A DNA stretch of 64,000 nucleotides. Source: Candidatus Polarisedimenticolia bacterium (GTDB lineage: Bacteria > Acidobacteriota > Polarisedimenticolia > JACPZX01 > DASXTC01). Location of the stretch: NCBI GenBank assembly GCA_035281445.1, contig DATEEA010000030.1, positions 2,332 through 66,331 on the forward strand. Reading direction: 5' to 3'. The position numbers and the translations under genes were made by a program. The notes beneath the pieces are model-generated. The model was given only the letters and a program-made list of their open reading frames with translations, was not told the origin of the DNA and made no database searches. This document shows, piece by piece, positions 1 through 64,000 of this stretch; the first letter of the stretch is position 1; each line of letters begins with the position of its first letter.

Positions 1-2024
1 AGGCTCGTTGTCGTCGCCGCGGCTTCAAGCCCTGCGTCATCGTCTGCGTCCATTGCAGCGATATCATCGGCAGAGCGAAGGAGCGCCGCGATCTCCTCCA
101 GGTGTCCTTCCTTCTGCGTAATGACAGCATCGAGGGGGCCGTAGTCGAGTGTCAGCGTAACGATTTGTCCCAAACTCAAGCCCGCTGCCTGGAGCGTGGT
201 CGCGTGCTCGGTTTCCAGCTCCGTAAGGCTCGCCACCTCGCGGGCAATGGCCTGCCGGAGTTGCCGTAGCTGCTCTACGGTGGTGCTGGTTTCGACCTGC
301 TCGATTTCACGCTGCGCGATCTGCTCGGACAGCTCGGCGATCTTTCGCGTGAGATCTTCGACCTGCGTGGTTTCCGCAGACGGCCCGGCCGTCTCCGCTT
401 CGGGATTCGGCTTTTCCTCCGGGCAGGTCTTGCCGTGCGCCTCGATATCCTCTTTCTTCAGCCTGAGCTTCTCTTCGAGTTCCTTGCGGTAGTCCTCGGT
501 GAGTTTCTTCTCGATGGCGACGACCTTCGCATTGGCCTGGTGAAGCTCCTGCTTCTTCTCGGCGATGTCCTTCTCGGCCTGCTGGGTCCGATACTTGATT
601 AGGTCGTCGAGATCAGACTTTCCGTGCTGGTCCTGCGGCTTAACATATCGGAAGATCACTTCGTTGAGTGTCGCCCGGAACTCGTCGTCCGCGATATTCG
701 CGCAAATCCGCTCCAGGTACTTTTGCGGCAGGTATTCGACCTTCTCGGGCAGATGCGTCGCGGTCTGCTCGTCAAGCGTTTTCTTATCAGGCTCGCCTTG
801 ATGCCAGTTCAGTGTAGCCTCGAAATGTTTCGCACATCCGGCCTTGAGGAATTTCTCCTTATTCAGAAACGAGAACAGCTCTTCGGGCCTTCCGCCCGCA
901 AGGCCCTTGGATATCTGGTTGTGGCTGTTGCCGAGCAGTCCGATTACATCCGTGACCGCGCTTTTCCCGCTGCCCTTGTTGCCGATGACCGCGACAAGCT
1001 CTTTGCCGAGGGCTATCCTCTCGTCGCAGAACCAGGTGCCGTGCTGTTCCTTGCGGTATCCGGCAATGCAGTCGAGTTGCAGTGATGCGATGTAGCGCGT
1101 CCCGTTCTGCCTGACGCGGCGCTCGGCCTCCGGCTCGGCTCCGATATGAACGCGGTTGGCCGGCTCGAAGACGATCTGCTTCAGACCTTCGTAGGTGAGA
1201 TCGGCCTTGATCCAGGTCGGCTCCAGCACGACGCCGTCCGCAGGAGTCGTGAAAACTTGCCCGAGTTTCGCATCGAGATCGGCAAGGGAGTGAGCATCGC
1301 AGCCAGAAAGCACGGGCTTGGGTTCCGTGTACTCTGACTTATCTTGGGCCCGCGAGCGGCTGAGGAACCACTCGACATTCTCGGCATTGCCGAAGAATGC
1401 GTCGCTGAACTTATCCAGCTCATCCGATAGCTCAGCCTTCCTCTTGACGCCCGGCTTCGCGCGAATGCCGTCATTGTTCGCCGCGGTGACAATCAGGACG
1501 TGGTCAAGGAGGTCGGCATCCCGTCCGTAGGTCTCGGTGAGAGCCTTCCGGATATACTCTCGAGTCGTCGTAGCCGATTCGAAATCGGCAGTCCGCGTGA
1601 GTTCGCTGGCCTTGACATCACGGTCCAAACGATCGGTTCTAGTGAGATTGAGAGCGCTGAGAAAGAACTTGATGCGGCTATCGCAATCGGGCTGAAAGGG
1701 GTTGAAGAGTAGGTGAACGTTGACCTCCTCTTCCGCCTTGTTAACGACGTAGTTGGTCCGCAACTCGACGTTGGGAAAGAACACCTTTGGGGAATCTCGA
1801 TACCGCTTCCGGTATTCGGCAACGGCAGTGAAGTAGCATTCGGCGGAGAAATAATCCGTGATGCCGAACGCCTGCACATCAGACTCATGCAGCCTTCGGC
1901 AATACGCATCCCACAATTCGGCGCCGTCCGGCGCGCGGAACTGGTTGTTGAGTTTCGTTCCAGGCGCGTGGAGGTGGAGATCCCACTTTCTCCACTCTGA
2001 GCCCCTAGGTGAGTTCGCAATCAT
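1..2024 (-). CDS. Large PHP-domain + P-loop (SMC/RecF/OLD-like) ATPase with coiled coil. The C-terminus runs off the window start. Ppl-like candidate defence protein.
   Basis: Own translation of the minus strand, in a frame absent from the track because there is no in-window stop. It starts MIANSPRGSEWRKWDLHLHAPGT, giving the PHP HxH motif. Further on is SGCDAHS, a PHP Asp-His motif. About 345 aa in comes LVAVIGNKGSGKSAVTD, a Walker A. That is followed by more than 250 aa of Glu/Lys/Leu-rich heptad-like sequence (coiled coil). The ATG is at ~2024 and the frame closes upstream at a TAG. GC is lower than the window background. Confidence 0.7.
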   Translation of the reverse strand, partial: MIANSPRGSEWRKWDLHLHAPGTKLNNQFRAPDGAELWDAYCRRLHESDVQAFGITDYFSAECYFTAVAEYRKRYRDSPKVFFPNVELRTNYVVNKAEEEVNVHLLFNPFQPDCDSRIKFFLSALNLTRTDRLDRDVKASELTRTADFESATTTREYIRKALTETYGRDADLLDHVLIVTAANNDGIRAKPGVKRKAELSDELDKFSDAFFGNAENVEWFLSRSRAQDKSEYTEPKPVLSGCDAHSLADLDAKLGQVFTTPADGVVLEPTWIKADLTYEGLKQIVFEPANRVHIGAEPEAERRVRQNGTRYIASLQLDCIAGYRKEQHGTWFCDERIALGKELVAVIGNKGSGKSAVTDVIGLLGNSHNQISKGLAGGRPEELFSFLNKEKFLKAGCAKHFEATLNWHQGEPDKKTLDEQTATHLPEKVEYLPQKYLERICANIADDEFRATLNEVIFRYVKPQDQHGKSDLDDLIKYRTQQAEKDIAEKKQELHQANAKVVAIEKKLTEDYRKELEEKLRLKKEDIEAHGKTCPEEKPNPEAETAGPSAETTQVEDLTRKIAELSEQIAQREIEQVETSTTVEQLRQLRQAIAREVASLTELETEHATTLQAAGLSLGQIVTLTLDYGPLDAVITQKEGHLEEIAALLRSADDIAAMDADDDAGLEAAATTTS

Positions 2025-2325
2025 CGCATTTCGCTTCCAGGCTGGATCCCATGACGCGTATTCCACGATTCTCTGTATCCGCCCGATGACCGCGGATCTT
2101 GACGGCTCCCCTGCAGTGCCGCTTGGCGGGGAAACACCAGGTGTTTGACAGGGGCTCACATGGCCCGCCGCAGGATTCTACCATTGTTCCGGAGGCACCG
2201 GACCGCTGAGACGTTGTGTCGCCGCCGTGCAGTGGGGCCTGAGGACTCTTCTCCGGCGTAAGATTCTCATGGAGGAGGGAAAACTGTGGTGGGTCGCGGA
2301 GTAGTAGCCGGAAACCTTTCCGAAG

Positions 2326-2353
2326 GAAAAAGCCAAGGCATGATGCCTTGGCT
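2326..2353 (-). terminator. Rho-independent terminator between the 123-aa hypothetical gene and the PHP-ATPase gene.
   Basis: The inverted repeat agccaaggcat-g-atgccttggct is perfect (11 bp stem). On the minus-strand transcript it is followed by a UUUUU run, the complement of aaaaa at 2326-2330. Confidence 0.6.
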
Positions 2354-2367
2354 CTTGATGTGGCCGC

Positions 2368-2739
2368 TCAGGAAGTGCGAAACGCTTCCTGGAAGCCGCG
2401 GTTGATTCGGGACAGGAGGTCGAAGGCGCTGCGCACGCTGCGGGTCCGGTGGGTCGCGTAGTGCGTCGCTGTGTTGTAGGCGTCGAAGATGTTCGAGAGC
2501 CCCTTCCTGGTCAGATGGTCAGTGAGTGTCCGGGATGCGAGGCTCGGAAGCCCTTCCAGCACGGGCTGAAGCGGGTGCCAGGTGCAGGACCGCTGCGTCC
2601 ATGTCCGATAGAGTTCGAGGATCGCATCGAAGCCCGTGAGGTACGACGCGAGCTGCTCGGCGACGCTCTCGATCGGGATCTCGCCGGCGTGGACGGACAT
2701 GAACCCGCCGGCGAACACGCCGCCTCCACCCACCGCCAA
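2368..2739 (-). CDS. Hypothetical protein (123 aa) immediately upstream of the PHP-ATPase gene.
   Basis: A track ORF of 123 aa with an alternative internal start MSVHAGE. It contains no Arg-rich shadow-frame signature and I recognise no family. The terminator hairpin sits directly downstream. Confidence 0.45.
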   Translation of the reverse strand: MAVGGGGVFAGGFMSVHAGEIPIESVAEQLASYLTGFDAILELYRTWTQRSCTWHPLQPVLEGLPSLASRTLTDHLTRKGLSNIFDAYNTATHYATHRTRSVRSAFDLLSRINRGFQEAFRTS

Positions 2740-2999
2740 GTTCGTGCAGACGAACCGGAACGCTCCGATGTGGACCGTCTAGTCCAATCGCCCAAATCGT
2801 CTCAAAAAGGCCAGCGGTTATCAAGAGTATCCCACCTCACATCCCTATCCCGAGACATGGCCTAGCCAGTCAACTTTGCCGTCGAGTCGTCGAGCTCCTC
2901 CGCTAGAATCCGAAGTTGGTCGTAAACCTCTCTCAGATGCGCGATTTCGGTTGCATTCATAGTCACATAAACCTCTAGCGCCCTTACCGGAAAATACAT

Positions 3000-3360
3000 C
3001 AACAAGAGCTACAGATGATGAGATGGCAAGGCTTGCGGCCGACGTTGATCGGCTGATCCATAAGCATCACCCCGATCAACAAGGACCTCATCGACGAGCG
3101 GCTGGTCCAACTCAAGAACCGCCGCAGGGCGCTTGAGGCACGCCGCGATGAACTGACCTGGCACGCTGAGCGCAAGGTGGACCTCGAGGCCGCCACGCGC
3201 GCCGCGTTGGCCTACTTGACGCGGTTCCGGGGGGGCCTAGGCCACGGGACCTTCCTTGAGCAAGAGGAGCTGATCGCCGCCTTCGTCGATGGAATCCATC
3301 CTCCACCCGGTCAACAAGACTGGGACGCTGAAGCTCCGCTTGCGGCGTCTTTATGGTAAC
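3000..3360 (+). pseudogene. Frameshifted remnant ORF, possibly a recombinase or transposase C-terminal fragment.
   Basis: Two adjacent frames read ...DEMARLAADVDRLIHK and then ...INKDLIDERLVQLKNRRRALEARRDELTWHAERKVDLEAATRAALAYLTRFRGGLGHGTFLEQEELIAAFVDGIHPPPGQQDWDAEAPLAASLW*. The second, ~95-aa, frame has no start codon. It has coiled-coil character reminiscent of recombinase C-terminal regions and lies in an AT-richer block. Confidence 0.3.
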
Positions 3361-3450
3361 CGGAGCATGCGCCGGCTGGGGATCCCGTACGACGAGGGCA
3401 AGTGCCCCGCATGAAAGCCGCGCAAGGTGCGGTCTTGGTCGGGCGGACCC

Positions 3451-3479
3451 TTGACACTCCCCGTGGGCTGCGGTATAAA
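3451..3479 (+). promoter_or_regulatory. Sigma70-like promoter upstream of hup.
   Basis: TTGACA at 3451-3456 and TATAAA at 3474-3479 are separated by a 17-nt spacer. A GGGGAGG ribosome-binding site precedes the ATG at 3555. Confidence 0.5.
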
Positions 3480-3554
3480 GCGGCGCCTTGTTTCGCTGCA
3501 CCGTCCGGAACGTTTCCGTTTGGCATCGGCACAGTCCTCGGGGAGGTAAGCTGG

Positions 3555-3827
3555 ATGAACAAAGCGGACCTGATCGTCAAGTTGTCGAAGGACGCCGGCA
3601 TCACGAAGGAGAAGGCGAACCTGGCCATCGACTCGCTGGTCGACGGCGTCACCAAGGGGCTCAAGAAGGGCACGCGCGTGACCCTGGTCGGCTTCGGCAC
3701 CTTCTACAGCGCCAAGCGCAAGGCGCGCGTCGGCCGCAACCCGCAGACCGGAGAGACCATCCAGATCAAGGCCAAGCGGGTCGCCCGCTTCAAGCCGGGC
3801 AAGGAGCTGGAGTCGTCCATCCGCTAG
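3555..3827 (+). CDS. hup: HU/IHF-family nucleoid-associated DNA-binding protein.
   Basis: MNKADLIVKLSKDAGITKEKANLAIDSLVDGVTKGLKKGTRVTLVGFGTFYSAKRKARVGRNPQTGETIQIKAKRVARFKPGKELESSI is a canonical HU sequence and length. The internal ATG at 3555 with a ribosome-binding site is preferred over the track start at 3402. Confidence 0.9.
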   Translation: MNKADLIVKLSKDAGITKEKANLAIDSLVDGVTKGLKKGTRVTLVGFGTFYSAKRKARVGRNPQTGETIQIKAKRVARFKPGKELESSIR

Positions 3828-3848
3828 GCTCGAGCTGCCCCGCTCCGA

Positions 3849-3878
3849 CCAGGGTGGTGTCGGAGGATGCCACCCTGG
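3849..3878 (+). terminator. Stem-loop downstream of hup.
   Basis: ccagggtgg-(12 nt)-ccaccctgg forms a perfect 9-bp stem. There is no clear U-tract. Confidence 0.35.
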
Positions 3879-4061
3879 CCGAGCCCCCCGACGGGCCGGA
3901 ATCCGCCGCCGGTGCTGCACAGTCAGAGCAACCGCTCCGTGCCCTCGCCGGGATACGGCTTGACGCTGGCCCCCCCTCGCGGTATCTGTAGGCAACCTCT
4001 ATTTATAGCCGTCTGGGTGCGTTCGGGCGCTGTCTCACCTTCCCTTTGGAGGCTCCCCAAA

Positions 4062-4718
4062 ATGACGATCGCAAGTCGCTGGATCATCGGCTTGCGCGGC
4101 CCGGGGCTGGCCCTGGCCCTGCTGGCGCTGGCGGTTCCTGCCCATGCCACCACGTTGAAAAGGATGGACTTGTCCGAGCTGGTGCGCGGTGCGGACCGGG
4201 TGGTCCATGCCCGGGCGGCCGGCACCAGGGTCTACTGGGACCCCAGCGGCACCCAGATCTACACCGACACCCGCTTCGAGGTGGTGGAGGAGGCCAAGGG
4301 GCGCGGGCCCCGCACCCTCACCCTCACCACCCTGGGCGGGAGGATGGGAGAGGTGGTCATGTCGGTGGAGGGGACGCCGGCCTTCGAGCAGGGGAGCGAG
4401 GCGGTGCTGTTCACCGCCGCGGCGCCGGACGGAAGGCGCCATCTGGTGGGCTTTTCGCAGGGGGTGATGCGCGTCATCGAGGATTCGCGGACCGGGGACC
4501 GGTTCGCGGTCAGCGAGACCCCGGCGGGGGTCACGGTCATGGAGCGGACCGGGACCGGGCTGGCTCCCGTCAGGCCGCGCCGGCAGAGGGCGAGCCTGCC
4601 GCAGCTTCTCGATGAGATCCGCCGCATCGCGCAGGGCGAGCCCGCCGGCCCCAGGCTGCTGTCCCGGCCGCAGAAGGCCGCCGGGGCCGCGCCCGCTCCG
4701 CAGGAGGGGAGGCCATGA
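4062..4718 (+). CDS. Secreted hypothetical protein (~218 aa) co-transcribed with the downstream metalloprotease.
   Basis: There is an internal ATG with a GGAGG ribosome-binding site. The signal peptide is MTIASRWIIGLRGPGLALALLALAVPAHA. The stop overlaps the start of the next gene (ATGA). Confidence 0.55.
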   Translation: MTIASRWIIGLRGPGLALALLALAVPAHATTLKRMDLSELVRGADRVVHARAAGTRVYWDPSGTQIYTDTRFEVVEEAKGRGPRTLTLTTLGGRMGEVVMSVEGTPAFEQGSEAVLFTAAAPDGRRHLVGFSQGVMRVIEDSRTGDRFAVSETPAGVTVMERTGTGLAPVRPRRQRASLPQLLDEIRRIAQGEPAGPRLLSRPQKAAGAAPAPQEGRP

Positions 4719-7330
4719 GACTCCATCATCTGGCGGCGCTGGCCGGCCTGGCCGGCGCCCTGCTCCTGGCGGGCGGGCAGCCCCAGGCCACGGGCAACCT
4801 GGAGGTCATCACCCAAAGCGGCACCGCCATCGGCAACCGGGTGTGGCACGCCAACTCCATCCCTATCGTCTGGCAGTACAACGACCCCACCACCGTCGGC
4901 ACGTGCAGCTACAGCTCCACCAACGCCCCCGCGATGACGCTGCTGCCCGCCCTGCAGGCGGCCTACGACGCCTGGGAGGTGGACCCCGACTCGGCTCTGG
5001 ACTTCACCTACGGGGGGACCACCGCCACGCGCAACGTCGGAAACGACGGGGTCAACGTGGTGACCTTCTGCGACTCGGTCGTGCTGCAGTCCAACCAGGG
5101 GTTTCTCGCCAGCACCCCGTCCACGGCCCTCGCCTCCCAGATCACCGTGACGGCGGGGGGCGGCTGTCCCGCCGGGCAGGGGATCCTCGACGCCAACGGG
5201 CCGCAGCCTCCGGCCGGGTTCTGCTTCCCGGTGGGGACCTACCCGGCCGGCACGACCATCGACGCCGACATCCGGTTCAACACCTTCGGGACGTTCGAGC
5301 AGGCCAACTTCTCCACCAACAACACGATCGGCACCTCCGACGTGCAGGCGGTCATGACCCATGAAATCGGTCACTTCTTCGGCCTGTCGCACGATCCGAT
5401 CCCGCAGGCGGTCATGTTCCCGTTCGTGGACGACGAGCCGGCCAGCGACGGGATGGGGCAGAGGGTGCTCAAGCGGTCGGACCTGAGCACGGCGGGGCAC
5501 TTCTACCCCGCCGCCAGCTTCGGCGTCAACTTCGGCAGCATCACCGGGTTCATCTCGCTCGACGGGGTGGACGCCGACGGGGTCCACGTCGCGGCCATCG
5601 ACCCCTCCACCATGCTGGGGGTCTCCGGGCGCTTCGCCATCTCCCGGTTCGAGGACAGCCTGGCCCTGGGCCCGGACGGGCCCGACTTCGCGGCCAACGG
5701 CGCCGGATTCTACAGGATCGACGGGCTCCCCCCTGGCGACTACTACGTGTATGTCGAGTACTTCGACAACTCCGACTTCATCTCGGGGCGGCTGGTCAAC
5801 CGGTACAACACGACGGTGGGGAACTCCAACGTCTCCAACGGCAATTCGGGATCGACCGGCCAGGTCGGGAGCTGGCTGGGGTTCATACCGGCCCTGGCCG
5901 AGTTCCACAACGCCGGCGACTCGGGGCACGGCGGCAACGGCATCGATCCGGGGACGGCGCTGGACAACTCCGACGTGGCCACGCTGGTCCCGGTCACGGC
6001 GGGGACGGTGACCTCCAACGTCAACATCGCCATCAACATCGAGCCGGTCAACGGCCAGACGGCCGTCAACCGCCAGAACCCGACCACCCGCAACACGCTC
6101 CCCAACGATCTGCTCGGGACCAACGACATCATCACCGCCTTCCTGCTGGAGGAGGGAGACGACGACTGGTGGGCGATCCGCTTCCCGGCTTCCGCCCTGC
6201 CGCCGGTTCCCTTCAACGTGGCCGAGGGGCAGTGGATGAAGGCGGGGCTGAGCACCATGCCCATGGTCACCCGGCTGGCCTTCGCCGACCCCAACAGCCC
6301 CTCGAATCCGGCGCTCAACGACCCGGTGGTGGCCTCCGCCGGGCGGGTGCTGACCGGCGGCCCCGGCGGCACGCTGCCCGCGGGGGACTTCATCGACGTC
6401 CGGGACCAGTGGAACGTGACCGTGACGCAGGCCCAGGATGTCTGGATCCTCATCAACCAGCCGGAGTCCGACCCCAACATCACCTTCCTGACCGAGGGGT
6501 TCTTCGCCCTGGTGGCCCAGACCCAGGGGGGCGCCGCCCGCGTGAACAACACGCGCCTGACCATCAACGGTGGGGCGAGCTGGTCCACGTTCACCCAGGG
6601 GGATGTCTTCTACGACCTGATCCTGGAGGCCGACCCGCCGGTCATGATCACCGGCGCCTCTCCCGCCTCGATGAACGCCTTGCAGACGGCAGACGTGGAC
6701 ATCAACGGCCTGGGCTTCCAGATGGGGGCGGCGGTGGACTTCGGCCCGTTCGTGACGGTCAACAACGTCACTTTCATGAGCCCCCAGCAGCTCCGGGCCA
6801 ACATCACCGTGGCCGCGGTGCCGGGCACGGCCCCGGTGGCGGTGAACGTGAAGGTCACCAACCCGGACGTGGTCTTCCCCAACGTGGCCAGGGTCTTCAG
6901 CCTCGTCCCGGTCCAGGACACCGACCTCGACGGCACCCCGGACACCGAGGACTGCGCGCCGGGCGACTCTTCCATCCAGCACCCGGCGACGGAGGTGGCC
7001 AACCTGCTGGTGGCCGACCTGGGCGGCTCGACACAGCTCACCTGGGACAGCCAGGACATGGCCAGCGGCACGGCGACCGTGTATGACGTCGTGACCGGCA
7101 TCGCCGGCGACCTCAGGACCACACCGGGCTACGGGATGGCGCAGTGCGGGGCGGACAACCACGCCGACTCGCCGTTTGTGGACATGAACCCGGATCCGCC
7201 CCTGGACGGCATCCGCTACTGGCTGGTGAGGGCGTTCAACGGCTGCACGGCGGGCTCGGGGACGTACGGCGACAGCAACGTGGCGCCCGACCCCAGAGAC
7301 GCGCTCGACGCGGGAGTCCCCTGCCCTTAG
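4715..7330 (+). CDS. Secreted zinc metalloprotease of the metzincin/matrixin type (871 aa) with a large beta-rich C-terminal extension.
   Basis: There is an N-terminal signal peptide. HEIGHFFGLSHD matches the HExxHxxGxxH zinc-binding motif and AVMFP is a Met-turn. The C-terminus has a TSP3-like DTDLDGTPDTEDC motif and a Cys-rich tail. Confidence 0.85.
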   Translation: MRLHHLAALAGLAGALLLAGGQPQATGNLEVITQSGTAIGNRVWHANSIPIVWQYNDPTTVGTCSYSSTNAPAMTLLPALQAAYDAWEVDPDSALDFTYGGTTATRNVGNDGVNVVTFCDSVVLQSNQGFLASTPSTALASQITVTAGGGCPAGQGILDANGPQPPAGFCFPVGTYPAGTTIDADIRFNTFGTFEQANFSTNNTIGTSDVQAVMTHEIGHFFGLSHDPIPQAVMFPFVDDEPASDGMGQRVLKRSDLSTAGHFYPAASFGVNFGSITGFISLDGVDADGVHVAAIDPSTMLGVSGRFAISRFEDSLALGPDGPDFAANGAGFYRIDGLPPGDYYVYVEYFDNSDFISGRLVNRYNTTVGNSNVSNGNSGSTGQVGSWLGFIPALAEFHNAGDSGHGGNGIDPGTALDNSDVATLVPVTAGTVTSNVNIAINIEPVNGQTAVNRQNPTTRNTLPNDLLGTNDIITAFLLEEGDDDWWAIRFPASALPPVPFNVAEGQWMKAGLSTMPMVTRLAFADPNSPSNPALNDPVVASAGRVLTGGPGGTLPAGDFIDVRDQWNVTVTQAQDVWILINQPESDPNITFLTEGFFALVAQTQGGAARVNNTRLTINGGASWSTFTQGDVFYDLILEADPPVMITGASPASMNALQTADVDINGLGFQMGAAVDFGPFVTVNNVTFMSPQQLRANITVAAVPGTAPVAVNVKVTNPDVVFPNVARVFSLVPVQDTDLDGTPDTEDCAPGDSSIQHPATEVANLLVADLGGSTQLTWDSQDMASGTATVYDVVTGIAGDLRTTPGYGMAQCGADNHADSPFVDMNPDPPLDGIRYWLVRAFNGCTAGSGTYGDSNVAPDPRDALDAGVPCP

Positions 7331-7340
7331 GCAAGGGGCG

Positions 7341-7853
7341 CTACTCCAGGACGATCAGGGTCTCGCCGGTCTCCACGGTCCGGCCCGGGGAGACGAGCAC
7401 CTGCCTGACCACCGCGTCGCGGGGGGCGGCGATCTCGTTTTCCATCTTCATCGCCTCCACCACCACCAGTCCCTGGCGGGCGGCGACGCGGGCTCCGGGC
7501 TCGACCAGCACGCGCAGCACCCTGCCGGGCATGACGGCGGCGACACGCAGGCGCCCGCCCGCCTCGGCCGCGCGGCGCGAGGGCCCCGCCCCCGGCTCCT
7601 CGGGGACCACCTCGAAGCTCATCCCGCCCACCCGCACGCGCACCGCCCCGCGGGCGTGCTGGACGATCGCCTCATGCGACATCCCCTCGGTGAGGATGGA
7701 GAAGACCCGGTCCTGGGGCTCGGTCACGCTCAGGGCGTAGCCTCGGCCGTCCACCACCGCCCTGACCCCTCCCCGGCCGTCGTGCTCGAGCTCCACCTGG
7801 TGCAGGCTCTCCCCCACGCGGGCGCTGAAGCGGGTGGTGCTGCGCGCGGTCAT
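7341..7853 (-). CDS. Biotin carboxyl carrier / BT-hook + biotinyl domain protein (C-terminal portion of an acyl-CoA carboxylase alpha subunit).
   Basis: The tail of track frame 7341..8672 is read from MTARSTTRF. It carries the biotinyl-lysine motif EAMKMENEI. The start ATG overlaps the stop of the upstream biotin carboxylase (ATGA). Confidence 0.7.
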   Translation of the reverse strand: MTARSTTRFSARVGESLHQVELEHDGRGGVRAVVDGRGYALSVTEPQDRVFSILTEGMSHEAIVQHARGAVRVRVGGMSFEVVPEEPGAGPSRRAAEAGGRLRVAAVMPGRVLRVLVEPGARVAARQGLVVVEAMKMENEIAAPRDAVVRQVLVSPGRTVETGETLIVLE

Positions 7854-9352
7854 CGCCCGGGGCCTTCCATCTGCCGGCGCCGGCCGGCCGCCCGCCAGGC
7901 GCTCGGCCCGCCGCGGTGATCGCCCCCCGCCGCCGGCGTCCTCCCCTGGGCCAGCGCCGCGGCGATGAGGGCGAGGTCCTTCAGGAGCTCCGCGCGCCCG
8001 CCGGCCAGCGGCGGGCGGCCGTTCATCTCCTCCACGAAGCGGGTGTGCAGCTCCCCGCGCACGAAGCGCTCGTCGCGCAGCGCCCTCTGGTGGAAGGAGA
8101 GCGTCGTGGGGACCCCGACCACCATGTACTCGTCGAGCGCCCTGAGCATCCTGGCGATGGCCTCGGCGCGGGTCTCCCCCCAGGCGACCAGCTTGGAGAT
8201 CAGGGGGTCGTAGTGGATCGGCAGGGCGTACCCTTCGTACACCCCGCTGTCGTCGCGGATCCCGGGGCCTCCGGGGACCCTCAGCCGCTCGATGCGTCCG
8301 GGAGCGGGGAGGAACCCGCGGTCGGGGTCCTCGGCGTAGATGCGGCACTCGATGGCCGACCCGCGCAGGGCGACGTCGTCCTGGCTCAGGCCGCTGGCCT
8401 CGCCGGCGGCCACCCGGAGCTGGGCCTTGACCAGGTCCACGCCCGTGACCATCTCGGTGACCGGGTGCTCGACTTGCAGCCGCGTGTTCATCTCCATGAA
8501 GTAGAAGCGTCCTTCGGCATCCACGAGGAACTCCACCGTCCCGGCCCCGCGGTAGCCCACGGCGTCGGCGGCGCGCACCGCCGCCTCTCCTAGCTGCTGC
8601 CTCCGGGCGGCGTCCACCATGGGAGAGGGGCTCTCCTCGATGAGCTTCTGGTGGCGGCGCTGGATGGAGCACTCGCGCTCTCCCAGGTGGATGGCCCCGC
8701 GCGCGTCGGCCAGCACCTGCACCTCGATGTGGCGGCCGCGCTCGATGTAGCGCTCCACGTACACGGCGGGGTTGCCGAACGCCGCCCCTGCCTCGGAGGC
8801 GGCCTGGGCGAGGGCCGACTCGGCCTCCCCCTCGGACCGGACCACGCGCATCCCGCGGCCGCCCCCTCCGGCCGCCGCCTTGATCAGCACCGGGTAGCCG
8901 ATGGCCGCCGCCTGGCTTCGCAGCTCGGCCGCCGAGGCCACCGGGCCCTCGGTCCCCGGGACCAGAGGGACCCCCGCCTCCTTCATGAGCTTGCGCGCCC
9001 TGACCTTGTCCCCCATGGCGGCGATGGCCTCCGCCGGCGGGCCGATGAAGACCAGGCCGGCCGCGGCGCAGGCCCGGGCGAAGGCGGCGTTCTCGGAAAG
9101 GAAGCCGTAGCCGGGGTGCACGGCCTCGGCCCCCGAGCGGCCGGCGGCGGCCACGATGGCCTCGATGGAGAGATAGGACCTGGACGCCTCGGCCGGCCCG
9201 ATGAGATAGGCCTCGTCGGCGTAGCGCACGTGCAGGGCGTCGCGGTCGGCCTCGGAGAAGACGGCCACGCTGCGCACGCCGGCCTCCCGGCAGGCCCGTA
9301 TCACCCGGACGGCGATCTCCCCCCGGTTGGCGATGAGGATCTTGTGGAACAT
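7850..9352 (-). CDS. accC: Biotin carboxylase (acetyl/propionyl-CoA carboxylase BC domain) with a ~45-aa C-terminal extension.
   Basis: MFHKILIANRGEIAVRVIRACREAG... is a canonical ATP-grasp biotin carboxylase. Confidence 0.9.
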   Translation of the reverse strand: MFHKILIANRGEIAVRVIRACREAGVRSVAVFSEADRDALHVRYADEAYLIGPAEASRSYLSIEAIVAAAGRSGAEAVHPGYGFLSENAAFARACAAAGLVFIGPPAEAIAAMGDKVRARKLMKEAGVPLVPGTEGPVASAAELRSQAAAIGYPVLIKAAAGGGGRGMRVVRSEGEAESALAQAASEAGAAFGNPAVYVERYIERGRHIEVQVLADARGAIHLGERECSIQRRHQKLIEESPSPMVDAARRQQLGEAAVRAADAVGYRGAGTVEFLVDAEGRFYFMEMNTRLQVEHPVTEMVTGVDLVKAQLRVAAGEASGLSQDDVALRGSAIECRIYAEDPDRGFLPAPGRIERLRVPGGPGIRDDSGVYEGYALPIHYDPLISKLVAWGETRAEAIARMLRALDEYMVVGVPTTLSFHQRALRDERFVRGELHTRFVEEMNGRPPLAGGRAELLKDLALIAAALAQGRTPAAGGDHRGGPSAWRAAGRRRQMEGPGR

Positions 9353-9372
9353 GGGGGGAGATGATACCTGAT

Positions 9373-10059
9373 TCAGCCGATGAACTTGTACCCGACCCTG
9401 TGCACGGTCACGATGAACTGCGGCTCGTCGGCCTTCCCCTCGATCTTCTTGCGCAGCTTGGCCACGTGCATGTCCACGGTGCGGGTGAAGGGGATCTGCT
9501 CGTACCCCCAGACGGCGTACAGGAGCTGCTCGCGGGCCACCACCTGCCCGCGGTGCTCGATGAGGTACTTGAGGAGCTGCAGCTCTCTCTGGGAGAGATC
9601 CACCGGGCGGCCCCCCTTGCGCGCCTCGTGCTTCTTGAAGTTCACGCTGACGTCGCCGAAGCTGTACGCCTCGAGGGCGGCCGCCCCCGCACCGCCGTTG
9701 GCCCTCCGCATCACCGCCTCGGCCCGGGCCATCAGCTCCATGAAGCTGAAGGGCTTGGTGACGTAGTCGTCGGCGCCCATCTTGAGCCCCAGGACCTTAT
9801 CGATCTCCTGGCCGCGGGCGGTCAGCATGATGATGGGGGTGGCCACACCGTCGGCCCGCAGCTTCCTGCAGACATCCAGGCCGCTCATCCGCGGGAGCAT
9901 CACGTCCAGGATGATCAGGTCCGGGGGCTCGGCCAGCGCCTGCCTCAGCCCGGCCTCCCCGTCGCGGGCCAGCGCCGGGGCGAACCCTTCGTACTCGAAG
10001 CCGTCTCGCAGCGCGATGGCCATGGACTCGTCGTCCTCCACGATCAGCACCCTAGGCAC
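9373..10059 (-). CDS. OmpR-family two-component response regulator.
   Basis: [26 protein letters not shown]...ILDVMLP is the receiver domain. The C-terminal winged helix contains VHRVGYKF. Confidence 0.9.
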
Positions 10060-11653
10060 CTGCTGTCTCCTCCACCGGCAGCCGTATGGCGAACCGGCTC
10101 CCCCTCCCCGGCTCGCTGTCCACGGTGACCGCCCCTTTGTGCGCCTGCACGATGTGGTTGACGATGGAGAGCCCCAGCCCGCTCCCCTTCACGTCGTGCA
10201 CCAGGCCCGTGCTCACCCTGTGGAACCGCTCGAAGATCTTGGTCTGCTCGTCGCGGGAGATCCCGATCCCCTGGTCCTTGACCGAGACCATGACGTAGCC
10301 GTTGTCCTGTCCCACCGCCACGTCGATGGCCCGGGCGGAGCCGGAGTACTTGACGGCGTTGTCCAGCAGGTTGCTGACCGCCTGGCCGATGGCGTCGGCG
10401 TCGAGCCACACCTTCGGCAGCGGGCGCTCAGGCTGGTCGAACCGTATCTCGAAGCCGCTGTGGCGCAGGCGCACCTCGAAGGTCTTCAGCGTCTCGCAGA
10501 CCACGTCGGTCAGATCGGCGCTCTCGAACCGGTAGGTCTTGCGCCCCGACTCGATCTTGGCGAAGTCCAGGATGTTGTTCACCAGCCCCGTCAGGCGGCG
10601 GCTCTCGGTCTCGATGTACTCGCCGTACTCGCTCACCTTGGCGGGGTCGGTGACCCGGCCCAGGCGCAGGAACTCTCCGAACACACGGATGCTGGCCAGC
10701 GGCGTTCGCAGCTCGTGCGACACGTTGGAGACGAAGTCGTTCTTCATCTGGGAGAGCTTCATCTCCCTCGACGCCGTCCTCAGGGCCAGCGCGACCCCTC
10801 CCAGCAGCACGACGGCGATGGCGGCCGACAGCCCCATGTTCAGCACGAAGTTGGCCTGGGCCCAGTCCTTCGGGTTCATGTCCTTGCTGGACAGCCCGAT
10901 GCGGTAGTCCCTGAAGACGAAGGCCATGGCGCGCTCCGCCTCGAACTTCTCCTCCAGCTTGTCCCGCTTGGCCCCCCGCACCACGACCCTCAGGTTCTTC
11001 TGGTCGGCCTCGGAGAAGAAGTACGGCATGGACTTGTCGATGACCTTGGGCAGGAGCCTGTCGCGGAAGAACCGGTGGTCGAGGATGAGCCCGGCCAGTC
11101 CCACCACGCGCGACTCGGCGTCCAGGACGGGGTGGATGATCAGCCGGTTCTCCGGGTCGCGCTCGTCCACCGACAGCGCCTCGGTCTCCACGACGTCGCG
11201 CTTCTCGCTGAGCATCCACCAGGGGGCGGCGGCCACGTAGATGGCGCGCTGCTCGGCGGCGCTGGCGGGGGGCTCCATCGCCGGGATGGAGGGCTCGTAC
11301 ACCAGGGCCTTCCCGTGGTCCTCTCGCACGAAGCTCAGCACGAAGAAGCGCTTCACCCCCAGGGGGCCCTTCTTCATGAACTTGTCGAAGTGGTAGGCCG
11401 CCTTGTCCAGGCGGTTCTCGATGAACATCCACGCGGGGAGGTTCAGGGCGGCCGTGGCCAGCTCCTTGTAGTGGTACTCGGACTTGGTGGCCACCGCCTC
11501 GAGGTAGTTCTTCAGGGTCGCCTCGTGGGCGATGGCGGACTTGGTCTGCAGCTCCACCAGCCAGCGGTACTGCAGGACGAGCATCACCGTCAGCGGCACG
11601 AGCACCGCCAGAAACCCCGCCCACAGCACGTGGCGCTTCAGGAAGGCCTTCAT
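10052..11653 (-). CDS. Sensor histidine kinase.
   Basis: An N-terminal transmembrane segment is followed by a periplasmic region and a second transmembrane segment. The H-box is [16 protein letters not shown]. The HATPase region contains LDNAVKYS and GSGLGLSIV. Confidence 0.9.
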
Positions 11654-11839
11654 AGGCCGGGAATATACGCCCCCCGGAGTCTTCCGTTGGCTTCCGGCAG
11701 CGCCTCTTTACAGTCCGTTGACAACGGAGACACCTTTTTACCCTCATTTTAGGCCGTTTACTCCCCTGCCCCGTAAGATCCGCAGCGAAACGAGGGTTCG
11801 TCGCCGGCCGGACGGGCCCCCCTTGACGGGAGGTGCTGG

Positions 11840-12316
11840 ATGAAGCGTCGGGTCGCGTTGGCAGTTGCGGCCGTGCTGGCGATCGCGCCGGCGGCGATGG
11901 CGGGTGGAGACCACTACAAGTGCACCAAGGCCACCCAGGCCTGCCTGGACATGATGGCCCACGACATGAAGAACAGCGGGTGGGTGGGCATCGAGCTGGA
12001 CAAGTCCGAGGACGGCAAGATGCTGGTGAAGAAGGTCGTCTCCGGCAGCCCGGCGGAGTCGGCCGGCTTCAAGGAAGGGGACGTCCTGGTCGCCCTGCAA
12101 GGGCTCAAGTTCGCCGACGAGTCGAACAAGGAGGCCCTCAAGGCGGCCAAGAAGGCGATGGCCCCGGGCAAGGAGATCACCTACACGGTCCTGCGCGCCG
12201 GCGCGGAGAAGAAGCTGACCGCAACCCTGGCGCCGGTTCCTCAGGAAGTCCTGGCCCAGTGGATCGGCAACCATATGCTGGCGCACGCCGACAACACGGC
12301 GATCGCCCGCAACTGA
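11840..12316 (+). CDS. Secreted PDZ-domain protein.
   Basis: The signal peptide is MKRRVALAVAAVLAIAPAAMA. The PDZ core is VKKVVSGSPAESAGFKEGDVLVAL. Confidence 0.7.
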   Translation: MKRRVALAVAAVLAIAPAAMAGGDHYKCTKATQACLDMMAHDMKNSGWVGIELDKSEDGKMLVKKVVSGSPAESAGFKEGDVLVALQGLKFADESNKEALKAAKKAMAPGKEITYTVLRAGAEKKLTATLAPVPQEVLAQWIGNHMLAHADNTAIARN

Positions 12317-12324
12317 CGAAAACT

Positions 12325-12353
12325 GGAGGCGCCCTCGCCGGGAGGGCGCCTCC
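12325..12353 (+). terminator. Strong stem-loop after the PDZ gene.
   Basis: ggaggcgccctc-gccgg-gagggcgcctcc forms a perfect 12-bp stem with a 5-nt loop. No U-tract follows. Confidence 0.45.
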
Positions 12354-12375
12354 CCCAGCCAAGGACTCGAAACCC

Positions 12376-13689
12376 ATGACCCTCGCGACGGCATCCCTGG
12401 CGGCGGCCCTGGCCTTGGCCGCGGCCGAAGCTCCGCCCGCCCGGGCCTCCCTGGAGGAGAGCCTCCGCCGGGCCGAGGGGGCCATGCGCGAGGGGGCCTT
12501 TGCCGAGGCGGCCGACGCCTGGATGGAGGCGGCCCGCATGGTCCCGAACCACCCCGGGGTGCTGATCAGGGCAGGGGAGGCGCTGGCCCTGTCGGGCCGT
12601 CCTGCCGAGGGGCTGGAGTACCTCCTGCGGGCCGGCAGGCAGGGAGGAACCGGACATCTGGAGCGGATCGAGACGTCGTTCGCTTCCGCCGGCAGGGCCG
12701 ACCTCACCGCCGCCCTCGACCTGCTGCGGGCCAACGCCGGGGCGCTGGCGACCGGGACCGTGGCCTTCTCCCTGGCGGAGAAGGACCTCATACCGGAAAG
12801 CGTCGCCTACGACCCCCGGGAGAAGGTCTTCTACGTGGGGAGCCTGCACAAGAGGAAGATCGTGCGGGTGGACGCCTCCGGGGACGCCCGCGACTTCGTG
12901 CCCCAGGCGGGCTCGGGGCTGTGGAGCGTGCTTGGGATAAAGGTGGACCAGGAGCGCCGCGAGATCTGGGCCAACGCCTGCAACCTGGTCGACCCGGACC
13001 CGCCGATGGTGCCGGACGAGGCGGCGACCAGGGGCCGGACGGCTGTGTTCCGCTTCGATCTCGCCACCGGAAAGGTGGTGGCCCGCTACGAGAGCGGCAG
13101 CAAGGAAAGCCCCCTCTGCTTCAACGACCTGACCCCCGCCACCGAGGGGGCCTGGTACCTCTCCTCGGGGGCCGACGGCATCTTCCGGGTCGACCCGGGC
13201 AAGGGGACGCTGGAGCGCTTCGCCGCCTACGACGGGATGGTCAACGGCATCGCCGCCTCGGACGACGGGCGGCTGCTCTTTCTGGCCGATCACCGGCGCG
13301 GGGTGCAGGTGATGGATGTGGCCAGCCGGCAGGTGCGGGCGCTGCGTCTCCCCCCGGACGCCTCGCTGGCCGGGGTGGACGGCCTCTACGTGCGCGGCCG
13401 CACGGTGGTGGCGGTGCAGAACGCCCTGACCCGCGGCCTGGCCCGGGTCGTCTCGGCCGAGATGGACCCCGGGCTTGAGTCGGTCCTGTGCCTGAGGGTG
13501 CTCGACCGCAACCGCCCCGAGTTCGACGTCCCGACCACGGGGGTCCTGGTGGGCGGCGACCTCTACTACGTCGCCTCCAGCCAGCTCGATTCGTTCGACC
13601 ACGGCACTATCTGGCCGCTGGATCGCCTCAGGCAGAGCGTGGTGATCAGGACCCCTTACGCGCCGCGGTGCGGCGAGCAGGGAGCGTGA
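12376..13689 (+). CDS. Secreted TPR-like + beta-propeller (SMP-30/NHL-like) hypothetical protein.
   Basis: An internal ATG precedes MTLATASLAAALALAAA, a signal peptide. The track's longer N-terminus, 11833..13689, was rejected because it overlaps the PDZ gene. Confidence 0.55.
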   Translation: MTLATASLAAALALAAAEAPPARASLEESLRRAEGAMREGAFAEAADAWMEAARMVPNHPGVLIRAGEALALSGRPAEGLEYLLRAGRQGGTGHLERIETSFASAGRADLTAALDLLRANAGALATGTVAFSLAEKDLIPESVAYDPREKVFYVGSLHKRKIVRVDASGDARDFVPQAGSGLWSVLGIKVDQERREIWANACNLVDPDPPMVPDEAATRGRTAVFRFDLATGKVVARYESGSKESPLCFNDLTPATEGAWYLSSGADGIFRVDPGKGTLERFAAYDGMVNGIAASDDGRLLFLADHRRGVQVMDVASRQVRALRLPPDASLAGVDGLYVRGRTVVAVQNALTRGLARVVSAEMDPGLESVLCLRVLDRNRPEFDVPTTGVLVGGDLYYVASSQLDSFDHGTIWPLDRLRQSVVIRTPYAPRCGEQGA

Positions 13690-13691
13690 CC

Positions 13692-14012
13692 ATGCCCCGA
13701 GAGTCGGCGCCTTCCAGGCTCAAGATCGGGGCCTATCTGGCGGCCGGAGCGCTGGCCACCGGGGTGATCGGCCTGGGGAGCGCACCCTCCTCGCAGGACG
13801 GGCCGCGTGGCGTCGTGGTCCCGGCCGCGATGGCGGCGGCCGGCATCCTGGCCCCGGCGCAGGCCGCCGCGGCCGAGGAGGCGCCCCGCGCCCTCGTCCG
13901 CACCCGCGCCCCGGAAGCCGCGCAGCCGGGCCAGGAAGACGGCGTGCAGGGCGTGCAGGAGGCCGTGGCCCCGCGGCGGTGCGAGACACGGGTGAAGTCG
14001 AAGCGAGCTTGA
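13692..14012 (+). CDS. Small Ala-rich hypothetical protein.
   Basis: The ATG lies 3 nt after the previous stop. The sequence is low complexity and the call is weak. Confidence 0.25.
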   Translation: MPRESAPSRLKIGAYLAAGALATGVIGLGSAPSSQDGPRGVVVPAAMAAAGILAPAQAAAAEEAPRALVRTRAPEAAQPGQEDGVQGVQEAVAPRRCETRVKSKRA

Positions 14013-14128
14013 CCTGCCGGGTACGGGGGCCGTTGCGGCCGGCGGCGGCCTTCCTCGGCGGTCACACCGGCGCCGGTCCCCTTCCGGGCCACAGTCAGCC
14101 CGGAGGGGGGCCGGCGCCGGATGAAGCC

Positions 14129-15675
<1,547 letters not shown>

Positions 15676-15676
<1 letters not shown>

Positions 15677-16320
15677 CAGGCCTTGAGCTTCTTCCAGTCG
15701 GCCAGGAACTTCTCGCTGCCGATGTCCGTGAGGGGGTGCCTGAAGAGGGCGTCGAACACCTTGTGGGGCATCGTGGCCACGTCCGATCCGGCCAGGGCGG
15801 CCTCCAGCACGTGCACGGGATGCCGCACGCTGGCCGTCAGGATCTGCGTGGAGAAGCCGTAGTTGTCGAAGATGGTGCGGATGTCGCGGATGAGGTCCAT
15901 CCCCACGTGCGAGATGTCGTCGAGCCGCCCTATGAAGGGGCTGACGTAGGTGGCCCCGGCCTTGGCCGCGATGAGCGCCTGGGTGGCCGAGAAGCAGAGC
16001 GTGACGTTGGTCTTCACTCCCTGCGGGGCCAGCTTCCGCACGGCCATGATCCCTTCCTTGAACAGGGGGACCTTGACCACGATGTTCGGATGGATCTCGC
16101 GCAGCTCCAACCCCTGGCGCACCATCCCCTCGGTGTCGGGGACGGTCACCTCGGCGCTCACCGGACCGTCCACGATGGCGCAGATCTCCAGCAGCAGCTC
16201 CCGGAAGTTGCGCCCTTCCTTGGCCACCAGACTGGGGTTGGTGGTGATGCCGTCCAGGACGCCCGTGGCCGCGGCCTGCCTGATCTCCTCGATGCTTCCG
16301 GTGTCGAGGAAGAACTTCAT
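15676..16320 (-). CDS. tal: Short-form transaldolase / fructose-6-phosphate aldolase.
   Basis: [36 protein letters not shown]... is a 214-aa TalC/Fsa-type sequence. Confidence 0.9.
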
Positions 16321-18835
16321 GGCGTCTCCTCCTCTTTGGATTCCTTCTCCAGTTGGGCGAGCTCCTCGGCGGTCGGCTCGGGCGGAGCGATCTCCGGGCC
16401 CGCGTCGTCGCCCCGCTCCACGACCTTGGCGGCGGAGGCGATCTTGTCCCCCGCTTCCAGCACCATGAGGCGCACGCCCTGCGTGTTGCGGCCCACCACG
16501 CTGATCCGCTTGACCCGCATGCGGGCGACCATGCCCGACGTCGTGCTGAGCATGATCTGGTCTTCCTCGCCCACGGCCTTCACGCCGACGACCTTGCCGT
16601 TGCGCGCGGTGGTCTTGATGTCAATGATACCCATTCCGCCGCGGCTCTGCTTCCGGTAGAGCCCCACCTCGGTGCGCTTGCCGTACCCGTTCTCCGTGGC
16701 GGTGAGGATGTGCGTGGCCCCGGCCAGGGTGTCCATCTCCACCACGTCGTCGTTGGTTCGCAGCTTGATGCCGCGCACCCCGCGGGCGGCGCGGCCCATG
16801 GGGCGGACGTCGTCCTCGGGGAAGCGGATGATCTTGCCGTCGCGGGTGGCCAGGATGATGTCCTGGCTTCCGTCGGTGAGCCGGGCCGCCAGGAGGTCGT
16901 CCCCGGCGTCGATGGACAGGGCGATGATCCCATGGCTCCTGACGTTGGCGAAGGCCTTCAGCTCGGTCTTCTTCACCACCCCTTGCCGGGTGGCCATGGT
17001 GACGAACTTGCCGTCCTCGAAGTCCTTCACCGGCAGGACCGCCCGGAACTCCTCCCCCTCGTCCAGCTTGACGAAGTTCACCAGCGCCTTGCCGCGGGCG
17101 GCCGCGCCCACCTGCGGGATCTCGTGCACCTTGAGCCAGTGCAGCCGTCCCTTGTTGGTGAAGATCAGGATGTAGGAGTGCGTCGAGGCCACGAACAGGT
17201 GCTCCACGAAGTCCTCGTCCCGGGTGGTCATCCCGATGCGCCCCTTGCCGCCGCGCCCCTGCGTCCGGTAGATGTCCAGTGGAGTCCGCTTGATGTATCC
17301 GGAATGCGACACCGTGACCACCATGTCCTCCTCGGCGATCATGTCCTCCACCGAGATTTCCTCCACCTGCCCGACGATCTCGGTGCGCCGGTCGTCGCCG
17401 TAGGTGTCGCGGACGGCGCGCAGCTCGCCGGAGATGATGGAGAGCACCAGCTTCTCGCTGCCCAGGATCTCCTTGAGCCTGGCGATCAGGGCCAGCACCT
17501 CGGTCAGCTCGTCGAGAATCTTCTGGCGCTCGAGGCCGGTGAGGCGCTGGAGCCGCATGTCCAGGATGGCCTGGGCCTGGACGTCGGTCAGCTTGAGCTT
17601 GAAGCGAAGCTGCTCCTTGGCCACCTGGGGGCTGGCGGCGGCGCGGATGGTGGCGATCACCTCGTCGAGGTGGTCCAGGGCGATCTTGAGCCCTTCCAGG
17701 ATGTGGGCCCGATCCTGCGCCTTGCGCAGATCGAACTGGATCCGCCGGTAGACGACCTCCTTGCGGTGGGACAGGAAGGCGTCGAGCATCTCCCGCAGCG
17801 AGAGGACCCTGGGCTGGTTGTTCACGATGGCCAGCAGGATGACCCCGAACGTGTCCTGCATCTGCGTGAACTTGAAGAGGTAGTTCAGGATCGGCTGGGC
17901 CGGCTCGTCGCGCTTCAGGTCGAGCACGATGCGCATCCCTTCGCGGTCCGACTCGTCGCGGATGTCGGCGATGCCGTCCACCCGCTTGTCACGGACGAGC
18001 TGGGCGATGTGCTCGATGAGCCGCGCCTTGTTCACCTGATAGGGGATCTCGGTGATCACGATCCGCTCGAAGCCCTTGCGCTGAGCCTGCTCCACGTGGG
18101 CCCTGGCCCGCATGACGACCGTCCCGCGGCCCGTGGCGTAGGCCGACCGGATGCCGTCCAGGCCGTAGATGAGCCCGGCGGTGGGGAAGTCCGGCCCTTG
18201 GATGTGCTGCATCAGGTCCTGCAGCGTGCAGCGCGGGTTCTCGATGATGAGCAGCAGCCCCTCCACCAGCTCCCGCAGGTTGTGCGGCGGGATCTTGGTG
18301 GCCATCCCCACGGCGATGCCGTCGGCGCCGTTGGCCAGCAGGTTCGGGATGGCGGCGGGGAGCACCAGCGGCTCCTCGAGCGTGCCGTCGTAGTTGGGGA
18401 CGAAGTCCACCGTCTCCTTCTCCAGATCGCGCAGCATCTCCGAGGTCAGCCTGGCCATCCGGACCTCGGTGTAGCGCATGGCCGCGGGGGGATCGCCGTC
18501 CACCGACCCGAAGTTCCCCTGCCCGTCGATGAGCGGGTAGCGCAGGGAGAACTCCTGGGCCATGCGCACGATGGCGTCGTAGACCGGCGCCTCACCGTGA
18601 GGGTGGTACTTGCCGATGACGTCGCCGGCGATGCGGGCGGACTTCTTGTAGGGCTTGGTGTGGTCGTTGCCCAGGTCGTGCATGGCGTAGAGCACGCGGC
18701 GGTGGACGGGCTTGAGCCCGTCGCGCACGTCGGGCAGCGCGCGGCCGATGATGACCGACATGGCGTAGTCGAGATACGACTTGCTCATCTCGTCTTCGAT
18801 GTCGACCGGAACGATGCGATCCAGCTTCTCTTCCA

Positions 18836-18836
<1 letters not shown>
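16317..18836 (-). CDS. gyrA: DNA gyrase subunit A.
   Basis: [32 protein letters not shown] is the hallmark N-terminal sequence. 839 aa. Confidence 0.95.
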
Positions 18837-22479
<3,643 letters not shown>

Positions 22480-22731
22480 GGGGCCACCTCCGTTACGACG
22501 ATCTCTTTGAATGATGTTTCAAGGATCTGGATCGGATCAGCAGTAGTAGCAGGGGCTGTGGATCATCCGGGTAACGCCCGGACGCGAACGGCATCAGGCG
22601 CTTGCCCTGTTCAACGATCGCCGACTTTCGTCCGCCGCGGGCGCCGCCGGTTCCTGATTTCCTCGTGTCCGCGGGCGCCGGCGCAGTCGCGAACACCCTC
22701 CACGCCGAAGCGTCCACAGCGTCGGCCCAAG
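22480..22731. promoter_or_regulatory. dnaA-dnaN intergenic region, a candidate oriC segment.
   Basis: An AT-richer stretch ctctttgaatgatgtttcaagg is a possible DNA-unwinding element. A DnaA-box-like TGTGGATCA lies at ~22557-22565. Three GATC sites fall within 16 bp at ~22523-22538. Confidence 0.35.
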
Positions 22732-24030
22732 TCATTTCAGCGCCTCGATAAAGCTGTTGATCATCTTGTCGAAATCCCGCTCGAGGCTTCGCTTGGTCTC
22801 CACTTTCTTGATGGCGTGGATGACGGTGGAATGGTGCTTGCCCCCGAAGCGCTTGCCGATCTCCGGCAGCGACGAGTCGGTGAGCGCCTTGCAGAGGTAC
22901 ATGGCGATCTGCCGGGGGAACGCGATCTGCTTGGTGTTGCTCTTGGACTTGATCTCGGGGCCCCTCAGGTGGAAGTAGTTGGACACGTACTTCTGGATCG
23001 ATTCGATGGAGACACCCTTGCTGTCGTCCGCCAGGACGTCCTTCAGGACGTCCTTGGCCAGGGTGAGGTCGATCTCCCGGTTGGTGACCGAGGAGTAGGC
23101 CGCCACGCGGATGAGTGAGCCCTCCAGCTCCCGGATGTTGGACCGGACGCGGCTGGCGATGAACAGCGCGACGTCCTGCGGCACCACGACCTGGCGCTCT
23201 TCGGCTTTCTTGTTCAGGATGGCGACCTTGGTCTCCAGGTCGGGCGGCTGGATGTCGGCTATGAGCCCCCACTCGAAGCGGGACCTGAGCCGCTCTTCTA
23301 TCGTGGGAATCTCCCGGGGCGGGCAGTCGCTGGTGATGACGATCTGCTTCTGCGACTCGTAGAGGGAGTTGAAGGTGTGGAAGAACTCCTCCTGCGTCCG
23401 CTCCTTGCCGGCCAGGAACTGGATGTCGTCGATCAGCAACAGGTCGATCCCCCTGTAGCGCTCGCGGAAGTCGACGGTCTTCTCGAACCGGATGGAGGAT
23501 ATCAGCTCGTTCATGAACGTCTCGGTCGAGATGTAACGCTGCCTGAGCTGCGGCCGGGTCAGGGTGAGATGGTTGCCGATGGCGTGCATGAGATGGGTCT
23601 TTCCCAGCCCCACGCCTCCATAGATGTAGAGAGGGTTGTAGGTCAATGACGGCTGCTCGGCCACGCGCAGGGCCGCCGCGTGGGCCATCTCGTTGCTGGA
23701 GCTCACCACGAACGTGTCGAACGTGTACTTGGAGTTGAGGGGGGCGCTGGCCGGGGTGGCTTCGCCCGCCTTCCCCTCGAGGCCCTCGCGCTCCTTCTCG
23801 CCGTACACGAAGGCGAACTCCGCCTCGCGGCGCTCCAGGTCGCCTGCCGTTTCCTTGATGAGCTCCATGTAGTTCTTCGAAAGCCAGTTGGCGAACAACT
23901 CGCTGGGCACGGAGACGTAGATGGTCCTTCCTTCGTCGCGCGCCAGGGCTGTGGGGCGCAGCCAGGTAGCGAAGCTCCGCGGATTGACCTTCGCCTCGAG
24001 GTTGTCGAGGATCTTGTCCCAGATGTTCAT
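22732..24030 (-). CDS. dnaA: Chromosomal replication initiator DnaA.
   Basis: MNIWDKILDNLEAKVNPRSFATWLRP... includes the AAA+ Walker A GGVGLGKTHL and a C-terminal DNA-binding domain. 432 aa. Confidence 0.95.
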   Translation of the reverse strand: MNIWDKILDNLEAKVNPRSFATWLRPTALARDEGRTIYVSVPSELFANWLSKNYMELIKETAGDLERREAEFAFVYGEKEREGLEGKAGEATPASAPLNSKYTFDTFVVSSSNEMAHAAALRVAEQPSLTYNPLYIYGGVGLGKTHLMHAIGNHLTLTRPQLRQRYISTETFMNELISSIRFEKTVDFRERYRGIDLLLIDDIQFLAGKERTQEEFFHTFNSLYESQKQIVITSDCPPREIPTIEERLRSRFEWGLIADIQPPDLETKVAILNKKAEERQVVVPQDVALFIASRVRSNIRELEGSLIRVAAYSSVTNREIDLTLAKDVLKDVLADDSKGVSIESIQKYVSNYFHLRGPEIKSKSNTKQIAFPRQIAMYLCKALTDSSLPEIGKRFGGKHHSTVIHAIKKVETKRSLERDFDKMINSFIEALK

Positions 24031-24411
24031 CCAGGTCCTTCAGGATCCACAACTTTTCAACATCTGTGGAAAAGATGACAAGCTGGAAAGCGTTGTGCCT
24101 GAAGGCTTTACGCTGGACGATCTGCCCATCCCCCGCCCTCGCCCACGGCGGGGCCCCCGGGTGCCAAGTCTTGTGTCACGCCGCCTGGTGAGGCCAGATG
24201 TTGTGCCGGAAGCCCTCGATCGGGGGGGTCTAGGGTGGGCGATCTTCCGCCTGCCTGCGGCGCCTCATCAAGCCGGGCCAGTCTATCATAGTGGGCGAAG
24301 ACAGGGCAACGAACGCCGGAGCTTCACTTGACGTGACGGCGCCCTGGCCGGTAACATGCGGGGTTCAATGCCACAGGCGATGATCGGGATGCGGATCGGC
24401 CCGGGGGATGC
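24031..24411. promoter_or_regulatory. dnaA/rpmH divergent intergenic region with DnaA-box-like sites (dnaA promoter / origin-proximal).
   Basis: GGATCCACA at 24043-24051 and TGTGGAAAA at 24065-24073 are inverted DnaA-box-like nonamers, one to two mismatches from TTATCCACA, 13 bp apart. Confidence 0.4.
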
Positions 24412-24549
24412 ATGGCGAAGCGCACGTTCCAGCCCAACAACGACCGGCGCAAGAAGAAGCACGGCTTCCGTGCCAGGATGAAGACCGCGAAAGGCCGCCT
24501 CGTCCTGAAGCGCAGGCGGGCCAAAGGCCGGAAGAGATTGACCGTCTAG
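24412..24549 (+). CDS. rpmH: 50S ribosomal protein L34.
   Basis: [45 protein letters not shown] (45 aa). This is a small ORF missed by the track. Confidence 0.9.
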
Positions 24550-24917
24550 GGCCGCCGAGCGGCGAGAGGTTCACCCGCGACGACAGGCTCCACCACCGCC
24601 GGGAGTTCGACGCTGTTTACTCGCGCGGGGTGAGGATCCCGGGCCGCCACTTCGTCCTCTTCATCCTTCCCAACAGCGCCGGGCGCAGCCGTCTCGGCGT
24701 CACCTTGAGCCGCAAGGTGGGCAACGCCGTCGTCAGGAACCTGGCCCGCCGGCGCCTGAGGGAGATCTTCCGCAGGAACAGGGCTCTGAGGGAGGCCGGA
24801 CTGGACATCGTGGTCCACGGCCGCCCCGAGATCGCCTGGGTGCCGCTGGAGGCGCTGAGGAGCGAGATCGAGAAGGGGATGGTCAGGTTCGCGCAGCAGG
24901 AGAAGAGACGATCATGA
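24549..24917 (+). CDS. rnpA: RNase P protein component. No canonical start codon is visible, so the start is uncertain.
   Basis: ...ERFTRDDRLHHRREFDAVYSRGVRIPGRHFVLFILPNSAGRSRLGVTLSRKVGNAVVRNLARRRLREIFR is a typical RnpA sequence. It lies in the frame of track ORF 24408..24917. Confidence 0.75.
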   Translation, partial: GPPSGERFTRDDRLHHRREFDAVYSRGVRIPGRHFVLFILPNSAGRSRLGVTLSRKVGNAVVRNLARRRLREIFRRNRALREAGLDIVVHGRPEIAWVPLEALRSEIEKGMVRFAQQEKRRS

Positions 24918-25132
24918 AGTGGCTGTCGGCTGCCGCGCTCGCCTCGCTGCGCTTCTACAAGAGGTTCGTGTCGCCGCTGCTGCCGGCCGCCTGCCGCTTC
25001 GAGCCGACCTGCTCGGTCTACGGCTACCAGGCGGTCCAGCGGTACGGCGTGATGAAGGGAACATCCATGCTGATCGGCCGTCTCCTGCGGTGTCATCCGC
25101 TGCACCGGGGCGGCTTCGATCCCGTCAGGTAA
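24914..25132 (+). CDS. yidD: Membrane protein insertion efficiency factor YidD.
   Basis: The track ORF 24914..25132 encodes a 72-aa sequence ending ...RLLRCHPLHRGGFDPVR. Its position rnpA-yidD-yidC fits this gene order, and its ATG overlaps the rnpA stop (ATGA). Confidence 0.85.
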   Translation: MKWLSAAALASLRFYKRFVSPLLPAACRFEPTCSVYGYQAVQRYGVMKGTSMLIGRLLRCHPLHRGGFDPVR

Positions 25133-25138
25133 GGACCA

Positions 25139-26914
25139 TTGGAAAAACGCGCTCTCGTCGCCGTCCTGCTCTCCGTCGCCGTCATTGTCCTGTGGCAGAT
25201 CTTCTTCATCCCGCCGGTGACCCAGGGCCCCTCCGTCCCGCCCCCTGCTGCCGAGTCCAGCGGAGCGGCCCCCGGCCCCGGCGAGGCGGAGCCTCCAGCC
25301 CCCGTGGAGGGGCCGCCGGCCCCCACACCCGCGGCCGAGGCGATCCAGGCCGAGGCGGCCGAGGAGTTCCGGCTGATAACCGGGACCCAGGACGTCCGCC
25401 TCACCAACCAGGGCGGAAGGGTGACCTGGTGGAGGCTCCCGCGCTACACCCTCGATGAAGGAAGGCCGGTCGACCTCATTCCGGAGCAGGCGGCCGCGGC
25501 GGATGTCCTCCCGCTCCAGGTGAAGCTGCCGGGGGACGAAGAGACCTCCCGGCGCCTGGCAACGGCACTGCACCGCCATGAGATCGAAGAGATCCCCGCA
25601 GGGGACCCCTCCGGGCTCGGCCCGGGCCGGCGCGTCGCCTTCAGCTACGCCGACGGCAAGGGCCTTGCCGTGCGCAAGAGCCTGGCTCTGTCGCAGGACG
25701 GCTACGTCGCGCGCGCCTCGCTGGAAGTCACCCGCGATGGCCGCCCCGTCCCCGCCGTGCTGGTCTGGGCCACCGGGCTCTCGCAGCCGGTCGTGGGGGA
25801 CACCTCCTCCTACGGGCACGTCGAGGGCCAGGCCGTCGTGCACGACGGATCCAGCGTCAACAGGATGCTCCCCGGCAAGCTGGAGCGCCGCGTGGTCTAC
25901 GGGCCCGCCACCGGGACCCCGGTGCTGTGGGCCGGCCTGGAGTCCACGTATTTCGCGTCCCTCGCGCTGGGAACGGCCGGGGAGAAAGCGGCGCCTCTGA
26001 CCCTGGTGCTGGAGCCTGTCTTGGCTCCGCCCCGGCCGGGGGCCGCCGCCGAGCCGCTGCTGACGGCCGGGCTGCACGCGGAGGGACCGGCGGCGTGGAA
26101 GCTGTTCGTGGGGCCCAAGGACTACCGCACCCTCGAGGCGCTGGGGCAGGACCTGACCAAGGCCATCCACTTCTCCGACTTCTCGCTGATCTATCTCTGC
26201 ACCAAGGGGCTGTTCCTGGCCCTCACCTGGATCAACGGCTACGTGGGCAACTACGGCTGGTCGATCATCATCCTGACCTTTGTGGTGCGCCTGGCCTTCT
26301 TCCCGATCACCTACCGCTCGTCGATCACCATGCGCCAGACGAGCAAGAAGATGGCCAAGCTGGCTCCCCGCGTGAAGTCGATCCAGGAGAAGTACCGCAA
26401 GATGAAGCGCTCGATGGAGACACAGGCCAAGATGAACGAGGAGATCATGGGCCTGTACAAGAAGGAGGGAGTCAACCCCATGAGCAACCTCGGGGGCTGC
26501 CTGCCGCTCCTGCTCCAGATGCCCGTGTTCATCGGCTTCTACAACCTGCTGGCGGTCACCATCGAGATGAGGCAGGCCCCGTTCCTGGGATGGCTCCAGG
26601 ATCTCTCCCTGAGGGACCCCTACTACATCACCCCGCTGCTGATGGGAGCTTCCTGGCTCCTGCAGCAGGCGATGACGTCGTCCTCCATCCCCGACCCGAT
26701 GCAGCGCCGCATGATGATGTTCATGCCGGTCATGTTCACCTTCTTCATGATGCACATGCCCAGCGGGTTGGTGATCTACTGGCTCACGAGCAACCTGCTG
26801 GGAATGGCTCAGCAGTTCGTGATCAACCGAAAGGCCGATCAGCTCGAAGCCGGCCACCGCGCTCGGGAGGCGGCCGCCGGCGCCCGGAGGGCAGAAGATG
26901 GACAGACGGCATGA
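25139..26914 (+). CDS. yidC: Membrane protein insertase YidC.
   Basis: A TTG start follows AAGGA. There is an N-terminal transmembrane segment and periplasmic domain. The conserved C-terminal transmembrane core contains GCLPLLLQMPVFIGFY. Confidence 0.9.
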   Translation: MEKRALVAVLLSVAVIVLWQIFFIPPVTQGPSVPPPAAESSGAAPGPGEAEPPAPVEGPPAPTPAAEAIQAEAAEEFRLITGTQDVRLTNQGGRVTWWRLPRYTLDEGRPVDLIPEQAAAADVLPLQVKLPGDEETSRRLATALHRHEIEEIPAGDPSGLGPGRRVAFSYADGKGLAVRKSLALSQDGYVARASLEVTRDGRPVPAVLVWATGLSQPVVGDTSSYGHVEGQAVVHDGSSVNRMLPGKLERRVVYGPATGTPVLWAGLESTYFASLALGTAGEKAAPLTLVLEPVLAPPRPGAAAEPLLTAGLHAEGPAAWKLFVGPKDYRTLEALGQDLTKAIHFSDFSLIYLCTKGLFLALTWINGYVGNYGWSIIILTFVVRLAFFPITYRSSITMRQTSKKMAKLAPRVKSIQEKYRKMKRSMETQAKMNEEIMGLYKKEGVNPMSNLGGCLPLLLQMPVFIGFYNLLAVTIEMRQAPFLGWLQDLSLRDPYYITPLLMGASWLLQQAMTSSSIPDPMQRRMMMFMPVMFTFFMMHMPSGLVIYWLTSNLLGMAQQFVINRKADQLEAGHRAREAAAGARRAEDGQTA

Positions 26915-27344
26915 CATCGAGGAGCTTGCCAGGCGCTTCCTCGACGCGATGAAGCTCTCCCTCACCGCGTCGGTGACCGAGGAGCCGGATTCCTTTCAGG
27001 TGGATCTGGGCGGGCCCGACGCCTACCTGCTCCTGGAGCGCAAGGGGGGCGTGCTGGATGCCCTGCAGCTTGTGATGGGCAAGGTGGCCGAGGCGCGGCT
27101 GCAGCTCGACAAGCGGCTGGTGGTGGACTGCGAAGGGTACCGCAAGGGGCGCGACGCCGAGCTGGTGCAGATCGCGCTGTCCGCAGCCGACAAGGTACGC
27201 AAGCTGCGCCAGCCGATGGAGCTGGCGCCCATGAACCCCTACGAGCGCCGGCTGGTCCATCTGGCCCTGGCGGAGCAGGAAGGGGTGGCCTCGGCGAGCC
27301 AGGGAGACGGCTTCCTCAAGCGAATCCTGATCACCCCCGCCTGA
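26898..27344 (+). CDS. jag: Jag/KhpB-type R3H RNA-binding protein.
   Basis: The 148-aa sequence ends ...PMELAPMNPYERRLVHLALAE, which is R3H-like. The canonical position is after yidC. Confidence 0.75.
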   Translation: MDRRHDIEELARRFLDAMKLSLTASVTEEPDSFQVDLGGPDAYLLLERKGGVLDALQLVMGKVAEARLQLDKRLVVDCEGYRKGRDAELVQIALSAADKVRKLRQPMELAPMNPYERRLVHLALAEQEGVASASQGDGFLKRILITPA

Positions 27345-27357
27345 CCGGCCCGGCGGG

Positions 27358-28716
27358 ATGAACCAGCCTCACCAGACCATCGCCGCCCTCAGCACCCCTT
27401 CCGGGCGCGCGGCGATCGCCCTGATCCGGCTCAGCGGTCCCGATGCCCTTCTCATCGCCCGGCGCCTGTTCACCTCGGGAAGCCCGGATCCGCCGCCGGC
27501 GCGGCGCTCGGTGCTCGGGAGCATCCATGGCCGCGAGGGCGGCCAGGAGATCGACACAGGCTGTTTGACCTACTATCCGGCCGGCCGGTCGTACACCGGG
27601 GAGGATCTCGTGGAGCTCACCTGCCACGGCAACCCCGTCGTCGTGGAGAGGATTCTCGAGGAGCTGCTGGCGGCGGGGGCGCGCCCTGCCTCCCCGGGAG
27701 AGTTCACCTACCGCGCCGTGGTCAACGGCCGAATGGACCTGGCGCAGGCCGAGGGGGTGCGGGACTTCATCGAAGCCGCCACCCGCGGCGCGGCGGAGGC
27801 GGCGCTCGGCCAGCTTCGCGGTGCGCTCTCCAGCAGGGTCGAGCAGATCAAGGATGCGCTCGTGGAAGCGATCTGCCGGGCCGAGGCGAGCATCGAGTTC
27901 GCCGAAGAGCCGGATGTGGCGGCGTCGGAGGGGAATCTGGCGGCGCGCCTGGCCGGCATCCGGACCGACGTGGAGGAGCTGCTGCGCAGCTACCGCCAGG
28001 GCCGGCTTCTGCGCGAGGGGGCAAGGGTGGTCATCGCAGGCCGCACCAATGCCGGCAAATCAAGCCTTTTCAACGCGTTGCTCGACACGGAGCGCGCCAT
28101 CGTCAGCGACCGGCCAGGGACCACCCGTGATTTCCTCTCCGAGCGGATCGACCTGGCCGGGGTCCCCGTCACCCTGATCGACACGGCAGGTCTCGGTGAC
28201 GAGGCCGATCCGCTGGAGCGGGAGGGGATGGCCCGGACGCGGGCACAAGCGCAGCAGGCCGACGTCGTCGTGCTTCTGTGCCCGTGCGACGAGCCTCTGC
28301 AGGAGGCCGACGAGCGCCTGATGGCGGAGCTGCAAGGCCGGGCCCTGCTGGCGGCCGGGAAGATCGACCGGCCGTCGCTGGAATGGGCCTCGGAGCCCAG
28401 GGTCGGAGCGAGAGTCTCCTCGGTCACGCGGGAGGGCCTGGCTCCCCTGCGGGAGGCGATAGGCCGCCGGCTGGGCGTGGACGAGCAGCCCTCCGGCCGC
28501 CGGCTGCTGGTGACCAGCGCACGGCACCACGCGGCGCTCGCGGACTGCGCCGCCCGGCTGGCCGCGGCCGGCAGCCGGCTGGCAGAAGGGCTGACCGAGG
28601 AGGTGGTGGTGGTCGAGCTGCACGCGGCGCTGGCATCGCTGGGCGACATCACCGCCCCGGTGAGCCCCGAGACGATCTACGATCGCATCTTCTCCACGTT
28701 CTGCATCGGCAAGTAG
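27358..28716 (+). CDS. mnmE: tRNA modification GTPase MnmE.
   Basis: The GTPase G1 motif GRTNAGKSSLFNALL is present. The C-terminal CIGK motif is present. 452 aa. Confidence 0.95.
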   Translation: MNQPHQTIAALSTPSGRAAIALIRLSGPDALLIARRLFTSGSPDPPPARRSVLGSIHGREGGQEIDTGCLTYYPAGRSYTGEDLVELTCHGNPVVVERILEELLAAGARPASPGEFTYRAVVNGRMDLAQAEGVRDFIEAATRGAAEAALGQLRGALSSRVEQIKDALVEAICRAEASIEFAEEPDVAASEGNLAARLAGIRTDVEELLRSYRQGRLLREGARVVIAGRTNAGKSSLFNALLDTERAIVSDRPGTTRDFLSERIDLAGVPVTLIDTAGLGDEADPLEREGMARTRAQAQQADVVVLLCPCDEPLQEADERLMAELQGRALLAAGKIDRPSLEWASEPRVGARVSSVTREGLAPLREAIGRRLGVDEQPSGRRLLVTSARHHAALADCAARLAAAGSRLAEGLTEEVVVVELHAALASLGDITAPVSPETIYDRIFSTFCIGK

Positions 28717-28723
28717 GAGCGTC

Positions 28724-30538
28724 ATGCGGTTCGACGTCATCGTCATCGGGGCCGGCCATGCGGGCTGCGAGGCGGCGCACGCATCCGCCCGCATGGGGCT
28801 GCACACCGCCATGGTCACCCCGAGCATCGGGTCGGTCGCCAGGATGTCGTGCAACCCGGCCGTGGGGGGGATCGCCAAGGGGCACCTCGTGCGCGAGATC
28901 GACGCCCTCGGCGGGCTGATGGGCCGGGTCACGGACGAGGCGGGAATCCAGTTCCGGCTGCTCAACCGGAGCCGGGGCCCGGCGGTGCGGGCTCCGCGGG
29001 CCCAGGCGGACAAGGCTCTCTACCACCGCGTCATGCTGCGTGAGCTGAGAGCGCTGCCCGGCCTGGAGCTGGTGGAGGGGATGGTCGCCGACCTCTTGCT
29101 CGCGGCCGGCGAGGCCCGAGGGGTCCTGCTCGCCGACGGGCGGCGGGTCGAGGCCCGCTGCGTCGTGGCGACCACCGGGACGTTCCTCAGAGGACTCATC
29201 CACATCGGCAGGGAGAGCTTTCCTGCGGGCCGGCTGGGTGAAGCCCCCTCGATCGATCTCGCCGTACGGCTCGAGCAGCTCGGCTTCGGGATCGGCCGTC
29301 TGAAGACAGGGACGCCCCCGCGGCTGCGGCGCGACACCATCGATTTCGGCCGCTTCGAGCCGCAGCACGGCGACGCCGACCCGGTGCCGTTCTCATTCGG
29401 GACCGAGCGCTTGGACCGGGAGCAGGTTCCCTGTCACATCGCCTGGACCAACGAGCGCACGCACGCCGTCATCCGGGCCCGCCTGGCCGACTCTCCGCTC
29501 TACGGCGGGTGCATCACCGGGGTGGGTCCGCGGTACTGCCCTTCCATCGAGGACAAGGTGGTGCGGTTCGCGGACAGGGCGCGGCACCAGATCTTCATCG
29601 AGCCGGAAGGGAGGCAGACCGACGAGATCTATCTGAATGGGATCTCGACGAGCCTGCCTCGCGAGGCGCAGCGGGAGCTGATCGATTCGATCGATGGGCT
29701 CTCCGGGGCGGAGATCGTCCGGCCGGGATACGCCATCGAATACGACTTCGTCCATCCGACCGAACTCAAGCCGACGCTCGAGACCTGGAGAATCGACCGG
29801 CTCTACCTGGCAGGGCAGATTGACGGCACCACCGGCTACGAAGAGGCGGGCGCTCTGGGCATCATGGCCGGCATCAACGCGGCGCTGAAGGTGCGAGGGG
29901 AGGAGCCGCTCATACTGGGGCGGCACGAGGCCTACACGGCCGTGCTGGTGGATGACCTGGTGCGCCTGGGGACGAGCGAGCCCTACCGGATGTTCACCTC
30001 CCGCGCCGAACACCGCCTCCTCCTGGACATCGACAGCGCCGACGCGCGGCTGACCCCTCATGGGTGGCGGATCGGCCTGGTGAGCGCCGAGGCCTACGAG
30101 CGGTTCCTGTCCAGGTACGACCGGGTGGAGCGGGCGTTGGCGTGGCTGGGCGCCGCGAGCCGGCGCCTGGCCAGACCGGATGTCCGGTTCGACGACATCG
30201 AGGCGGATGCCGGTCCGGCCCCTGTCCGGCTGAGCGACCGGGACAAGAGCCTGATCGAGGGGCGCATCAAGTACAGCGGGTACGTGAGCCAGGCCAGGCG
30301 GGAGCTGGACCGGCTGGCGCTGGACGCCGGCCGGCGAATCCCCGAGGGGCTCGATTTCGCCGGCATCCCAGGCCTCTCCGCCGAGATCGTGGAGAAGCTC
30401 GCCAGACTCCGCCCGGCCACGCTGGGACAAGCAGCCCGCATCAGCGGCGTGACGCCGGCCGCAGTGGCCATCCTCCGGGTCCACACCCACAAGGGAAACC
30501 GTGCAAAGCGCAGACATCCGGCCGATCCTGGACAGTGA
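28724..30538 (+). CDS. mnmG: tRNA uridine 5-carboxymethylaminomethyl modification enzyme MnmG (GidA).
   Basis: MRFDVIVIGAGHAGCEAAHASARMG contains the FAD-binding GxGxxG. 604 aa. Confidence 0.95.
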   Translation: MRFDVIVIGAGHAGCEAAHASARMGLHTAMVTPSIGSVARMSCNPAVGGIAKGHLVREIDALGGLMGRVTDEAGIQFRLLNRSRGPAVRAPRAQADKALYHRVMLRELRALPGLELVEGMVADLLLAAGEARGVLLADGRRVEARCVVATTGTFLRGLIHIGRESFPAGRLGEAPSIDLAVRLEQLGFGIGRLKTGTPPRLRRDTIDFGRFEPQHGDADPVPFSFGTERLDREQVPCHIAWTNERTHAVIRARLADSPLYGGCITGVGPRYCPSIEDKVVRFADRARHQIFIEPEGRQTDEIYLNGISTSLPREAQRELIDSIDGLSGAEIVRPGYAIEYDFVHPTELKPTLETWRIDRLYLAGQIDGTTGYEEAGALGIMAGINAALKVRGEEPLILGRHEAYTAVLVDDLVRLGTSEPYRMFTSRAEHRLLLDIDSADARLTPHGWRIGLVSAEAYERFLSRYDRVERALAWLGAASRRLARPDVRFDDIEADAGPAPVRLSDRDKSLIEGRIKYSGYVSQARRELDRLALDAGRRIPEGLDFAGIPGLSAEIVEKLARLRPATLGQAARISGVTPAAVAILRVHTHKGNRAKRRHPADPGQ

Positions 30539-31172
30539 GCTCGCCTCGGCGGGGGTCGTTCTCCCCGCCGAGGCGGTCGACCGGCTGGCGTCCCATGCCA
30601 GGATGGTCGCGAAGTGGAACCATGCCGTTCGGCTCGTGGGGAGCGCCGAGCCGGCCGTGCTGGTGAAGCGCCACATCCTCGAGTCGCTGGCGATCCTCCC
30701 CTTCATCCACGAGCCGCGTGGAGCACTGCTCGACGTGGGATCGGGCAACGGCTTTCCCGCCATCCCGCTCAAGTGCGCGCAGCCGGACCTTCGGCTGGCG
30801 ATGATGGAGCCGACGGTCCGCAAAGGGGTGTTCCTCCAGAATGTCATTCACGAGCTGCGGCTCACCGATGCCATGGTGATCAGGGGAAGGGTCGACAGCC
30901 CGAACGATCTGTCGCGGTACGGCCGCTGGGACTGCATCACCATGCGGGCTGTCGCCGCGATCCCCGCCGTCCTCACCGGCGCCCCGGCAGCCCTTCGCCC
31001 CAGCGGCAGGCTCTTCTTCCTGGTGGGGGAGGCGGGACGGGACCAGGTCCTCCGCCAGCTCCACCAGTCCCTCACGCTGCTGGCCGACACGACGCTGCCC
31101 GGTATGAAGGCATCGTTTCTCCTGGTCATCGGCATGAATTCACCCGGGCCGGTGTCGCCGACCGTCCACTGA
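30501..31172 (+). CDS. rsmG: 16S rRNA (guanine527-N7)-methyltransferase RsmG (GidB).
   Basis: KWNHAVRLVG...LLDVGSGNGFPAIPL is a SAM-binding motif. The start overlaps the mnmG end by 38 nt, so the start is uncertain. Confidence 0.85.
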   Translation: MQSADIRPILDSELASAGVVLPAEAVDRLASHARMVAKWNHAVRLVGSAEPAVLVKRHILESLAILPFIHEPRGALLDVGSGNGFPAIPLKCAQPDLRLAMMEPTVRKGVFLQNVIHELRLTDAMVIRGRVDSPNDLSRYGRWDCITMRAVAAIPAVLTGAPAALRPSGRLFFLVGEAGRDQVLRQLHQSLTLLADTTLPGMKASFLLVIGMNSPGPVSPTVH

Positions 31173-31183
31173 GCGGCCAAAAT

Positions 31184-31199
31184 TGTTCCACGTGGAACA
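31184..31199. promoter_or_regulatory. parS-like centromere site.
   Basis: TGTTCCACGTGGAACA is a perfect 16-bp palindrome. It differs from the canonical parS TGTTTCACGTGAAACA at two symmetric positions. It lies 76 bp upstream of parA. Confidence 0.6.
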
Positions 31200-31274
31200 T
31201 TCCGGTTTCGGGCCGGGCGGCTCCGTGGTACTCTCCCCGCCGCGCTCGCCTGAGAGCCGGAACCCGGAGGCTGC

Positions 31275-32177
31275 ATGGCAAGGATCATCGCCGTCGCCAA
31301 CCAGAAGGGCGGAGTGGGGAAGACCACCACGGCCATCAACCTTGCCGCCTCGCTCGCGGTCGGAGAGCGCCGAACCCTGCTGATCGACACCGATCCCCAG
31401 AGCAACGCGACCAGAGGCCTTGGAGTCCCTGCCCAGGCGGACCGCCCAAGTCTTTACGATGTCCTCGCGGGCGATGCGCCGGCAGGAGATGTTCTGCTTC
31501 CGACCGAGCTGGCTCATCTGTCGCTTCTGCCCGCCGACCGCGATCTGATCGGCGCCGAGCTGGAGCTCGCCGCGATGGAAGGACGGGAGCACAAGTTGCG
31601 CGAGGCGATCGGCCCGCTCGGCGAAGCGTTCGACTTCATCGTGCTCGATTGCCCGCCGGCGCTGGGGCTGCTGACCATCAACGCCCTCTGCGCGGCCAGG
31701 GGGGTGCTCGTCCCGGTGCAGTGCGAGTATCTGGCGCTTGAGGGACTCACCGAGTTGATGGAGACCCTCAAGCGAGTCCGCAACGCCTTCAACCCGGACC
31801 TGAGCCTGGAGGGGATCCTCCTGACGATGTATGACGACCGGACGAACCTCGCCAGGCAGGTGGTCACCGAGGTGCAGCAGTACTTCGGCGACTCCGTCTT
31901 CAAGGCCATCGTGCCCCGGAACGTGCGGCTGGGGGAGGCGCCCAGCTTTGGTAAGCCCATTGTCCTCTATGACATAAAGTCAAAGGGAGCCGAGGCGTAT
32001 CTCGGTCTGGCGAAGGAGATTGTCGCGCATGAAAAGACGGGCGCTTGGACGAGGTCTGAGCTCGCTCCTGCCGGACAACCCGGCAACCCGGGAGCCGGAG
32101 CCGGGCCGGCAGGGGATGATCGACCTGGAGGTGGATCGGATCACGCCGAGCCGGACCCAGCCTCGGGAGCGGTTTGA
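31275..32177 (+). CDS. parA: Chromosome partitioning ATPase ParA/Soj. The ORF has a ~50-aa low-complexity tail overlapping parB.
   Basis: MARIIAVANQKGGVGKTTTAINLAA contains the deviant Walker A KGGVGKTT. No in-frame stop occurs before 32177. Confidence 0.9.
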   Translation: MARIIAVANQKGGVGKTTTAINLAASLAVGERRTLLIDTDPQSNATRGLGVPAQADRPSLYDVLAGDAPAGDVLLPTELAHLSLLPADRDLIGAELELAAMEGREHKLREAIGPLGEAFDFIVLDCPPALGLLTINALCAARGVLVPVQCEYLALEGLTELMETLKRVRNAFNPDLSLEGILLTMYDDRTNLARQVVTEVQQYFGDSVFKAIVPRNVRLGEAPSFGKPIVLYDIKSKGAEAYLGLAKEIVAHEKTGAWTRSELAPAGQPGNPGAGAGPAGDDRPGGGSDHAEPDPASGAV

Positions 32178-32889
32178 CGAGGAGGAGCTCCAGGCTCTCG
32201 CCTCCTCCATCAAGACCGCCGGACTGCTGCAGCCGGTCCTCGTCCGCAGGAGCGGGACCGGCTTCGAGCTGATCGCCGGAGAGCGGCGTTGGCGGGCCGC
32301 CCGGATGGCGGGGCTGCGCACGATCCCGGCCATCACCCAGGACGCCGGCGATGAGCGGTCGCTCGAGCTGGCGCTCATCGAGAACATCCAGCGCCAGCAG
32401 CTCAACCCGATCGAAGAGGCCAGAGCTTTTTCTTCGCTGATATCCACCCACGGCCTCACCCAGGAAGAGGTCGCCGGCAAGCTGGGACGCAGCCGTTCCT
32501 CCGTCGCCAACACCCTGAGACTCCTGAAGCTCCCCGGCGGTGTCCAGGACATGATGCGAACCGGAGCGCTGACGGCCGGGCACGCCAAGGCGCTGCTCGG
32601 GCTGCCCCCCGAGCAAATTCAAGAGGCGGCCGAGAGGATGGCCGCCGGGGACATGACGGTGCGAGCCGCCGAGGAATTGTCTCGCGGCAAGGGAAGGGAG
32701 AAGTCGCCGGAAAAAGAGCAGGTCCTGGACCCTAACATCCGTGACGCCGAGCTGCGGCTGCAGCGAGCCCTCGGGACGAAGGTCCGCATCCGCGGCGCCG
32801 AGAAAGGGAAGGGGAGGATCGAGATCGAGTTCTACTCCGCCGAGGAGCTGGAGCGGCTGTTCGACGTTTTGGAAGGCCGTACGAACTAA
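32020..32889 (+). CDS. parB: Chromosome partitioning protein ParB/Spo0J.
   Basis: MKRRALGRGLSSLL... contains the ParB box GERRWRAA, and the HTH motif is also present. Confidence 0.9.
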   Translation: MSRMKRRALGRGLSSLLPDNPATREPEPGRQGMIDLEVDRITPSRTQPRERFDEEELQALASSIKTAGLLQPVLVRRSGTGFELIAGERRWRAARMAGLRTIPAITQDAGDERSLELALIENIQRQQLNPIEEARAFSSLISTHGLTQEEVAGKLGRSRSSVANTLRLLKLPGGVQDMMRTGALTAGHAKALLGLPPEQIQEAAERMAAGDMTVRAAEELSRGKGREKSPEKEQVLDPNIRDAELRLQRALGTKVRIRGAEKGKGRIEIEFYSAEELERLFDVLEGRTN

Positions 32890-33041
32890 ATAGCATTACC
32901 GAGGGGCCGGGCGAGCCGCCGGGGCTCTCGAAGCGGCCCGGGCCGGAGCGATGACTCGACCTCCCGCTGCCGCGGGGCGCAGGCGGCCCCGCCGCCTCGG
33001 GCGGGATGCGCGCTCCGCGCGCCTTCTTGGGAGTGGGCTCG

Positions 33042-33071
33042 TTGACGCTCCGTCCGAAGCCGTGGTAGATT
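33042..33071 (+). promoter_or_regulatory. Candidate sigma70-like promoter for the atp operon.
   Basis: TTGACG and TAGATT are separated by an 18-nt spacer. Confidence 0.3.
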
Positions 33072-33190
33072 ACCGCCCTTCTTTTTGAAGGGACGGGTTT
33101 TACCCTCCTTGCGGTCTCCGGCACCGACCAGCGTCACGCAGGGGCCGTGGAGGTGCGGATCGTCATGGTGGCGAGCGTCCGCCCCGCACG

Positions 33191-33757
33191 GTGGCGGCTC
33201 GTTGCGGAGTGCGGTGCTTGGCCGACGTCGACATAGCGACCAGTTACGCCACGGCCCTGGCCGAGGCGCTCACCTCCCCCGATGACCTGGCGAAGGTAGG
33301 GGCGGATCTCGAACAGATGACGGCGCTCGTCAGGGAGCTGCCGTCCATGATCCGTGTCCTGGATCATCCGGGCCAGCCGATCGCCAAGCGCCGGGGGCTG
33401 CTCGACATGGTCCTGTCCAGGATCGGCGCCCACCCCACCACGGCGCGGTTCCTCCATCTGGTCCTGGACAAGGGGCGGATGCCGGTCCTGCCCGACATGG
33501 TGGCGAAGTTCCAGGAGCTGCGCGACGAGCGGCTCAACGTGGCCAGCGCCGAGGTGGTGACGGCCGCTCCCATCGACGCCGGGCTGCGCGCGGAGTGGGA
33601 GCAGGTGCTCGCCCGGCTCACCGGGCGCGAGGTGCGGGTCTCGTTTCGAACGGACAAGGCGCTGATCGGCGGTGCCGTGACCAAGGTGGGGTCGGTGGTT
33701 TACGACGGCAGCCTGCGCAAGCAACTTTCGAGGATCCGCAGGGTCCTCCTGGCGTGA
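33191..33757 (+). CDS. atpH: F-type ATP synthase delta (OSCP) subunit.
   Basis: ...[11 protein letters not shown]... ...[18 protein letters not shown] is an OSCP-type sequence with a GTG/TTG-type start. It is followed by atpAGDC. Confidence 0.85.
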
Positions 33758-33770
33758 TGGAGAGTCGTTC

Positions 33771-35285
33771 ATGATCACGAGCATCAGGGCGGACGAGATC
33801 GCCACCGTCCTTCGGCAGCAGATCGAAGGGTTCGAGCGTGAGATCGACGTGGCCGAAGTGGGCACCGTGGTGTCGGTCGGCGACGGCATCGCCCGCATCC
33901 ACGGCCTGGAGAACTGCATGGCCGGCGAGCTGATCGAGCTGCCGCACGACGTGCTGGGGCTCGCCCTGAACCTGGAGGAAGGGAGCGTCCGCGCCGTGCT
34001 GTTCGGCGAGACCACGCTCATCAAGGAAGGGGACCAGGCTCGCCGGACACGGCGCATCATGGAAGTCCCGGTGGGGCCCGAGCTGGTGGGCCGCGTGGTC
34101 AACCCGCTGGGACAGCCGATCGACGGCAAGGGGCCGATCGAGACCAAGCTGTACGGGCCGGTGGAGAGAATCGCCCCCGGGGTGGTCGAGCGAACCCCGG
34201 TGAAGGAGCCGCTGCAGACGGGGATCAAGGCGATCGACGCCATGATCCCCATCGGGCGCGGCCAGCGCGAGTTGATCATCGGCGACCGTCAGACCGGAAA
34301 GACCGCCATCGCCATCGACACCATCATCAACCAGAAGGGGACCGGCGTCATCTGCATCTACGTCGCCATCGGCCAGAAGAAGTCCACCGTGGCGCAGGTG
34401 GTCAAGACGCTGGAAGAGTACGGTGCGATGGAGCACACCATCATCGTCTCGGCCTCGGCGAGCGAGCCTCCCCCCCTTCAGTACATGGCTCCCTACGCCG
34501 GCTGCGCCATGGGGGAGTACTTCCGCGACCGCAAGGGCCACGCCCTGTGCATCTACGACGATCTCTCCAAGCACGCCGCGGCCTACCGCGAGATCTCCCT
34601 CCTGCTGCGGCGGCCCCCCGGACGGGAGGCCTTCCCCGGCGACGTGTTCTACCTGCACTCCAGGCTCCTGGAGCGGGCGGCCAAGCTGAACGAAAGCCTC
34701 GGCGGCGGGTCGCTGACCGCCCTGCCGGTCATCGAGACCCAGGCCGGCGACATCTCCACCTACATCCCCACCAACGTGATCTCCATCACCGACGGACAGA
34801 TCTACCTGGAATCCGATCTGTTCTACGCGGGTGTCAGGCCGGCGGTGAACGTGGGGCTGTCGGTCTCGCGCGTCGGGGGCAACGCCCAGATCAAGGCCAT
34901 GAAGTCGGTGGCCGGGACCCTGCGCCTGGAGCTGGCGCAGTACCGCGCCCTGGCCGCCTTCGCCCAGTTCGGCAGCGATCTGGACAAGGCCACCCAGGCG
35001 CAGCTCGCCCGCGGCGCCCGGCTGGTGGAGATCCTCAAGCAACCCCAGTACGAGCCGCTCCCCGTGGAGAAGCAGATCGTCCTGATCTTCGCGGCCACCA
35101 ACAAGTACCTCGACGACGTCGACCCGAAGGCGGCCCGGCGCTTCGAGAAGGAGCTGTACCGCTACCTGGAGAACGCCGCCCCCCGGACCCTCGAGGCCAT
35201 CCGGACCAAGAAGGCCCTCGACGACGAGGTGAAGGGCGCGCTGCACAAGGCGCTCAAGGAGTTCAAGGAGCAGCTCGCTCTCTGA
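33771..35285 (+). CDS. atpA: ATP synthase F1 alpha subunit.
   Basis: The Walker A GDRQTGKT is present. 504 aa. Confidence 0.95.
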
Positions 35286-35291
35286 GGCGCC

Positions 35292-37973
<2,682 letters not shown>

Positions 37974-37982
37974 CCCCGGCGG

Positions 37983-38756
37983 ATGCCGGCCCCCCGGCTT
38001 TCCGTGGTGATCCCCGCCTACAACGAACAGGGAAGGCTCGGGCCGTCGCTCGCGTCCGTGCTGGCCTACGCCAGGAGGGCCCCCTTCGATGTGGAGATCG
38101 TCGTGGTGGACGACGGCTCCTCCGACCAGACCGCCCGCGTCGCCCGCGCGGCGCTCGCCTCGTGGCATTCGTCGCAGGTCCTGGCCAACGACCGCAACCA
38201 TGGCAAAGGGTACAGCGTCCGCAGGGGCGCCCTGGCCGCGCGCGGCGAGCTCCTGCTCCTCTCCGACGCCGATCTCAGCACTCCCATCGAGGAGACCGAT
38301 CGGCTGCTGGGGCGCCTGGGCGAGCAGGGGGGCGGCATCGTGATCGGATCGAGGGCGGTGCGGGGCGCGCGCGTCGAGGTGCACCAGAACCCCGTGCGGG
38401 AGGCGATGGGGAAGGTCTTCAACAGGGTGGTCCGTCTCCTGACCGGGCTGCCCTTCCACGACACGCAGTGCGGCTTCAAGCTGATGGCGCGCGCCGACGT
38501 CGTGCCGCTGTTCGAAGCGGCGCGCATCGACGGGTTCGGCTACGACGTGGAGCTGCTGTACGTGGCCGCGCGGAAGGGGATCCCCATCCGCGAGGAGCCG
38601 GTCATCTGGCGCAACGCCCCGGGCTCCAAGGTGGGGATCCTGACCGACCCGGCCCGCATGCTGCGCGACGTCTGGCGGGTGCGGCAGTGGTACGCCCGGG
38701 GCGTCTACGGGGCGGCGGGCGCCGGGCGGAAGGCCGGAGCGGCCCCCGATGCCTGA
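37983..38756 (+). CDS. Family 2 glycosyltransferase (dolichyl-phosphate/polyprenol-phosphate glycosyltransferase-like).
   Basis: LSVVIPAYNEQGRL... contains the GT-A DxD motif VVVDDGSSD. Confidence 0.8.
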   Translation: MPAPRLSVVIPAYNEQGRLGPSLASVLAYARRAPFDVEIVVVDDGSSDQTARVARAALASWHSSQVLANDRNHGKGYSVRRGALAARGELLLLSDADLSTPIEETDRLLGRLGEQGGGIVIGSRAVRGARVEVHQNPVREAMGKVFNRVVRLLTGLPFHDTQCGFKLMARADVVPLFEAARIDGFGYDVELLYVAARKGIPIREEPVIWRNAPGSKVGILTDPARMLRDVWRVRQWYARGVYGAAGAGRKAGAAPDA

Positions 38757-39261
38757 GCGCCTCGGCGGGCCGAGGGATCCGGACCGCAAGGTCGTCTCCT
38801 TGTCCGGCGCCGCAGCCGCCGCGCGGGCGGCGCGGCGTGCCGGCCGCAAGGTGGTGCTCGCCAACGGGGTGTTCGATCTGCTGCACGCCGGACACGCCCG
38901 GCTGCTGGCCGCCGCACGCCGCCTGGGGGATCTGCTCATCGTCGCGGTCAACACCGACGCCTCCGTGAGGCGGCTGAAGGGCCCCGGCCGGCCGGTGGTC
39001 GGCCACCGTGACAGGGCACTCCTGCTCGCCTCGCTGGAGGCGGTGGACCGCGTGGTCCTTTTCGGCGAGGACACTCCCATCCGGGTCATCCGCGCCGTGC
39101 TCCCCGACGTGCTGGTGAAGGGGGCCGACTGGAAGTCCGGCGCCATCGTGGGACAAGATGTCGTGGAGAGCCGGGGCGGCCGTGTCGTGCGCGTCCCCAT
39201 CGTGAAGGGCAAGTCCACGACCAGCATCGTGAGAGGCATCCTGCACCGGCCACGGAGGTAG
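38749..39261 (+). CDS. Cytidylyltransferase-like heptose-1-phosphate adenylyltransferase (RfaE/HldE domain II-like).
   Basis: VVLANGVFDLLHAGHARLLAAARRLGDLLIVAVNTD contains the HxGH nucleotidyltransferase motif. Confidence 0.8.
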   Translation: MPERLGGPRDPDRKVVSLSGAAAAARAARRAGRKVVLANGVFDLLHAGHARLLAAARRLGDLLIVAVNTDASVRRLKGPGRPVVGHRDRALLLASLEAVDRVVLFGEDTPIRVIRAVLPDVLVKGADWKSGAIVGQDVVESRGGRVVRVPIVKGKSTTSIVRGILHRPRR

Positions 39262-42200
39262 ATGAGCCAGGGGACCCGTCCCGGCTTGCCCCCCCTCCTC
39301 GCCATCGAGGGGCTGGGGGAGCCTCCGCCTCCCGGCGCCCCGTTCCCTCCCGTCACCTGGACGGGCCTCCCGCCCGCGGCGCGCGCCCTGGCGCTGCTGC
39401 ACCTGGCCGCCCCTCTCACCGTGCCGGTGGTGGTCGTGGTGCGGGGCGACGCCGAGATGGCCCGGCTGTCGGCCGACCTGAGGGCGCTGGCCGGCCTCAC
39501 CGGGGCGTTTCCGGAGGCCGGGGTGATCGCTTTCCCCGCGCTGGACGCCGACCCCTACGACGGCATCGGCGCGCACATGAGCGTGGTGTGCGAGAGGCTG
39601 CGCGCGCTCTGGATGATGCGCAGCGGCGCCGCCCGGGTCGTGGTGGTGCCGGCGCGGGCCCTGCTCCTGCCCCTTCCGCCGGCGTCGGCGCTGGAGCCGT
39701 TCTTCGTCACCGTGCGCGCCGGCGGGGCGCTCCGCCAGGCGCACGATGACGCCTGGCTGCGCGCGGCCCGGTACCGGCGCGTCGATCTCGTCAACGAGCC
39801 GGGAGACTACTCCCGCCGGGGAGGGATCCTGGACATCTTCCCCCCGGTGGCCGACAACCCGATCCGCATCGAGCTGGACGGGCACCTGGTGGCCTCATTG
39901 CGCTCGTTCAGTCCGGCCGATCAGCGCTCCACGGGGCGGCTGGAGCAGGCCGAGCTGTCGCCCGCGCGCGAGACGGTGCTGGGAGGCCCGGAGCTGGACA
40001 ACCTTCGGGCCTCGCTGCGGGGAGGCGAGGCCGGCCGGCGGCTGCAAGAGGAGCTGGAGACGCGGGGGTCGTTTCCGGGGCTGGCCGCCTTCGCCCGGGT
40101 GATCTATCCGGGGGCCCGCGGCCTGCTGGAGACCCTCGAGTCCCTGTGCGGCCGGCCGCCGCTGCTGGCCGTGGACGAGCTGCAGCGGACGCTGGACGCG
40201 CTGCGCGAGGAGAAGGAGAGCTTCCTGCGGGCCGCCGGCCCGGACGGGGAAGCGATGGGGCTGCCGGCCCCCTCCGCGCTGCTGGTCCCCGAGGGTCAGG
40301 CCGAGGGCGCCCTCCCCGCGGCGCCCCTTCGCCTGCGCGAGCTGGCCATCAGGGACGAGGAGCAGGAGGAGGCGCGCGCCAGGCTGGACTTCAGGGCGGC
40401 CGCCATGCCCTCGTACCGCGGCCGGCTCCCGGAGCTGATGGATCTCGTCCGCGCCGAGACGGCCGCCCGGCGGACCGTCTGGTTCCTGGTCAAGAGCGAG
40501 GGGCGCGCGCAGCTCGTCCGGCGGCTGCTGGCCGAGCACGACCTGTCGGCGGGCGACCTGTCGGCGCAGCGGGCCATCGGCGGGGACCAGCCGGCCATCC
40601 TTCTGGGCATCGCCGACGTGGGGGCGGGCTTCGTGCTCCCCGAGGCCCGCCTGGTGGTCGTCGCCGAGCACGAGGTCTTCGGAGAGGAGCCGCGCTACCG
40701 CAAGAAGAGCGCCCTGCCCACCTTCACCTCCGACTTCCGCGACCTGAACCCCGGGGACATGGTGGTGCACGTGGACCACGGCGTGGGCCGCTACGAAGGG
40801 CTGAGCCGCGTGGGCGAGCCGGGGAGCGAGGTGGACGTGATGATCCTCTCCTATCAAGGGGAGGACAAGCTCTTCGTCCCGGTCACCCGGCTGGATCTGG
40901 TGCAGAAATACAGCGGAGTCGGGGGAAGGGCCCCCACGCTGGACAAGCTGGGAGGGACCGGGTGGGTCAAGACCAAGCAGCGCGTCAAGAAGGCGATGCA
41001 GGACATGGCCGCCGAGCTGCTCAACCTCTACGCCGCGCGCAAGGCGGTCAAGGGGCACGCCTTCGGTCCCGACACGGCCTGGCAGCAGGAGTTCGAGGCC
41101 ACGTTTCCCTACGAGCTGACCATCGACCAGCAGATCGCCGTCAACGAGATCAAGCGCGACCTGGAGGCGTCCACCCCGATGGACAGGCTTCTGTGCGGCG
41201 ACGTGGGGTTCGGCAAGACCGAGGTGGCCATGCGCGCGGCCTTCAAGGTGGTGATGGAAGGCAAGCAGGTGGCCGTGCTGGCCCCGACCACGGTGCTGGT
41301 GTTCCAGCACCACAACACCTTCCGGGAGCGCTTCGCCGCCTTCCCCGTGCGCGTCGAAAGTCTGTCCCGCTTCAAGAACCCCAGGGAGCAGAAAACGGTG
41401 GCGGCCGCGGCGGCGGCCGGCGGGATCGACATCCTGATCGGCACGCACCGCATGCTGTCGCAGGACGTCGCATTCAAGGACCTGGGCCTGCTCGTGGTGG
41501 ACGAAGAGCAGCGATTCGGAGTGGCCCACAAGGAGAAGCTCAAGAAGCTGAAGCGCAGCGTGGACGTGCTCACCCTCACCGCCACGCCCATCCCCCGCAC
41601 CCTGCAGATGTCCCTCATGGGCGTACGGGATCTCTCGGTGATCGAGACGCCTCCGGAGAACAGGCTGGCCATCCAGACGCACCTGCTGCCTTTCAAGGAC
41701 GCGGTGCTGGCCCCGGCCATCGAGCATGAGCTGGCGCGCGGCGGGCAGGTGTACTTCGTGCACAACCGCGTGGAGAGCGTCTACGCCATGGCCGCCTTGC
41801 TGCGGAAGCTGGTGCCCCGGGCCGAGTACGCCGTGGCCCACGGCCAGATGGACGAGGGGCTTCTGGAGGAGACCATGCTGCGCTTCCTGCGCGGGGACTT
41901 CCAGGTGCTGGTGTCCACCACCATCATCGAGAACGGGCTGGACATCCCCAGGGTCAACACCCTCATCGTGAACCGGGCCGACCAGTTCGGCCTGTCCCAG
42001 CTCTATCAGCTCAGGGGGCGCATCGGGCGGTCAGACCGGCAGGCCTACGCCTACCTGCTGGTGCCGCCGGAACGGACCCTGACCGAGGTGGCCCGCAAGC
42101 GGCTCAAGACTCTTCAGGAGTTCTCCGACCTGGGCTCGGGCTTCCGCATCGCGGCCATCGACCTGGAGATCCGGGGCGCCGGCAACCTGCTGGGGCGCGA

Positions 42201-42729
42201 CCAGCACGGCCACATCGCCTCTCTCGGCTTCGAGCTGTACTGCCGCATGCTGGAGCGCGCCGTGCAGGAGCTCAGGAGCGGGGAGGCCGAGGTGGCCGAG
42301 GGGAGGGCGGCGATCCACCTGTCCGTGGATCTCAAGATCCCCGAGAGCTACATCCCCGACGAGCACCACCGGCTGATGTTCTACAAGAAGATCGCCTCGG
42401 TGTCCTCGCTGGAGGCGCTCGACGCCATCCGCGACGAGATGCAGGACCGCTATGGCAGGCTGCCGCGCCAGGGCCTGAACCTGGTGGAGGTGGCCGGGCT
42501 GCGGATCCTGGCGGAGAAGCTCCGGGTGCAGCAGATCGACTACCGGACGGGGAGCCTCTCGGTGAAGTTCTCCGAAGCCACGCCCGTGGAGCCGGAGAGG
42601 CTGCTGGGGTTCGTCTCCAGGCGAAGCGACGCGGCGTTCTCTCCGCCGGCGCTGCTGAGGGTCAAGATCGACGCCGCCGAGGCGGGCCGGATCGCCCTCG
42701 CCCGCGAGGTCCTGACGGCGCTGGCCTGA
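39262..42729 (+). CDS. mfd: Transcription-repair coupling factor Mfd.
   Basis: The 1155-aa protein has the SF2 helicase motif DVGFGKTEVAMRAAF and motif II VVDEEQRFG. The TRG/C-terminal domain is also present. Confidence 0.95.
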   Translation: MSQGTRPGLPPLLAIEGLGEPPPPGAPFPPVTWTGLPPAARALALLHLAAPLTVPVVVVVRGDAEMARLSADLRALAGLTGAFPEAGVIAFPALDADPYDGIGAHMSVVCERLRALWMMRSGAARVVVVPARALLLPLPPASALEPFFVTVRAGGALRQAHDDAWLRAARYRRVDLVNEPGDYSRRGGILDIFPPVADNPIRIELDGHLVASLRSFSPADQRSTGRLEQAELSPARETVLGGPELDNLRASLRGGEAGRRLQEELETRGSFPGLAAFARVIYPGARGLLETLESLCGRPPLLAVDELQRTLDALREEKESFLRAAGPDGEAMGLPAPSALLVPEGQAEGALPAAPLRLRELAIRDEEQEEARARLDFRAAAMPSYRGRLPELMDLVRAETAARRTVWFLVKSEGRAQLVRRLLAEHDLSAGDLSAQRAIGGDQPAILLGIADVGAGFVLPEARLVVVAEHEVFGEEPRYRKKSALPTFTSDFRDLNPGDMVVHVDHGVGRYEGLSRVGEPGSEVDVMILSYQGEDKLFVPVTRLDLVQKYSGVGGRAPTLDKLGGTGWVKTKQRVKKAMQDMAAELLNLYAARKAVKGHAFGPDTAWQQEFEATFPYELTIDQQIAVNEIKRDLEASTPMDRLLCGDVGFGKTEVAMRAAFKVVMEGKQVAVLAPTTVLVFQHHNTFRERFAAFPVRVESLSRFKNPREQKTVAAAAAAGGIDILIGTHRMLSQDVAFKDLGLLVVDEEQRFGVAHKEKLKKLKRSVDVLTLTATPIPRTLQMSLMGVRDLSVIETPPENRLAIQTHLLPFKDAVLAPAIEHELARGGQVYFVHNRVESVYAMAALLRKLVPRAEYAVAHGQMDEGLLEETMLRFLRGDFQVLVSTTIIENGLDIPRVNTLIVNRADQFGLSQLYQLRGRIGRSDRQAYAYLLVPPERTLTEVARKRLKTLQEFSDLGSGFRIAAIDLEIRGAGNLLGRDQHGHIASLGFELYCRMLERAVQELRSGEAEVAEGRAAIHLSVDLKIPESYIPDEHHRLMFYKKIASVSSLEALDAIRDEMQDRYGRLPRQGLNLVEVAGLRILAEKLRVQQIDYRTGSLSVKFSEATPVEPERLLGFVSRRSDAAFSPPALLRVKIDAAEAGRIALAREVLTALA

Positions 42730-42735
42730 CGGGGA

Positions 42736-43344
42736 TCAGAACCCCCAGCCGAGCAGCAGGCCGCCGTGCCACCCGCCCACGTCGATGTCCTCGTCCCCGA
42801 GCTCGTCGAACTCCACGTCGATGGTGGAATGGCGCACGTTGAGGCCGAGATTGAACGAGTCCCCAAGCTTCCAGTAGATGCCGCCTCCGAACCAGAAGCC
42901 GAAGCCGTTGGCGTCCACAGACTCGGATCCGAAGAATCCGTCGTCGATCTCCAGCTCCGTCCGGGCCCCGGCGATGCCGGCGCCGAGATAGGGCCGCACG
43001 GCGGAGCCGGCGATCTCCCAGGTCTTGCGGACCCCGAAGTCCACCTCGATCGTGCGGCTCTCCAGGTCGTAGTCGTAGTAGCCGTAATAGTAGTCGTCGC
43101 CGAAGATCTCCTCGTCGGCCACCGACCCCATGATGTCCACGGCCAGCATCACCGGCCAGTCGTAGCCGCCGAACGACATCTCCACTCCCAGACTGAGCTG
43201 CTTGTCGAGATCGAGGTCCTCCAGATCGTCGATCTGCTTCTGGCCGATGAAGAAATTGAAGCTCTTCTTCATGTCCGACTGCGGGACGGCCGGGACCATC
43301 AGGGCGATGAGCAGGAGGAGAAAAGCCACTCTCAATCGACGCAT
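42736..43344 (-). CDS. Outer-membrane beta-barrel protein (OmpA-like/OMP_b-brl family).
   Basis: The signal peptide is MRRLRVAFLLLLIALMVPAV. The sequence is aromatic/Gly-rich with alternating pattern. The C-terminus ...GGLLLGWGF ends in Phe. Confidence 0.7.
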   Translation of the reverse strand: MRRLRVAFLLLLIALMVPAVPQSDMKKSFNFFIGQKQIDDLEDLDLDKQLSLGVEMSFGGYDWPVMLAVDIMGSVADEEIFGDDYYYGYYDYDLESRTIEVDFGVRKTWEIAGSAVRPYLGAGIAGARTELEIDDGFFGSESVDANGFGFWFGGGIYWKLGDSFNLGLNVRHSTIDVEFDELGDEDIDVGGWHGGLLLGWGF

Positions 43345-43408
43345 CGGAGGCCTCCGGGCGCACACAAAAGCGTGGCGCCACTCTTTCTACAGGAAGTCGA
43401 TCCTCTCG

Positions 43409-45808
43409 TCAATCGGAATCTCCCGCTTCCAGTCCGGCCAGGAGGCGGCGCGCGGGTTCCTGGGAGGGGTCCAGCTCCAGCGAGGCCTCAAGCCAGCGGC
43501 GCGCCGAAGGACGGTCTCCGCTCTCCAGGAAGGCCCGGGCCAGCGCGTTGCGCACCGCCGGAAGGCGGTGCCCCGCCCGCTCCACCGCGGCGAACTCGCG
43601 GATGGCCTCGGCGTAGCGGCCGCGGATGGCCCAGGCGGTCCCCAGGTTCACCCGGCACTCCACGTTGCGCGGGTTCAGCTCCACCGCGCGCGCCAGCAGC
43701 GGCACGGCCCTGTCCGCCCGCTGCCGGCGCAGATGGAGCGCCCCCAGGTTGGCCATGGTGCCCCCGTGGTCGGGGTGCACGTCCAGCGCTCGCTCCAGGA
43801 GCTCCTCGGCGCCGTCGAGGTCCCCCGCCTCCATCGCCGCCAGCGAGAGCCAATTGAGGTGCATCACCGACTCGGGGCGCCGGGCCAGGGCGGCCTCCAG
43901 CTCCGGCCTCAGCGAGGCGACGCCCCCGTCCAGGCGCGCGGCCTGCACCAGGGCGGCCATGGCCGATTCGTCGAGAGGGTCGCGCGCCAGCGTCTCGCGG
44001 GCCAGCGTGCGGGCACGGTCGGCCTGCTTCGCTTCCAGCCGCAGCCGGGCCTCGGCCCCTCCCGCGCGCCAGCGCCCCTTTTCTCTTTCCTCCTGCATCA
44101 GGGCCACCCCCTCCTCGCCCCGTCCCGCCAGGAGGAAGGCCTCTGAGATCCGCGCCAGGAGCCTGGTGCCCGGCTCATCCGGCGGGCAGACCGCGAGCAG
44201 GCGCCGCGCCGCGGCGATCGCCTCGTCGTGCCGGCCCTGTCTCAGCCTCAGCTCGAACATCTGCGCCAGCGCCGTGCGGGAAGAGGGCGCCATCCTCAGC
44301 GCCGCCGCGATCTCCGGCTCGGCTCGCTCCAGGTCCCCGGCCGCCAGATGGACCCCGGCCATGTTCTGGTGAGCCGTGGGGAACACCGGCGCCGGCGACC
44401 CGGCCACGCCGCTCTCCGTCCCGGTTCCTCCCACGTAGCCGAGAGAGCGCAGCGTCTCCATCATGGCCGCCGAGCCAGGCTCCGCTCCCGGCGCCGGGCG
44501 CCCTGCGCTCACCGAGGCGGGAAGCGATGCGGAGGCCACTCTCCGCTCGGGGTGCGCCTGGACGAACGAGGGGTCGAAGGCCGCCGTCAGCATCCTCCCG
44601 GGCAGGCTGTCGGGGATGGGGAGTCCGGCCGCCGCGAGCAGGGTGGGGGCGACATCCACGAGCTGCACCGACCCCAGCTCGGCCCCCCGGGCCGCCCCGG
44701 GCCCGTGCACCAGGGCGATGCCATGGCGGCGGTGCCACCGCGCCGGCTGCCCCTCGATGTCGGCCGTGCGCCCTTCGATCCGATCGGGGCCGCTGGCGAA
44801 CCCATGGTCCGAGATCACCATCACCAGCGTCTCGGGCGCGGCGGCCGCCAGCAGCTCTCCCAGCAGGCGATCCTGGAGCTCGTAGAAGCGCTCCACCACG
44901 CGCCCGAAGCGCGCCACGTCCCGTTCGGATACCCCTTCCATCCGGGGGGGTGCGAAGTGGATGAACCGGTGGCAGACTTCGTCGATCCCCTGGTAATAGA
45001 CGGCGGTGAAGTCGGCCTGTCCCGACCGCAGCAGCTTCATAGCGACGGCGTGGTAGGTCATCGTCCCGGACAGGATCCGGATGAGATGGGACAACGGCTC
45101 TCTCAGGGCGCCCGGCCCGGCCGCGGCCAGCCTCGCGCGGGCGGCCGCCAGCTCGCCGCGGCCCACCTCCGCGATCCCCATCAGGAGGTCGTCGGGGACG
45201 GCGGCGTCGCTCACAAAGAGCGAGAGGACCTCCTGGTGCAGCGAGTCGGGCCACGTCAGGCCGGTCCCTTCCGCCGGAACGTCCACGTCGAACAGAGAGT
45301 AGGCGACCCGGTCGCTCACCATCCGGCCGATCACCGGCTCGGCCGGCCAGGTGGCCCACCAGGCCACCACGTCCGAGGAGCGGCCGAAGGCCGTGAAGTA
45401 GCTCCAGAGCGCCGGGACGCGCCGGGAGGCGCTGCTGACCGGTATCCTGCCGCGCCCCGACGGATCCGGGACGAGAAAGTCGATGATGCCGTGCTGGTCG
45501 GGGGTGGTCCCCGTGGCGATGGTGGTCCAGAGAAGGGGGCTGAGGACGGGCGTCATGGCCCGGGCCGAGCCCCAGGCCCCTTGCTCTCGCAGGCGGGCCA
45601 GATGGGGCAGGCGCCCCTGCCGGATGAGCGGATCGGCGATCCGCCAGTCGGCCCCATCGAGCCCCACCAGCAGGATCCTCCGTCCGGGCCGGGCCTCCGC
45701 CGGCCCGCCCACCGGTCCGGCGGGGCGGCCGGGACGCCCCAGCCAGGCCAGCATGACGGCAAACCCCGCCGCCGCGCCGAGCAGTGCGGCGCGCTGCCAC
45801 CACCTCAC
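43409..45808 (-). CDS. Alkaline-phosphatase-superfamily (type I phosphodiesterase/sulfatase-like) enzyme fused to C-terminal TPR repeats.
   Basis: There is an N-terminal transmembrane segment or signal. ...LVGLDGADW... ...VISDHGF... are alkaline-phosphatase-core metal ligands. The C-terminus has repeated TPR-like helices. Confidence 0.7.
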   Translation of the reverse strand: MRWWQRAALLGAAAGFAVMLAWLGRPGRPAGPVGGPAEARPGRRILLVGLDGADWRIADPLIRQGRLPHLARLREQGAWGSARAMTPVLSPLLWTTIATGTTPDQHGIIDFLVPDPSGRGRIPVSSASRRVPALWSYFTAFGRSSDVVAWWATWPAEPVIGRMVSDRVAYSLFDVDVPAEGTGLTWPDSLHQEVLSLFVSDAAVPDDLLMGIAEVGRGELAAARARLAAAGPGALREPLSHLIRILSGTMTYHAVAMKLLRSGQADFTAVYYQGIDEVCHRFIHFAPPRMEGVSERDVARFGRVVERFYELQDRLLGELLAAAAPETLVMVISDHGFASGPDRIEGRTADIEGQPARWHRRHGIALVHGPGAARGAELGSVQLVDVAPTLLAAAGLPIPDSLPGRMLTAAFDPSFVQAHPERRVASASLPASVSAGRPAPGAEPGSAAMMETLRSLGYVGGTGTESGVAGSPAPVFPTAHQNMAGVHLAAGDLERAEPEIAAALRMAPSSRTALAQMFELRLRQGRHDEAIAAARRLLAVCPPDEPGTRLLARISEAFLLAGRGEEGVALMQEEREKGRWRAGGAEARLRLEAKQADRARTLARETLARDPLDESAMAALVQAARLDGGVASLRPELEAALARRPESVMHLNWLSLAAMEAGDLDGAEELLERALDVHPDHGGTMANLGALHLRRQRADRAVPLLARAVELNPRNVECRVNLGTAWAIRGRYAEAIREFAAVERAGHRLPAVRNALARAFLESGDRPSARRWLEASLELDPSQEPARRLLAGLEAGDSD

Positions 45809-45946
45809 GTTCGCCCTCCCCGGCGGCCCTTGCCGCCCGGTGCATCATCACGGGGGGCGGCCCGCGCGTCAACCCGCCGCGAGACGTGGCGCCCCCCTGG
45901 CAGGGAGGCTTGCGCCCCCTTGCGGGAGCCTGCTAGATTCCCAGGC

Positions 45947-46864
45947 GTGCGCGGGGCCACCGGAGCCATATCCCACGTTTTTTCAACGGCATGGCTGTTC
46001 AGCGCCGCGCTGGCGGGGCTGTCCTGCTCGGCCGGCTCCTCGCCGGGGGAGGCCAGGGGCCCCGTGGTGGCCGAGGTCGGCAGCCGCGCCGTCACGCGCT
46101 CCGACCTCAACGGCTACCTGGAGCAGGCGCTGGGAGGGCCGGTGGAGGCCGTGGCCGCCGCCCCCGAGGTGAAGTCGAGGCTGCTCGATCAGCTCCTGGA
46201 CGAGGAGCTCCTGCTGGCCGAGGCCGCCGCCCGCGGGGTCACCGTAAGCGACGACGAGGTGAAGGAGCAGCTCCCCGGTCAGGCGTCCGAGATGGAGAGG
46301 AACAGGCGTGTGCTGCTGTTGAGGAAGCTCAAGAAGGAGATCATCCTGGCGGGGGTCTCGGTCAGCCCGGAGGAGGTGCAGAAGCACTTCGACGAGAACA
46401 TCGCCGAGCTGCGCCGCCCCGCCGTGGCGGTCCTGCGCAAGGTGCTCCTCGACACGGTCGAGGAAGCGCGCGCCGTGAGGGAGGAGCTGGAGAAGCGGCC
46501 GGCGGAGTTCGAGGAGATCGCCGCCACCAGGAGCCTGGCGCCGGACGGGGGGCAGCCCCAGGCCTACGAGGAGGAGATCCTCCCCGAGTCGCTCCGCCAG
46601 GCGGTGGCCGGCCTGAAGGAGGGGGAGCTGAGCCAGGTGGTGGAGGATCCGCAGGGGTTCTTCATCCTGAAGCTGGAGTCCAGGCAGCCGGAGCGCGCGC
46701 CGGTGCTGGAGGAGATCCGCGGTGAGATCGAGCTGAAGCTGCTGCAGGACCGCAGCCAGCAGCGGTATCGGGAGTACGTGGACGCCCTGCGCCGGCGCAC
46801 CAGCGTGGAGATCTTCCCCGATCAGCTCGGGTTCAGCTACAGGCCGAGGACGGAGGCATCGTGA
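45947..46864 (+). CDS. Parvulin-type peptidyl-prolyl isomerase (PpiD/SurA-like) with a signal peptide.
   Basis: The GTG start gives MRGATGAISHVFSTAWLFSAALAGLSCSAG. The parvulin domain is ...PAEFEEIAATRSLAP...GELSQVVEDPQGFFILKLE. The start is uncertain. Confidence 0.65.
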   Translation: MRGATGAISHVFSTAWLFSAALAGLSCSAGSSPGEARGPVVAEVGSRAVTRSDLNGYLEQALGGPVEAVAAAPEVKSRLLDQLLDEELLLAEAAARGVTVSDDEVKEQLPGQASEMERNRRVLLLRKLKKEIILAGVSVSPEEVQKHFDENIAELRRPAVAVLRKVLLDTVEEARAVREELEKRPAEFEEIAATRSLAPDGGQPQAYEEEILPESLRQAVAGLKEGELSQVVEDPQGFFILKLESRQPERAPVLEEIRGEIELKLLQDRSQQRYREYVDALRRRTSVEIFPDQLGFSYRPRTEAS

Positions 46865-47844
46865 GACACGCTCTGCTGGCGCTCGTCGCCGCCGCCGGCG
46901 CCGCCGCTGCGGCGCTGCCGGCCCGCGCCGCCGTGATCGAGGAGGTGGCGGCCCAGGTCAACGGGAGGATCATCACGCGCTCGGACCTGCTGGAGCGCGA
47001 GCGCGTGCTGGTGGGCCAGCTCTCCTCGCGCTTCGTGGGGGACGAGCTGGATCGCGAGCTGGAGCGGATGCGGGGCAACCTCCTGACCGACATGATCCGC
47101 GAGCTCATCCTCATGCAGCGGGCCGAGATCCTTGGCCTCGAGCTGGAAAAGGTCTACCAGCAGGCGCTGAACCAGCTCAAAGAGCAGCAGGGGATCAAGA
47201 CCAACGACGACCTGGACCAGGTGCTCAAGCAGGAAGGGATCAGCAAGGAGGAGCTGCGGGACACGCTGCTGCGCTTCAACGTGCCGGACATCATGGTGAA
47301 CCTGGAGGTGCGCGACAAGATCGCCGTCACAGACGAAGAGGTCGCCGACTACTTCCAGAAGAACAAGGAGACCTTCCGGACCGAGGAGCAGTTCACCATC
47401 CGCGAGATCGTGCTGACCGCCGAAGGGCGCACGCCCGAGGAGCTGGACGCGCTCGGAGCGCGTGTGCTCGAGGAGCTGCAGGCGGGGGCCCCCTTCAACG
47501 AGCTGGTGATCAAGCACTCGCAGGCCCCGTCGCGGTTCAAGGACGGACTGATGGGGCCCTTCAAGAGAGGGGATCTGGTGCGCGAGCTGGAGGCGGCGGC
47601 GCTGGCTCTGAAGCCGGGTGAGGTCAGCCCCGCCATCCGCACCAGGGCCGGCCTGCACATCGTCAAGCTCGAGTCCCACAGCGAGGCGCGGGACCCCGAC
47701 CCGGAGACCGCCCGGGGCGACATCCAGGCGCGCATCAAGCAGGAGAAGTTCAGCGAGGCGCTGAAGCGCTATTTCTCCATGCTGTTGGAGACAAACCGCA
47801 TCAAAGTCCACCCCAAATACAAGCAATACGACCAGCGATCCTAG
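46861..47844 (+). CDS. surA: SurA-like periplasmic chaperone/PPIase.
   Basis: The signal peptide is MRHALLALVAAAGAAAAALPARA. It is followed by a SurA N-terminal domain and a parvulin domain (...FNELVIKHSQAPS...GLHIVKLE). Confidence 0.75.
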   Translation: MRHALLALVAAAGAAAAALPARAAVIEEVAAQVNGRIITRSDLLERERVLVGQLSSRFVGDELDRELERMRGNLLTDMIRELILMQRAEILGLELEKVYQQALNQLKEQQGIKTNDDLDQVLKQEGISKEELRDTLLRFNVPDIMVNLEVRDKIAVTDEEVADYFQKNKETFRTEEQFTIREIVLTAEGRTPEELDALGARVLEELQAGAPFNELVIKHSQAPSRFKDGLMGPFKRGDLVRELEAAALALKPGEVSPAIRTRAGLHIVKLESHSEARDPDPETARGDIQARIKQEKFSEALKRYFSMLLETNRIKVHPKYKQYDQRS

Positions 47845-47920
47845 AGTCTGTCCCGCTTGCCACTGCCGGCGGCCGTCTGGTACATTGAAGACAACCTGCT
47901 CTCGCTGGTAGAGACCTTCG

Positions 47921-48253
47921 ATGCCCAACCGCAAGCTGATCCGTCCCAGCCTCTCCGATTTCAAGGCACGATCGGCGGCCGCCCCTTCGCGCACGCGGCC
48001 CGCGCCGCCGGAACAGACCGGCGCCGAGGCCTTCTATTACACCAAGCAGATGGCGGCGCGCACGCCGATGGTGGTGATATTGCTGGACGGGGAGATCCTG
48101 CGCGGCATGATCGAGTGGTACGACCGGGACTGCCTCAAGGTGAACCGGCCGGACGGCCCGAACCTCCTGGTCCTCAAGCACGCCATCAAGTACATGTACA
48201 AGGAGGATGAGAAGCGGGAGGTCTCCGAGGCGGCGAGCGCGGAAACCGCCTGA
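47921..48253 (+). CDS. hfq: Hfq-family Sm-like RNA chaperone with an N-terminal extension.
   Basis: ...FYYTKQMAARTPMVVILLDGEILRGMIEWYDRDCLKVNRPDGPNLLVLKHAIKYMYK matches the Sm1/Sm2 pattern, including the YKHAI-like motif LKHAI. Confidence 0.5.
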   Translation: MPNRKLIRPSLSDFKARSAAAPSRTRPAPPEQTGAEAFYYTKQMAARTPMVVILLDGEILRGMIEWYDRDCLKVNRPDGPNLLVLKHAIKYMYKEDEKREVSEAASAETA

Positions 48254-48353
48254 CCTCCCGGGACATCGAAGCCCACGAATCTCCCCGGCGCCGGCGGGAT
48301 CGACGGTCCGCCGCCGCCGCAACGCAGCGCGGACTGCAGGAGGACGACCGAGC

Positions 48354-49097
48354 ATGAGCCGTACCCGTCACGCCCGCACGTCGCACCGATTCCTCCCGGC
48401 CGCCCTGGTTGGATTTCTTGCGTCGCTCCCCTTGCTGCTGGGCGCTTCCGCCTCGGCCGATCCCTACGCCGGCTTCGATCCCGCCCTGCGCCGGGTGCTG
48501 CAGACCTTCGACGAGGCCCAGGCGAGGGTGCATTCGATCTCCGCGCGCTTCGTGGAAAGAAAAGAGATCGGTCTGCTCAAGAACGCCGTGGTCCAGAAGG
48601 GGCAGTTCTACCACACCAAGCCGGACAAGTTCCTCTGGGAGTACGTCTCGCCCGAGCCCAAGATGCTCCTGATGAACGGCAAGAAGCTGGTGGCCTACTA
48701 CCCGGTCCAGAAGCAGGCCGAGGAGATCCAGACCCGCCTGAGCCGGCGCTTGGTCAAGTACTTCGGTCTGGGACAGGTCTTCGCGGATCTTCAGGAGTAC
48801 TACCACCTGTCGCTGGAGGACGACCCCGGCCTGCCCGGCACCGACGTGGTGGTGATGCGTCCCCGCTCCAAGCGGCTCGAGAAGCGCCTGCTGGAGGTGC
48901 GTGTCTGGATCGACGAGCAGGTCAGGCAGGTGCGCCGCCTGGAGTACCGCGAGGCCGACGGAGACCGGACACTGTTCAACTTCGAGGACATCCAGGTCAA
49001 CCCGGACATCAGCCCGGCGCGCTACGAGATCGAGCTTCCCAACGACGTTCAGGTGAGCACGAACTTTTCAGGATTCTTCGCAGAGAAGGGACGTTGA
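48354..49097 (+). CDS. LolA-family outer-membrane lipoprotein carrier/sorting protein.
   Basis: An internal ATG precedes a signal peptide (...[18 protein letters not shown]). ...[36 protein letters not shown] is LolA-like. Confidence 0.65.
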
Positions 49098-50035
49098 AGC
49101 ACGTTGGACTGGTGCTGCATCCGGATTACCTGGCCCACCAGACCGGTGTGTCCCACCCCGAGAGGTCCGAGCGCCTGCGCGCGGTGATGGACAGGATCGA
49201 GCGCTCGGGGCTCAAGCAGGACCTGGCGCCCATCGAGCCCCGGCCGGCCGAGCCTGCATGGCTGGAGGAGATCCACTCCCCCGCCTACATCCGCCGCGTG
49301 GAGGAGTACTGCCGCGGGGGGCGGGCCATCATCGACTCGATGGACACCGGGATCTCGCCTCATTCCTTCGACGTGGCGCGGCTGGCCGCCGGGGGCGCGC
49401 TCTCGGCCGCCGACGCGGTGATGGAGGGGCGCGTGGCGTCGGCGTTCTGCGCCGTGCGTCCGCCGGGGCATCACGCCCTCAAGGAAGTGGCCATGGGCTT
49501 CTGCCTCTTCAACAACGTGGCGGTGGCCGCCCGGTATCTCCAGAAGCGGCACGGGCTGAAGCGCGTCATGATCCTCGACTGGGACGTCCACCATGGCAAC
49601 GGCACCCAGGACGCGTTCTACGAGGATCCCTCGGTCTTCTTCTTCAGCATCCACCAGTACCCCTTCTATCCAGGGACCGGCGCCCGCGGCGAGACCGGGA
49701 TCGGGCCCGGGGAGGGGTACACCCTCAACGCGCCGATGGAGGCGGGCGGCCGCGACGACGACTACCTGAGGGTGTTCGAGGAGGTCCTCGCCCCCAGAGT
49801 GCTCGCGTTCAGGCCGGAGTTCATCCTCATCTCCGCCGGCTTCGACGCGCACCGCGACGATCCTCTGGGCGGGATGCGTCTCACCGAGGAGGGTTACGCC
49901 AGGATGACCGACTTGGTGCGCTCCTGGGCCGGGGATCACAGCCGCGGACGCATCGTCTCCCTGCTGGAGGGGGGCTACGATCTCGAGGCGCTGGCCCGCT
50001 CGGTGGAAGCGCACGCCGGGCGCCTGCTCCAGTAG
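49094..50035 (+). CDS. Histone-deacetylase-family (AcuC/HDAC-like) deacetylase.
   Basis: ...RPPGHHA... ...[11 protein letters not shown]... ...SAGFDAH... are HDAC zinc/catalytic motifs. The TTG start overlaps the LolA stop. Confidence 0.85.
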
Positions 50036-50073
50036 CCGCCTCGCGGCGGGGTGTGGTAGGCTGGCCGCCGCGT

Positions 50074-50364
50074 ATGGACGCACACCCGCCCTCCGACCCC
50101 TCCCTCAAGCGCGAGATCAAGGAGCTGATCGTCACCCAGCTCCGGCTCAAGGACGTCACCCCGGACGGCATCCGGGACGACGAGTCGCTCGTGCAAGGGT
50201 CGCTCAGCCTGGACTCCATCGATTTCCTGGAGCTCACCGTGGCCATGGAGCGCCGCTACGGCGTCAAGATAAGCGACGCCGACGAGGTGCAGGCCATCTT
50301 CGCCTCCGTGGACTCCATCGCGCGCCACATCGCCAGGCACCGGGCCCAGTCGGCCCGTGCCTGA
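50074..50364 (+). CDS. Acyl carrier protein.
   Basis: LSLDSIDFLELTVAMERRYGVKI contains the phosphopantetheine-attachment Ser in an LDS context. ~96 aa. Confidence 0.8.
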   Translation: MDAHPPSDPSLKREIKELIVTQLRLKDVTPDGIRDDESLVQGSLSLDSIDFLELTVAMERRYGVKISDADEVQAIFASVDSIARHIARHRAQSARA

Positions 50365-50794
50365 CCGGGGCGCCCCCGGCGGCCAGGGAGACCCTCTCGC
50401 CCGGCTCCCCCACACGGGCGCGGCGCGGCTCCCCTCGAGGGTCCTCAGGCTCGACCCGGGCCGGGCCGTCACCGCCGAGCGTTGTCTGGCGGCCGGCGAT
50501 CCCTGCCTCAACGGGGATGGCTTCCTTCCCTCGGTGCTGGTCGTGGAGCTGATGGCTCAGGCCGGCGGCCTGCTGATGGAGCAGGAGCCCGGCGGCTCCG
50601 CCGGCGTCCTGGCCGGCGTGCGCCGCCTGCACCTCCATGCCGCCCCCGGAGCAGGAGACACGGTGACCGTGGAGTGCCGGCTGGAGCGCCGGCTCGGGGA
50701 GCTCTACCTCCTTTCGTGCGACGCCCGGAGCGGTACCCGGGCGCTGGCGCACGGCCGGATCCATCTGCGCAGAACGAGGCGGGCGCGGGCATGA
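50357..50794 (+). CDS. Hotdog-fold protein (FabZ/FabA-like dehydratase family, possibly noncanonical).
   Basis: ...GDGFLPSVLVVELMAQAGGLL... has a hotdog pattern, but with Asp where FabZ has the catalytic His. The start is uncertain. Confidence 0.45.
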   Translation: MPDRGAPGGQGDPLARLPHTGAARLPSRVLRLDPGRAVTAERCLAAGDPCLNGDGFLPSVLVVELMAQAGGLLMEQEPGGSAGVLAGVRRLHLHAAPGAGDTVTVECRLERRLGELYLLSCDARSGTRALAHGRIHLRRTRRARA

Positions 50795-51462
50795 TCGGGC
50801 TGGTCATCCCCGCCTACAACGCCGAGGCGACCATCGGCCGGGCGGTGGCCGGCGGCCGGCGACACGTCGACGCCGCCCTGGTGGTGGACGACGGTTCGGG
50901 GGACGGCACCGGGAAGCGGGCTGTGGAAGCGGGGGCCGAGGTGGTGCGCCATCCGCGGAACCTGGGAAAGGGTGCGGCCCTGCGGACAGGGTTCGCCCGC
51001 ATGCGGGCCATCGGGGCCGGCGCGGTCATCACCATGGACGCCGACTTGCAGCACGATCCGGAGGATATCCCGCGGTTCATCCAGGCGCACCGCCAGCGCG
51101 GTGCCGATCTGATCGTCGGCTCGCGGGCCTCCCACTTCGGGTTGATGAGCCCCGGGCGCCGCACGGGCAACCGCTTCTCATGCGGCGCGCTGCGCTTCTT
51201 CACCGGCCTGGAGCTTCCCGACTCGCAGTCCGGGTTCCGGCTCTATGGACGCGATTTCCTGGCCGGCCTGGTCCTGCGGCGCGACGCCTACGACGCCGAG
51301 ATGGAGGCGCTGCTGGTGGCGGCCCGGGAGAGGCGACGCATCGAGGCGCTCCCGATCGCCGTGCCGGCGGCCGACGGCAAGACCACCAGCTTCTACAGGC
51401 CCTGGCTCGACACCTACCGCATCTGCCGCACCGTCATCCTGTTCAGCGTCTGCGAGCTCTAG
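50791..51462 (+). CDS. Family 2 glycosyltransferase.
   Basis: MIGLVIPAYNAEATIGRAV...LVVDDGSGDGT is a GT-A DxD motif. Confidence 0.8.
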   Translation: MIGLVIPAYNAEATIGRAVAGGRRHVDAALVVDDGSGDGTGKRAVEAGAEVVRHPRNLGKGAALRTGFARMRAIGAGAVITMDADLQHDPEDIPRFIQAHRQRGADLIVGSRASHFGLMSPGRRTGNRFSCGALRFFTGLELPDSQSGFRLYGRDFLAGLVLRRDAYDAEMEALLVAARERRRIEALPIAVPAADGKTTSFYRPWLDTYRICRTVILFSVCEL

Positions 51463-51621
51463 CGCACCGCGCCCGTGGCGGCCCGGGACGCCTGCTGGCA
51501 CTCTTCAAGGCCGGCGGCCCTTCCGGCGGGCGCCGACCTCGACGGCCGACGGCTCGACCACTTCCAGCAGGGCCACCACGTCCTGCCAGATATTATGGCA
51601 AGTTAGCGGCCATGCTTAGCG

Positions 51622-51649
51622 TTGACATAAGTATAACTCGATGTATATC
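51622..51649 (+). promoter_or_regulatory. Sigma70-like promoter for the Fic gene.
   Basis: TTGACA at 51622-51627 and TATATC at 51644-51649 are separated by a 16-nt spacer. An AAGAGG ribosome-binding site lies 7 nt before the ATG at 51708. Confidence 0.45.
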
Positions 51650-51707
51650 AAGATGTTGTGATGCCATGCAGCGTGCCAAAGATAGTGTCAACTAAGAGGT
51701 TATCCGC

Positions 51708-52898
51708 ATGGACTGGGCAGCCTTCAGTTTTGAGTATCGTCTGGAGTATCCGGGCGAAGAAGTCGTCTCCAACCTGATTTCCATCGAAGCGTACAAGGAG
51801 GCTGCGCAGAATCTCGTCCTTGCGCCGGACTGGCAAGAGCAGCTTGATAGGCTGAATCGAGTTCGAGCGGTCTACGGCACAACCGCGCTGGAGGGAAACC
51901 CATTGTCCGAGGCTGAGGTAGCTCGGCAGATGGATCTGTTGTCCCGGCCAGGGCAAGGTGGCAACAACGTGAGCAGGGAGCAACGACAGATCAGAAACGC
52001 TGGCCTGGCCCAAGTATGGGTCAAGACGCGCTTCAAGCAGAACAGCCCGCCGCTAACACTGGATGACATCCTGGCGATTCATAAGGCGATCACCGAGCAG
52101 TCGGACGAAAGGGATAATGTCCCTGGAAGACTTCGCGAGCACGAGGTTCATGTAGGCAGTGTTGATGCTGGCGGCATTCACAGGGGTGCACCTGCACAAA
52201 GACTTCAGGAGCTGATGGCCGGCTTTGTCGAGTTCGTGAACTCCAGGGGGCTCTTGGCCATCCATCCCGTGCTCCGGGCCCTGTTGTCGCATTTCTTTCT
52301 TGTCACAATTCATCCTTTCGGAGATGGCAACGGAAGAGTCTCGCGACTTGTAGAAGCGGGGATACTCTTTCAGGGAGGCTATAACGTCCATGGTTTCTAT
52401 GGTCTTTCAAGCTATTTCTATCGCCACGAAAGAGAATACAAAATATCGCTTCAGGCGTGCAGAAATAGCCAGCCTTTCACCGTAACACCCTTCGTCGTGT
52501 TTGGACTGAAGGGATTCGCAAGCGAACTGAAGGGGATAAACAACTTCATCAAGGCAAAACTGAACAGGGTTGTCTACAGGGCTATGTTAGTCCGTGCCTT
52601 CAACAGCAGAATCGGAACCAGGAGGCGCCTGCTAAACCAGCGTGAGTACAATTTGCTTGATTTCCTGCTTACGAAAACTGAACCGACAGACCCGTTCTCG
52701 GACGAACATGCAAGAGAAATATCTGTTGATGAACTCAAGGAAGATCCCTACATCAAGGCAGTGTACGGAAAGGTGACGCCAAGAACCTTCCTCAGAGAGC
52801 TAGGTAGGCTTGCTCACTTCGGCTTCATTACCTTCGCGTTGGATGATGGCGGTAAAGCGATAGTGCGGATAGACTTTGAAGCAATCCGTAAGCACTAG
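51708..52898 (+). CDS. fic: Fic/Doc-family protein (AMPylase-type) with an N-terminal inhibitory-helix motif.
   Basis: HPFGDGNGRVSR matches the Fic motif HPFx(D/E)GNGRxxR. TTALEG, N-terminal to it, matches the (S/T)xxxE(G/N) inhibitory motif. 396 aa. The gene is markedly low GC. Confidence 0.9.
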   Translation: MDWAAFSFEYRLEYPGEEVVSNLISIEAYKEAAQNLVLAPDWQEQLDRLNRVRAVYGTTALEGNPLSEAEVARQMDLLSRPGQGGNNVSREQRQIRNAGLAQVWVKTRFKQNSPPLTLDDILAIHKAITEQSDERDNVPGRLREHEVHVGSVDAGGIHRGAPAQRLQELMAGFVEFVNSRGLLAIHPVLRALLSHFFLVTIHPFGDGNGRVSRLVEAGILFQGGYNVHGFYGLSSYFYRHEREYKISLQACRNSQPFTVTPFVVFGLKGFASELKGINNFIKAKLNRVVYRAMLVRAFNSRIGTRRRLLNQREYNLLDFLLTKTEPTDPFSDEHAREISVDELKEDPYIKAVYGKVTPRTFLRELGRLAHFGFITFALDDGGKAIVRIDFEAIRKH

Positions 52899-53012
52899 CC
52901 GCGCCAGCGCGCCTTAGCCGGACCCGGCGCTGCCTCGACTGGATGCGGCGGGCCGACAGCGTGTAGGATCCTCCCTTCGCATCACCACGTCGTCGCCAGA
53001 AGGGGGGATCCG

Positions 53013-54449
53013 ATGATGTCCCGCGCCACCCGCTCGCTCCTGCTGCCCGCGCTCCTGCTCGTCTTGCCGGCCACCTCCCAGGCCGCGCAGGAGGCGCTCA
53101 AGAAGAAGGCCATCGCTTCGATCGACGCCCGCCGCCCCGAGCTGATCGAGCTGTCGGACAAGGTCTGGGAGTTCGCCGAGACGGCGCTCAAGGAGACCCG
53201 GAGCGCGGCTCTGCTGGCCGACTACGCCGAGAGGCAGGGGTTCACCGTCGACCGGGCGGTGGCCGGGATGCCCACGGCCTTCGTCGCCGTGTACGGGCAG
53301 GGGGAGCCGGTGATCGGGATCCTGGGTGAGTACGATGCCCTGCCCGGGCTCAGCCAGAAAGCCCAACCGGCGAAGGAAGCGCGCCTGGTGGGAGCCCCGG
53401 GTCACGGCTGCGGCCACAACATGTTCGGTGCCGCCAGCCTGGGGGCGGCCATCGCCGTCAAGGAGCTGATCGAGTCGGGGGCGATCAAGGGGACGATCAA
53501 GTTCTTCGGGACCCCGGCCGAGGAGGCGGTGGGAGGCAAGGTGTACATGGCGCGCGAGGGGCTGTTCCAGGGGATCGACGTGGTGGTCGCCTGGCATCCC
53601 GACACCAAGACCCGCGCCGATCTCACCAGCGGTCAGGCGCTGGTCGATCTGTCGGTGGAGTTCAAAGGGAAGTCCGCGCACGCCGCCTTCGATCCCTGGA
53701 ACGGCCGCAGCGCCGTGGACGCCATGGAGCTCTTCACGCACGGCATCAACATGCTGCGGGAGCACGTGAGGCCCTCCGTGCGGATGCACTACGTCATCCA
53801 GAAGGGAGGGGACGTCCCCAACGTCATCCCGGAGGAGGCGCGCCTCTGGCTCTGGGTTCGCGACTGGGAGCGCCGCGGCGTGGAGTCCGTCCTGGAGCGG
53901 GTGCGGGACATCGCGGCGGGTGCCGGGATGATGGCCGGAGCGGAAGCCAGGATCACCATCCAGGGAGGCGACTACGAGCTCCTCATCAACCAGAGAGGCG
54001 CGCGCCTGATACACGAGAACCTCTCCTGGCTCGGCCCGATCCAGTACACCGACGAGGAGCAGCAGTTCGCCCGGTCGCTGCAGACGGCGGCGGGGGTCGA
54101 ACCCGCCGGAGTCGACGGCTCGGTGCATCCGCTGGAAGGACAGGAGCCCGAAGGGGGCTCCACGGACGTCGGGGACGTGAGCTGGCTGGTCCCCACGCTG
54201 CACATGAGCGTGGTGACCGCCCCGAGCAACGTTCCCTGGCACGCCTGGCCGGTGGTGGCGAGCGGCGGCATGTCGATCGGCCACAAGGGGATGACCCACG
54301 CCGCCAAGGCCATGGCCTCGATCATGGTCGAGCTGTTCCAGGAGGCGGGCGTGCGCCAGGAGATCCGCTCGGAGTTCCAGGACAAGACCCGCGGCTTCCT
54401 CTACAAGCCGTTCATCCCCGACGGGCCTCCGGTCCTGCCCGGGGAGTGA
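53013..54449 (+). CDS. M20-family amidohydrolase (AbgB/aminobenzoyl-glutamate utilisation-like), secreted.
   Basis: The signal peptide is MMSRATRSLLLPALLLVLPATSQA. M20 metal-binding motifs are ...GHGCGHN... ...GTPAEE... Confidence 0.85.
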   Translation: MMSRATRSLLLPALLLVLPATSQAAQEALKKKAIASIDARRPELIELSDKVWEFAETALKETRSAALLADYAERQGFTVDRAVAGMPTAFVAVYGQGEPVIGILGEYDALPGLSQKAQPAKEARLVGAPGHGCGHNMFGAASLGAAIAVKELIESGAIKGTIKFFGTPAEEAVGGKVYMAREGLFQGIDVVVAWHPDTKTRADLTSGQALVDLSVEFKGKSAHAAFDPWNGRSAVDAMELFTHGINMLREHVRPSVRMHYVIQKGGDVPNVIPEEARLWLWVRDWERRGVESVLERVRDIAAGAGMMAGAEARITIQGGDYELLINQRGARLIHENLSWLGPIQYTDEEQQFARSLQTAAGVEPAGVDGSVHPLEGQEPEGGSTDVGDVSWLVPTLHMSVVTAPSNVPWHAWPVVASGGMSIGHKGMTHAAKAMASIMVELFQEAGVRQEIRSEFQDKTRGFLYKPFIPDGPPVLPGE

Positions 54450-54473
54450 CGGGCTCGCGCGGCCGGGCGGGCC

Positions 54474-57400
54474 TCACTCCGGCCTCCACGAAGGGAGCCT
54501 CCCGGGCGTCCAGGGGGCCCCGGCCGTCTCCGCCTCGTCCTCCAGACGCTCCAGCTCGGTCCCGATGAGAGAGCGCAGCGAGGCCAGCGTCCGGTCGAAC
54601 CGTGCCGCGGCCAGATCGTAGCCGCGCCGGTGGGTGCCCGTGGCATCGGAGAGCGACGACCAGTGCCCCGCCACCACCTGCTGGACCCTGTCCAGGATCG
54701 ATGGCGGGGTCGGCTCGTTGCGCGAAGCGCGGGTGGAGTCGCCGGTCAGGTCGATCAGCAGGTCCTTGAGGCGAGCCTCCAGGGCCCTGGCCTCCGCGCC
54801 CAGCCGAGGATCGGCCGCCGGCGTCTCGTCGATCGCCTTCTTGACGTGCGCGATCCTGGACTGCGCTTCCCTGGCGGCCTCCACCGCTCCCAGCACCGCC
54901 CTCTGCAGCCTGGCCGTCTTCCTCTGGAAATCCGCCAGCGCCTTCCTGTCCTTCGCCGGCAAAGAGGCCTCACCCAGCGGCGCCGCGGTGAAGGGGCGTG
55001 GCTCGCTCAGAGGGGTCTCCACCCCGTCGATCCTCTTGGAAAGCCTTGCCGTGTAGGCGCCCGGCGGCATCATCGGGCCGGCCGCCGGGTCCACGAACGG
55101 GTTGTCGGACGGCGGCGCCGACAGGGACACCGGCACGGAAGGGGGCAGGCGGAAGTCCCACGCCACGCGCTGGAACCCTGCCTTGGCCGGCGCCGTGATG
55201 CGGCGCACCGTCGCCCCGTCCTCGTCGGAGATGGTCAGCACCAGGGCCGGCTCCTCCTCCCGGTCCTCGGCCTTCAGCCGATCCCAGCCGGGATAGGAGA
55301 TCTCCTCTCCCTTCTCGATCGCCGCGGCCTCGGCCTCCTGCCGGACCTTGCGCCTGGTCTTGTATTCCTCCTTCAGGTAGACGGTGAAGACGGCTCCGAA
55401 GGGCGGGTTCGGTGCGGTGTAGAGAGAGTCCCCCTGCATGCTCTTCTCCCGCAGCCCGAGCGGGACCGAAGGGATGAACATGGGGGCCTGTTTCACCGGG
55501 AAAAGCGTGGCCTCCGACTCCAGCAGCTCGGACGTGGCCAGCCGCAGAGGGGAGTAGTCGTCCAGGATGAAGAACCCGCGGCCGAAGGTCCCCACCACCA
55601 GATCGCTCTCGCGGCGCTGGATGGCCAGGTCCTTGACGATGATGGTGGGCATCCCCCCCTTGAGCTGGATCCAGCGGCTTCCGCGGTCGGGGGTGAAGAA
55701 GACCCCGAACTCGGTCCCCGCGAACAGAAGAGAGGGACTCTCGTGGTCTTCGGCCAGCGCGTACACCGAGCCGCGCTCGGGCAGATCGCCGGCCGCCGAG
55801 GACCAGGTGCGCCCCCGGTCATCGCTGCGCAGCACGTACGGTTTGAAGTCCCCCATCTTGTGGTTGTCGAAGGCCGCGTAGACCACGCCGATGTCGTGCC
55901 GGGAGGCGGTGAGCCTGCTGACGTAGCTCATGTCGGGGACGCCGGGAAAGCGGTCGATCGCCCGCCACGTCGAGCCGCCGTCCTCGGTCACCTGGATCAG
56001 GCCGTCGTCGGTGCCGACATAGATCAAGCCTTCCATCAGCGGGGACTCGTCCAGGGCCACGATGTTGCCGTAGAACGACGTGGAGGCGTTCTTGGCCACG
56101 GCGTCCACGCTCCAGACGCGCCCCATGACCTTCAGCTTGTTGCGGTCGACTTGCCGTGTGAGGTCGCCGCTCACCTCGCGCCAGGAATCGCCGCGGTCGT
56201 CGCTGCGGAACAGCTTGTTGGCCGCGAAGTAGAGCCGCGTGTGCAGGTGGGGACTGATGATGAGGGGGGAGTCCCAGTTCCACCGCAGCGCCTCGCCGTC
56301 CGCCTCCGGCTGGGGCTGTATGTCGATCATCTCCCCGTTGCGCCGGTCGAAGCGCACCAGCGCCCCGTGCTGCGCCTGGGAGTAGACGATGTCGGGGTTC
56401 CTGGGGTCCACCTGGGTCTGGAACCCGTCTCCCATCACGGTGAGGAACCAGTCGGAGTTGACGATCCCGTGGGCCGTCCTGGTGCGTGAGGGCCCGCCGA
56501 TGGTCGAGTTGTCCTGCGTGCCGCCATAGACGTTGTAGAACGGCAGCGCGTCGTCCACGGCGACCTTGTAGAACTGGGTGATGGGAAGGTTGGTGAAGTA
56601 GAACCACGTGGCGCCGCGGTCGAAGCTCTCGTACACCCCGCCGTCGCACCCCGCCAGCAGGTGGTCGGTCTGCTCCGGGTCGATGATCAAGGCATGATTG
56701 TCCACGTGCTTGTACTTCTCGCCCACCTTCCTGAAGGTCTTCCCGCCGTCCTCGGTCACCATCATCCAGGTGTCGAGGGAGTAGACGCGTCCGACCGACT
56801 TGGGGTCGGCCACGATCTCGTTGTAGTACTGGGGGCTCGAAGACATGTAGTCGGACATCTTCTCCCAGTTGCCTCCGGCGTCCACCGAGCGGAAGAAGCC
56901 GCCGGACTTGTTGGCTGCCTCCACGATGGCGTAGACCACGTCGGGATTGGCCGGAGAGATGGCCAGGCCGATCCGCCCCTTGTCCTCCTTGGGGAGGCCG
57001 TTCTCGAGCTTCTTCCACGTAACGCCGCCGTCGTAGGACTTGTGAATGCCCGAGAAGGGTCCACCGTTGATCAGAGTCCAGACATGGCGGCGTCGCTGGT
57101 ACGTCGTGGCGTACAGGATGTCCGCGTCGCGGGGGTCGAGCCAGACCTCGTTCACCCCGGTGTCCGGACCCGCCTCCAGGATGCGGGACCAGGTGCGGCC
57201 GCCGTCGCTCGTCTTGTAGAGTCCGCGGTCCCCACCCGGCGACCAGAGCGGCCCCTGCGCCGCCGCGTAGACGACGTCGGAGTCGCGCGGATCGACGACG
57301 ATCCGGCCGATGTGCTCGGACTGTTTGAGGCCGACGTTCTCCCACGTGCGGCCGCCGTCGGCCGATTTGTAGACGCCGTCCCCGTAGCCGACGCTGCGCT

Positions 57401-57797
57401 GGCTGTTGTTCTCTCCCGTGCCCACCCAGAGGGTCAGCGGGTTGGAAGGATCGATGGTGACGCAGCCGATGGAGTATGACCCCTGCGCGTCGAAGATGGG
57501 CGACCATGTGGTGCCGGCGTTGGCCGTCTTCCACACCCCTCCCGAGGCGACGGCGACGTACCACACGCGGCGGTCGGCCGGGTGGATGGCGATGTCGCCG
57601 ATGCGTCCCGACATGAGGGCCGGGCCCAGCCCTCGCAGCTGCAGACCGGCAAACGTGTCGGCCGCCCAGAGTGGCGCCGCCTGCTTGCCGGGCTCCCTGG
57701 AATCACGGCCCCTGGCCGTCCGCCCCTGCGCCCACAGAGCCTGCCCGGCGATCCCCAGGGCCATCGCCAGGATCGCGAACCTCACCGCCGCGCGCAT
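54474..57797 (-). CDS. Large secreted BNR/Asp-box, sortilin-Vps10/GH74-like beta-propeller glycosidase-family protein.
   Basis: Repeated SxDxGxTW Asp-box motifs occur (SADGGRTW, TSDGGRTW, SYDGGVTW, EDGGKTF, TEDGGSTW, SDDRGRTW). The start is taken at the internal M of MRAAVRFAILAMALGIAG (signal peptide); the track ORF extends to 57914. Confidence 0.8.
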   Translation of the reverse strand: MRAAVRFAILAMALGIAGQALWAQGRTARGRDSREPGKQAAPLWAADTFAGLQLRGLGPALMSGRIGDIAIHPADRRVWYVAVASGGVWKTANAGTTWSPIFDAQGSYSIGCVTIDPSNPLTLWVGTGENNSQRSVGYGDGVYKSADGGRTWENVGLKQSEHIGRIVVDPRDSDVVYAAAQGPLWSPGGDRGLYKTSDGGRTWSRILEAGPDTGVNEVWLDPRDADILYATTYQRRRHVWTLINGGPFSGIHKSYDGGVTWKKLENGLPKEDKGRIGLAISPANPDVVYAIVEAANKSGGFFRSVDAGGNWEKMSDYMSSSPQYYNEIVADPKSVGRVYSLDTWMMVTEDGGKTFRKVGEKYKHVDNHALIIDPEQTDHLLAGCDGGVYESFDRGATWFYFTNLPITQFYKVAVDDALPFYNVYGGTQDNSTIGGPSRTRTAHGIVNSDWFLTVMGDGFQTQVDPRNPDIVYSQAQHGALVRFDRRNGEMIDIQPQPEADGEALRWNWDSPLIISPHLHTRLYFAANKLFRSDDRGDSWREVSGDLTRQVDRNKLKVMGRVWSVDAVAKNASTSFYGNIVALDESPLMEGLIYVGTDDGLIQVTEDGGSTWRAIDRFPGVPDMSYVSRLTASRHDIGVVYAAFDNHKMGDFKPYVLRSDDRGRTWSSAAGDLPERGSVYALAEDHESPSLLFAGTEFGVFFTPDRGSRWIQLKGGMPTIIVKDLAIQRRESDLVVGTFGRGFFILDDYSPLRLATSELLESEATLFPVKQAPMFIPSVPLGLREKSMQGDSLYTAPNPPFGAVFTVYLKEEYKTRRKVRQEAEAAAIEKGEEISYPGWDRLKAEDREEEPALVLTISDEDGATVRRITAPAKAGFQRVAWDFRLPPSVPVSLSAPPSDNPFVDPAAGPMMPPGAYTARLSKRIDGVETPLSEPRPFTAAPLGEASLPAKDRKALADFQRKTARLQRAVLGAVEAAREAQSRIAHVKKAIDETPAADPRLGAEARALEARLKDLLIDLTGDSTRASRNEPTPPSILDRVQQVVAGHWSSLSDATGTHRRGYDLAAARFDRTLASLRSLIGTELERLEDEAETAGAPWTPGRLPSWRPE

Positions 57798-57977
57798 CGT
57801 GTCTCCTCCTCGCGTCTTCTCATCGAGGCCCCCCGCCGCGTCCGGCGCCTCGCCGGGCCGTCCCGGTGTCCGATTCGCCCCGTCCGCCAGCCAGCCGTCC
57901 GATGGGCGCGTCATTCTATCGTGTCCGCGGCCCCGGGAGGCTCGCCGGGCTCACCCTGCGCTATAGTGTCCTCCTCC

Positions 57978-58718
57978 ATGCCGCCACGCATCTTCCTGTT
58001 GTCTCCGGCCGACTGCTCGGGGCGCAGAGCCTCGCTCATCCTGCGCGACGGCGCCCGCGGCGAGCTGGCCCGGCGCGTTCGAAGGGAGGGCGCCTCCGTG
58101 GGTGAGCTCTTCAGCTTCATGAGCGGGCTGTACTTCAGGGGGAAGCTCGCTTACGCCCGGACCTTTTCCGAGGCACCGCCGGGGCTCTGCGGCGCGATGG
58201 TGATCACGCCGCACCGCGGGCTCCTGGACGCCGCCCACGGCATCCGTCTGGCCACCCTGCGCGCCTTCGCCCGCGTTCCGGTCGATCCATCCGAGCCGCG
58301 CTACCGCAGACCTCTGGCCCGCACCGCCCGCGCCCTGGCTGCGGCCGCCGGTCCAGGCTGCGAGTTCGTCTTGCTGGGAAGCGTCGCCACCTCCAAGTAC
58401 GTGGAGCTCCTGGATACGGAGCTGGGCGGGCGCCTCTGCTTTCCGGCCGAGTTCGTCGGCAAGGGGGACATGAGCCGCGGCGCCCTGATGCTGCGGTGCG
58501 TGAAGGAAGGCAGACAGCTCACCTACGTGCGCGCCGCGGGGGCGGCCCGGCGCCTGCATGCGGCCGCGCCCGCGCCCGCGCCGGCACGCGTGCCCACCGT
58601 TCTCGATGAAGGCCGGCCTGCTGATCGTGGCCGTGATGGCGCCCGCGGGCTCTACGGCAACGAGGACGGCTGGCGCGGCGTGAGGACCATCCGCCTGAGA
58701 GGAGGGGATCCCGAATGA
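57978..58718 (+). CDS. Hypothetical protein (246 aa).
   Basis: An internal ATG in the frame of track ORF 57582..58718 gives MPPRIFLLSPADCSGRRASL... I recognise no family. The stop overlaps the next gene start (ATGA). Confidence 0.45.
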   Translation: MPPRIFLLSPADCSGRRASLILRDGARGELARRVRREGASVGELFSFMSGLYFRGKLAYARTFSEAPPGLCGAMVITPHRGLLDAAHGIRLATLRAFARVPVDPSEPRYRRPLARTARALAAAAGPGCEFVLLGSVATSKYVELLDTELGGRLCFPAEFVGKGDMSRGALMLRCVKEGRQLTYVRAAGAARRLHAAAPAPAPARVPTVLDEGRPADRGRDGARGLYGNEDGWRGVRTIRLRGGDPE

Positions 58719-59308
58719 AGCTGCTGAAAGGGGCCGGAATCGTCCTCGCGGTCGCCTTCGCCGGCATCCAGTTCGTGAGGCCGGATCGATCCAATCCCCC
58801 CGAGGACCCCGCCGCCACTCTGGGCGCCGTGGCGCCCATGTCCCCCGCCGCCCGGGAGGTCTTCGACCGGTCGTGCGCCGACTGCCATTCCAGCCGGACC
58901 CGGTGGCCCTGGTACAGCCACGTCGCGCCCGTCTCCTGGTTCGTGGCCGAGCACGTGCGGCACGCGCGCAGCCACCTGAACGTCTCGGAGTTCGCCCGCT
59001 ACGAGCCCGACGATGCGGCGCATCACGTCAAGGAGATGTGCGAGATGGCCGAGGAGGGGAGGATGCCCCTTCCCTCGTACCTCTGGATCCACCGCGGCGC
59101 CCGGCTCGGCCAGGCCGATGTGCGGGCGCTGTGCGACTGGTCCGAGGGCGCTCGGCGCGCCCTCCAGCGGGACGGCAGCCGCAGCGATGGGCAGGCCGGA
59201 GAGACCGGCGGGAAGGAGGCCTCGGCCGCCGGCGAAGGCCAACACGGTCACCGGCACGACGACGGCGAGCCTCACCGGGAATCAGGAGACGGGACGCCGC
59301 CACGGTAG
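58715..59308 (+). CDS. Membrane-anchored heme-binding-domain protein (putative c-type heme site).
   Basis: The N-terminal transmembrane segment is MKLLKGAGIVLAVAFAGIQF. CADCH in SCADCHSS is a CxxCH heme-attachment motif. Confidence 0.6.
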   Translation: MKLLKGAGIVLAVAFAGIQFVRPDRSNPPEDPAATLGAVAPMSPAAREVFDRSCADCHSSRTRWPWYSHVAPVSWFVAEHVRHARSHLNVSEFARYEPDDAAHHVKEMCEMAEEGRMPLPSYLWIHRGARLGQADVRALCDWSEGARRALQRDGSRSDGQAGETGGKEASAAGEGQHGHRHDDGEPHRESGDGTPPR

Positions 59309-59340
59309 CCGGATGTCCGGAGCCCCGCGCGCCGGCCGGG

Positions 59341-59784
59341 TCAGACGTGCTGGTCGAAGAGAATGGGGTTCCCATCCGGATCCACGGTCATGAAGCTCGC
59401 CGGGCCGGTGCTCCTTTCGTCCGCCTCGTTCGACAGGGCGACTCCCAGGGCTTTCAGGCGGCGCTGGATCTCGCGCACGTCCATGAAGGAGTCGAGCCTC
59501 TTGGCGTCGGCGTTCCAGCCGGGGTTGAACGTGAGGATGTTCTTCTCGAACATTCCTTGAAAGAGCCCGATGACGAGGTCGCCGTTTTTCAGAATGAGCC
59601 AGTTCTTCGAGGCGTCTCCGCCGAACGTCTTGAAGCCGAACTTCTCGTAGAAGTTCCTGGAAGCCTCGATATCCTTGACCGCCAGGCTGATCGAGAATGC
59701 TCCGAGCTGCATGCCACCCCCCGTGTGCGTTGGGTCACCCTCCGTTGTCCCGGGCGGCCGGAGGACCTCCGGCAGCCGCCGCAT
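59341..59784 (-). CDS. VOC/glyoxalase-bleomycin-resistance-family protein.
   Basis: [28 protein letters not shown] is a classic VOC N-terminal beta-alpha-beta module. The true start is probably the internal MQLG. Confidence 0.75.
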
Positions 59785-59785
59785 G

Positions 59786-60517
59786 TTACGCCGCCTCGGC
59801 TGGCTTGATCCAGACGGCGGTGTACCGCCACAGCGGGTGCCGGTAGAGACGGACCCCCGGGAGCGCCGCCGCGAAGAAGGCGTGGGCCTCCATCATGGTG
59901 GGATAGCGCTCCTTCGAGCCATGGTCGCGCCAGGCATCGCGCAGAGCCCGGCTCTGCCGGAGATGCCCGGCCGTCCACCACAGCGCATCGCCATTGAACG
60001 CGGCTGCGACTCCGGAGAGGAGCCAGTCGGAGAAACCGGCCGGCGAACGGAGATCGTGGATCACCAGCACACCGCCCGGCTTGACCAGGCTCTTCATCCG
60101 GGCCACCGCGCCGGAGGCAGGCAAGTGATGGAGGGTGGCCACCGTCACGACGGCATCGAAGCCTTCGTCCTCCAGGGCATGAGTCATGAAGTCCGCGCAC
60201 AGAAGCTCGATCGCCGGCGCCTCCGCGGCGCGACGGCGTGCGAGGGAGATCATCTCGAAGGAGGCGTCGATCCCGGTCACCCTCGCCCCTCGGGCCGCGA
60301 GGGCCCGGGCGAGCCGGCCTGCTCCGCACCCAATCTCCAGGATTCGTCCGCTGGAAGCCGGGATCTGCTCCAGCAGGAAGGGCTCGTACCTGTCCGGGCG
60401 TTCCGCCTGCCCGGACACGAGACGGGCGATCCGGTCGAAGTCCGCGCGATCCGACTCCAGGGTCAGCCCCCGGTCGGCGCCGGGGAAGCCGGCGTCCTCC
60501 TTCCCGTCGCCGGTCAT
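59786..60517 (-). CDS. Class I SAM-dependent methyltransferase.
   Basis: [28 protein letters not shown] is motif I; KPGGVLVI is motif post I/II. The start was derived by counting back from the track stop to MTGDGKED. Confidence 0.8.
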
Positions 60518-61158
60518 GGCGCGCGTTCGCCCAGCACGCTGGCGATCGCGGCGATGGTATTCAAGCTGCGTGTGGTGACGGGCACCCCATACAGACGGTC
60601 GAGCGTCTGGAGATACCGGATCGCCTTCATGTGTCGCCGGTAGAGCCCGAAGACGAACCGTCTTTCCCTCCCAAGGATTCTCAGCAACCACTGCCCGCTG
60701 GACGGAAGGTTGATGGGAACGGCCGGCGCCGCACGCGGAATCCTGGATAGAACGCTCACGAAGCGGACGGTCCCAGGCTGCTCCGGCTGGCTTGCGAAGT
60801 GATTGCCGGCCGCAACCCTCAGGAGCTCCTGGCCGGAGACGATCATGATCTGGGTGGTGAAAGGAATCCTGCTCGAGAGCTCGGCCTTGAGCCGAGCCGG
60901 GCTGACCGGCCGGCGGATGACGAAGGTCCCCGCGGCGCCGATGTTGACGATATCGAGATGCTCGAGCTGCCTGGCCAGCACCGTGGGCCTGAAGGTCCTG
61001 TGGCCGCCGACGTTGACTCCCCGGAGGAGCGCTACCAGCGCCACGATCCCGCCTCCACCGCCGCGCGCCCGCGCCTGCCCGATCCCAATGCCCGCCGCCC
61101 GCCTGCCGTTGGTTCTCCTCCCGGGTGGCCCCTTGGCCGGAGCCGGTTGACTTCGCAA
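60514..61158 (-). CDS. DUF1697-family protein.
   Basis: VALLRGVNVGGHRTF matches the DUF1697 N-terminal signature. The real start is probably an internal GTG near VALVALLRGV. Confidence 0.6.
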   Translation of the reverse strand: MRSQPAPAKGPPGRRTNGRRAAGIGIGQARARGGGGGIVALVALLRGVNVGGHRTFRPTVLARQLEHLDIVNIGAAGTFVIRRPVSPARLKAELSSRIPFTTQIMIVSGQELLRVAAGNHFASQPEQPGTVRFVSVLSRIPRAAPAVPINLPSSGQWLLRILGRERRFVFGLYRRHMKAIRYLQTLDRLYGVPVTTRSLNTIAAIASVLGERAP

Positions 61159-61225
61159 CCAGGAGGTTACCAGCGCCCTCGTACTTTTGCAGGGAATCTA
61201 CGTCGTCACCCGGCGGCACGCGGGA

Positions 61226-63715
61226 TCAGCGCTGGCCGGCTCCGGGAGGTGGGAGAAGCTGGGGGAGCAGCAGCAGCGCCGAGGCGAGGCAGCCCCCGAT
61301 GCCGAGGACTGCGACCCAGCCCATGCTGCGAAGGCCCGCGAACTCGGCCGATAGCAGCGAGCCGAACCCGGCCATGGTGGTGAGGCCGGTCAGGAGGATA
61401 GCGCCGCCGGTGGTGCGCAGAACCTGCGGCACGTCGGCGCGTGACTCCTCGTCGTGACGGTTCACGATGTAGACTCCGAAGTCCACTCCCAGGCCGAAGA
61501 CCAGTGGAACGGCAACCAGGTTCATCAGGTTGATGGGCACGCCGAGCAGCGAGAGTCCGGCCAGCATCATCAGACATCCGAGGGTGACCGGCACGGCGAC
61601 CAGCAGCAGCCGCGACAGCGACCGGAAGGCGGCCAAGGAGACGACAAAGACGGCGCACAGGGCGATGAGCAAGGCGCGCCTGAAGTCCTTCTTGATGATC
61701 GCGGTCAGGTCGTCCACGACCAGGTCGATCGACGCCAACCTGGGGAGAGGTCCCTCGCGAAGGCCGGCCGGGCGGCGCACCCGCTCCGCGATCGCGGCGG
61801 CCCCGGTCCCTTCGGCGGGAAGGAGCGTGGCGGCCACCGTGGTCCCGGCGATGCCGAGTGAGGCCCAGGCGGCTGGGTCCTCCCGAACCACGGCGGCCGG
61901 ATCCAGGAGCACCGAGGGGCCAGAGCCGTAGCGCTCGAGACGCTCCAGAAAGGGAGCGAAGTACTCTTCGCGCATCTCCAGCGCGCCGGCTTCCGCCCGC
62001 AGGGTGGCGGCGGCGCGGGCCCACGCCACGTCGGACAGCTTCGACAGTCTTTCCCGCTGCGTCTCGGTGGAAGGGAGCCACAGCGCGGGGCTGGTCCAGC
62101 CGGCAAGGAGCCCTTCATCCCGCAGGTCCATCCAGACGGGCAGGTCGTTCCCGGCGCGGCGCAGCGACTCATCGAGGTCGCAGGCGTCGTGCAGAGCGTG
62201 GACGGGGTCGGGGAGCGGGCCGAAGGGTGCGAGCACCCGGCGGAGCTGTTCTTCGGCAGGGTCCTCTCCCCTCAGGGTGCGCACGTCCGAGGAGAACCGG
62301 AGTCCCGTGGCCGCCCAGAGCGATCCGGCGGCGAGGAGCCCGGCGAGTGCGAGCGCCGGACCACGGTGCCGCCGGGCCGCTTCATGGAAACGCACCAGCC
62401 AGGCGGAGGGCAGCTCCAGGGGGGGGCGGCGGGCCGATCCCGGCGGCAGGATGGACAGCAGCGCCGGGAAGAGGAAGAGCACCGACACCAGCAGGTTCAC
62501 CAGGCCGATGGCGGCGAGCCCTCCGAGCTCGGACAGGCCCCTGAAGTCCACGAACAGCAATGCGGCGAATGAAAGTCCGCTGGTGAGGGTGGCCAGCAGG
62601 ATCGACGGGCCGGTGGAGCCGAGAGCGGCGCGCAGGGCGGGCTCGGAAGCCTTTCCTCGATCGGTCTCTTCACGGAAGCGGAGGTAGAGATGGGTGAGGG
62701 CGTCGTCTCCCATCCCCAGAAGGATGGCGGCGAAGGCGACGGTCACCATGTTCAGATGCCCGGGATAGATGCGCGCGGCCCCAAGGGTCCAGACCATGCT
62801 GAGGCCCAGCGGGAGGGACAGCATGACCAGCAGGCCGGCGCGGCGCAGGGCGGCCCCGAAGAGCACCAGGATCGCGGACATCGAGATGAGAGTGGTGGTG
62901 GAGACGTCGTGGCGGATGCGGGCTTCGTCCTGGACGGCGAAGAGGTAGCCGCCGGCGGCCTCGGCGGTGATCCCATCGAGTCCTTCGAGGGCCCGGCGCA
63001 GGGCCGGCTCGATCTCCTGGACCAGCCTGCGTGAGAACGCCAGATCCTGTGGGGGACGCCGAGGCTGGGCCTGCACCAGCGCGGCGCGCCCGTCCGGCGC
63101 GATGAAGAGTCCGGTCGCCGGATCGGGCGGCGGCAGCGCGCCGGCCGCTCCGAGGGAGGGGAGGAGCCGCAGCAGCTCCAGAGGATCCTCCGCGAGCAGC
63201 GCGGCTCGGGGACCCCAGGAAAGCGGCCCGGCCGCGTCGCGCCGCGCCCGCTCCAGCGCCGCGCGCACGGCATCGGGGCTCAGCCGTGCCCGCAGCTCAT
63301 CCTGGCGATCCTCGGGAACCAGGACGGGAAGGTGGTCCAATGCGTGGCGCGCGAGCGCCAGAGTCTGCTCCTCGTCGAAGCCGGCGCGCACCGTGCGGAA
63401 CAGGCCGGTCCTTTCCAGCTCTTCGGCCAGCCGGCGCGCGGCGTCCTCCAGCAGCTCCTCGGCGGCGCCCTTCTCGGCCCGCGCCGTCACCAGCACGGCG
63501 TCGGAGGTGCCGAAGCGCTCGAGGTAGAGCCGGAGGTTCTCCCCCGAGGCGGCGCCGGAAGGGAGCAGGTCGATGATGTCCGCTTTCAGGGTGATGCCGC
63601 TGCCGTACCAGGCCAGCGCCGCCGAGAGGACGGCGTAGGCGGCCACGATCCACCAGCGGCGGCGGTGAACCCAGCCGGCCAGGCTGCTGTAGAATCGGTG
63701 GCCGATGTTACGCAA
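61226..63715 (-). CDS. MMPL/RND-superfamily exporter (HpnN-like, two 6-TM bundles).
   Basis: 829 aa with two hydrophobic blocks separated by soluble loops, which is typical MMPL topology. Confidence 0.8.
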
Positions 63716-64000
63716 CGTCGTGATCGTGCTCCTGTGCCAGGTCCCGGGGGCCGCGGCCTTCGCCCTGCCCTCGGCCGCGGGCCGGTGGGGCGCCGCGGCG
63801 CTGTGGGCCGCGCTGCAGACTTTTCTGCTCGTCCATCTTCTCTCGCCGCGCAGCGTGCTGTGGGGTCCGCTGATCTGGAAGGGGCTGCCGCAGCGGCGGG
63901 TCGCCCTGACCTTCGACGATGGGCCTCATCCCGAGGACACCCCGGCCATCCTGGACCTGCTGCGCGCCGAGGGGGTGAAGGCAACCTTCTTCTTCGTCGG
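63705..64000 (+). CDS. Polysaccharide deacetylase (NodB-domain) protein, 5' partial in window.
   Basis: ...[33 protein letters not shown] contains the NodB TFDDGP motif. The gene runs off the right edge. Confidence 0.65.

What the first reader, a model, noticed from the sequence alone, without database searches (positions are those of the whole stretch)
1..3400. Lower-GC island at the window edge carrying a PHP-phosphoesterase + coiled-coil ATPase (Ppl-like) gene, a small partner ORF and a recombinase-like remnant
The first ~3.4 kb differs from the otherwise two-thirds-GC chromosome: hand counts of 60-nt samples give about 52-65% in the big gene and about 48% in the 2760-2880 spacer. It contains no housekeeping genes, and its genes are on the opposite strand to hup, which abuts it. 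One side carries a frameshifted coiled-coil remnant with recombinase or transposase flavour. This is the signature of an integrated accessory or defence islet. I consider it the best candidate in the window for an unusual biological system, while noting that the big protein resembles a described single-gene defence architecture (Ppl).
Basis: partly seen in the sequence, partly recalled or inferred. Interest (0 to 1): 0.65.

Follow-up and report, generated by a model that had tools for sequence, protein, structure and literature searches.

The report
Decayed mobile island carrying TrlF nuclease-ATPase
The low-GC stretch at the window edge is the worn-out right end of a mobile element that inserted into a regulator gene next to hup and carries one intact, horizontally acquired gene of the known TrlF family (a PHP nuclease fused to an SMC-like ATPase, a cousin of the anti-phage protein Ppl), so it is real but ordinary.

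Summary
Window 1-3400 has 59.4% GC against 68.6% for the rest, and it is the lowest 3.4-kb stretch in the window.

The big minus-strand gene is cut by the window edge. The full 1041-aa protein, read from the source contig, is a full-length member of NCBIfam TrlF (625 bits, cut-off 350). It is not Ppl (73.6 bits, cut-off 1000).

Structure models show an N-terminal PHP fold followed by a Rad50/SMC-like ABC ATPase with a coiled coil. Relatives at 84-87% identity occur in four other phyla. 28 of 78 related loci have restriction-modification genes within 5 kb.

The "small partner ORF" is a truncated DUF932 fragment, not a partner.

The "recombinase-like remnant" is real. It is the tail of a large serine recombinase with two frameshifts.

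Related metagenome contigs reveal the integration site. Three have an intact sigma-54 activator gene directly upstream of hup, which is the empty site. One has the recombinase reading in frame into the activator's last ~24 codons.

The right island boundary is at about 3340. The left boundary lies beyond the contig end, past an IS1-family transposase.

A defence function is inferred, not shown. Verdict: a new member of a known kind, of modest interest.

The parts
1..2024 (-). trlF, 5' two-thirds (residues 1-674 of 1041). The gene runs off the window edge and ends 1101 nt further left in the source contig (L001 1230-4355).
   Evidence: NCBIfam NF045780 TrlF_fam_ATP scores 625 bits against a cut-off of 350, covering profile 1-944/944 for the full protein. 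The window part alone scores 325.5 bits. L001 is 100% identical to the window.
1125..2024 (-). PHP (polymerase and histidinol phosphatase) phosphoesterase domain of TrlF, residues ~1-300. Metal-ligand candidates are H17, H19, D57, E87, H104, D243 and H245.
960..983 (-). Walker A motif GNKGSGKS (residues 348-355) of the ABC/SMC-type ATPase head. The signature LSPGERG, Walker B LVIDQPEDNLD and H-loop VTHNPN lie beyond the window edge in L001.
   Evidence: Foldseek of the full model hits the heads and coiled coils of Rad50, Smc, MukB, JetC, RecN and LmuB.
2025..2370 (.). Intergenic region upstream of trlF. It contains a hairpin at 2328-2356 (minus strand: stem, then a T run) just after the DUF932 fragment's stop. 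No conserved small ORF is present.
   Evidence: Inverted repeat I6 (L001 4659-4687). No upstream ORF is shared with close relatives.
2371..2778 (-). Truncated DUF932 gene fragment: the C-terminal part only, closed upstream by a stop codon.
   Evidence: Pfam PF06067 DUF932 scores 24.5 bits (GA 23) and matches profile positions 79-202 of 227 only. It is absent from all other trlF loci and has no hit in the plasmid collection.
2779..2995 (.). Lowest-GC spacer (0.51), with stop codons in all frames and no recognisable gene.
2996..3339 (+). Remnant of the 3' end of a large serine recombinase gene (the coiled-coil tail after the zinc ribbon). It is split over three reading frames (2996-3073, 3063-3302, 3301-3339). 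The catalytic, recombinase and zinc-ribbon parts are missing.
   Evidence: tblastn of P0121 and P0272. It is 70% identical to residues 136-217 of the L092 ORF. That ORF carries a full Zn_ribbon_recom domain (34.2 bits, GA 25.3).
3340..3414 (+). Remnant of the last ~24 codons (Fis-type HTH_8 tail, ...RRLGIPYDEGKCPA*) of a sigma-54-dependent activator gene. This is the integration target and the right boundary (attR side) of the island. About 34 nt spanning the junction are deleted relative to L092.
   Evidence: Alignment A5 with the empty-site contigs L090, L091 and L094 and the occupied L092 and L093. Pfam finds Sigma54_activat + HTH_8 in L090 and L094.
3450..3480 (+). Conserved hup promoter-like elements (CTTGACAC ... 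GTATAAAG). This is core sequence shared by all six aligned lineages.
   Evidence: Invariant columns in alignment A5.
3555..3827 (+). hup (HU, 90 aa), a core gene abutting the island.
   Evidence: Pfam Bac_DNA_binding, 108 bits. It was used to fetch the source contig and the relatives.

Best explanation
Window 1-3340 is the decayed right-hand part of an integrative element. The element used a large serine recombinase to insert into the 3' end (HTH_8-coding tail) of a sigma-54-dependent activator gene lying just upstream of hup. The host is an Acidobacteriota organism, Candidatus Polarisedimenticolia. The recombinase is now a frameshifted stub, a DUF932 gene is truncated, and an IS1-family element sits at the contig end.

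The one intact cargo gene is trlF. It encodes a 1041-aa single polypeptide that joins an N-terminal PHP metal-dependent nuclease/phosphoesterase to a Rad50/SMC-like ABC ATPase. The two halves of the ATPase are separated by a ~320-residue coiled coil.

Inferred mechanism. By analogy with Ppl and with SMC-like defence complexes, the ATPase heads dimerise on nucleotide and the coiled coil and head engage foreign DNA, either ends or unusual structures. The PHP domain then degrades that DNA. Nucleotide binding probably gates the activity. This would make TrlF a stand-alone anti-phage or anti-plasmid nuclease.

Shown: the family identity, the folds, the intact catalytic motifs, the foreign origin, the integration site, and the decay of the flanking genes.

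Inferred: the defence role, the DNA substrate and the regulation.
For: Identity:
- TrlF equivalog at 625 bits against a cut-off of 350, full length.
- Invariant H17, H19, D57, E87, H104 and D243, with H245 nearly invariant.
- SMC/Rad50/JetC/LmuB-like head plus coiled coil.
- Walker A, Walker B, signature and H-loop motifs all intact.

Foreign origin and mobility:
- GC 0.584 and GC3 0.73 against 0.69 and 0.89 for the window's genes.
- Relatives at 84-87% identity in Gammaproteobacteria, Planctomycetota and Verrucomicrobiota, and at 76% in Chlamydiota.
- The clade keeps ~0.50-0.62 GC in hosts whose flanks range from 0.30 to 0.69.
- No flank is shared with any other trlF locus.
- 21 plasmids carry full-length copies.

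Under selection: dN/dS is 0.08-0.14 against relatives.

Defence association:
- Type I R-M genes (HsdM/S in 14 loci, HsdR in 13) or N6_N4 methylase / ResIII genes (11 and 5 loci) lie within 5 kb in 28 of 78 loci, often abutting trlF.
- TrlG-like Schlafen/AlbA_2 proteins occur in 7 loci and Fic in 5.
- Integrases, recombinases or transposases occur in about 20 loci.

Island and integration site:
- L090, L091 and L094 have an intact activator upstream of hup.
- L092 has a recombinase-activator in-frame fusion.
- L093 and the window have decayed versions.

Mechanistic analogy: Ppl is a PHP 3'-5' ssDNA exonuclease plus NTPase, activated by NTP depletion and 3'-OH ends. This comes from the review PMC12904381. 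The primary paper, Xu et al., Mol Cell 2026, is cited in PMC13434339.
Against: No experiment links any TrlF to phage defence.

In the only genetic study, the Photorhabdus TRL operon, the temperature-restriction phenotype mapped to trlG and no mutations were found in trlF (PMC7554251).

The R-M association was scored with my own ORF clustering. Only one Pfam-checked representative was taken per cluster, and no background rate was computed.

Sequence similarity to Ppl is confined to the C-terminal ~135 residues.

I saw no evidence of expression: no consensus promoter lies upstream of trlF.

It is not shown that trlF arrived with the serine-recombinase element rather than later, for example with the IS. 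The left end of the island is missing.
Confidence: 0.72

Rival explanations
1. trlF here is an orphan piece of a multi-gene TRL-type system (trlR-trlF-trlG). On this reading it needs a Schlafen/AlbA_2-HATPase partner (TrlG) that was lost or displaced by the IS1 insertion just downstream. The gene would then be inactive or would do something other than autonomous defence.
For: The family is named after a three-gene operon in which trlG lies directly downstream of trlF (PMC7554251). TrlG-like proteins (SLFN_AlbA_2 + HATPase_c_4) sit next to trlF in 7 of 78 loci, including relatives at 68-71% identity. In the source contig an IS1-family transposase gene occupies the position just downstream of trlF, and the contig ends there.
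Against: None of the closest relatives (76-87% identity: L003, L007, L009-L012, L027, L084) has a TrlG-like gene within 5 kb. About 90% of the sampled loci lack it. The ~45 nt after the stop codon are still shared with L084, so the IS did not cut into the gene's 3' end. dN/dS is ~0.13.
Confidence: 0.15
2. The big protein is a DNA-repair or chromosome-maintenance factor of the SbcC/Rad50/RecN kind, serving the host rather than acting in defence.
For: The fold matches to Rad50, RecN, Smc and MukB heads with coiled coil have E-values of 5e-9 to 1e-6. The top PHP-domain match is a lesion-specific repair endonuclease, EndoQ.
Against: Identity to those proteins is only 9-13%. The composition is foreign. 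Distribution is patchy and crosses phyla at 84-87% identity. Copies are carried on plasmids and sit inside R-M operons. The gene lies in an island that is absent from related genomes. The closest relative, in L084, is itself a pseudogene, so the gene is dispensable.
Confidence: 0.05
3. The whole stretch, trlF included, is dead cargo: a fossil island with no current function.
For: Every other gene in the stretch is broken: the DUF932 fragment, the recombinase with two frameshifts, and a deleted junction. The nearest homologue, in L084, is frameshifted and interrupted. No promoter consensus lies upstream.
Against: trlF is an uninterrupted 1041-codon ORF that aligns end to end with its homologues, and all catalytic motifs are intact. 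An identical copy occurs in a second sample and in an NCBI MAG. The promoter scan covers sigma-70 consensus only, and this organism is an Acidobacteriota.
Confidence: 0.08

Closest known systems
TrlF of the Photorhabdus laumondii temperature-restriction locus (trlR-trlF-trlG); NCBIfam NF045780 'TrlF family AAA-like ATPase'
   Same: The match to the family model is full length and above the curated cut-off (625 against 350 bits). Both are large proteins that have been annotated as 'histidinol phosphatase' plus ATPase. Both are sporadic and horizontally distributed, and both are sometimes plasmid-borne or next to type I R-M genes.
   Different: There is no trlR or trlG neighbour here or in the closest relatives. 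The host is an Acidobacteriota organism. The gene sits in a decayed serine-recombinase island. TrlF itself has no demonstrated function, because the Photorhabdus phenotype mapped to trlG.
Ppl (Gao et al. 2020 single-gene anti-phage protein; NCBIfam NF042955, PADLOC PDLC02208)
   Same: Both are single polypeptides with a PHP nuclease domain plus an NTPase. Ppl is the best-scoring defence model in PADLOC. The two share a distinctive C-terminal ABC lobe.
   Different: The score is 73.6 bits against a cut-off of 1000, and 59.9 bits in PADLOC. Only the last ~135 residues align. It is a separate family, so Ppl's mechanism (3'-OH overhang sensing and relief of NTP inhibition) can be transferred only as a hypothesis.
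SMC-like defence and repair machines: Mre11-Rad50/SbcCD, Lamassu (LmuB + LmuA), Wadjet (JetC + JetD)
   Same: All have an ABC ATPase head interrupted by an antiparallel coiled coil, and all are coupled to a nuclease.
   Different: Here the nuclease is of the PHP type and is fused in cis to the N-terminus. The coiled coil is short (~320 residues in total). No kleisin or accessory subunits are encoded nearby. Identity is 9-13%.
Large-serine-recombinase integrative elements that insert inside genes (for example SPbeta in spsM and skin in sigK of Bacillus; from general knowledge)
   Same: The recombinase gene lies at the element's edge. Integration is inside a coding sequence. The recombinase ORF reads across the junction into the target gene's last codons in L092.
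   Different: The target is the HTH_8 tail of a sigma-54 activator. In the window the recombinase is dead, so the element is fixed. The left junction has not been seen.

Membership tests
TrlF family AAA-like ATPase (NCBIfam NF045780) | Whole-protein score above the curated equivalog cut-off, with end-to-end coverage of the model | tested here: met
   625 bits against a cut-off of 350. Protein residues 7-1034 match profile positions 1-944 of 944.
TrlF family AAA-like ATPase (NCBIfam NF045780) | N-terminal PHP-type phosphoesterase domain with metal-binding His/Asp/Glu residues | tested here: met
TrlF family AAA-like ATPase (NCBIfam NF045780) | ABC/SMC-type ATPase with intact Walker A, signature, Walker B and H-loop motifs | tested here: met
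   GNKGSGKS, LSPGERG, LVIDQPEDNLD and VTHNPN are all present. Pfam AAA_15 and AAA_21 score above GA.
TRL operon (trlR-trlF-trlG) as a system | Adjacent trlG (SLFN_AlbA_2 + HATPase_c_4) and a small trlR regulator | tested here: not met
   Upstream lies a DUF932 fragment. Downstream lies an IS1-family transposase, and then the contig ends. No conserved small upstream ORF exists. Sequence beyond the contig end could not be examined.
Ppl anti-phage protein (NF042955 / PADLOC Ppl) | Score above the family cut-off over the full length | tested here: not met
   73.6 bits against a cut-off of 1000, matching residues 892-1029 only. PADLOC gives 59.9 bits, with the best-scoring stretch in the C-terminal lobe. 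The window-only fragment has no Ppl hit at all.
Ppl anti-phage protein (NF042955 / PADLOC Ppl) | Protection against phage; a PHP exonuclease gated by NTPs and 3'-OH ends | not testable with these tools
   Known for E. coli Ppl from the literature only.
Housekeeping SbcC/Rad50/RecN | Significant sequence membership, conserved presence and conserved synteny in the lineage | tested here: not met
   There are only sub-threshold SMC_N or TIGR SMC hits. The island is absent from three related contigs. The composition is foreign.
Large serine recombinase (remnant at 2996-3339) | Homology to a protein with Resolvase / Recombinase / Zn_ribbon_recom domains | tested here: met
   70% identity to the L092 ORF. 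That ORF has a full Zn_ribbon_recom domain at 34.2 bits against GA 25.3. The window copy itself retains only the post-ribbon tail and has two frameshifts. Direct Pfam, PHROG and hhalign tests on the fragment alone were negative.
DUF932 (PF06067) | Score above the gathering threshold and a complete domain | tested here: inconclusive
   24.5 bits against GA 23, but only profile positions 79-202 of 227 are present and the frame is closed upstream. It is a fragment of a family member, not a complete gene.
Genomic island (integrated mobile element) | Deviant composition, mobility genes, and presence/absence polymorphism at a defined target site | tested here: met
   Composition. Recombinase remnant plus IS1-family transposase. 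Empty sites in L090, L091 and L094 against occupied sites in L092, L093 and the window. The left boundary and direct repeats were not recoverable, because the contig ends.

The most novel reading that the evidence does not exclude
This TrlF clade may be a self-sufficient one-gene immune module, consisting of a cis-fused PHP nuclease and a mini-SMC. It would move between phyla as a bare single-gene cassette. Proteins 84-87% identical occur in Acidobacteriota, Gammaproteobacteria, Planctomycetota and Verrucomicrobiota, with no shared flanking DNA beyond ~45 nt. That pattern implies either an unrecognised way of mobilising single defence genes or repeated capture into unrelated elements. It also implies a DNA-sensing mechanism distinct from that of Ppl.
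Probability: 0.3. Interest if true: 0.5.

Novelty: new member of a known kind. Interest (0 to 1): 0.3.

Why it matters
TrlF is a very large family: about 1400 clusters at 50% identity with E <= 1e-30. It is already named, yet its function has never been tested. This locus adds circumstantial support for a role as a mobile defence-type nuclease-ATPase related to Ppl, and it shows that the gene crosses phylum boundaries. It also documents a serine-recombinase element that targets the 3' end of a sigma-54 activator gene in Polarisedimenticolia-like Acidobacteriota. Neither point overturns current understanding. The value lies in annotation, and in offering a candidate for someone who is characterising Ppl-like or SMC-like defence proteins.

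Tried and rejected
1. Ppl membership: rejected by the NCBIfam and PADLOC scores.

2. Identifying the recombinase fragment directly:
- Pfam, NCBIfam, PHROGs and PADLOC gave nothing.
- tblastn against plasmids gave nothing.
- blastp/phmmer and hhalign against five serine recombinases from trlF loci gave nothing significant.
- It was resolved only through the homologues P0121 and P0272 and the L092 contig.

3. Synteny through the neighbouring M10 peptidase: no relatives in genome contigs or metagenome contigs. Using hup as the query worked.

4. Extending the contig leftwards:
- The ENA contig ends 2331 nt beyond the window.
- The 100% identical NCBI protein P0001 could not be looked up.
- The source MAG is not among the GTDB representatives.

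5. att repeats and tRNA targets: no tRNA or tmRNA, no Rfam hit, and only chance-level repeats.

6. A conserved partner gene: no flanking ORF is shared with other trlF loci.

7. A solved close relative: the PDB sequence search finds only generic ABC lobes, and no Ppl or TrlF structure appears in the PDB fold searches.

8. Looking for the activator's 5' part in the window or contig: none found.


Full report
OBSERVATION

The first 3.4 kb really are compositionally distinct. GC is 0.594 for 1-3400 against 0.686 for the rest, and this is the lowest of all 3.4-kb windows. The 1-kb bins for 1-3000 give 0.58-0.60, while the rest of the window is mostly 0.65-0.74.

The big gene has GC 0.584 and GC3 0.73. 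The 38 other long ORFs of the window average 0.687 and 0.89, giving z = -3.7 and -2.4. The spacer at 2760-2880 is 0.54 rather than 0.48, and the true minimum is 2779-2995 at 0.51.

SOURCE AND EXTENT

The HU protein (window 3555-3827) is encoded on ENA metagenome contig ERZ27257124:k141_2541721, which is 76 kb long. Locus L001 from that contig is 100% identical to window 1-13827 and extends only 2331 nt further left before the contig ends. A second sample (Logan SRR5195118) has a 3.7-kb contig identical to window 2399-6058.

An identical TrlF protein is deposited for a MAG named Candidatus Polarisedimenticolia bacterium, an Acidobacteriota. The 2.3 kb beyond the window complete the big gene (L001 1230-4355, minus strand, 1041 aa). 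They also add an IS1-family transposase gene at L001 53-1009 (NF033558 at 51.8 bits, below its cut-off of 100, plus weak Pfam IS1 and HTH hits).

THE BIG PROTEIN

The full-length protein matches NCBIfam NF045780 "TrlF family AAA-like ATPase" end to end at 625 bits (cut-off 350). It scores only 118.7 against 475 for the sister Spaf_1101 family and 73.6 against 1000 for "anti-phage protein Ppl", and that last match covers only residues 892-1029.

In PADLOC, Ppl is the top model, but at 59.9 bits and with the best-scoring stretch in the C-terminal lobe. The window-truncated protein does not hit Ppl at all. It is therefore a TrlF, a relative of Ppl, and not a Ppl.

Foldseek agrees. The metal-ligand candidates H17, H19, D57, E87, H104 and D243 are invariant in 55 homologues down to ~30% identity, and H245 is nearly invariant at >=90%.

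The full-length model (pLDDT 86.9) has an ABC head split by long helices. Foldseek matches it to the heads and coiled coils of Rad50, Smc, MukB, Wadjet JetC, RecN and Lamassu LmuB, with E from 5e-9 to 1e-5 and 9-13% identity. Walker A, the signature motif, Walker B and the H-loop are all intact. No close relative has a solved structure.

FAMILY BEHAVIOUR

The family is large, with 1397 clusters at 50% identity and E <= 1e-30.

In one genome per species, the closest relatives of this Acidobacteriota protein are:
- 85% identical in Ca. Contendobacter (Gammaproteobacteria)
- 84% in an Anaerohalosphaeraceae MAG (Planctomycetota)
- 84% in an Opitutales MAG (Verrucomicrobiota)
- 87% in another Planctomycetota MAG
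- 81% in Rhodanobacteraceae
- 76% in Waddliaceae (Chlamydiota)

Genes of this clade stay at about 0.50-0.62 GC while their flanks range from 0.30 to 0.69. Pairwise dN/dS is 0.08-0.14. Twenty-one plasmids carry full-length copies annotated as TrlF, and phages carry none.

Nothing flanking the window's gene is shared with any other trlF locus, apart from ~45 nt after the stop codon.

I clustered the ORFs within 5 kb of trlF in 78 loci and checked one representative of each cluster with Pfam. The results were:
- HsdM/HsdS in 14 loci and HsdR in 13, often abutting trlF within a few nucleotides
- N6_N4 methylase in 11 loci and ResIII in 5
- R-M genes of any type in 28 of the 78 loci
- TrlG-like SLFN_AlbA_2 + HATPase_c_4 proteins in 7 loci
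- Fic in 5
- tyrosine integrases in 8, serine recombinases in 5 and rve transposases in 7

No background rate was computed, so the defence-island association is suggestive rather than statistical.

WHAT IS KNOWN ABOUT TrlF AND Ppl

The name TrlF comes from the Photorhabdus laumondii temperature-restriction locus, trlR-trlF-trlG. There, all selected mutations fell in trlG and none in trlF. The locus was also noted to be sporadic, horizontally spread, and associated with type I R-M genes on a Yersinia plasmid (PMC7554251).

In 2024 Ppl was still described as an uncharacterised ATPase + PHP single-gene defence system (PMC11482910). A 2026 review now describes it as an ssDNA 3'-5' exonuclease activated by nucleotide depletion and 3'-OH ends (PMC12904381). 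The primary paper is cited in PMC13434339.

THE OTHER PIECES

The "small partner ORF" (2371-2778, minus strand) matches Pfam DUF932 at 24.5 bits, but only over profile positions 79-202 of 227. Its frame is closed upstream. No other trlF locus has it. It is a gene fragment, not a partner.

The coiled-coil remnant initially had no family hit. Its few homologues are short fragments. One of them, P0272, has a sub-threshold zinc-ribbon recombinase match just N-terminal of the shared part. tblastn shows that the window copy is spread over three frames, at 2996-3073, 3063-3302 and 3301-3339.

INTEGRATION SITE

Using HU as a probe in JGI metagenomes returned relatives with 86-92% identical HU.

In L090, L091 and L094, the gene immediately upstream of hup on the same strand is a sigma-54-dependent activator. 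Its domains are GAF (seen in L090), Sigma54_activat and HTH_8. It ends ...GWNRMRLYRSLRRHGIPYDSGR*.

In L092, an ORF with a full Zn_ribbon_recom domain (34.2 bits, GA 25.3) and the same coiled-coil tail runs in frame into ...GW|NRMRLYRRLKILGIPYDTGKQAD*. This shows that a large-serine-recombinase element integrated in the last ~24 codons of the activator gene, with the crossover near GGGTGGAACC (alignment A5).

L093 and the window carry decayed versions. In the window about 34 nt spanning the junction are deleted, and the activator tail survives as ...RRLGIPYDEGKCPA* at 3340-3414. It is followed by a promoter-like CTTGACAC...GTATAAAG that is conserved in all six lineages, and then by hup.

No 5' part of the activator is present anywhere in the window or the contig end. 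The left boundary lies beyond the contig end, or it has been deleted.

INTERPRETATION

The stretch is the fossilised end of an integrative element. Its only intact gene is a horizontally acquired trlF.

The most likely function is a stand-alone nuclease-ATPase acting on foreign DNA. This rests on the cis-fusion of a PHP nuclease to an SMC-like ATPase, on the kinship with Ppl, and on the R-M and mobile-element neighbourhoods. It remains an inference, because no TrlF has been tested.

There are three rivals. The gene could be an orphan of a TrlG-dependent system, a host repair factor, or dead cargo. All are less likely, for the reasons given under each.

VERDICT

The island interpretation is supported, and is now anchored by empty-site comparisons. 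The Ppl resemblance is correct at the level of architecture, but the family is TrlF. The partner ORF is a pseudogene fragment. This is a new member of a known kind and of modest interest.

Noticed in passing
window 51708-52898 (+), and 51512-51584 (-): There is a second low-GC islet: the kb bin 52001-53000 has GC 0.532, the lowest in the window. It holds a 396-aa ORF with the Fic motif HPFGDGNGR. Directly beside it lies a 73-nt remnant, 82% identical, of the 3' end of the same IS1-family transposase gene that flanks trlF at the contig end. Both foreign single-gene islets therefore adjoin related IS copies. Fic genes also sit next to trlF in 5 of 78 other loci.
   Followed up: partly
L001 53-1009 (+), that is 1322-2278 nt to the left of window position 1: An IS1-family transposase gene (318-aa ORF) lies 220 nt downstream of the trlF stop codon, at the very end of the source contig. 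This probably explains why the assembly breaks there.
   Followed up: partly
L010 506-5031 and L011 1-4526: Two MAG contigs assigned to different phyla share 4526 nt, including trlF, at 99.89% identity. One is Anaerohalosphaeraceae (Planctomycetota) and the other is Opitutales (Verrucomicrobiota). This is either very recent inter-phylum transfer or a binning error.
   Followed up: no
L084 6860-11542: The closest relative of the window's TrlF among species-representative genomes (87% identity, in a Planctomycetota MAG) is a pseudogene. It has several frameshifts and a ~1.5-kb insertion. An intact large serine recombinase gene lies 1 kb downstream.
   Followed up: partly
P0001 (NCBI protein, 992 aa) versus L001 1230-4355: The deposited annotation of the identical MAG protein starts 49 codons too late, at an internal GTG. 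This cuts off the invariant HxH motif of the PHP domain. Homologues align from the upstream ATG at window 2024.
   Followed up: yes
P0121, P0272 versus L092 2-787: Recombinase homologues from other contigs end ...SGW|TAMNTEKTP..., whereas the integrated copy in L092 ends ...TGW|NRMRLYR... (the activator tail). The recombinase's own C-terminus thus appears to be exchanged at the crossover point. The first form may represent attP or a different target.
   Followed up: no
L087 5752-7231 and L089 121-543, 5071-5523: Other short homologues of the recombinase tail (150-153 aa ORFs) lie near a TIR-domain protein gene (L087) and a tyrosine-integrase fragment (L089). Similar scars therefore recur in accessory regions of other soil bacteria.
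   Followed up: no

Follow-up and report, generated by a model that had tools for sequence, protein, structure and literature searches.

The left edge of the window, the 64,000-nucleotide stretch of DNA analysed here, holds on the minus strand (1..2024) the first two-thirds of a trlF-family gene, which was recognised by its stop-free frame and its match to NCBIfam model NF045780 and continues past the window edge. The frame presumed in the original prediction held on exact coordinates, with 674 of ~1,044 codons uninterrupted by a stop. A database protein from a Candidatus Polarisedimenticolia MAG (P0001) was 100% identical to the window-encoded protein and supplied the missing C terminus, with LSPGERGG (signature motif), LVIDQPEDNLD (Walker B DQPE and D-loop NLD) and VTHNPN (H-loop); the C-terminal ATPase lobe expected beyond the window was thus found. 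Word-indexed homologues numbered >3,900, and 7,769 cluster representatives matched at E ≤ 1e-3 (1,713 at E ≤ 1e-30). Given the identical database protein and these thousands of homologues, the trlF ORF is a real gene. Its correct start is the ATG at 2024 (2022..2024, minus strand): homologues begin with MT(V/A)NSPRGSEW, and residue 7 of the protein started there pairs with position 1 of the TrlF model; the extent of DNA homology to related genes, which is limited to the gene plus 15 to 32 nt upstream of this ATG (blastn), agrees with that placement. In the NCBI record of the identical protein, P0001, the start was placed 52 codons too late, at a GTG, and the catalytic HxH motif was lost, so that cloning from this record would give a dead enzyme. 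A small Cys-rich ORF overlapping the trlF start (2005-2184), without Pfam match, was judged spurious.

The untranslated leader and presumed promoter region of trlF (2025..2322, minus strand), of which relatives conserve only those first 15 to 32 nt, contained no consensus sigma-70 site. Beyond it, a perfect-stem hairpin with a T-run (2323..2356, minus strand; inverted repeat I5, 14-nt arms and 1-nt loop) looks like the intrinsic terminator of an upstream 123-aa ORF (2368-2739), in which case trlF would be a separate transcription unit. This ORF had no Pfam or PHROG match, and its region had no counterpart beside trlF relatives. The visible neighbours in the window were housekeeping genes (HU, an M10-type protease and biotin carboxylase), and a search for island boundaries returned no tRNA, no Rfam family and no convincing att-like repeats. 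Judged from the upstream side, trlF appears to stand alone here as a cassette that is transcribed separately. The GC content of the gene was 58% and its GC3 0.73, versus a GC3 of 0.95 to 0.98 in neighbouring genes, and 81 to 87% identical relatives were found in MAGs assigned to Planctomycetota, Verrucomicrobiota, Gammaproteobacteria and Acidobacteriota. On the strength of the low GC3, of DNA homology that ends 15 to 32 nt outside the gene and of these relatives in other phyla, the gene is foreign and was horizontally acquired; in a scan of genome contigs the best matches were likewise 84 to 87% identical genes in other phyla.

The N-terminal part of the protein is predicted to form a PHP-type metal-dependent phosphoesterase or nuclease domain (1110..2003, minus strand; aa 8 to 305). 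Both of the PHP motifs originally proposed were present. Motif I, WDLHLHAPGT (1956..1985, minus strand; aa 14 to 23), carries H17 and H19, which 98% of the 47 compared members of the family retain, E. coli TrlF and Ppl among them; motif IV, SGCDAHS (1287..1307, minus strand; aa 240 to 246), carries D243 (invariant) and H245 (98% conserved), both common to Ppl. The central residues E87, N102 and H104 (1713..1766, minus strand), of which E87 was invariant and H104 96% conserved among the 47 members and both common to Ppl, are candidate metal ligands by conservation rather than by coordinates. Conservation of H17, H19, D57, E87, H104, D243 and H245 was 96 to 100% in the family, and all seven were present in the window protein; fewer than nine canonical PHP ligands were assignable, and any pairing of residue with metal is putative. 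Because the window protein drew no PHP match (PF02811) from Pfam at E ≤ 1, the PHP fold was established via structure; among the 47 family members, PHP matched in 2 and PHP_C in 2. AlphaFold (AF2) models (pLDDT 91 and 88) matched both PHP and Rad50-type folds; for the PHP part, modelling and a fold search supported a distorted TIM-like barrel, with matches to EndoQ, RNase AM and Pol III PHP, of which EndoQ and Pol III act on DNA and RNase AM on RNA. The domain is joined to the ATPase by a conserved junction (W271-IKADLTYEGLKQIVFEP...P298; 1131..1214, minus strand) in which W271 and L281 were invariant.

The N-terminal lobe of an ABC ATPase head followed (615..1091, minus strand; aa 312 to 470), as indicated by AF2 secondary structure and by weak Pfam matches to AAA_15 and SMC_N. 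The P-loop GNKGSGKS was located where Walker A was proposed (960..983, minus strand; aa 348 to 355), with K354 and S355 invariant across the family alignment, at 102 residues from the DxH motif instead of the ~80 first estimated. The Q-loop residue Q434 (nt 723-725) was 98% conserved. Together with the four motifs seen in P0001 (signature, Walker B, D-loop and H-loop), the ATPase motifs were all present, and every family-conserved residue of the window-encoded part was retained. A helical, coiled-coil-type insert begins at aa 472, and its first ~200 residues lie in the window (3..611, minus strand; aa 472 to 674), as judged from AF2 helices (472-507, 510-532, 550-613 and 629-648), composition and Foldseek; in the full-length AF2 model it spans ~320 residues (aa 472 to 793). 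The Lys/Glu/Leu/Gln-rich stretch of the original prediction exists, but at ~204 residues in the window (aa 471 to 674) rather than more than 250, residues 356 to 470 belonging to the head and not to the helical stretch. K, E, L, Q, A and R made up 58% of aa 471 to 674 versus 43 to 45% upstream. Near-invariant prolines P535 and P541 were the only conserved feature of the insert loop. The Rad50 zinc-hook CxxC was absent from aa 470 to 674 of the window sequence, the remaining insert having been inspected in the P0001 sequence alone.

Foldseek matched head plus insert to Rad50 (top), MukB, Smc, JetC, LmuB and RecN, and the modelled head was Rad50-like, as had been anticipated. By these models it is a Rad50/SMC-type ABC ATPase with lobes split by the helical insert. 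Of the two ATPase types first offered, SMC-like and OLD-like, the former stood and the latter fell, since a TOPRIM domain was absent (no match in Pfam, NCBIfam or PADLOC for full-length relatives). An ATPase-nuclease of the OLD/Gabija GajA type was rejected on the same ground, and GajA matches were marginal and confined to the ATPase motifs. Among PDB sequences searched with phmmer there was no structure of Ppl or TrlF; the matches were to Rad50/SMC/ABC motifs, apart from spurious DARPin hits on the Ala/Asp-rich tail.

Membership in the TrlF family was defined by NF045780 ("TrlF family AAA-like ATPase", an equivalog model of 944 positions with a cutoff of 350 bits), matched end to end. P0001, although mis-started at its N terminus, scored 560.6 bits (model positions 44 to 944), and an 86% identical protein, P0002, scored 619.2 bits (positions 1 to 944); the window fragment by itself scored 325.6 bits over positions 1 to 595 of 944. 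TrlF plasmid genes annotated by PGAP also matched end to end. With scores of 560 to 619 bits versus a cutoff of 350, the window protein belongs to the TrlF family and is neither a Ppl orthologue nor a new fusion; of the three alternatives that had been left side by side, the TrlF-like one was borne out. The family ranged from CPR bacteria to archaea and included many clinical enterobacterial plasmids.

Relatives were frequently placed in restriction-modification (RM) and other defence or mobile-element loci. An RM component lay within 6 kb in 32 of 85 related loci (a raw count without background control), often co-oriented with trlF and less than 500 bp away; integrases were present in 11 of the 85, and further neighbours included Fic, HipA, Abi, SNF2 and DUF2130 genes. 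These surroundings bear on whether the protein could be a housekeeping DNA repair factor, a fused analogue of SbcCD/Mre11-Rad50 that processes chromosomal hairpins or breaks. We consider this unlikely, because the codon usage of the gene is strongly atypical for its host, near-identical copies are dispersed over phyla, copies occur on conjugative plasmids, beside integrases or transposases and embedded in RM operons, some trlF copies are disrupted, and the zinc hook is missing from the window-encoded part of the insert.

Equally doubtful is a growth-arrest module of the TRL type, in which TrlF with TrlG and a small regulator would control host growth under stress rather than provide immunity. 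The family name does derive from the Photorhabdus locus, and TrlG-like genes lay within 6 kb in 9 of the 85 loci (≤500 bp in 5 of those 9). However, all nine TrlG-containing loci also carried RM genes, which indicates defence islands; neither trlG (AlbA_2 plus HATPase_c_4) nor trlR was found upstream of trlF in 2025-14000; and a TrlG-like gene was present in 0 of 5 loci of 81 to 87% identical relatives (L001, L004, L012, L013 and L028). In the founding Photorhabdus study, moreover, temperature-tolerant mutants were all in trlG, and trlF was never struck in the screen (PMC7554251).

That the window protein is a true Ppl orthologue, triggered by relief of NTP inhibition and by 3'-OH ends from phage homing endonucleases, is very unlikely, even though the Ppl-type architecture originally proposed holds. 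Domain order is identical, candidate metal ligands are common to both, and three colinear homologous blocks were found: the HxH region, the stretch from DxH through the PHP-ATPase junction to Walker A (aligned with E. coli Ppl at 36.7 bits) and the C-terminal head. In hhalign of the family profile versus E. coli Ppl only the C-terminal block was recovered, the N-terminal blocks coming from a custom hmmsearch. The Ppl models, however, scored only 63 to 76 bits over the C-terminal ~130 aa, which argues against orthology: NCBIfam Ppl_antiphage (NF042955) gave 75 to 76 bits versus a cutoff of 1000, restricted to the last ~135 residues, and the PADLOC Ppl HMM (PDLC02208) gave 63 bits for P0002 versus 1826 for E. 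coli Ppl. Identity in the N-terminal half was ~20%, and Ppl (891 aa) is ~150 residues shorter. These HMM scores imply placement outside the Ppl clade, and by sequence comparison Ppl is best described as a distant sister of TrlF, with the PHP-Rad50-like fusion presumably ancestral to both. Least credible is a passenger without current function, decaying on an island that is no longer active: several relatives do have broken genes (a ~1.5-kb insertion in L028; fragments in L016, L025, L029, L048, L081 and L083), but here 674 codons are uninterrupted, P0001 continues to a normal C terminus and all conserved residues are kept.

The explanation that we favour as a whole, and hold to be reasonably probable, is that a TrlF-family PHP nuclease with a Rad50/SMC-like ATPase acts as an ATP-gated defence nuclease. 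From its sequence, the window protein is most likely an ATP-gated nuclease against phages or mobile elements. The single ~1,044-aa chain would be a self-contained analogue of Mre11-Rad50/SbcCD, with a PHP nuclease that would be gated by dimerised heads as they bind and hydrolyse ATP; its putative targets would be nucleic-acid ends or abnormal structures, and in this way it would shield either the host or the mobile element on which the gene travels from phages or rival mobile DNA. Such a mode of action is reported for the distant sister Ppl of E. coli, and the window protein is probably also a defence nuclease. Ppl is described as an NTP-inhibited single-stranded DNA 3'-5' exonuclease that senses 3'-OH ends (PMC12904381, a review), and it protects against T7, with Bas63 gp130 as a counter-defence (PMC11482910). 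No TrlF protein is known as an experimentally established nuclease or defence factor, and the founding Photorhabdus study left the function of TrlF itself unestablished (PMC7554251). More tentatively, TrlF may be a distinct defence family and not a Ppl variant, a single-chain PHP/Rad50-like "mini-SbcCD" in RM operons. Recurrently inserted in type I and type III RM operons, often near the Schlafen-like TrlG, it would serve as a back-up for cases in which restriction fails, as PrrC does. If so, what was described in Photorhabdus as "temperature restriction" would reflect autoimmunity that heat triggers in a defence module, and not the work of a life-cycle regulator.

The window gene adds one member to a family that is known, though poorly characterised. 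Since that family is large and already named, a further copy gained by horizontal transfer in an Acidobacteriota MAG matters little by itself. The family is noteworthy in that it is widespread, has its PHP-Rad50-like fusion in common with the validated defence protein Ppl and is RM-associated in over one third of the 85 sampled loci, yet it goes uncalled by PADLOC 2.0, which includes no TrlF system.

Among known systems, the Spaf_1101 family AAA-like ATPase (NF045781) was the second-best NCBIfam match (118 to 124 bits, far under its cutoff of 475), mainly through the C-terminal head and more weakly from the DxH region to Walker A. Lamassu LmuB and Wadjet JetC resemble the window protein structurally in head and coiled coil (LmuB HMM matches were weak); these systems use separate effectors (LmuA and JetD) and partner proteins, whereas the TrlF nuclease lies in the same chain. 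RloC and PrrC also combine an ABC ATPase (Rad50-like in RloC) with a nuclease in one chain, but their nuclease domain is C-terminal, cuts tRNA anticodons and comes without a PHP domain; PrrC sits within type I RM loci (PMC3458546), as many TrlF genes do. With Mre11-Rad50/SbcCD the protein shares a metal-dependent nuclease and an ABC ATPase with helix-split lobes, Rad50 being its top structural match; Mre11, however, has a calcineurin-like fold, whereas the nuclease here has a PHP fold and is fused in cis, and the gene occurs sporadically and is mobile instead of belonging to the core genome, with no zinc hook in its window-encoded part. TrlF of Photorhabdus laumondii (temperature restriction locus F) has the PHP and ABC ATPase architecture in common with it, although the founding operon has trlG and trlR partners, none of which is visible on the upstream side here, and the enterobacterial plasmid TrlF (893 aa) is ~150 aa shorter and just 27 to 36% identical. 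Ppl differs in the length of the helical insert as well as in overall length and N-terminal identity, but it shares the single-gene arrangement of a PHP nuclease, a conserved junction and a Rad50-like ABC ATPase, along with H/H/D/E/N/H/D/H at the conserved PHP positions, Walker A, DQPE and the H-loop.

On the minus strand, window 1-2024 translated into 674 stop-free codons of trlF, with none of the frame-disrupting stops named in the original prediction as grounds for refuting it. The motifs it had read were all present: PHP motif I WDLHLHAPGT (aa 14-23), the later Asp-His motif SGCDAHS (aa 240-246) and the P-loop GNKGSGKS (aa 348-355). The spacing from DxH to P-loop was 102 residues, not ~80, and the Lys/Glu/Leu/Gln-rich stretch, put at more than 250 residues, spanned ~204 in the window (aa 471-674, helical and Glu/Ala/Leu/Lys/Gln-rich); residues 356-470 form the N-lobe of the ATPase head. 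The C-terminal ATPase lobe expected beyond the window was found in P0001, a database protein with 100% identity to the window product that is annotated [quoted passage not shown] (Candidatus Polarisedimenticolia being a class of Acidobacteriota) and comes from an 83-kb contig; P0001 carries an LSPGERGG signature, Walker B (LVIDQPE), a D-loop and an H-loop (VTHN). The P0001 record starts at an internal GTG (V53), 52 codons past the ATG at 2024 (window 1869-2024, minus strand), and as annotated omits the first 52 residues and with them the catalytic HxH motif. Sequence comparison supports the ATG at 2024 as the true start: homologues open with MT(V/A)NSPRGSEW, TrlF model position 1 aligned to residue 7, and DNA homology with related genes begins just 15-32 nt upstream. 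Because the start is this ATG and not the internal GTG, the product is ~1044 aa long.

The protein is almost certainly a TrlF-family member. The NCBIfam equivalog model NF045780 ("TrlF family AAA-like ATPase", 944 positions, cutoff 350 bits) scored P0001 at 560.6 bits (model positions 44-944) and P0002, an 86% identical relative, at 619.2 bits (positions 1-944), settling in favor of the TrlF-like option a question that had been left between Ppl orthologue, TrlF-like variant and new fusion; the window fragment scored 325.6 bits over positions 1-595 of 944. The gene already lies within a named family, and this family is functionally uncharacterized.

The Pfam PHP model did not match the TrlF window protein and matched only 2 of 47 relatives. 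The predicted N-terminal PHP-type fold was nonetheless seen in a confident AlphaFold2 model of aa 1-330 (71-sequence alignment; pLDDT, 91.4; pTM, 0.88), whose structural matches were PHP enzymes: the DNA endonuclease EndoQ (13.7), TM0559 (12.1), RNase AM (11.6) and replicative polymerase PHP domains (9.7 to 11.5). Residues H17, H19, D57, E87, N102, H104, D243 and H245, putative metal ligands, are kept in 81 to 100% of the TrlF family and present in the window protein. A full-length P0002 model (pLDDT, 88; pTM, 0.70) comprised the PHP domain (residues 1-~305), head N-lobe (312-470), helical insert (472-793) and head C-lobe (798-1036). Its best PDB matches were Rad50, MukB, an Smc head with coiled coil, Wadjet JetC, Lamassu LmuB and RecN, which agrees with the Rad50/SMC-type ATPase proposed; its PHP part again matched RNase AM. 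Since the TrlF protein has no TOPRIM domain, an OLD/Gabija-like reading was rejected. The portion of the insert that the window encodes shows no Rad50-type CxxC hook. The loop connecting two long helices at aa 533-549 (nt ~378-428, minus strand), with near-invariant P535 and P541 and the family-wide consensus KPxExxxP, is a candidate apex or dimerization element replacing the Rad50 zinc hook.

trlF is compositionally foreign, with a GC content of 58% versus about 69% in the remaining window and a GC3 of 0.73 versus 0.95 to 0.98 in five neighbor genes. GC per 200 nt was 52 to 65% throughout window 1-3400 versus ~69% elsewhere; this and the GC3 difference mark the region as one edge of a horizontally acquired island, the far boundary of which is not in the window. 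The visible side of the island showed no tRNA, no integrase and no att-like repeat. A 123-aa ORF upstream of trlF (2368-2739, minus strand; ending …AFDLLSRINRGFQEAFRTS), directly followed by a terminator-like perfect 14-bp hairpin and TTTTT (2323-2356, minus strand), matched nothing in Pfam or PHROG, and related trlF genes have no such ORF beside them; the ORF may be left over from the element that delivered trlF. The visible neighbors are ordinary chromosomal genes: HU (Bac_DNA_binding; 3555-3827, plus strand), an 871-aa secreted M10-like metalloprotease with a matrixin-type HExxH (4715-7330, plus strand), a biotin carboxylase (7850-9352, minus strand) and a response regulator/histidine kinase pair (9373-11653, minus strand). 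Relatives with 81 to 87% amino acid identity came from MAGs assigned to Planctomycetota, Verrucomicrobiota and Gammaproteobacteria, a phylum range possibly inflated by binning errors, and their DNA similarity to the window was restricted to trlF. That the window gene encodes a housekeeping repair enzyme is improbable, as mobility and codon usage contradict it.

Among related loci, L012 and L013, in Anaerohalosphaeraceae (Planctomycetota) and Opitutales (Verrucomicrobiota) MAGs, shared 4.5 kb at 99.9% DNA identity, a stretch that takes in trlF and the integrase-like ORF upstream of it; the cause is a very recent transfer or else a binning artifact. In L028 (Planctomycetota MAG), whose copy is the nearest genomic relative among the species representatives (87% identical), the gene was interrupted by a ~1.5-kb insertion (9151-10696). 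The matches on either side of this insertion overlap by 8 bp, so that it resembles an IS that duplicated its target site. The copies in L016, L025, L029, L048, L081 and L083 were split into two ORFs.

For 85 nonredundant related loci, the ORFs flanking trlF within 6 kb were clustered all against all, and Pfam confirmed the cluster representatives. By raw count, 32 loci had an RM component, namely, HsdR (12/85), HsdM (14/85), HsdS (9/85), type III Mod (9/85), Res (5/85) and Dcm (3/85); relative to general RM density, enrichment would be an estimated ~50-fold. Integrases were found in 11/85. Many RM genes lay <500 bp away in the orientation of trlF. In L014, L015, L051, L066, L036, L042, L061, L064, L068, L075 and L078, trlF reads in the same direction as hsdR, hsdM, mod or res and overlaps or abuts that gene (-19 to +12 nt between the two), which indicates cotranscription within RM operons. 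Proteins with TrlG architecture (SLFN_AlbA_2 plus HATPase_c_4) occurred in 9/85 loci (L011, L018, L021, L030, L035, L040, L055, L061 and L078), 9/9 with type I or type III RM genes. Further neighbors were Fic, HipA, SNF2, DUF2130, an Abi protein and transposases. Of 72,556 plasmid records, 1,149 had a match at an E value of ≤1e-5, most of them conjugative plasmids of enterobacteria, against only 7 of 50,697 phage records; many of the matches covered the C-terminal ATPase head only, and Ppl- and Spaf_1101-annotated genes were among them. On the phage side, Microcystis phage Mwe-JY31 (PP438423.1; 22-kb record), encodes a TrlF-like protein annotated as hypothetical (16105-18786; 33% identity over 55% of the query).

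TrlF is named for the "temperature restriction locus" trlR-trlF-trlG of Photorhabdus laumondii, deletion of which lifts growth arrest at 36°C (PMC7554251). Every spontaneous tolerant mutant with a mutation in the locus had it in trlG, never in trlF, and the authors were therefore unable to give TrlF a role (PMC7554251). It is improbable that the window gene belongs to a TrlG-dependent growth-arrest module, as no TrlG partner was found on the visible side of the window (the downstream side lies outside) or beside the closest relatives. The association of the TrlF family with RM operons and TrlG-like proteins, the most interesting by-product of this analysis, suggests that Photorhabdus TRL is an RM-linked defense module.

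TrlF-family identity together with defense-nuclease function is, on balance, the probable explanation, and the defense-nuclease function taken alone is somewhat favored. The protein has an intact PHP active-site signature, the full ABC ATPase motif set and a Rad50/SMC-like head with a helical insert, and the gene shows horizontal mobility and defense-type neighborhoods. The protein would dimerize via its ATPase heads, and nucleotide state would gate the cis-fused PHP nuclease on ends or unusual structures of nucleic acids, in the manner of an SbcCD made as a single chain. The outcome would be that phages or competing mobile DNA are kept out, possibly as a backup to a neighboring RM system, which is the part PrrC plays (PMC3458546). 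Least likely of all is a decaying passenger, as the window copy is intact, even though several relatives are split or IS interrupted.

Ppl is a validated single-gene defense that hampers T7; Bas63 gp130 counteracts it (PMC11482910). A 2026 review describes it as a single-stranded DNA 3'-5' exonuclease that is inactive with NTPs on both PHP and NTPase domains and activated by nucleotide depletion and 3'-OH ends together (PMC12904381). A true Ppl orthologue is very unlikely, being contradicted by both Ppl models: NCBIfam NF042955 gave 75 to 76 bits (cutoff, 1000) confined to the last ~135 residues, and the PADLOC Ppl HMM gave 63 bits on P0002 versus 1826 bits, full length, on E. coli plasmid Ppl WP_015059139.1. 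The two names are also separate labels in RefSeq plasmid annotation ("TrlF family AAA-like ATPase" and "anti-phage protein Ppl"); TrlF-annotated plasmid genes aligned full length and Ppl-annotated ones at the C terminus only. By BLASTP, P0002 residues 8-436 were colinear with Ppl residues 3-371 (20% identity; E value, 1e-6), and the C-terminal 122 residues of P0002 were 32% identical to Ppl. A profile of 70 TrlF sequences matched Ppl in three blocks in order, HxH (weakly, 10 bits), DxH via a conserved W-x-K...G-L...E-P junction to Walker A (36.7 bits) and the C-terminal head (62 bits), bearing out the predicted Ppl-like PHP plus SMC-like ATPase architecture. Judging from these alignments, the PHP-ATPase fusion common to both is old and the two are sister families, which rules out a new fusion. 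TrlF and E. coli Ppl are thus homologous across the entire PHP-ATPase architecture and have all eight putative ligand positions in common.

Follow-up and report, generated by a model that had tools for sequence, protein, structure and literature searches.

A class II Fic protein with a C-terminal winged helix, most likely derived from an IS1-like transposon, and its candidate repeat operator in a Candidatus Polarisedimenticolia lineage

Introduction

What is a solitary, low-GC fic gene doing between a glycosyltransferase gene and a peptidase gene of a soil acidobacterium of a Candidatus Polarisedimenticolia lineage, how might it be controlled, and by what route did it arrive? The gene lies in a 64-kb stretch of DNA, all of which was analysed and which we call the window. 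It had previously been predicted, from the sequence alone, to be a self-inhibited Fic gene with its own promoter and ribosome-binding site and a possible C-terminal winged helix-turn-helix (wHTH), acquired horizontally as a single-gene cassette, with a function left open. Fic-wHTH proteins abound: by the count of the SoFic preprint, InterPro has over 1,800 with this domain organization. Their physiology, which includes AMPylation of EF-Tu, promoter binding and phage defence, is only now being worked out.

Results

Motifs, base composition and fold of the Fic protein

On exact translation, the catalytic Fic motif is intact (HPFGDGNGRVSR, aa 202–213, nt 52311–52346) and invariant across the clade of homologues described below, and the ORF matches the Pfam Fic model PF02661 at 61.4 bits (E=1.5e-16) against a cutoff of 24. 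The predicted inhibitory motif TTALEG (T58-T-A-L-E62-G63; aa 58–63, nt 51879–51896) is present upstream of it, at the end of helix 40–61 in the AF2 model; it aligns with the inhibitory helix TVAIEGN of human FICD, and TTA[LI]EGN is conserved in all Fic clades compared. With (S/T)xxxE(G/N) on the same chain and N-terminal to the Fic core, the window protein is, by its motifs, a class II-type Fic. A class I FicTA toxin–antitoxin pair was rejected, as no conserved small ORF adjoins fic in the window and the inhibitory motif lies inside Fic itself. A 27-aa ORF (51612–51695) was likewise rejected as an antitoxin or leader peptide, because it runs across the promoter and repeats and lacks conservation at other loci; downstream of fic, an AS1-like or small basic ORF is absent from the window.

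The base composition of the gene sets it apart from its surroundings, as had been predicted. Fic has a GC content of 0.526 and a GC3 of 0.599, compared with 0.714/0.920 for the family-2 glycosyltransferase gene (GT2), 0.693/0.929 for the M20 peptidase gene and 0.694/0.917 for the HDAC gene, and no other 1.2-kb stretch of the 64-kb window is as poor in GC as its region, which falls about 4 sd under the mean of 0.682 (sd 0.039). All of the clade-invariant positions (at least 130) are kept in the window ORF. The predicted ribosome-binding site, AAGAGG, stands 8 nt before the ATG, and the non-coding flanks, estimated at about 240 and 110 bp, measure 245 bp upstream and 114 bp downstream. No intrinsic terminator was found 3′ of fic, and no Rfam model matched the flanks of the gene even at E≤1.

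The protein is laid out as N-terminal helices bearing TTALEG, the Fic core, a linker helix (aa 260–299) and a C-terminal winged helix. The AF2 model (pLDDT 88.4, pTM 0.81) places the helices of this last domain at aa 311–323, 340–352 and 358–370 and a beta-hairpin wing at 374–378/384–388, and Foldseek aligned the full-length model (388–411 columns) to the Fic-wHTH crystal structures 7cb8, 8cil, 7xux, 4rgl and 3zcn/3eqx, which bears out the predicted wHTH. Identity to SoFic, CccR and CbFic2 in the structural alignments is only 15–20%. Pfam gave no match to the isolated C-terminal 106 aa, and the assignment of the C-terminal domain rests on its fold. By its predicted fold, the window protein shares the architecture of SoFic, CccR and CbFic2, in which a class II Fic ends in a winged helix. 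The helix at aa 358–370, in which R359, T360, R363, E364 and R367 are clade-invariant, is its putative recognition helix.

Table 1. Coordinates of the features discussed, in window positions
Feature	Position	Strand	Basis or details
GT2 (family-2 glycosyltransferase), left flank	50791..51462	+	Pfam Glycos_transf_2 E=1.7e-24; orthologue comparison
GC-rich (0.77) non-coding segment	51463..51583	.	between GT2 stop and Fic control region
Distal repeat array	51584..51616	+	TGCCAGATA (51584), TGGCAAGTT (51596), GGCCATGCT (51608); 12-nt period; cross-locus alignment, motif map
Sigma70-like promoter	51622..51649	+	-35 TTGACA (51622-27), 16-nt spacer, -10 TATATC (51644-49); sequence and positional conservation
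Proximal repeat array	51662..51694	+	TGCCATGCA (51662), TGCCAAAGA (51674), TGTCAACTA (51686); exact 12-nt spacing
Shine-Dalgarno AAGAGG	51694..51699	+	sequence
fic gene	51708..52898	+	396 aa, ATG start, no internal stops
Winged-helix domain, aa ~300-396	52605..52895	+	AF2, Foldseek, invariant columns
Host DNA right of insert	52938..52969	+	alignment with L089 sequence
Secreted M20 peptidase, right flank	53013..54449	+	Pfam Peptidase_M20, M20_dimer; synteny

Insertion at the 3′ end of a glycosyltransferase gene

The window carries a run of genes, SurA-SurA-Hfq-LolA-HDAC-ACP-ApeP-GT2-[Fic]-M20, all on the + strand, and fic interrupts it, as predicted, directly after GT2, the last gene of the HDAC-ACP-ApeP-GT2 run. 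The original prediction had proposed a search for the empty site in related genomes, and this site was found in the Polarisedimenticolia MAGs L089 and L090, in which GT2 and M20 lie 63 bp apart without fic. Their neighbourhood is collinear with the window over 11 genes apart from fic (orthologues 59–77% identical in amino acid sequence), the window M20 is 72% identical to the gene directly after their GT2, and a third relative, L091, likewise has no fic after GT2. These genomes were found through homologues of GT2; synteny examined through M20 homologues of GTDB species representatives (80 loci, ≤70% identity) was uninformative, as none had GT2 adjoining M20. Since two relatives have the same gene order but lack fic, the gene was inserted horizontally.

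The window GT2 ends in ...FSVCEL*, 7 codons short of its L089 orthologue (...CELWKVRRTG*), and ACTGGATG (52938–45), to the right of fic, matches the displaced original GT2 end (L089: ACTGGATGA). At an equal 14-nt distance, CGTGTAGGAT (52960–69) is common to the window and the L089/L090 spacer. As the GT2-tail relic and the shared spacer word lie further right, the right junction of the insert falls between 52899 and about 52937. Around the window insert, target-site duplications and inverted repeats were represented only by short, chance-level matches. The insertion between GT2 and M20 was seen in three independent assemblies of the population from which the window comes.

The upstream flank is split into a proximal, AT-rich 117 bp (GC 0.43) and a distal 128 bp of GC 0.77. 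The GC-rich segment (51463–51583) is missing from the 63-bp GT2–M20 spacer of the relatives, and showed no similarity to transposon ends or other loci. Two origins were considered for the GC-rich 128 bp and rejected: as a duplicated GT2 3′ end it gave a local alignment score of 17 against a null of 12.4 ± 2.4 (p ~0.07), and as a transposase remnant it was without signal in tblastn and blastn.

On sequence comparison, the insert is foreign DNA of about 1.45 kb at the very 3′ end of GT2 in this lineage. The claim of horizontal acquisition thus stands, on the empty site in two related MAGs and the GT2-tail relic downstream of the insert. Of the two findings that had been named as refuting the original prediction as a whole, a gene of host-like GC at this locus in all relatives and a broken His/Asn motif, neither was made.

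A cross-phylum Fic clade and its IS1-like transposon

The window Fic belongs to a tight, cross-phylum soil clade (56–69% identity), and its nearest homologues come from other classes and phyla at 64–69% identity. Mean column identity is 72% across phyla, which is unusually high for a defence gene. In every genome checked, fic lies 9–16 GC points under its host, which argues for frequent transfer. About half of the clade loci consist of a solo fic with intact ORF, promoter and repeat arrays. The homologues L002–L005 lie in islands rich in toxin–antitoxin or defence-type genes (PIN, HepT/Polbeta, Uma2, transposases); in the window and in L095/L096, fic is found among housekeeping genes. No relative of the window Fic was found in viral contigs, and phage and plasmid records held only 26–28% identical Fic-wHTH genes and no member of the window clade.

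In other genomes, the fic cassette lies inside a transposon of 2.6–4.1 kb with an IS1-like transposase, terminal inverted repeats (IRs) that begin GGTAGTG and 8-bp target duplications. Its layout is IR, transposase (− strand), divergent control region, fic (+ strand), small basic ORF (− strand), IR. In L098, transposase and fic lie between terminal IRs that match exactly over 18 nt (GGTAGTGGGTCAGTTTGA), and analogous IRs are found in L110 (8-bp duplication GAAAATTT), L168 and L159. The relatives' elements resemble IS1-family insertion sequences in their IS1-matching transposase, in terminal IRs starting GGnnnTG and in the 8-bp target duplication, but the single-ORF DDE transposase matches IS1-family models at only 50–59 bits, under the 100-bit IS1 cutoff. 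Among IS1-family elements with passenger genes, we take the ISMhu11-like group in ISfinder to be the closest known kind; our literature search found no description of a Fic passenger on an IS1-family element.

The window copy consists of fic and its control region only; transposase, small ORF and both IRs are gone. The best tblastn match to the transposase in the window (E=0.2) lies at an unrelated place, and the IR consensus from the relatives has no match in the window with ≤2 mismatches. Having lost the transposase and both IRs, the copy is immobile and differs from IS1-family insertion sequences, and its descent from the transposon is therefore read from clade membership only. It is most likely a derivative of an IS1-like transposon, not a member. 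Whilst the acquisition of a cassette was correctly foreseen, what was called a single gene is most likely the stripped-down passenger of such an element.

Promoter and repeat arrays

The near-consensus promoter that had been predicted lies inside a conserved repeat array region, and its position is kept at about 15 homologous loci, with TTGACA-N16-TATATC in L114 as in the window, TTGACA-N17-TATTAT in L098 and TTGATG-N17-TATAAT in L096. In the window, the -35 box is perfect and the -10 box lacks the final T; because this box ends in C, a consensus promoter scanner run on the window did not call the site, a negative that we set aside given the conservation across homologous loci. This positional conservation supports the promoter better than the match in a single sequence.

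Throughout the clade, the promoter has an array of TGTCAAATA direct repeats on either side, spaced by exactly 12 nt, in the fixed order distal array, promoter, proximal array, ATG. At 19 non-redundant clade loci, the upstream regions held 85 motif matches on the + strand in 3.85 kb, a density of 22 per kb, compared with 0.35 per kb outside them and with six matches on the opposite strand, and 40 neighbouring pairs stood exactly 12 nt apart, against none elsewhere and about none in 1000 shuffles. Although the same loci served both to derive the motif and to count it, this choice has no bearing on the controls by strand, spacing and shuffling.

In the window, the proximal array, a putative operator between the -10 box and the ribosome-binding site, has PWM scores of 8.5, 10.6 and 12.5, and the distal array scores of 9.4, 1.1 and -2.9 (family mean 12.8, sd 3.1). 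The distal array is thus decayed relative to the relatives, only its first copy still scoring as a site, and four of the ten best + strand PWM matches in the 64-kb window belong to one or other array. As the distal array has largely decayed and most window copies read TGCCA, not TGTCA, regulation in the window may be weakened.

The arrays persist at loci without a transposase. The transposases of L159 and L098 share 64% identity, yet L159 has a Fic of 27% identity and, at 12-nt spacing, the repeat word GACATAA, and the putative recognition helix differs in step with the repeat word (RTFxREL versus (K/R)T(L/M)xRD). In these sequences, the repeat word tracks the Fic clade, not the transposase. 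By this comparison, and by analogy with known Fic-wHTH proteins, the TGTCAAATA arrays are probably an autoregulatory operator for the winged helix.

Discussion

Comparison with characterized Fic proteins

SoFic of Shewanella oneidensis (SO_4266/MloA; PDB 3EQX, 3ZCN) shares with the window Fic a class II, N-terminal inhibitory Glu helix, the motif HxFx(D/E)GNGRxxR and a C-terminal winged helix, and each is encoded by a solitary gene that is preceded by AT-rich DNA. SoFic binds to the AT-rich 100 bp in front of its own start codon, and it AMPylates EF-Tu (bioRxiv 10.64898/2026.07.09.737422), switch I being the target shown; it is also a single-gene anti-phage system (bioRxiv 10.1101/2022.05.11.491447); its E. 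coli homologue, EcSofic, is toxic on expression in E. coli (PMC12249575). The two proteins are, however, only 15–16% identical in structural alignment, SoFic is without a defined binding motif whereas the window clade has a conserved direct-repeat array of 12-bp period, and the AS1-like downstream gene is absent from the window.

The structure 7XUX, one of the fold matches, is presumably CccR of Yersinia pseudotuberculosis, to judge from its release date. CccR is likewise a class II Fic (S59ARIEG) with a C-terminal HTH, and it represses its own promoter via this HTH from sites around the -35 and -10 boxes (PMC9755527). Its operator is an inverted repeat, AGATAATCAT-N26-ATGATAATCT (PMC9755527), whereas the window has two arrays of same-strand repeats with a 12-nt period. 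CccR is also a T6SS-secreted effector, whereas no secretion genes stand among the immediate neighbours of the window Fic, to which it is 17–20% identical. That the repeats are direct, with a 12-bp period, and not inverted as in CccR counts against their proposed reading by a winged-helix dimer.

Of the proteins with solved structures, FICD/HYPE, a metazoan class II Fic, matches the window Fic best by sequence (E=2e-18 over aa 53–226), and its inhibitory helix and Fic core superpose on the window model at about 3 Å rmsd. The regulatory Glu of FICD is a switch between AMPylation and deAMPylation. Unlike the window Fic, FICD has TPR and transmembrane parts and an ER chaperone target, and is without a winged helix. 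The best whole-model superposition is with CbFic2 of Coxiella burnetii (8CIL; TM 0.65–0.74, 18–19% identity). CbFic2 is described as a Fic protein with a DNA-binding domain, whose (de)AMPylation is stimulated by DNA binding and which targets host histone H3 (PMC10628234), whereas the window clade implies sequence-specific sites.

The function of the window Fic can still only be inferred, but is less open than originally stated, because the closely analogous SoFic and CccR are already characterized. With 15–20% identity, and 34.6 bits against a cutoff of 550 for the NCBIfam SoFic equivalog NF046030, by which the protein falls short of SoFic orthology, the transfer of an EF-Tu target or of a defence function is weak.

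A proposed mode of action and its alternatives

The reading that we favour, at a probability of about 60%, is that of a self-inhibited class II Fic-wHTH protein, a transposon-derived orphan that is autoregulated via its own repeat operator. On the comparison of loci, fic is transcribed from its own sigma70-type promoter. The winged helix would bind the 12-bp-period repeats on either side of it, as the analogy with CccR and SoFic and the covariation of motif and protein suggest, and Fic would thereby repress itself, so that a potentially toxic enzyme is kept scarce. Going by the motifs, Glu62 of the TTALEG helix would block productive ATP binding, leaving the enzyme off, or a deAMPylase, by default. 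AMPylation of a highly conserved cellular target, and with it growth arrest, may then be released by a trigger, for instance stress, infection by a phage, or a shift in the oligomeric state or DNA binding of the protein.

Anti-phage defence is one possible biological role under this explanation. As the main functional alternative, put forward tentatively, the cassette would be kept because phage infection triggers AMPylation of an essential host protein and is thereby aborted, with autoregulation serving solely to adjust the dose. In PADLOC, the SoFic model is indeed the best match (PDLC03963, E=1.3e-41, covering profile positions 40–303 of 361 and aa 30–321 of 396), the architecture is SoFic-like, the homologues L002–L005 sit in toxin–antitoxin or defence-type islands, and both the defence activity and the toxicity of SoFic are published (10.1101/2022.05.11.491447; PMC12249575). 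Nevertheless, the protein lies far under the equivalog cutoff, the window and L095/L096 copies are surrounded by housekeeping genes rather than a defence island, the clade is far more conserved than typical defence genes and was not found in phage or plasmid collections, and the small antitoxin-like downstream ORF is absent from the window.

Alternatively, Fic-wHTH could have evolved as a selfish module of the transposon that acts as an addiction factor and represses the divergent transposase promoter; the window copy would then be a leftover without host benefit. The repeat arrays occupy precisely the interval that separates the divergent transposase and fic genes, a few tens of nucleotides away from the start codon of the transposase, Fic clades that are only 25–28% identical share the tnp-fic-small ORF layout, and the GC deficit of fic, implying frequent transfer, fits as well. 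We nonetheless consider this unlikely: the intactness of the solo fic loci argues for selection on fic itself after loss of the transposase, the window ORF keeps every clade-invariant residue, and the insertion is present in three independent assemblies of this population. A related possibility, which we put forward with some doubt, is that the Fic-wHTH proteins of several divergent clades are dedicated passengers of one IS1-like family, reading 12-bp-period iterons in the divergent control region to govern their own and the transposase promoters, and that the window copy has been domesticated as an orphan in which only enzyme and operator persist.

The TGTCAAATA arrays might instead serve the transposase HTH or a host factor, or act at the RNA level as a 5′ UTR element, which we regard as improbable. 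The transposase does have an N-terminal HTH, the proximal array would be transcribed, and TGTCAA reads on the opposite strand as TTGACA, the -35 consensus; yet the arrays are kept where no transposase is present, the motif shifts with the Fic clade while the transposase stays similar, the distal array is upstream of the promoter and hence outside the fic mRNA, and no Rfam model was matched. With hosts in several phyla, one host factor common to all is unlikely.

It is very improbable that fic was present ancestrally at the GT2/M20 locus and that the compared relatives lost it by deletion, with functional constraint behind its low GC: although the empty-site genomes are all fairly distant (59–77% amino acid identity) and the collections searched held no closer relatives, GC3 is 0.60 against 0.92 in every neighbour, GT2 is cut by 7 codons with its displaced tail still recognizable right of fic, the nearest Fic homologues come from other classes and phyla at equal 64–69% identity, clade members lie within transposons with target duplications, and L091 also lacks fic after GT2.

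Implications

Under the favoured reading of an autoregulated, transposon-derived orphan, the locus provides a Fic transcription factor with a candidate operator that is sharply defined, TGTCAAATA with a 12-bp period in two arrays around a near-consensus promoter, together with a natural covariation of repeat word and recognition helix across clades. The IS1-like transposon of the relatives, with exact IRs and target duplications, provides a concrete vehicle for cross-phylum spread and for the presence of an orphan fic among housekeeping genes. For annotation, it follows that a larger mobile element can be the source of what now looks like a ‘solitary Fic’. If the Fic-wHTH proteins are indeed dedicated passengers, transposon activity would be coupled to an AMPylation-based toxin or defence switch, and the family would represent a new class of cargo-regulated transposon, with a new direct-repeat operator logic for Fic transcription factors.

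Results

Taken alone, fic is the gene of an ordinary-looking 'Fic family protein'. On exact translation, its catalytic motif is canonical, fitting HxFx(D/E)GNGRxxR, and its inhibitory motif fits (S/T)xxxE(G/N), so that both the intact catalytic motif and the class II-type (putatively self-inhibited) reading of the original prediction were borne out. The protein scored 61 bits against the Pfam Fic cutoff of 24, and its top sequence matches among solved structures were FICD/HYPE (E=2e-18), in which the inhibitory helix TVAIEGN aligns with TTALEG of the window protein.

The anticipated AT-richness of fic relative to its neighbours was confirmed, and its extent is large. The GC content of the ORF is 0.526 and its GC3 0.599, versus GC3 values of 0.92-0.93 for the GT2 (family-2 glycosyltransferase), M20 peptidase and HDAC genes, and the ORF represents the lowest-GC 1.2 kb stretch in the 64 kb window, approximately 4 sd under the mean. 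The non-coding flanks, previously put at about 240 and 110 bp, measured 245 bp upstream and 114 bp downstream; the upstream flank is AT-rich only in the gene-proximal 117 bp (GC 0.43), and its GT2-side 128 bp has a GC content of 0.77. The proposed AAGAGG ribosome-binding site was located 8 nt 5′ of the ATG. The promoter-like site, described as near-consensus, reads TTGACA-N16-TATATC; a consensus promoter scanner made no call on it, the last T of the −10 box being absent, but the sequence comparisons across the clade described below support it despite this rejection.

Positions 1-2800 rank second-lowest in GC content within the window (0.57-0.62). They contain a large ORF that extends past the start of the window (725 aa or more, GC3 0.72), with a weak match to AAA_15 and PARIS AriA-like ATPases (Pfam E=1.7e-06; PADLOC AriA E=2.9e-08). 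Its N-terminal WDLHLH motif looks PHP-domain-like. Together with an adjoining DUF932 fragment, this ORF seems to belong to a further mobile or defence island.

The neighbourhood of fic reads SurA-SurA-Hfq-LolA-HDAC-ACP-ApeP-like-GT2-[Fic]-M20; the next gene, BNR/sortilin-like, is on the other strand. The same order, including fic, was present in three independent assemblies of the source population, and an annotated protein identical to the window Fic was found in a MAG of Candidatus Polarisedimenticolia (Acidobacteriota). An M20-based search of species representatives was uninformative for the fic site, and the predicted empty site was reached via GT2 homologues in two related Polarisedimenticolia MAGs, L089 and L090, which were not close to the source but had no closer counterparts in the collections searched. 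Both share the 11-gene order, with orthologues of 59-77% amino acid identity, and in both fic is absent and the GT2-M20 gap is only 63 bp. In a third relative (L091), which also lacks fic, a radical-SAM gene follows GT2.

The window GT2 ends in ...FSVCEL*, and that of L089 runs on to ...CELWKVRRTG*. To the right of fic, ACTGGATG is followed exactly 14 nt beyond by CGTGTAGGAT, a pair that matches, in both sequence and spacing, the region of the GT2 stop and the spacer in L089, and therefore indicates an insertion of approximately 1.45 kb within the final codons of GT2. Given the codon usage, the clipped GT2 and a clade that is mobile, such an insertion is far more likely than a deletion elsewhere. 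With the empty site and the GC3 contrast, these features uphold the interpretation of fic as a horizontally acquired gene, foreign to this genome. The gene is intact.

Two further observations concern this locus. CGTGTAGGAT is conserved approximately 45 bp upstream of the M20 start, amid otherwise diverged intergenic DNA, and may be the −10 region of an M20 promoter or a regulatory site. The LolA-to-GT2 operon (LolA, HDAC-like deacetylase, ACP, ApeP-like dehydratase and GT2), kept in the Polarisedimenticolia relatives L089-L093, looks similar to part of a cluster for the biosynthesis and export of aryl polyenes or lipids.

Coordinates of features in the window and in compared loci
Feature	Locus	Position	Strand	Description
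fic ORF	window	51708-52898	+	396 aa, ATG start
Catalytic motif	window Fic	aa 202-213		HPFGDGNGRVSR
Inhibitory motif	window Fic			T58-T-A-L-E62-G63
Distal repeat	window	51584		PWM 9.4
Proximal repeats	window	51662, 51674, 51686		PWM 8.5, 10.6, 12.5 (family mean 12.8)
ACTGGATG	window	52938-45
CGTGTAGGAT	window	52960-52969
CGTGTAGGAT	L089	7706-7715
LolA-to-GT2 operon	window	49094-51462
Large ORF	window	3-2177	-
DUF932 fragment	window	2371-2778	-
IS1-like element	L098	1958-5184		3.2 kb; exact 18-nt termini GGTAGTGGGTCAGTTTGA at 1958-1975 and 5167-5184
IS1-like element	L110	2000-4924		termini GGCACTGGTTCAGTTTGA at 2000-2017 and 4907-4924
IS1-like element	L168	1770-4345		2.6 kb; termini GGTAGTGTCTCAGTTT(C/G)A
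IS1-like element	L159	325-4433		4.1 kb; termini GGTAGTGGGTCAATTTGA; one extra gene
Basic ORF	L098	4202-4447	-
Basic ORF	L102	3149-3421	-
Basic ORF	L110	4212-4448	-
Basic ORF	L159	4119-4385	-
Basic ORF	L168	~4062-4262	-
Facing IRs	L105	3867-3884, 3938-3955	+, -	~70 bp apart
Solo fic	L001	4467-5717	-

Hundreds of homologues (393-405 aa) share 60-69% identity with the window Fic, in Pyrinomonadaceae, Blastocatellia, Vicinamibacteria-like Acidobacteria, Rokubacteria and metagenome contigs. In a scan of metagenome contigs, the next Fic genes beyond this group were at most 41% identical, and this drop defines a discrete, strongly constrained clade, with a mean column identity of 72% and more than 130 invariant positions over the full length, including the C-terminus. 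A confident AlphaFold2 model built from the clade alignment (pLDDT 88.4, pTM 0.81) has helices at its N-terminus, then the Fic core, and a linker helix of 40 residues leading to a helix-helix-helix-hairpin at the C-terminus. Foldseek aligned the whole model (388-411 columns) with the Fic proteins of M. marinum (7cb8) and Coxiella (CbFic2, 8cil), 7xux, 4rgl and SoFic (3zcn/3eqx); the Fic core alone superposed on FICD at approximately 3 Å. The C-terminal winged helix that had been suspected is thus supported by the predicted fold. The PADLOC SoFic model matched the window protein (E=1.3e-41), and the NCBIfam SoFic equivalog gave 34.6 against 550 bits, far under its cutoff. Taken with the modelled fold, these results mean that the window Fic shares the architecture of SoFic, CccR and CbFic2 and is orthologous to none of them.

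Across all hosts examined, the gene of this clade is solitary, lies 9-16 GC points under its surroundings and has a very AT-rich region of 100-200 bp just upstream. Alignment of these upstream regions, mapped in 21 loci, revealed a fixed layout: a distal cluster of two to four copies of TGTCAAATA, a sigma70-like promoter (TTGACA, N16-18, TATAAT-like), and a proximal cluster of two or three copies finishing at or just 5′ of the start codon. Every copy lies on the coding strand, at a spacing of exactly 12 nt. The 3.85 kb upstream of fic in 19 non-redundant loci contained 85 motif matches on the + strand (22 per kb), versus six on the opposite strand and a density of 0.35 per kb over the other 353 kb; 40 neighbouring pairs were spaced at exactly 12 nt upstream of fic, and none elsewhere. 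In 1000 shuffles there were 4.7±2.1 matches and essentially zero 12-nt pairs. In the position weight matrix (PWM), G2, C4, A5 and A9 are nearly invariant, C4 and A5 by the search rule and G2 and A9 freely. The window retains the proximal array, and one distal copy is still site-like; the majority of its copies read TGCCA, not TGTCA, as expected from host GC pressure. A PWM scan found no comparable array elsewhere in the 64 kb window, and Rfam gave no match in the fic flanks.

In four loci of the clade (L098, L102, L110 and L114), a divergent gene of 274-306 aa lies upstream of fic and encodes a transposase with an N-terminal HTH and a DDE domain, sub-threshold against IS1-family models (50-59 versus 100 bits). 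Frameshifted copies of it occur in L002-L005 and L109, and fragments in L101, L106 and L139; the same transposase also precedes distant Fic clades in L159, L168, L148 and L160. Members of the IS1 family have GGnnnTG tips and 8-9 bp duplications, and include a passenger-carrying ISMhu11-like subgroup. A search restricted to DNA outside the transposase and fic genes found terminal inverted repeats (IRs) around both genes in L098, L110, L168 and L159, the L110 element being bordered on both sides by GAAAATTT, an 8 bp target duplication; single-end relics remain in L002, L095 and L102. By their sequence organization, the four are therefore genuine, complete IS1-like transposons with a Fic-winged-helix passenger, a cargo of which our literature search found no description. 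Within these elements the Fic clades are only 25-28% identical and the transposases 40-64%, which suggests repeated cargo capture or fast cargo divergence.

Elements of both Fic clades also conserve a basic ORF of 78-90 aa, convergent with fic, with the motif ...NPAAVALGxLGGxKGGKARA...RW or ...KNPAAVALGRLGGLKGGKARA..L(T/S)xExRxEIAxKAAxxRW. It had no Pfam or NCBIfam match, and could be an AS1-like modulator of Fic or a transposon accessory protein. As no transposase, small basic ORF or IR was found in the window, its copy is either a stripped-down orphan or arrived otherwise, for example by recombination.

Elsewhere, L105 contains a solo fic and, 1.6 kb downstream of it, two facing IS1-like IRs that may represent either a collapsed element or a MITE-like derivative. 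The solo fic of L001 (Pyrinomonadaceae) adjoins an unrelated DDE_Tnp_1/SWIM transposase within a polysaccharide-synthesis cluster, and is another cassette landing in a cell-envelope biosynthesis locus, like that of the window.

Discussion

What binds the repeats? A common host factor is unlikely because the hosts span phyla, and the arrays keep their exact spacing where fic is the sole cassette gene. In the second Fic clade (L159, L168 and L160), only 25-28% identical to ours, the control region has repeats of the same 12-nt period with another word, GACATAA or GACAA; the transposases of L159 and L098 are 64% identical, as alike as those of our clade among themselves. The putative recognition helix, invariant in our clade (R359, T360, F361, R363, E364, L365 and R367), reads (K/R)T(L/M)xRD in the second. 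Arrays without a transposase, multi-phylum hosts and the parallel changes of word and helix suggest Fic's own winged helix as the putative binder. By analogy, the C-terminal HTH of CccR represses its own promoter via AGATAATCAT-N26-ATGATAATCT (PMC9755527), and the SoFic dimer binds specifically to an AT-rich stretch, the 100 bp that precede its own start codon (bioRxiv 10.64898/2026.07.09.737422). The CccR site is an inverted repeat, whereas the window clade has direct repeats in two arrays.

We infer a model in which Fic would repress its own promoter through the repeats, Glu62 would hold the enzyme inactive or in a deAMPylase mode, and a trigger would release AMPylation of a conserved target, leading to growth arrest. 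SoFic targets switch I of EF-Tu, with dimerization-dependent activity (bioRxiv 10.64898/2026.07.09.737422), and its E. coli homologue EcSofic is toxic and counteracted by a 47 aa downstream gene (PMC12249575). Selection on fic itself is argued for by its unusually high conservation, its position among housekeeping genes in the window, L095 and L096, and the many surviving solo copies. The beneficiary may be the transposon, through addiction or transposition control, or the host, through anti-phage defence like that of SoFic, a single-gene system (bioRxiv 10.1101/2022.05.11.491447); the TA-rich islands around L002-L005 fit a defence or a selfish context.

It is the sharply defined, putative operator architecture and the link to IS1-like passenger transposons that raise this fic above the routine. 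The candidate architecture differs from the sole characterized case, CccR, and both it and the transposon link are directly testable.
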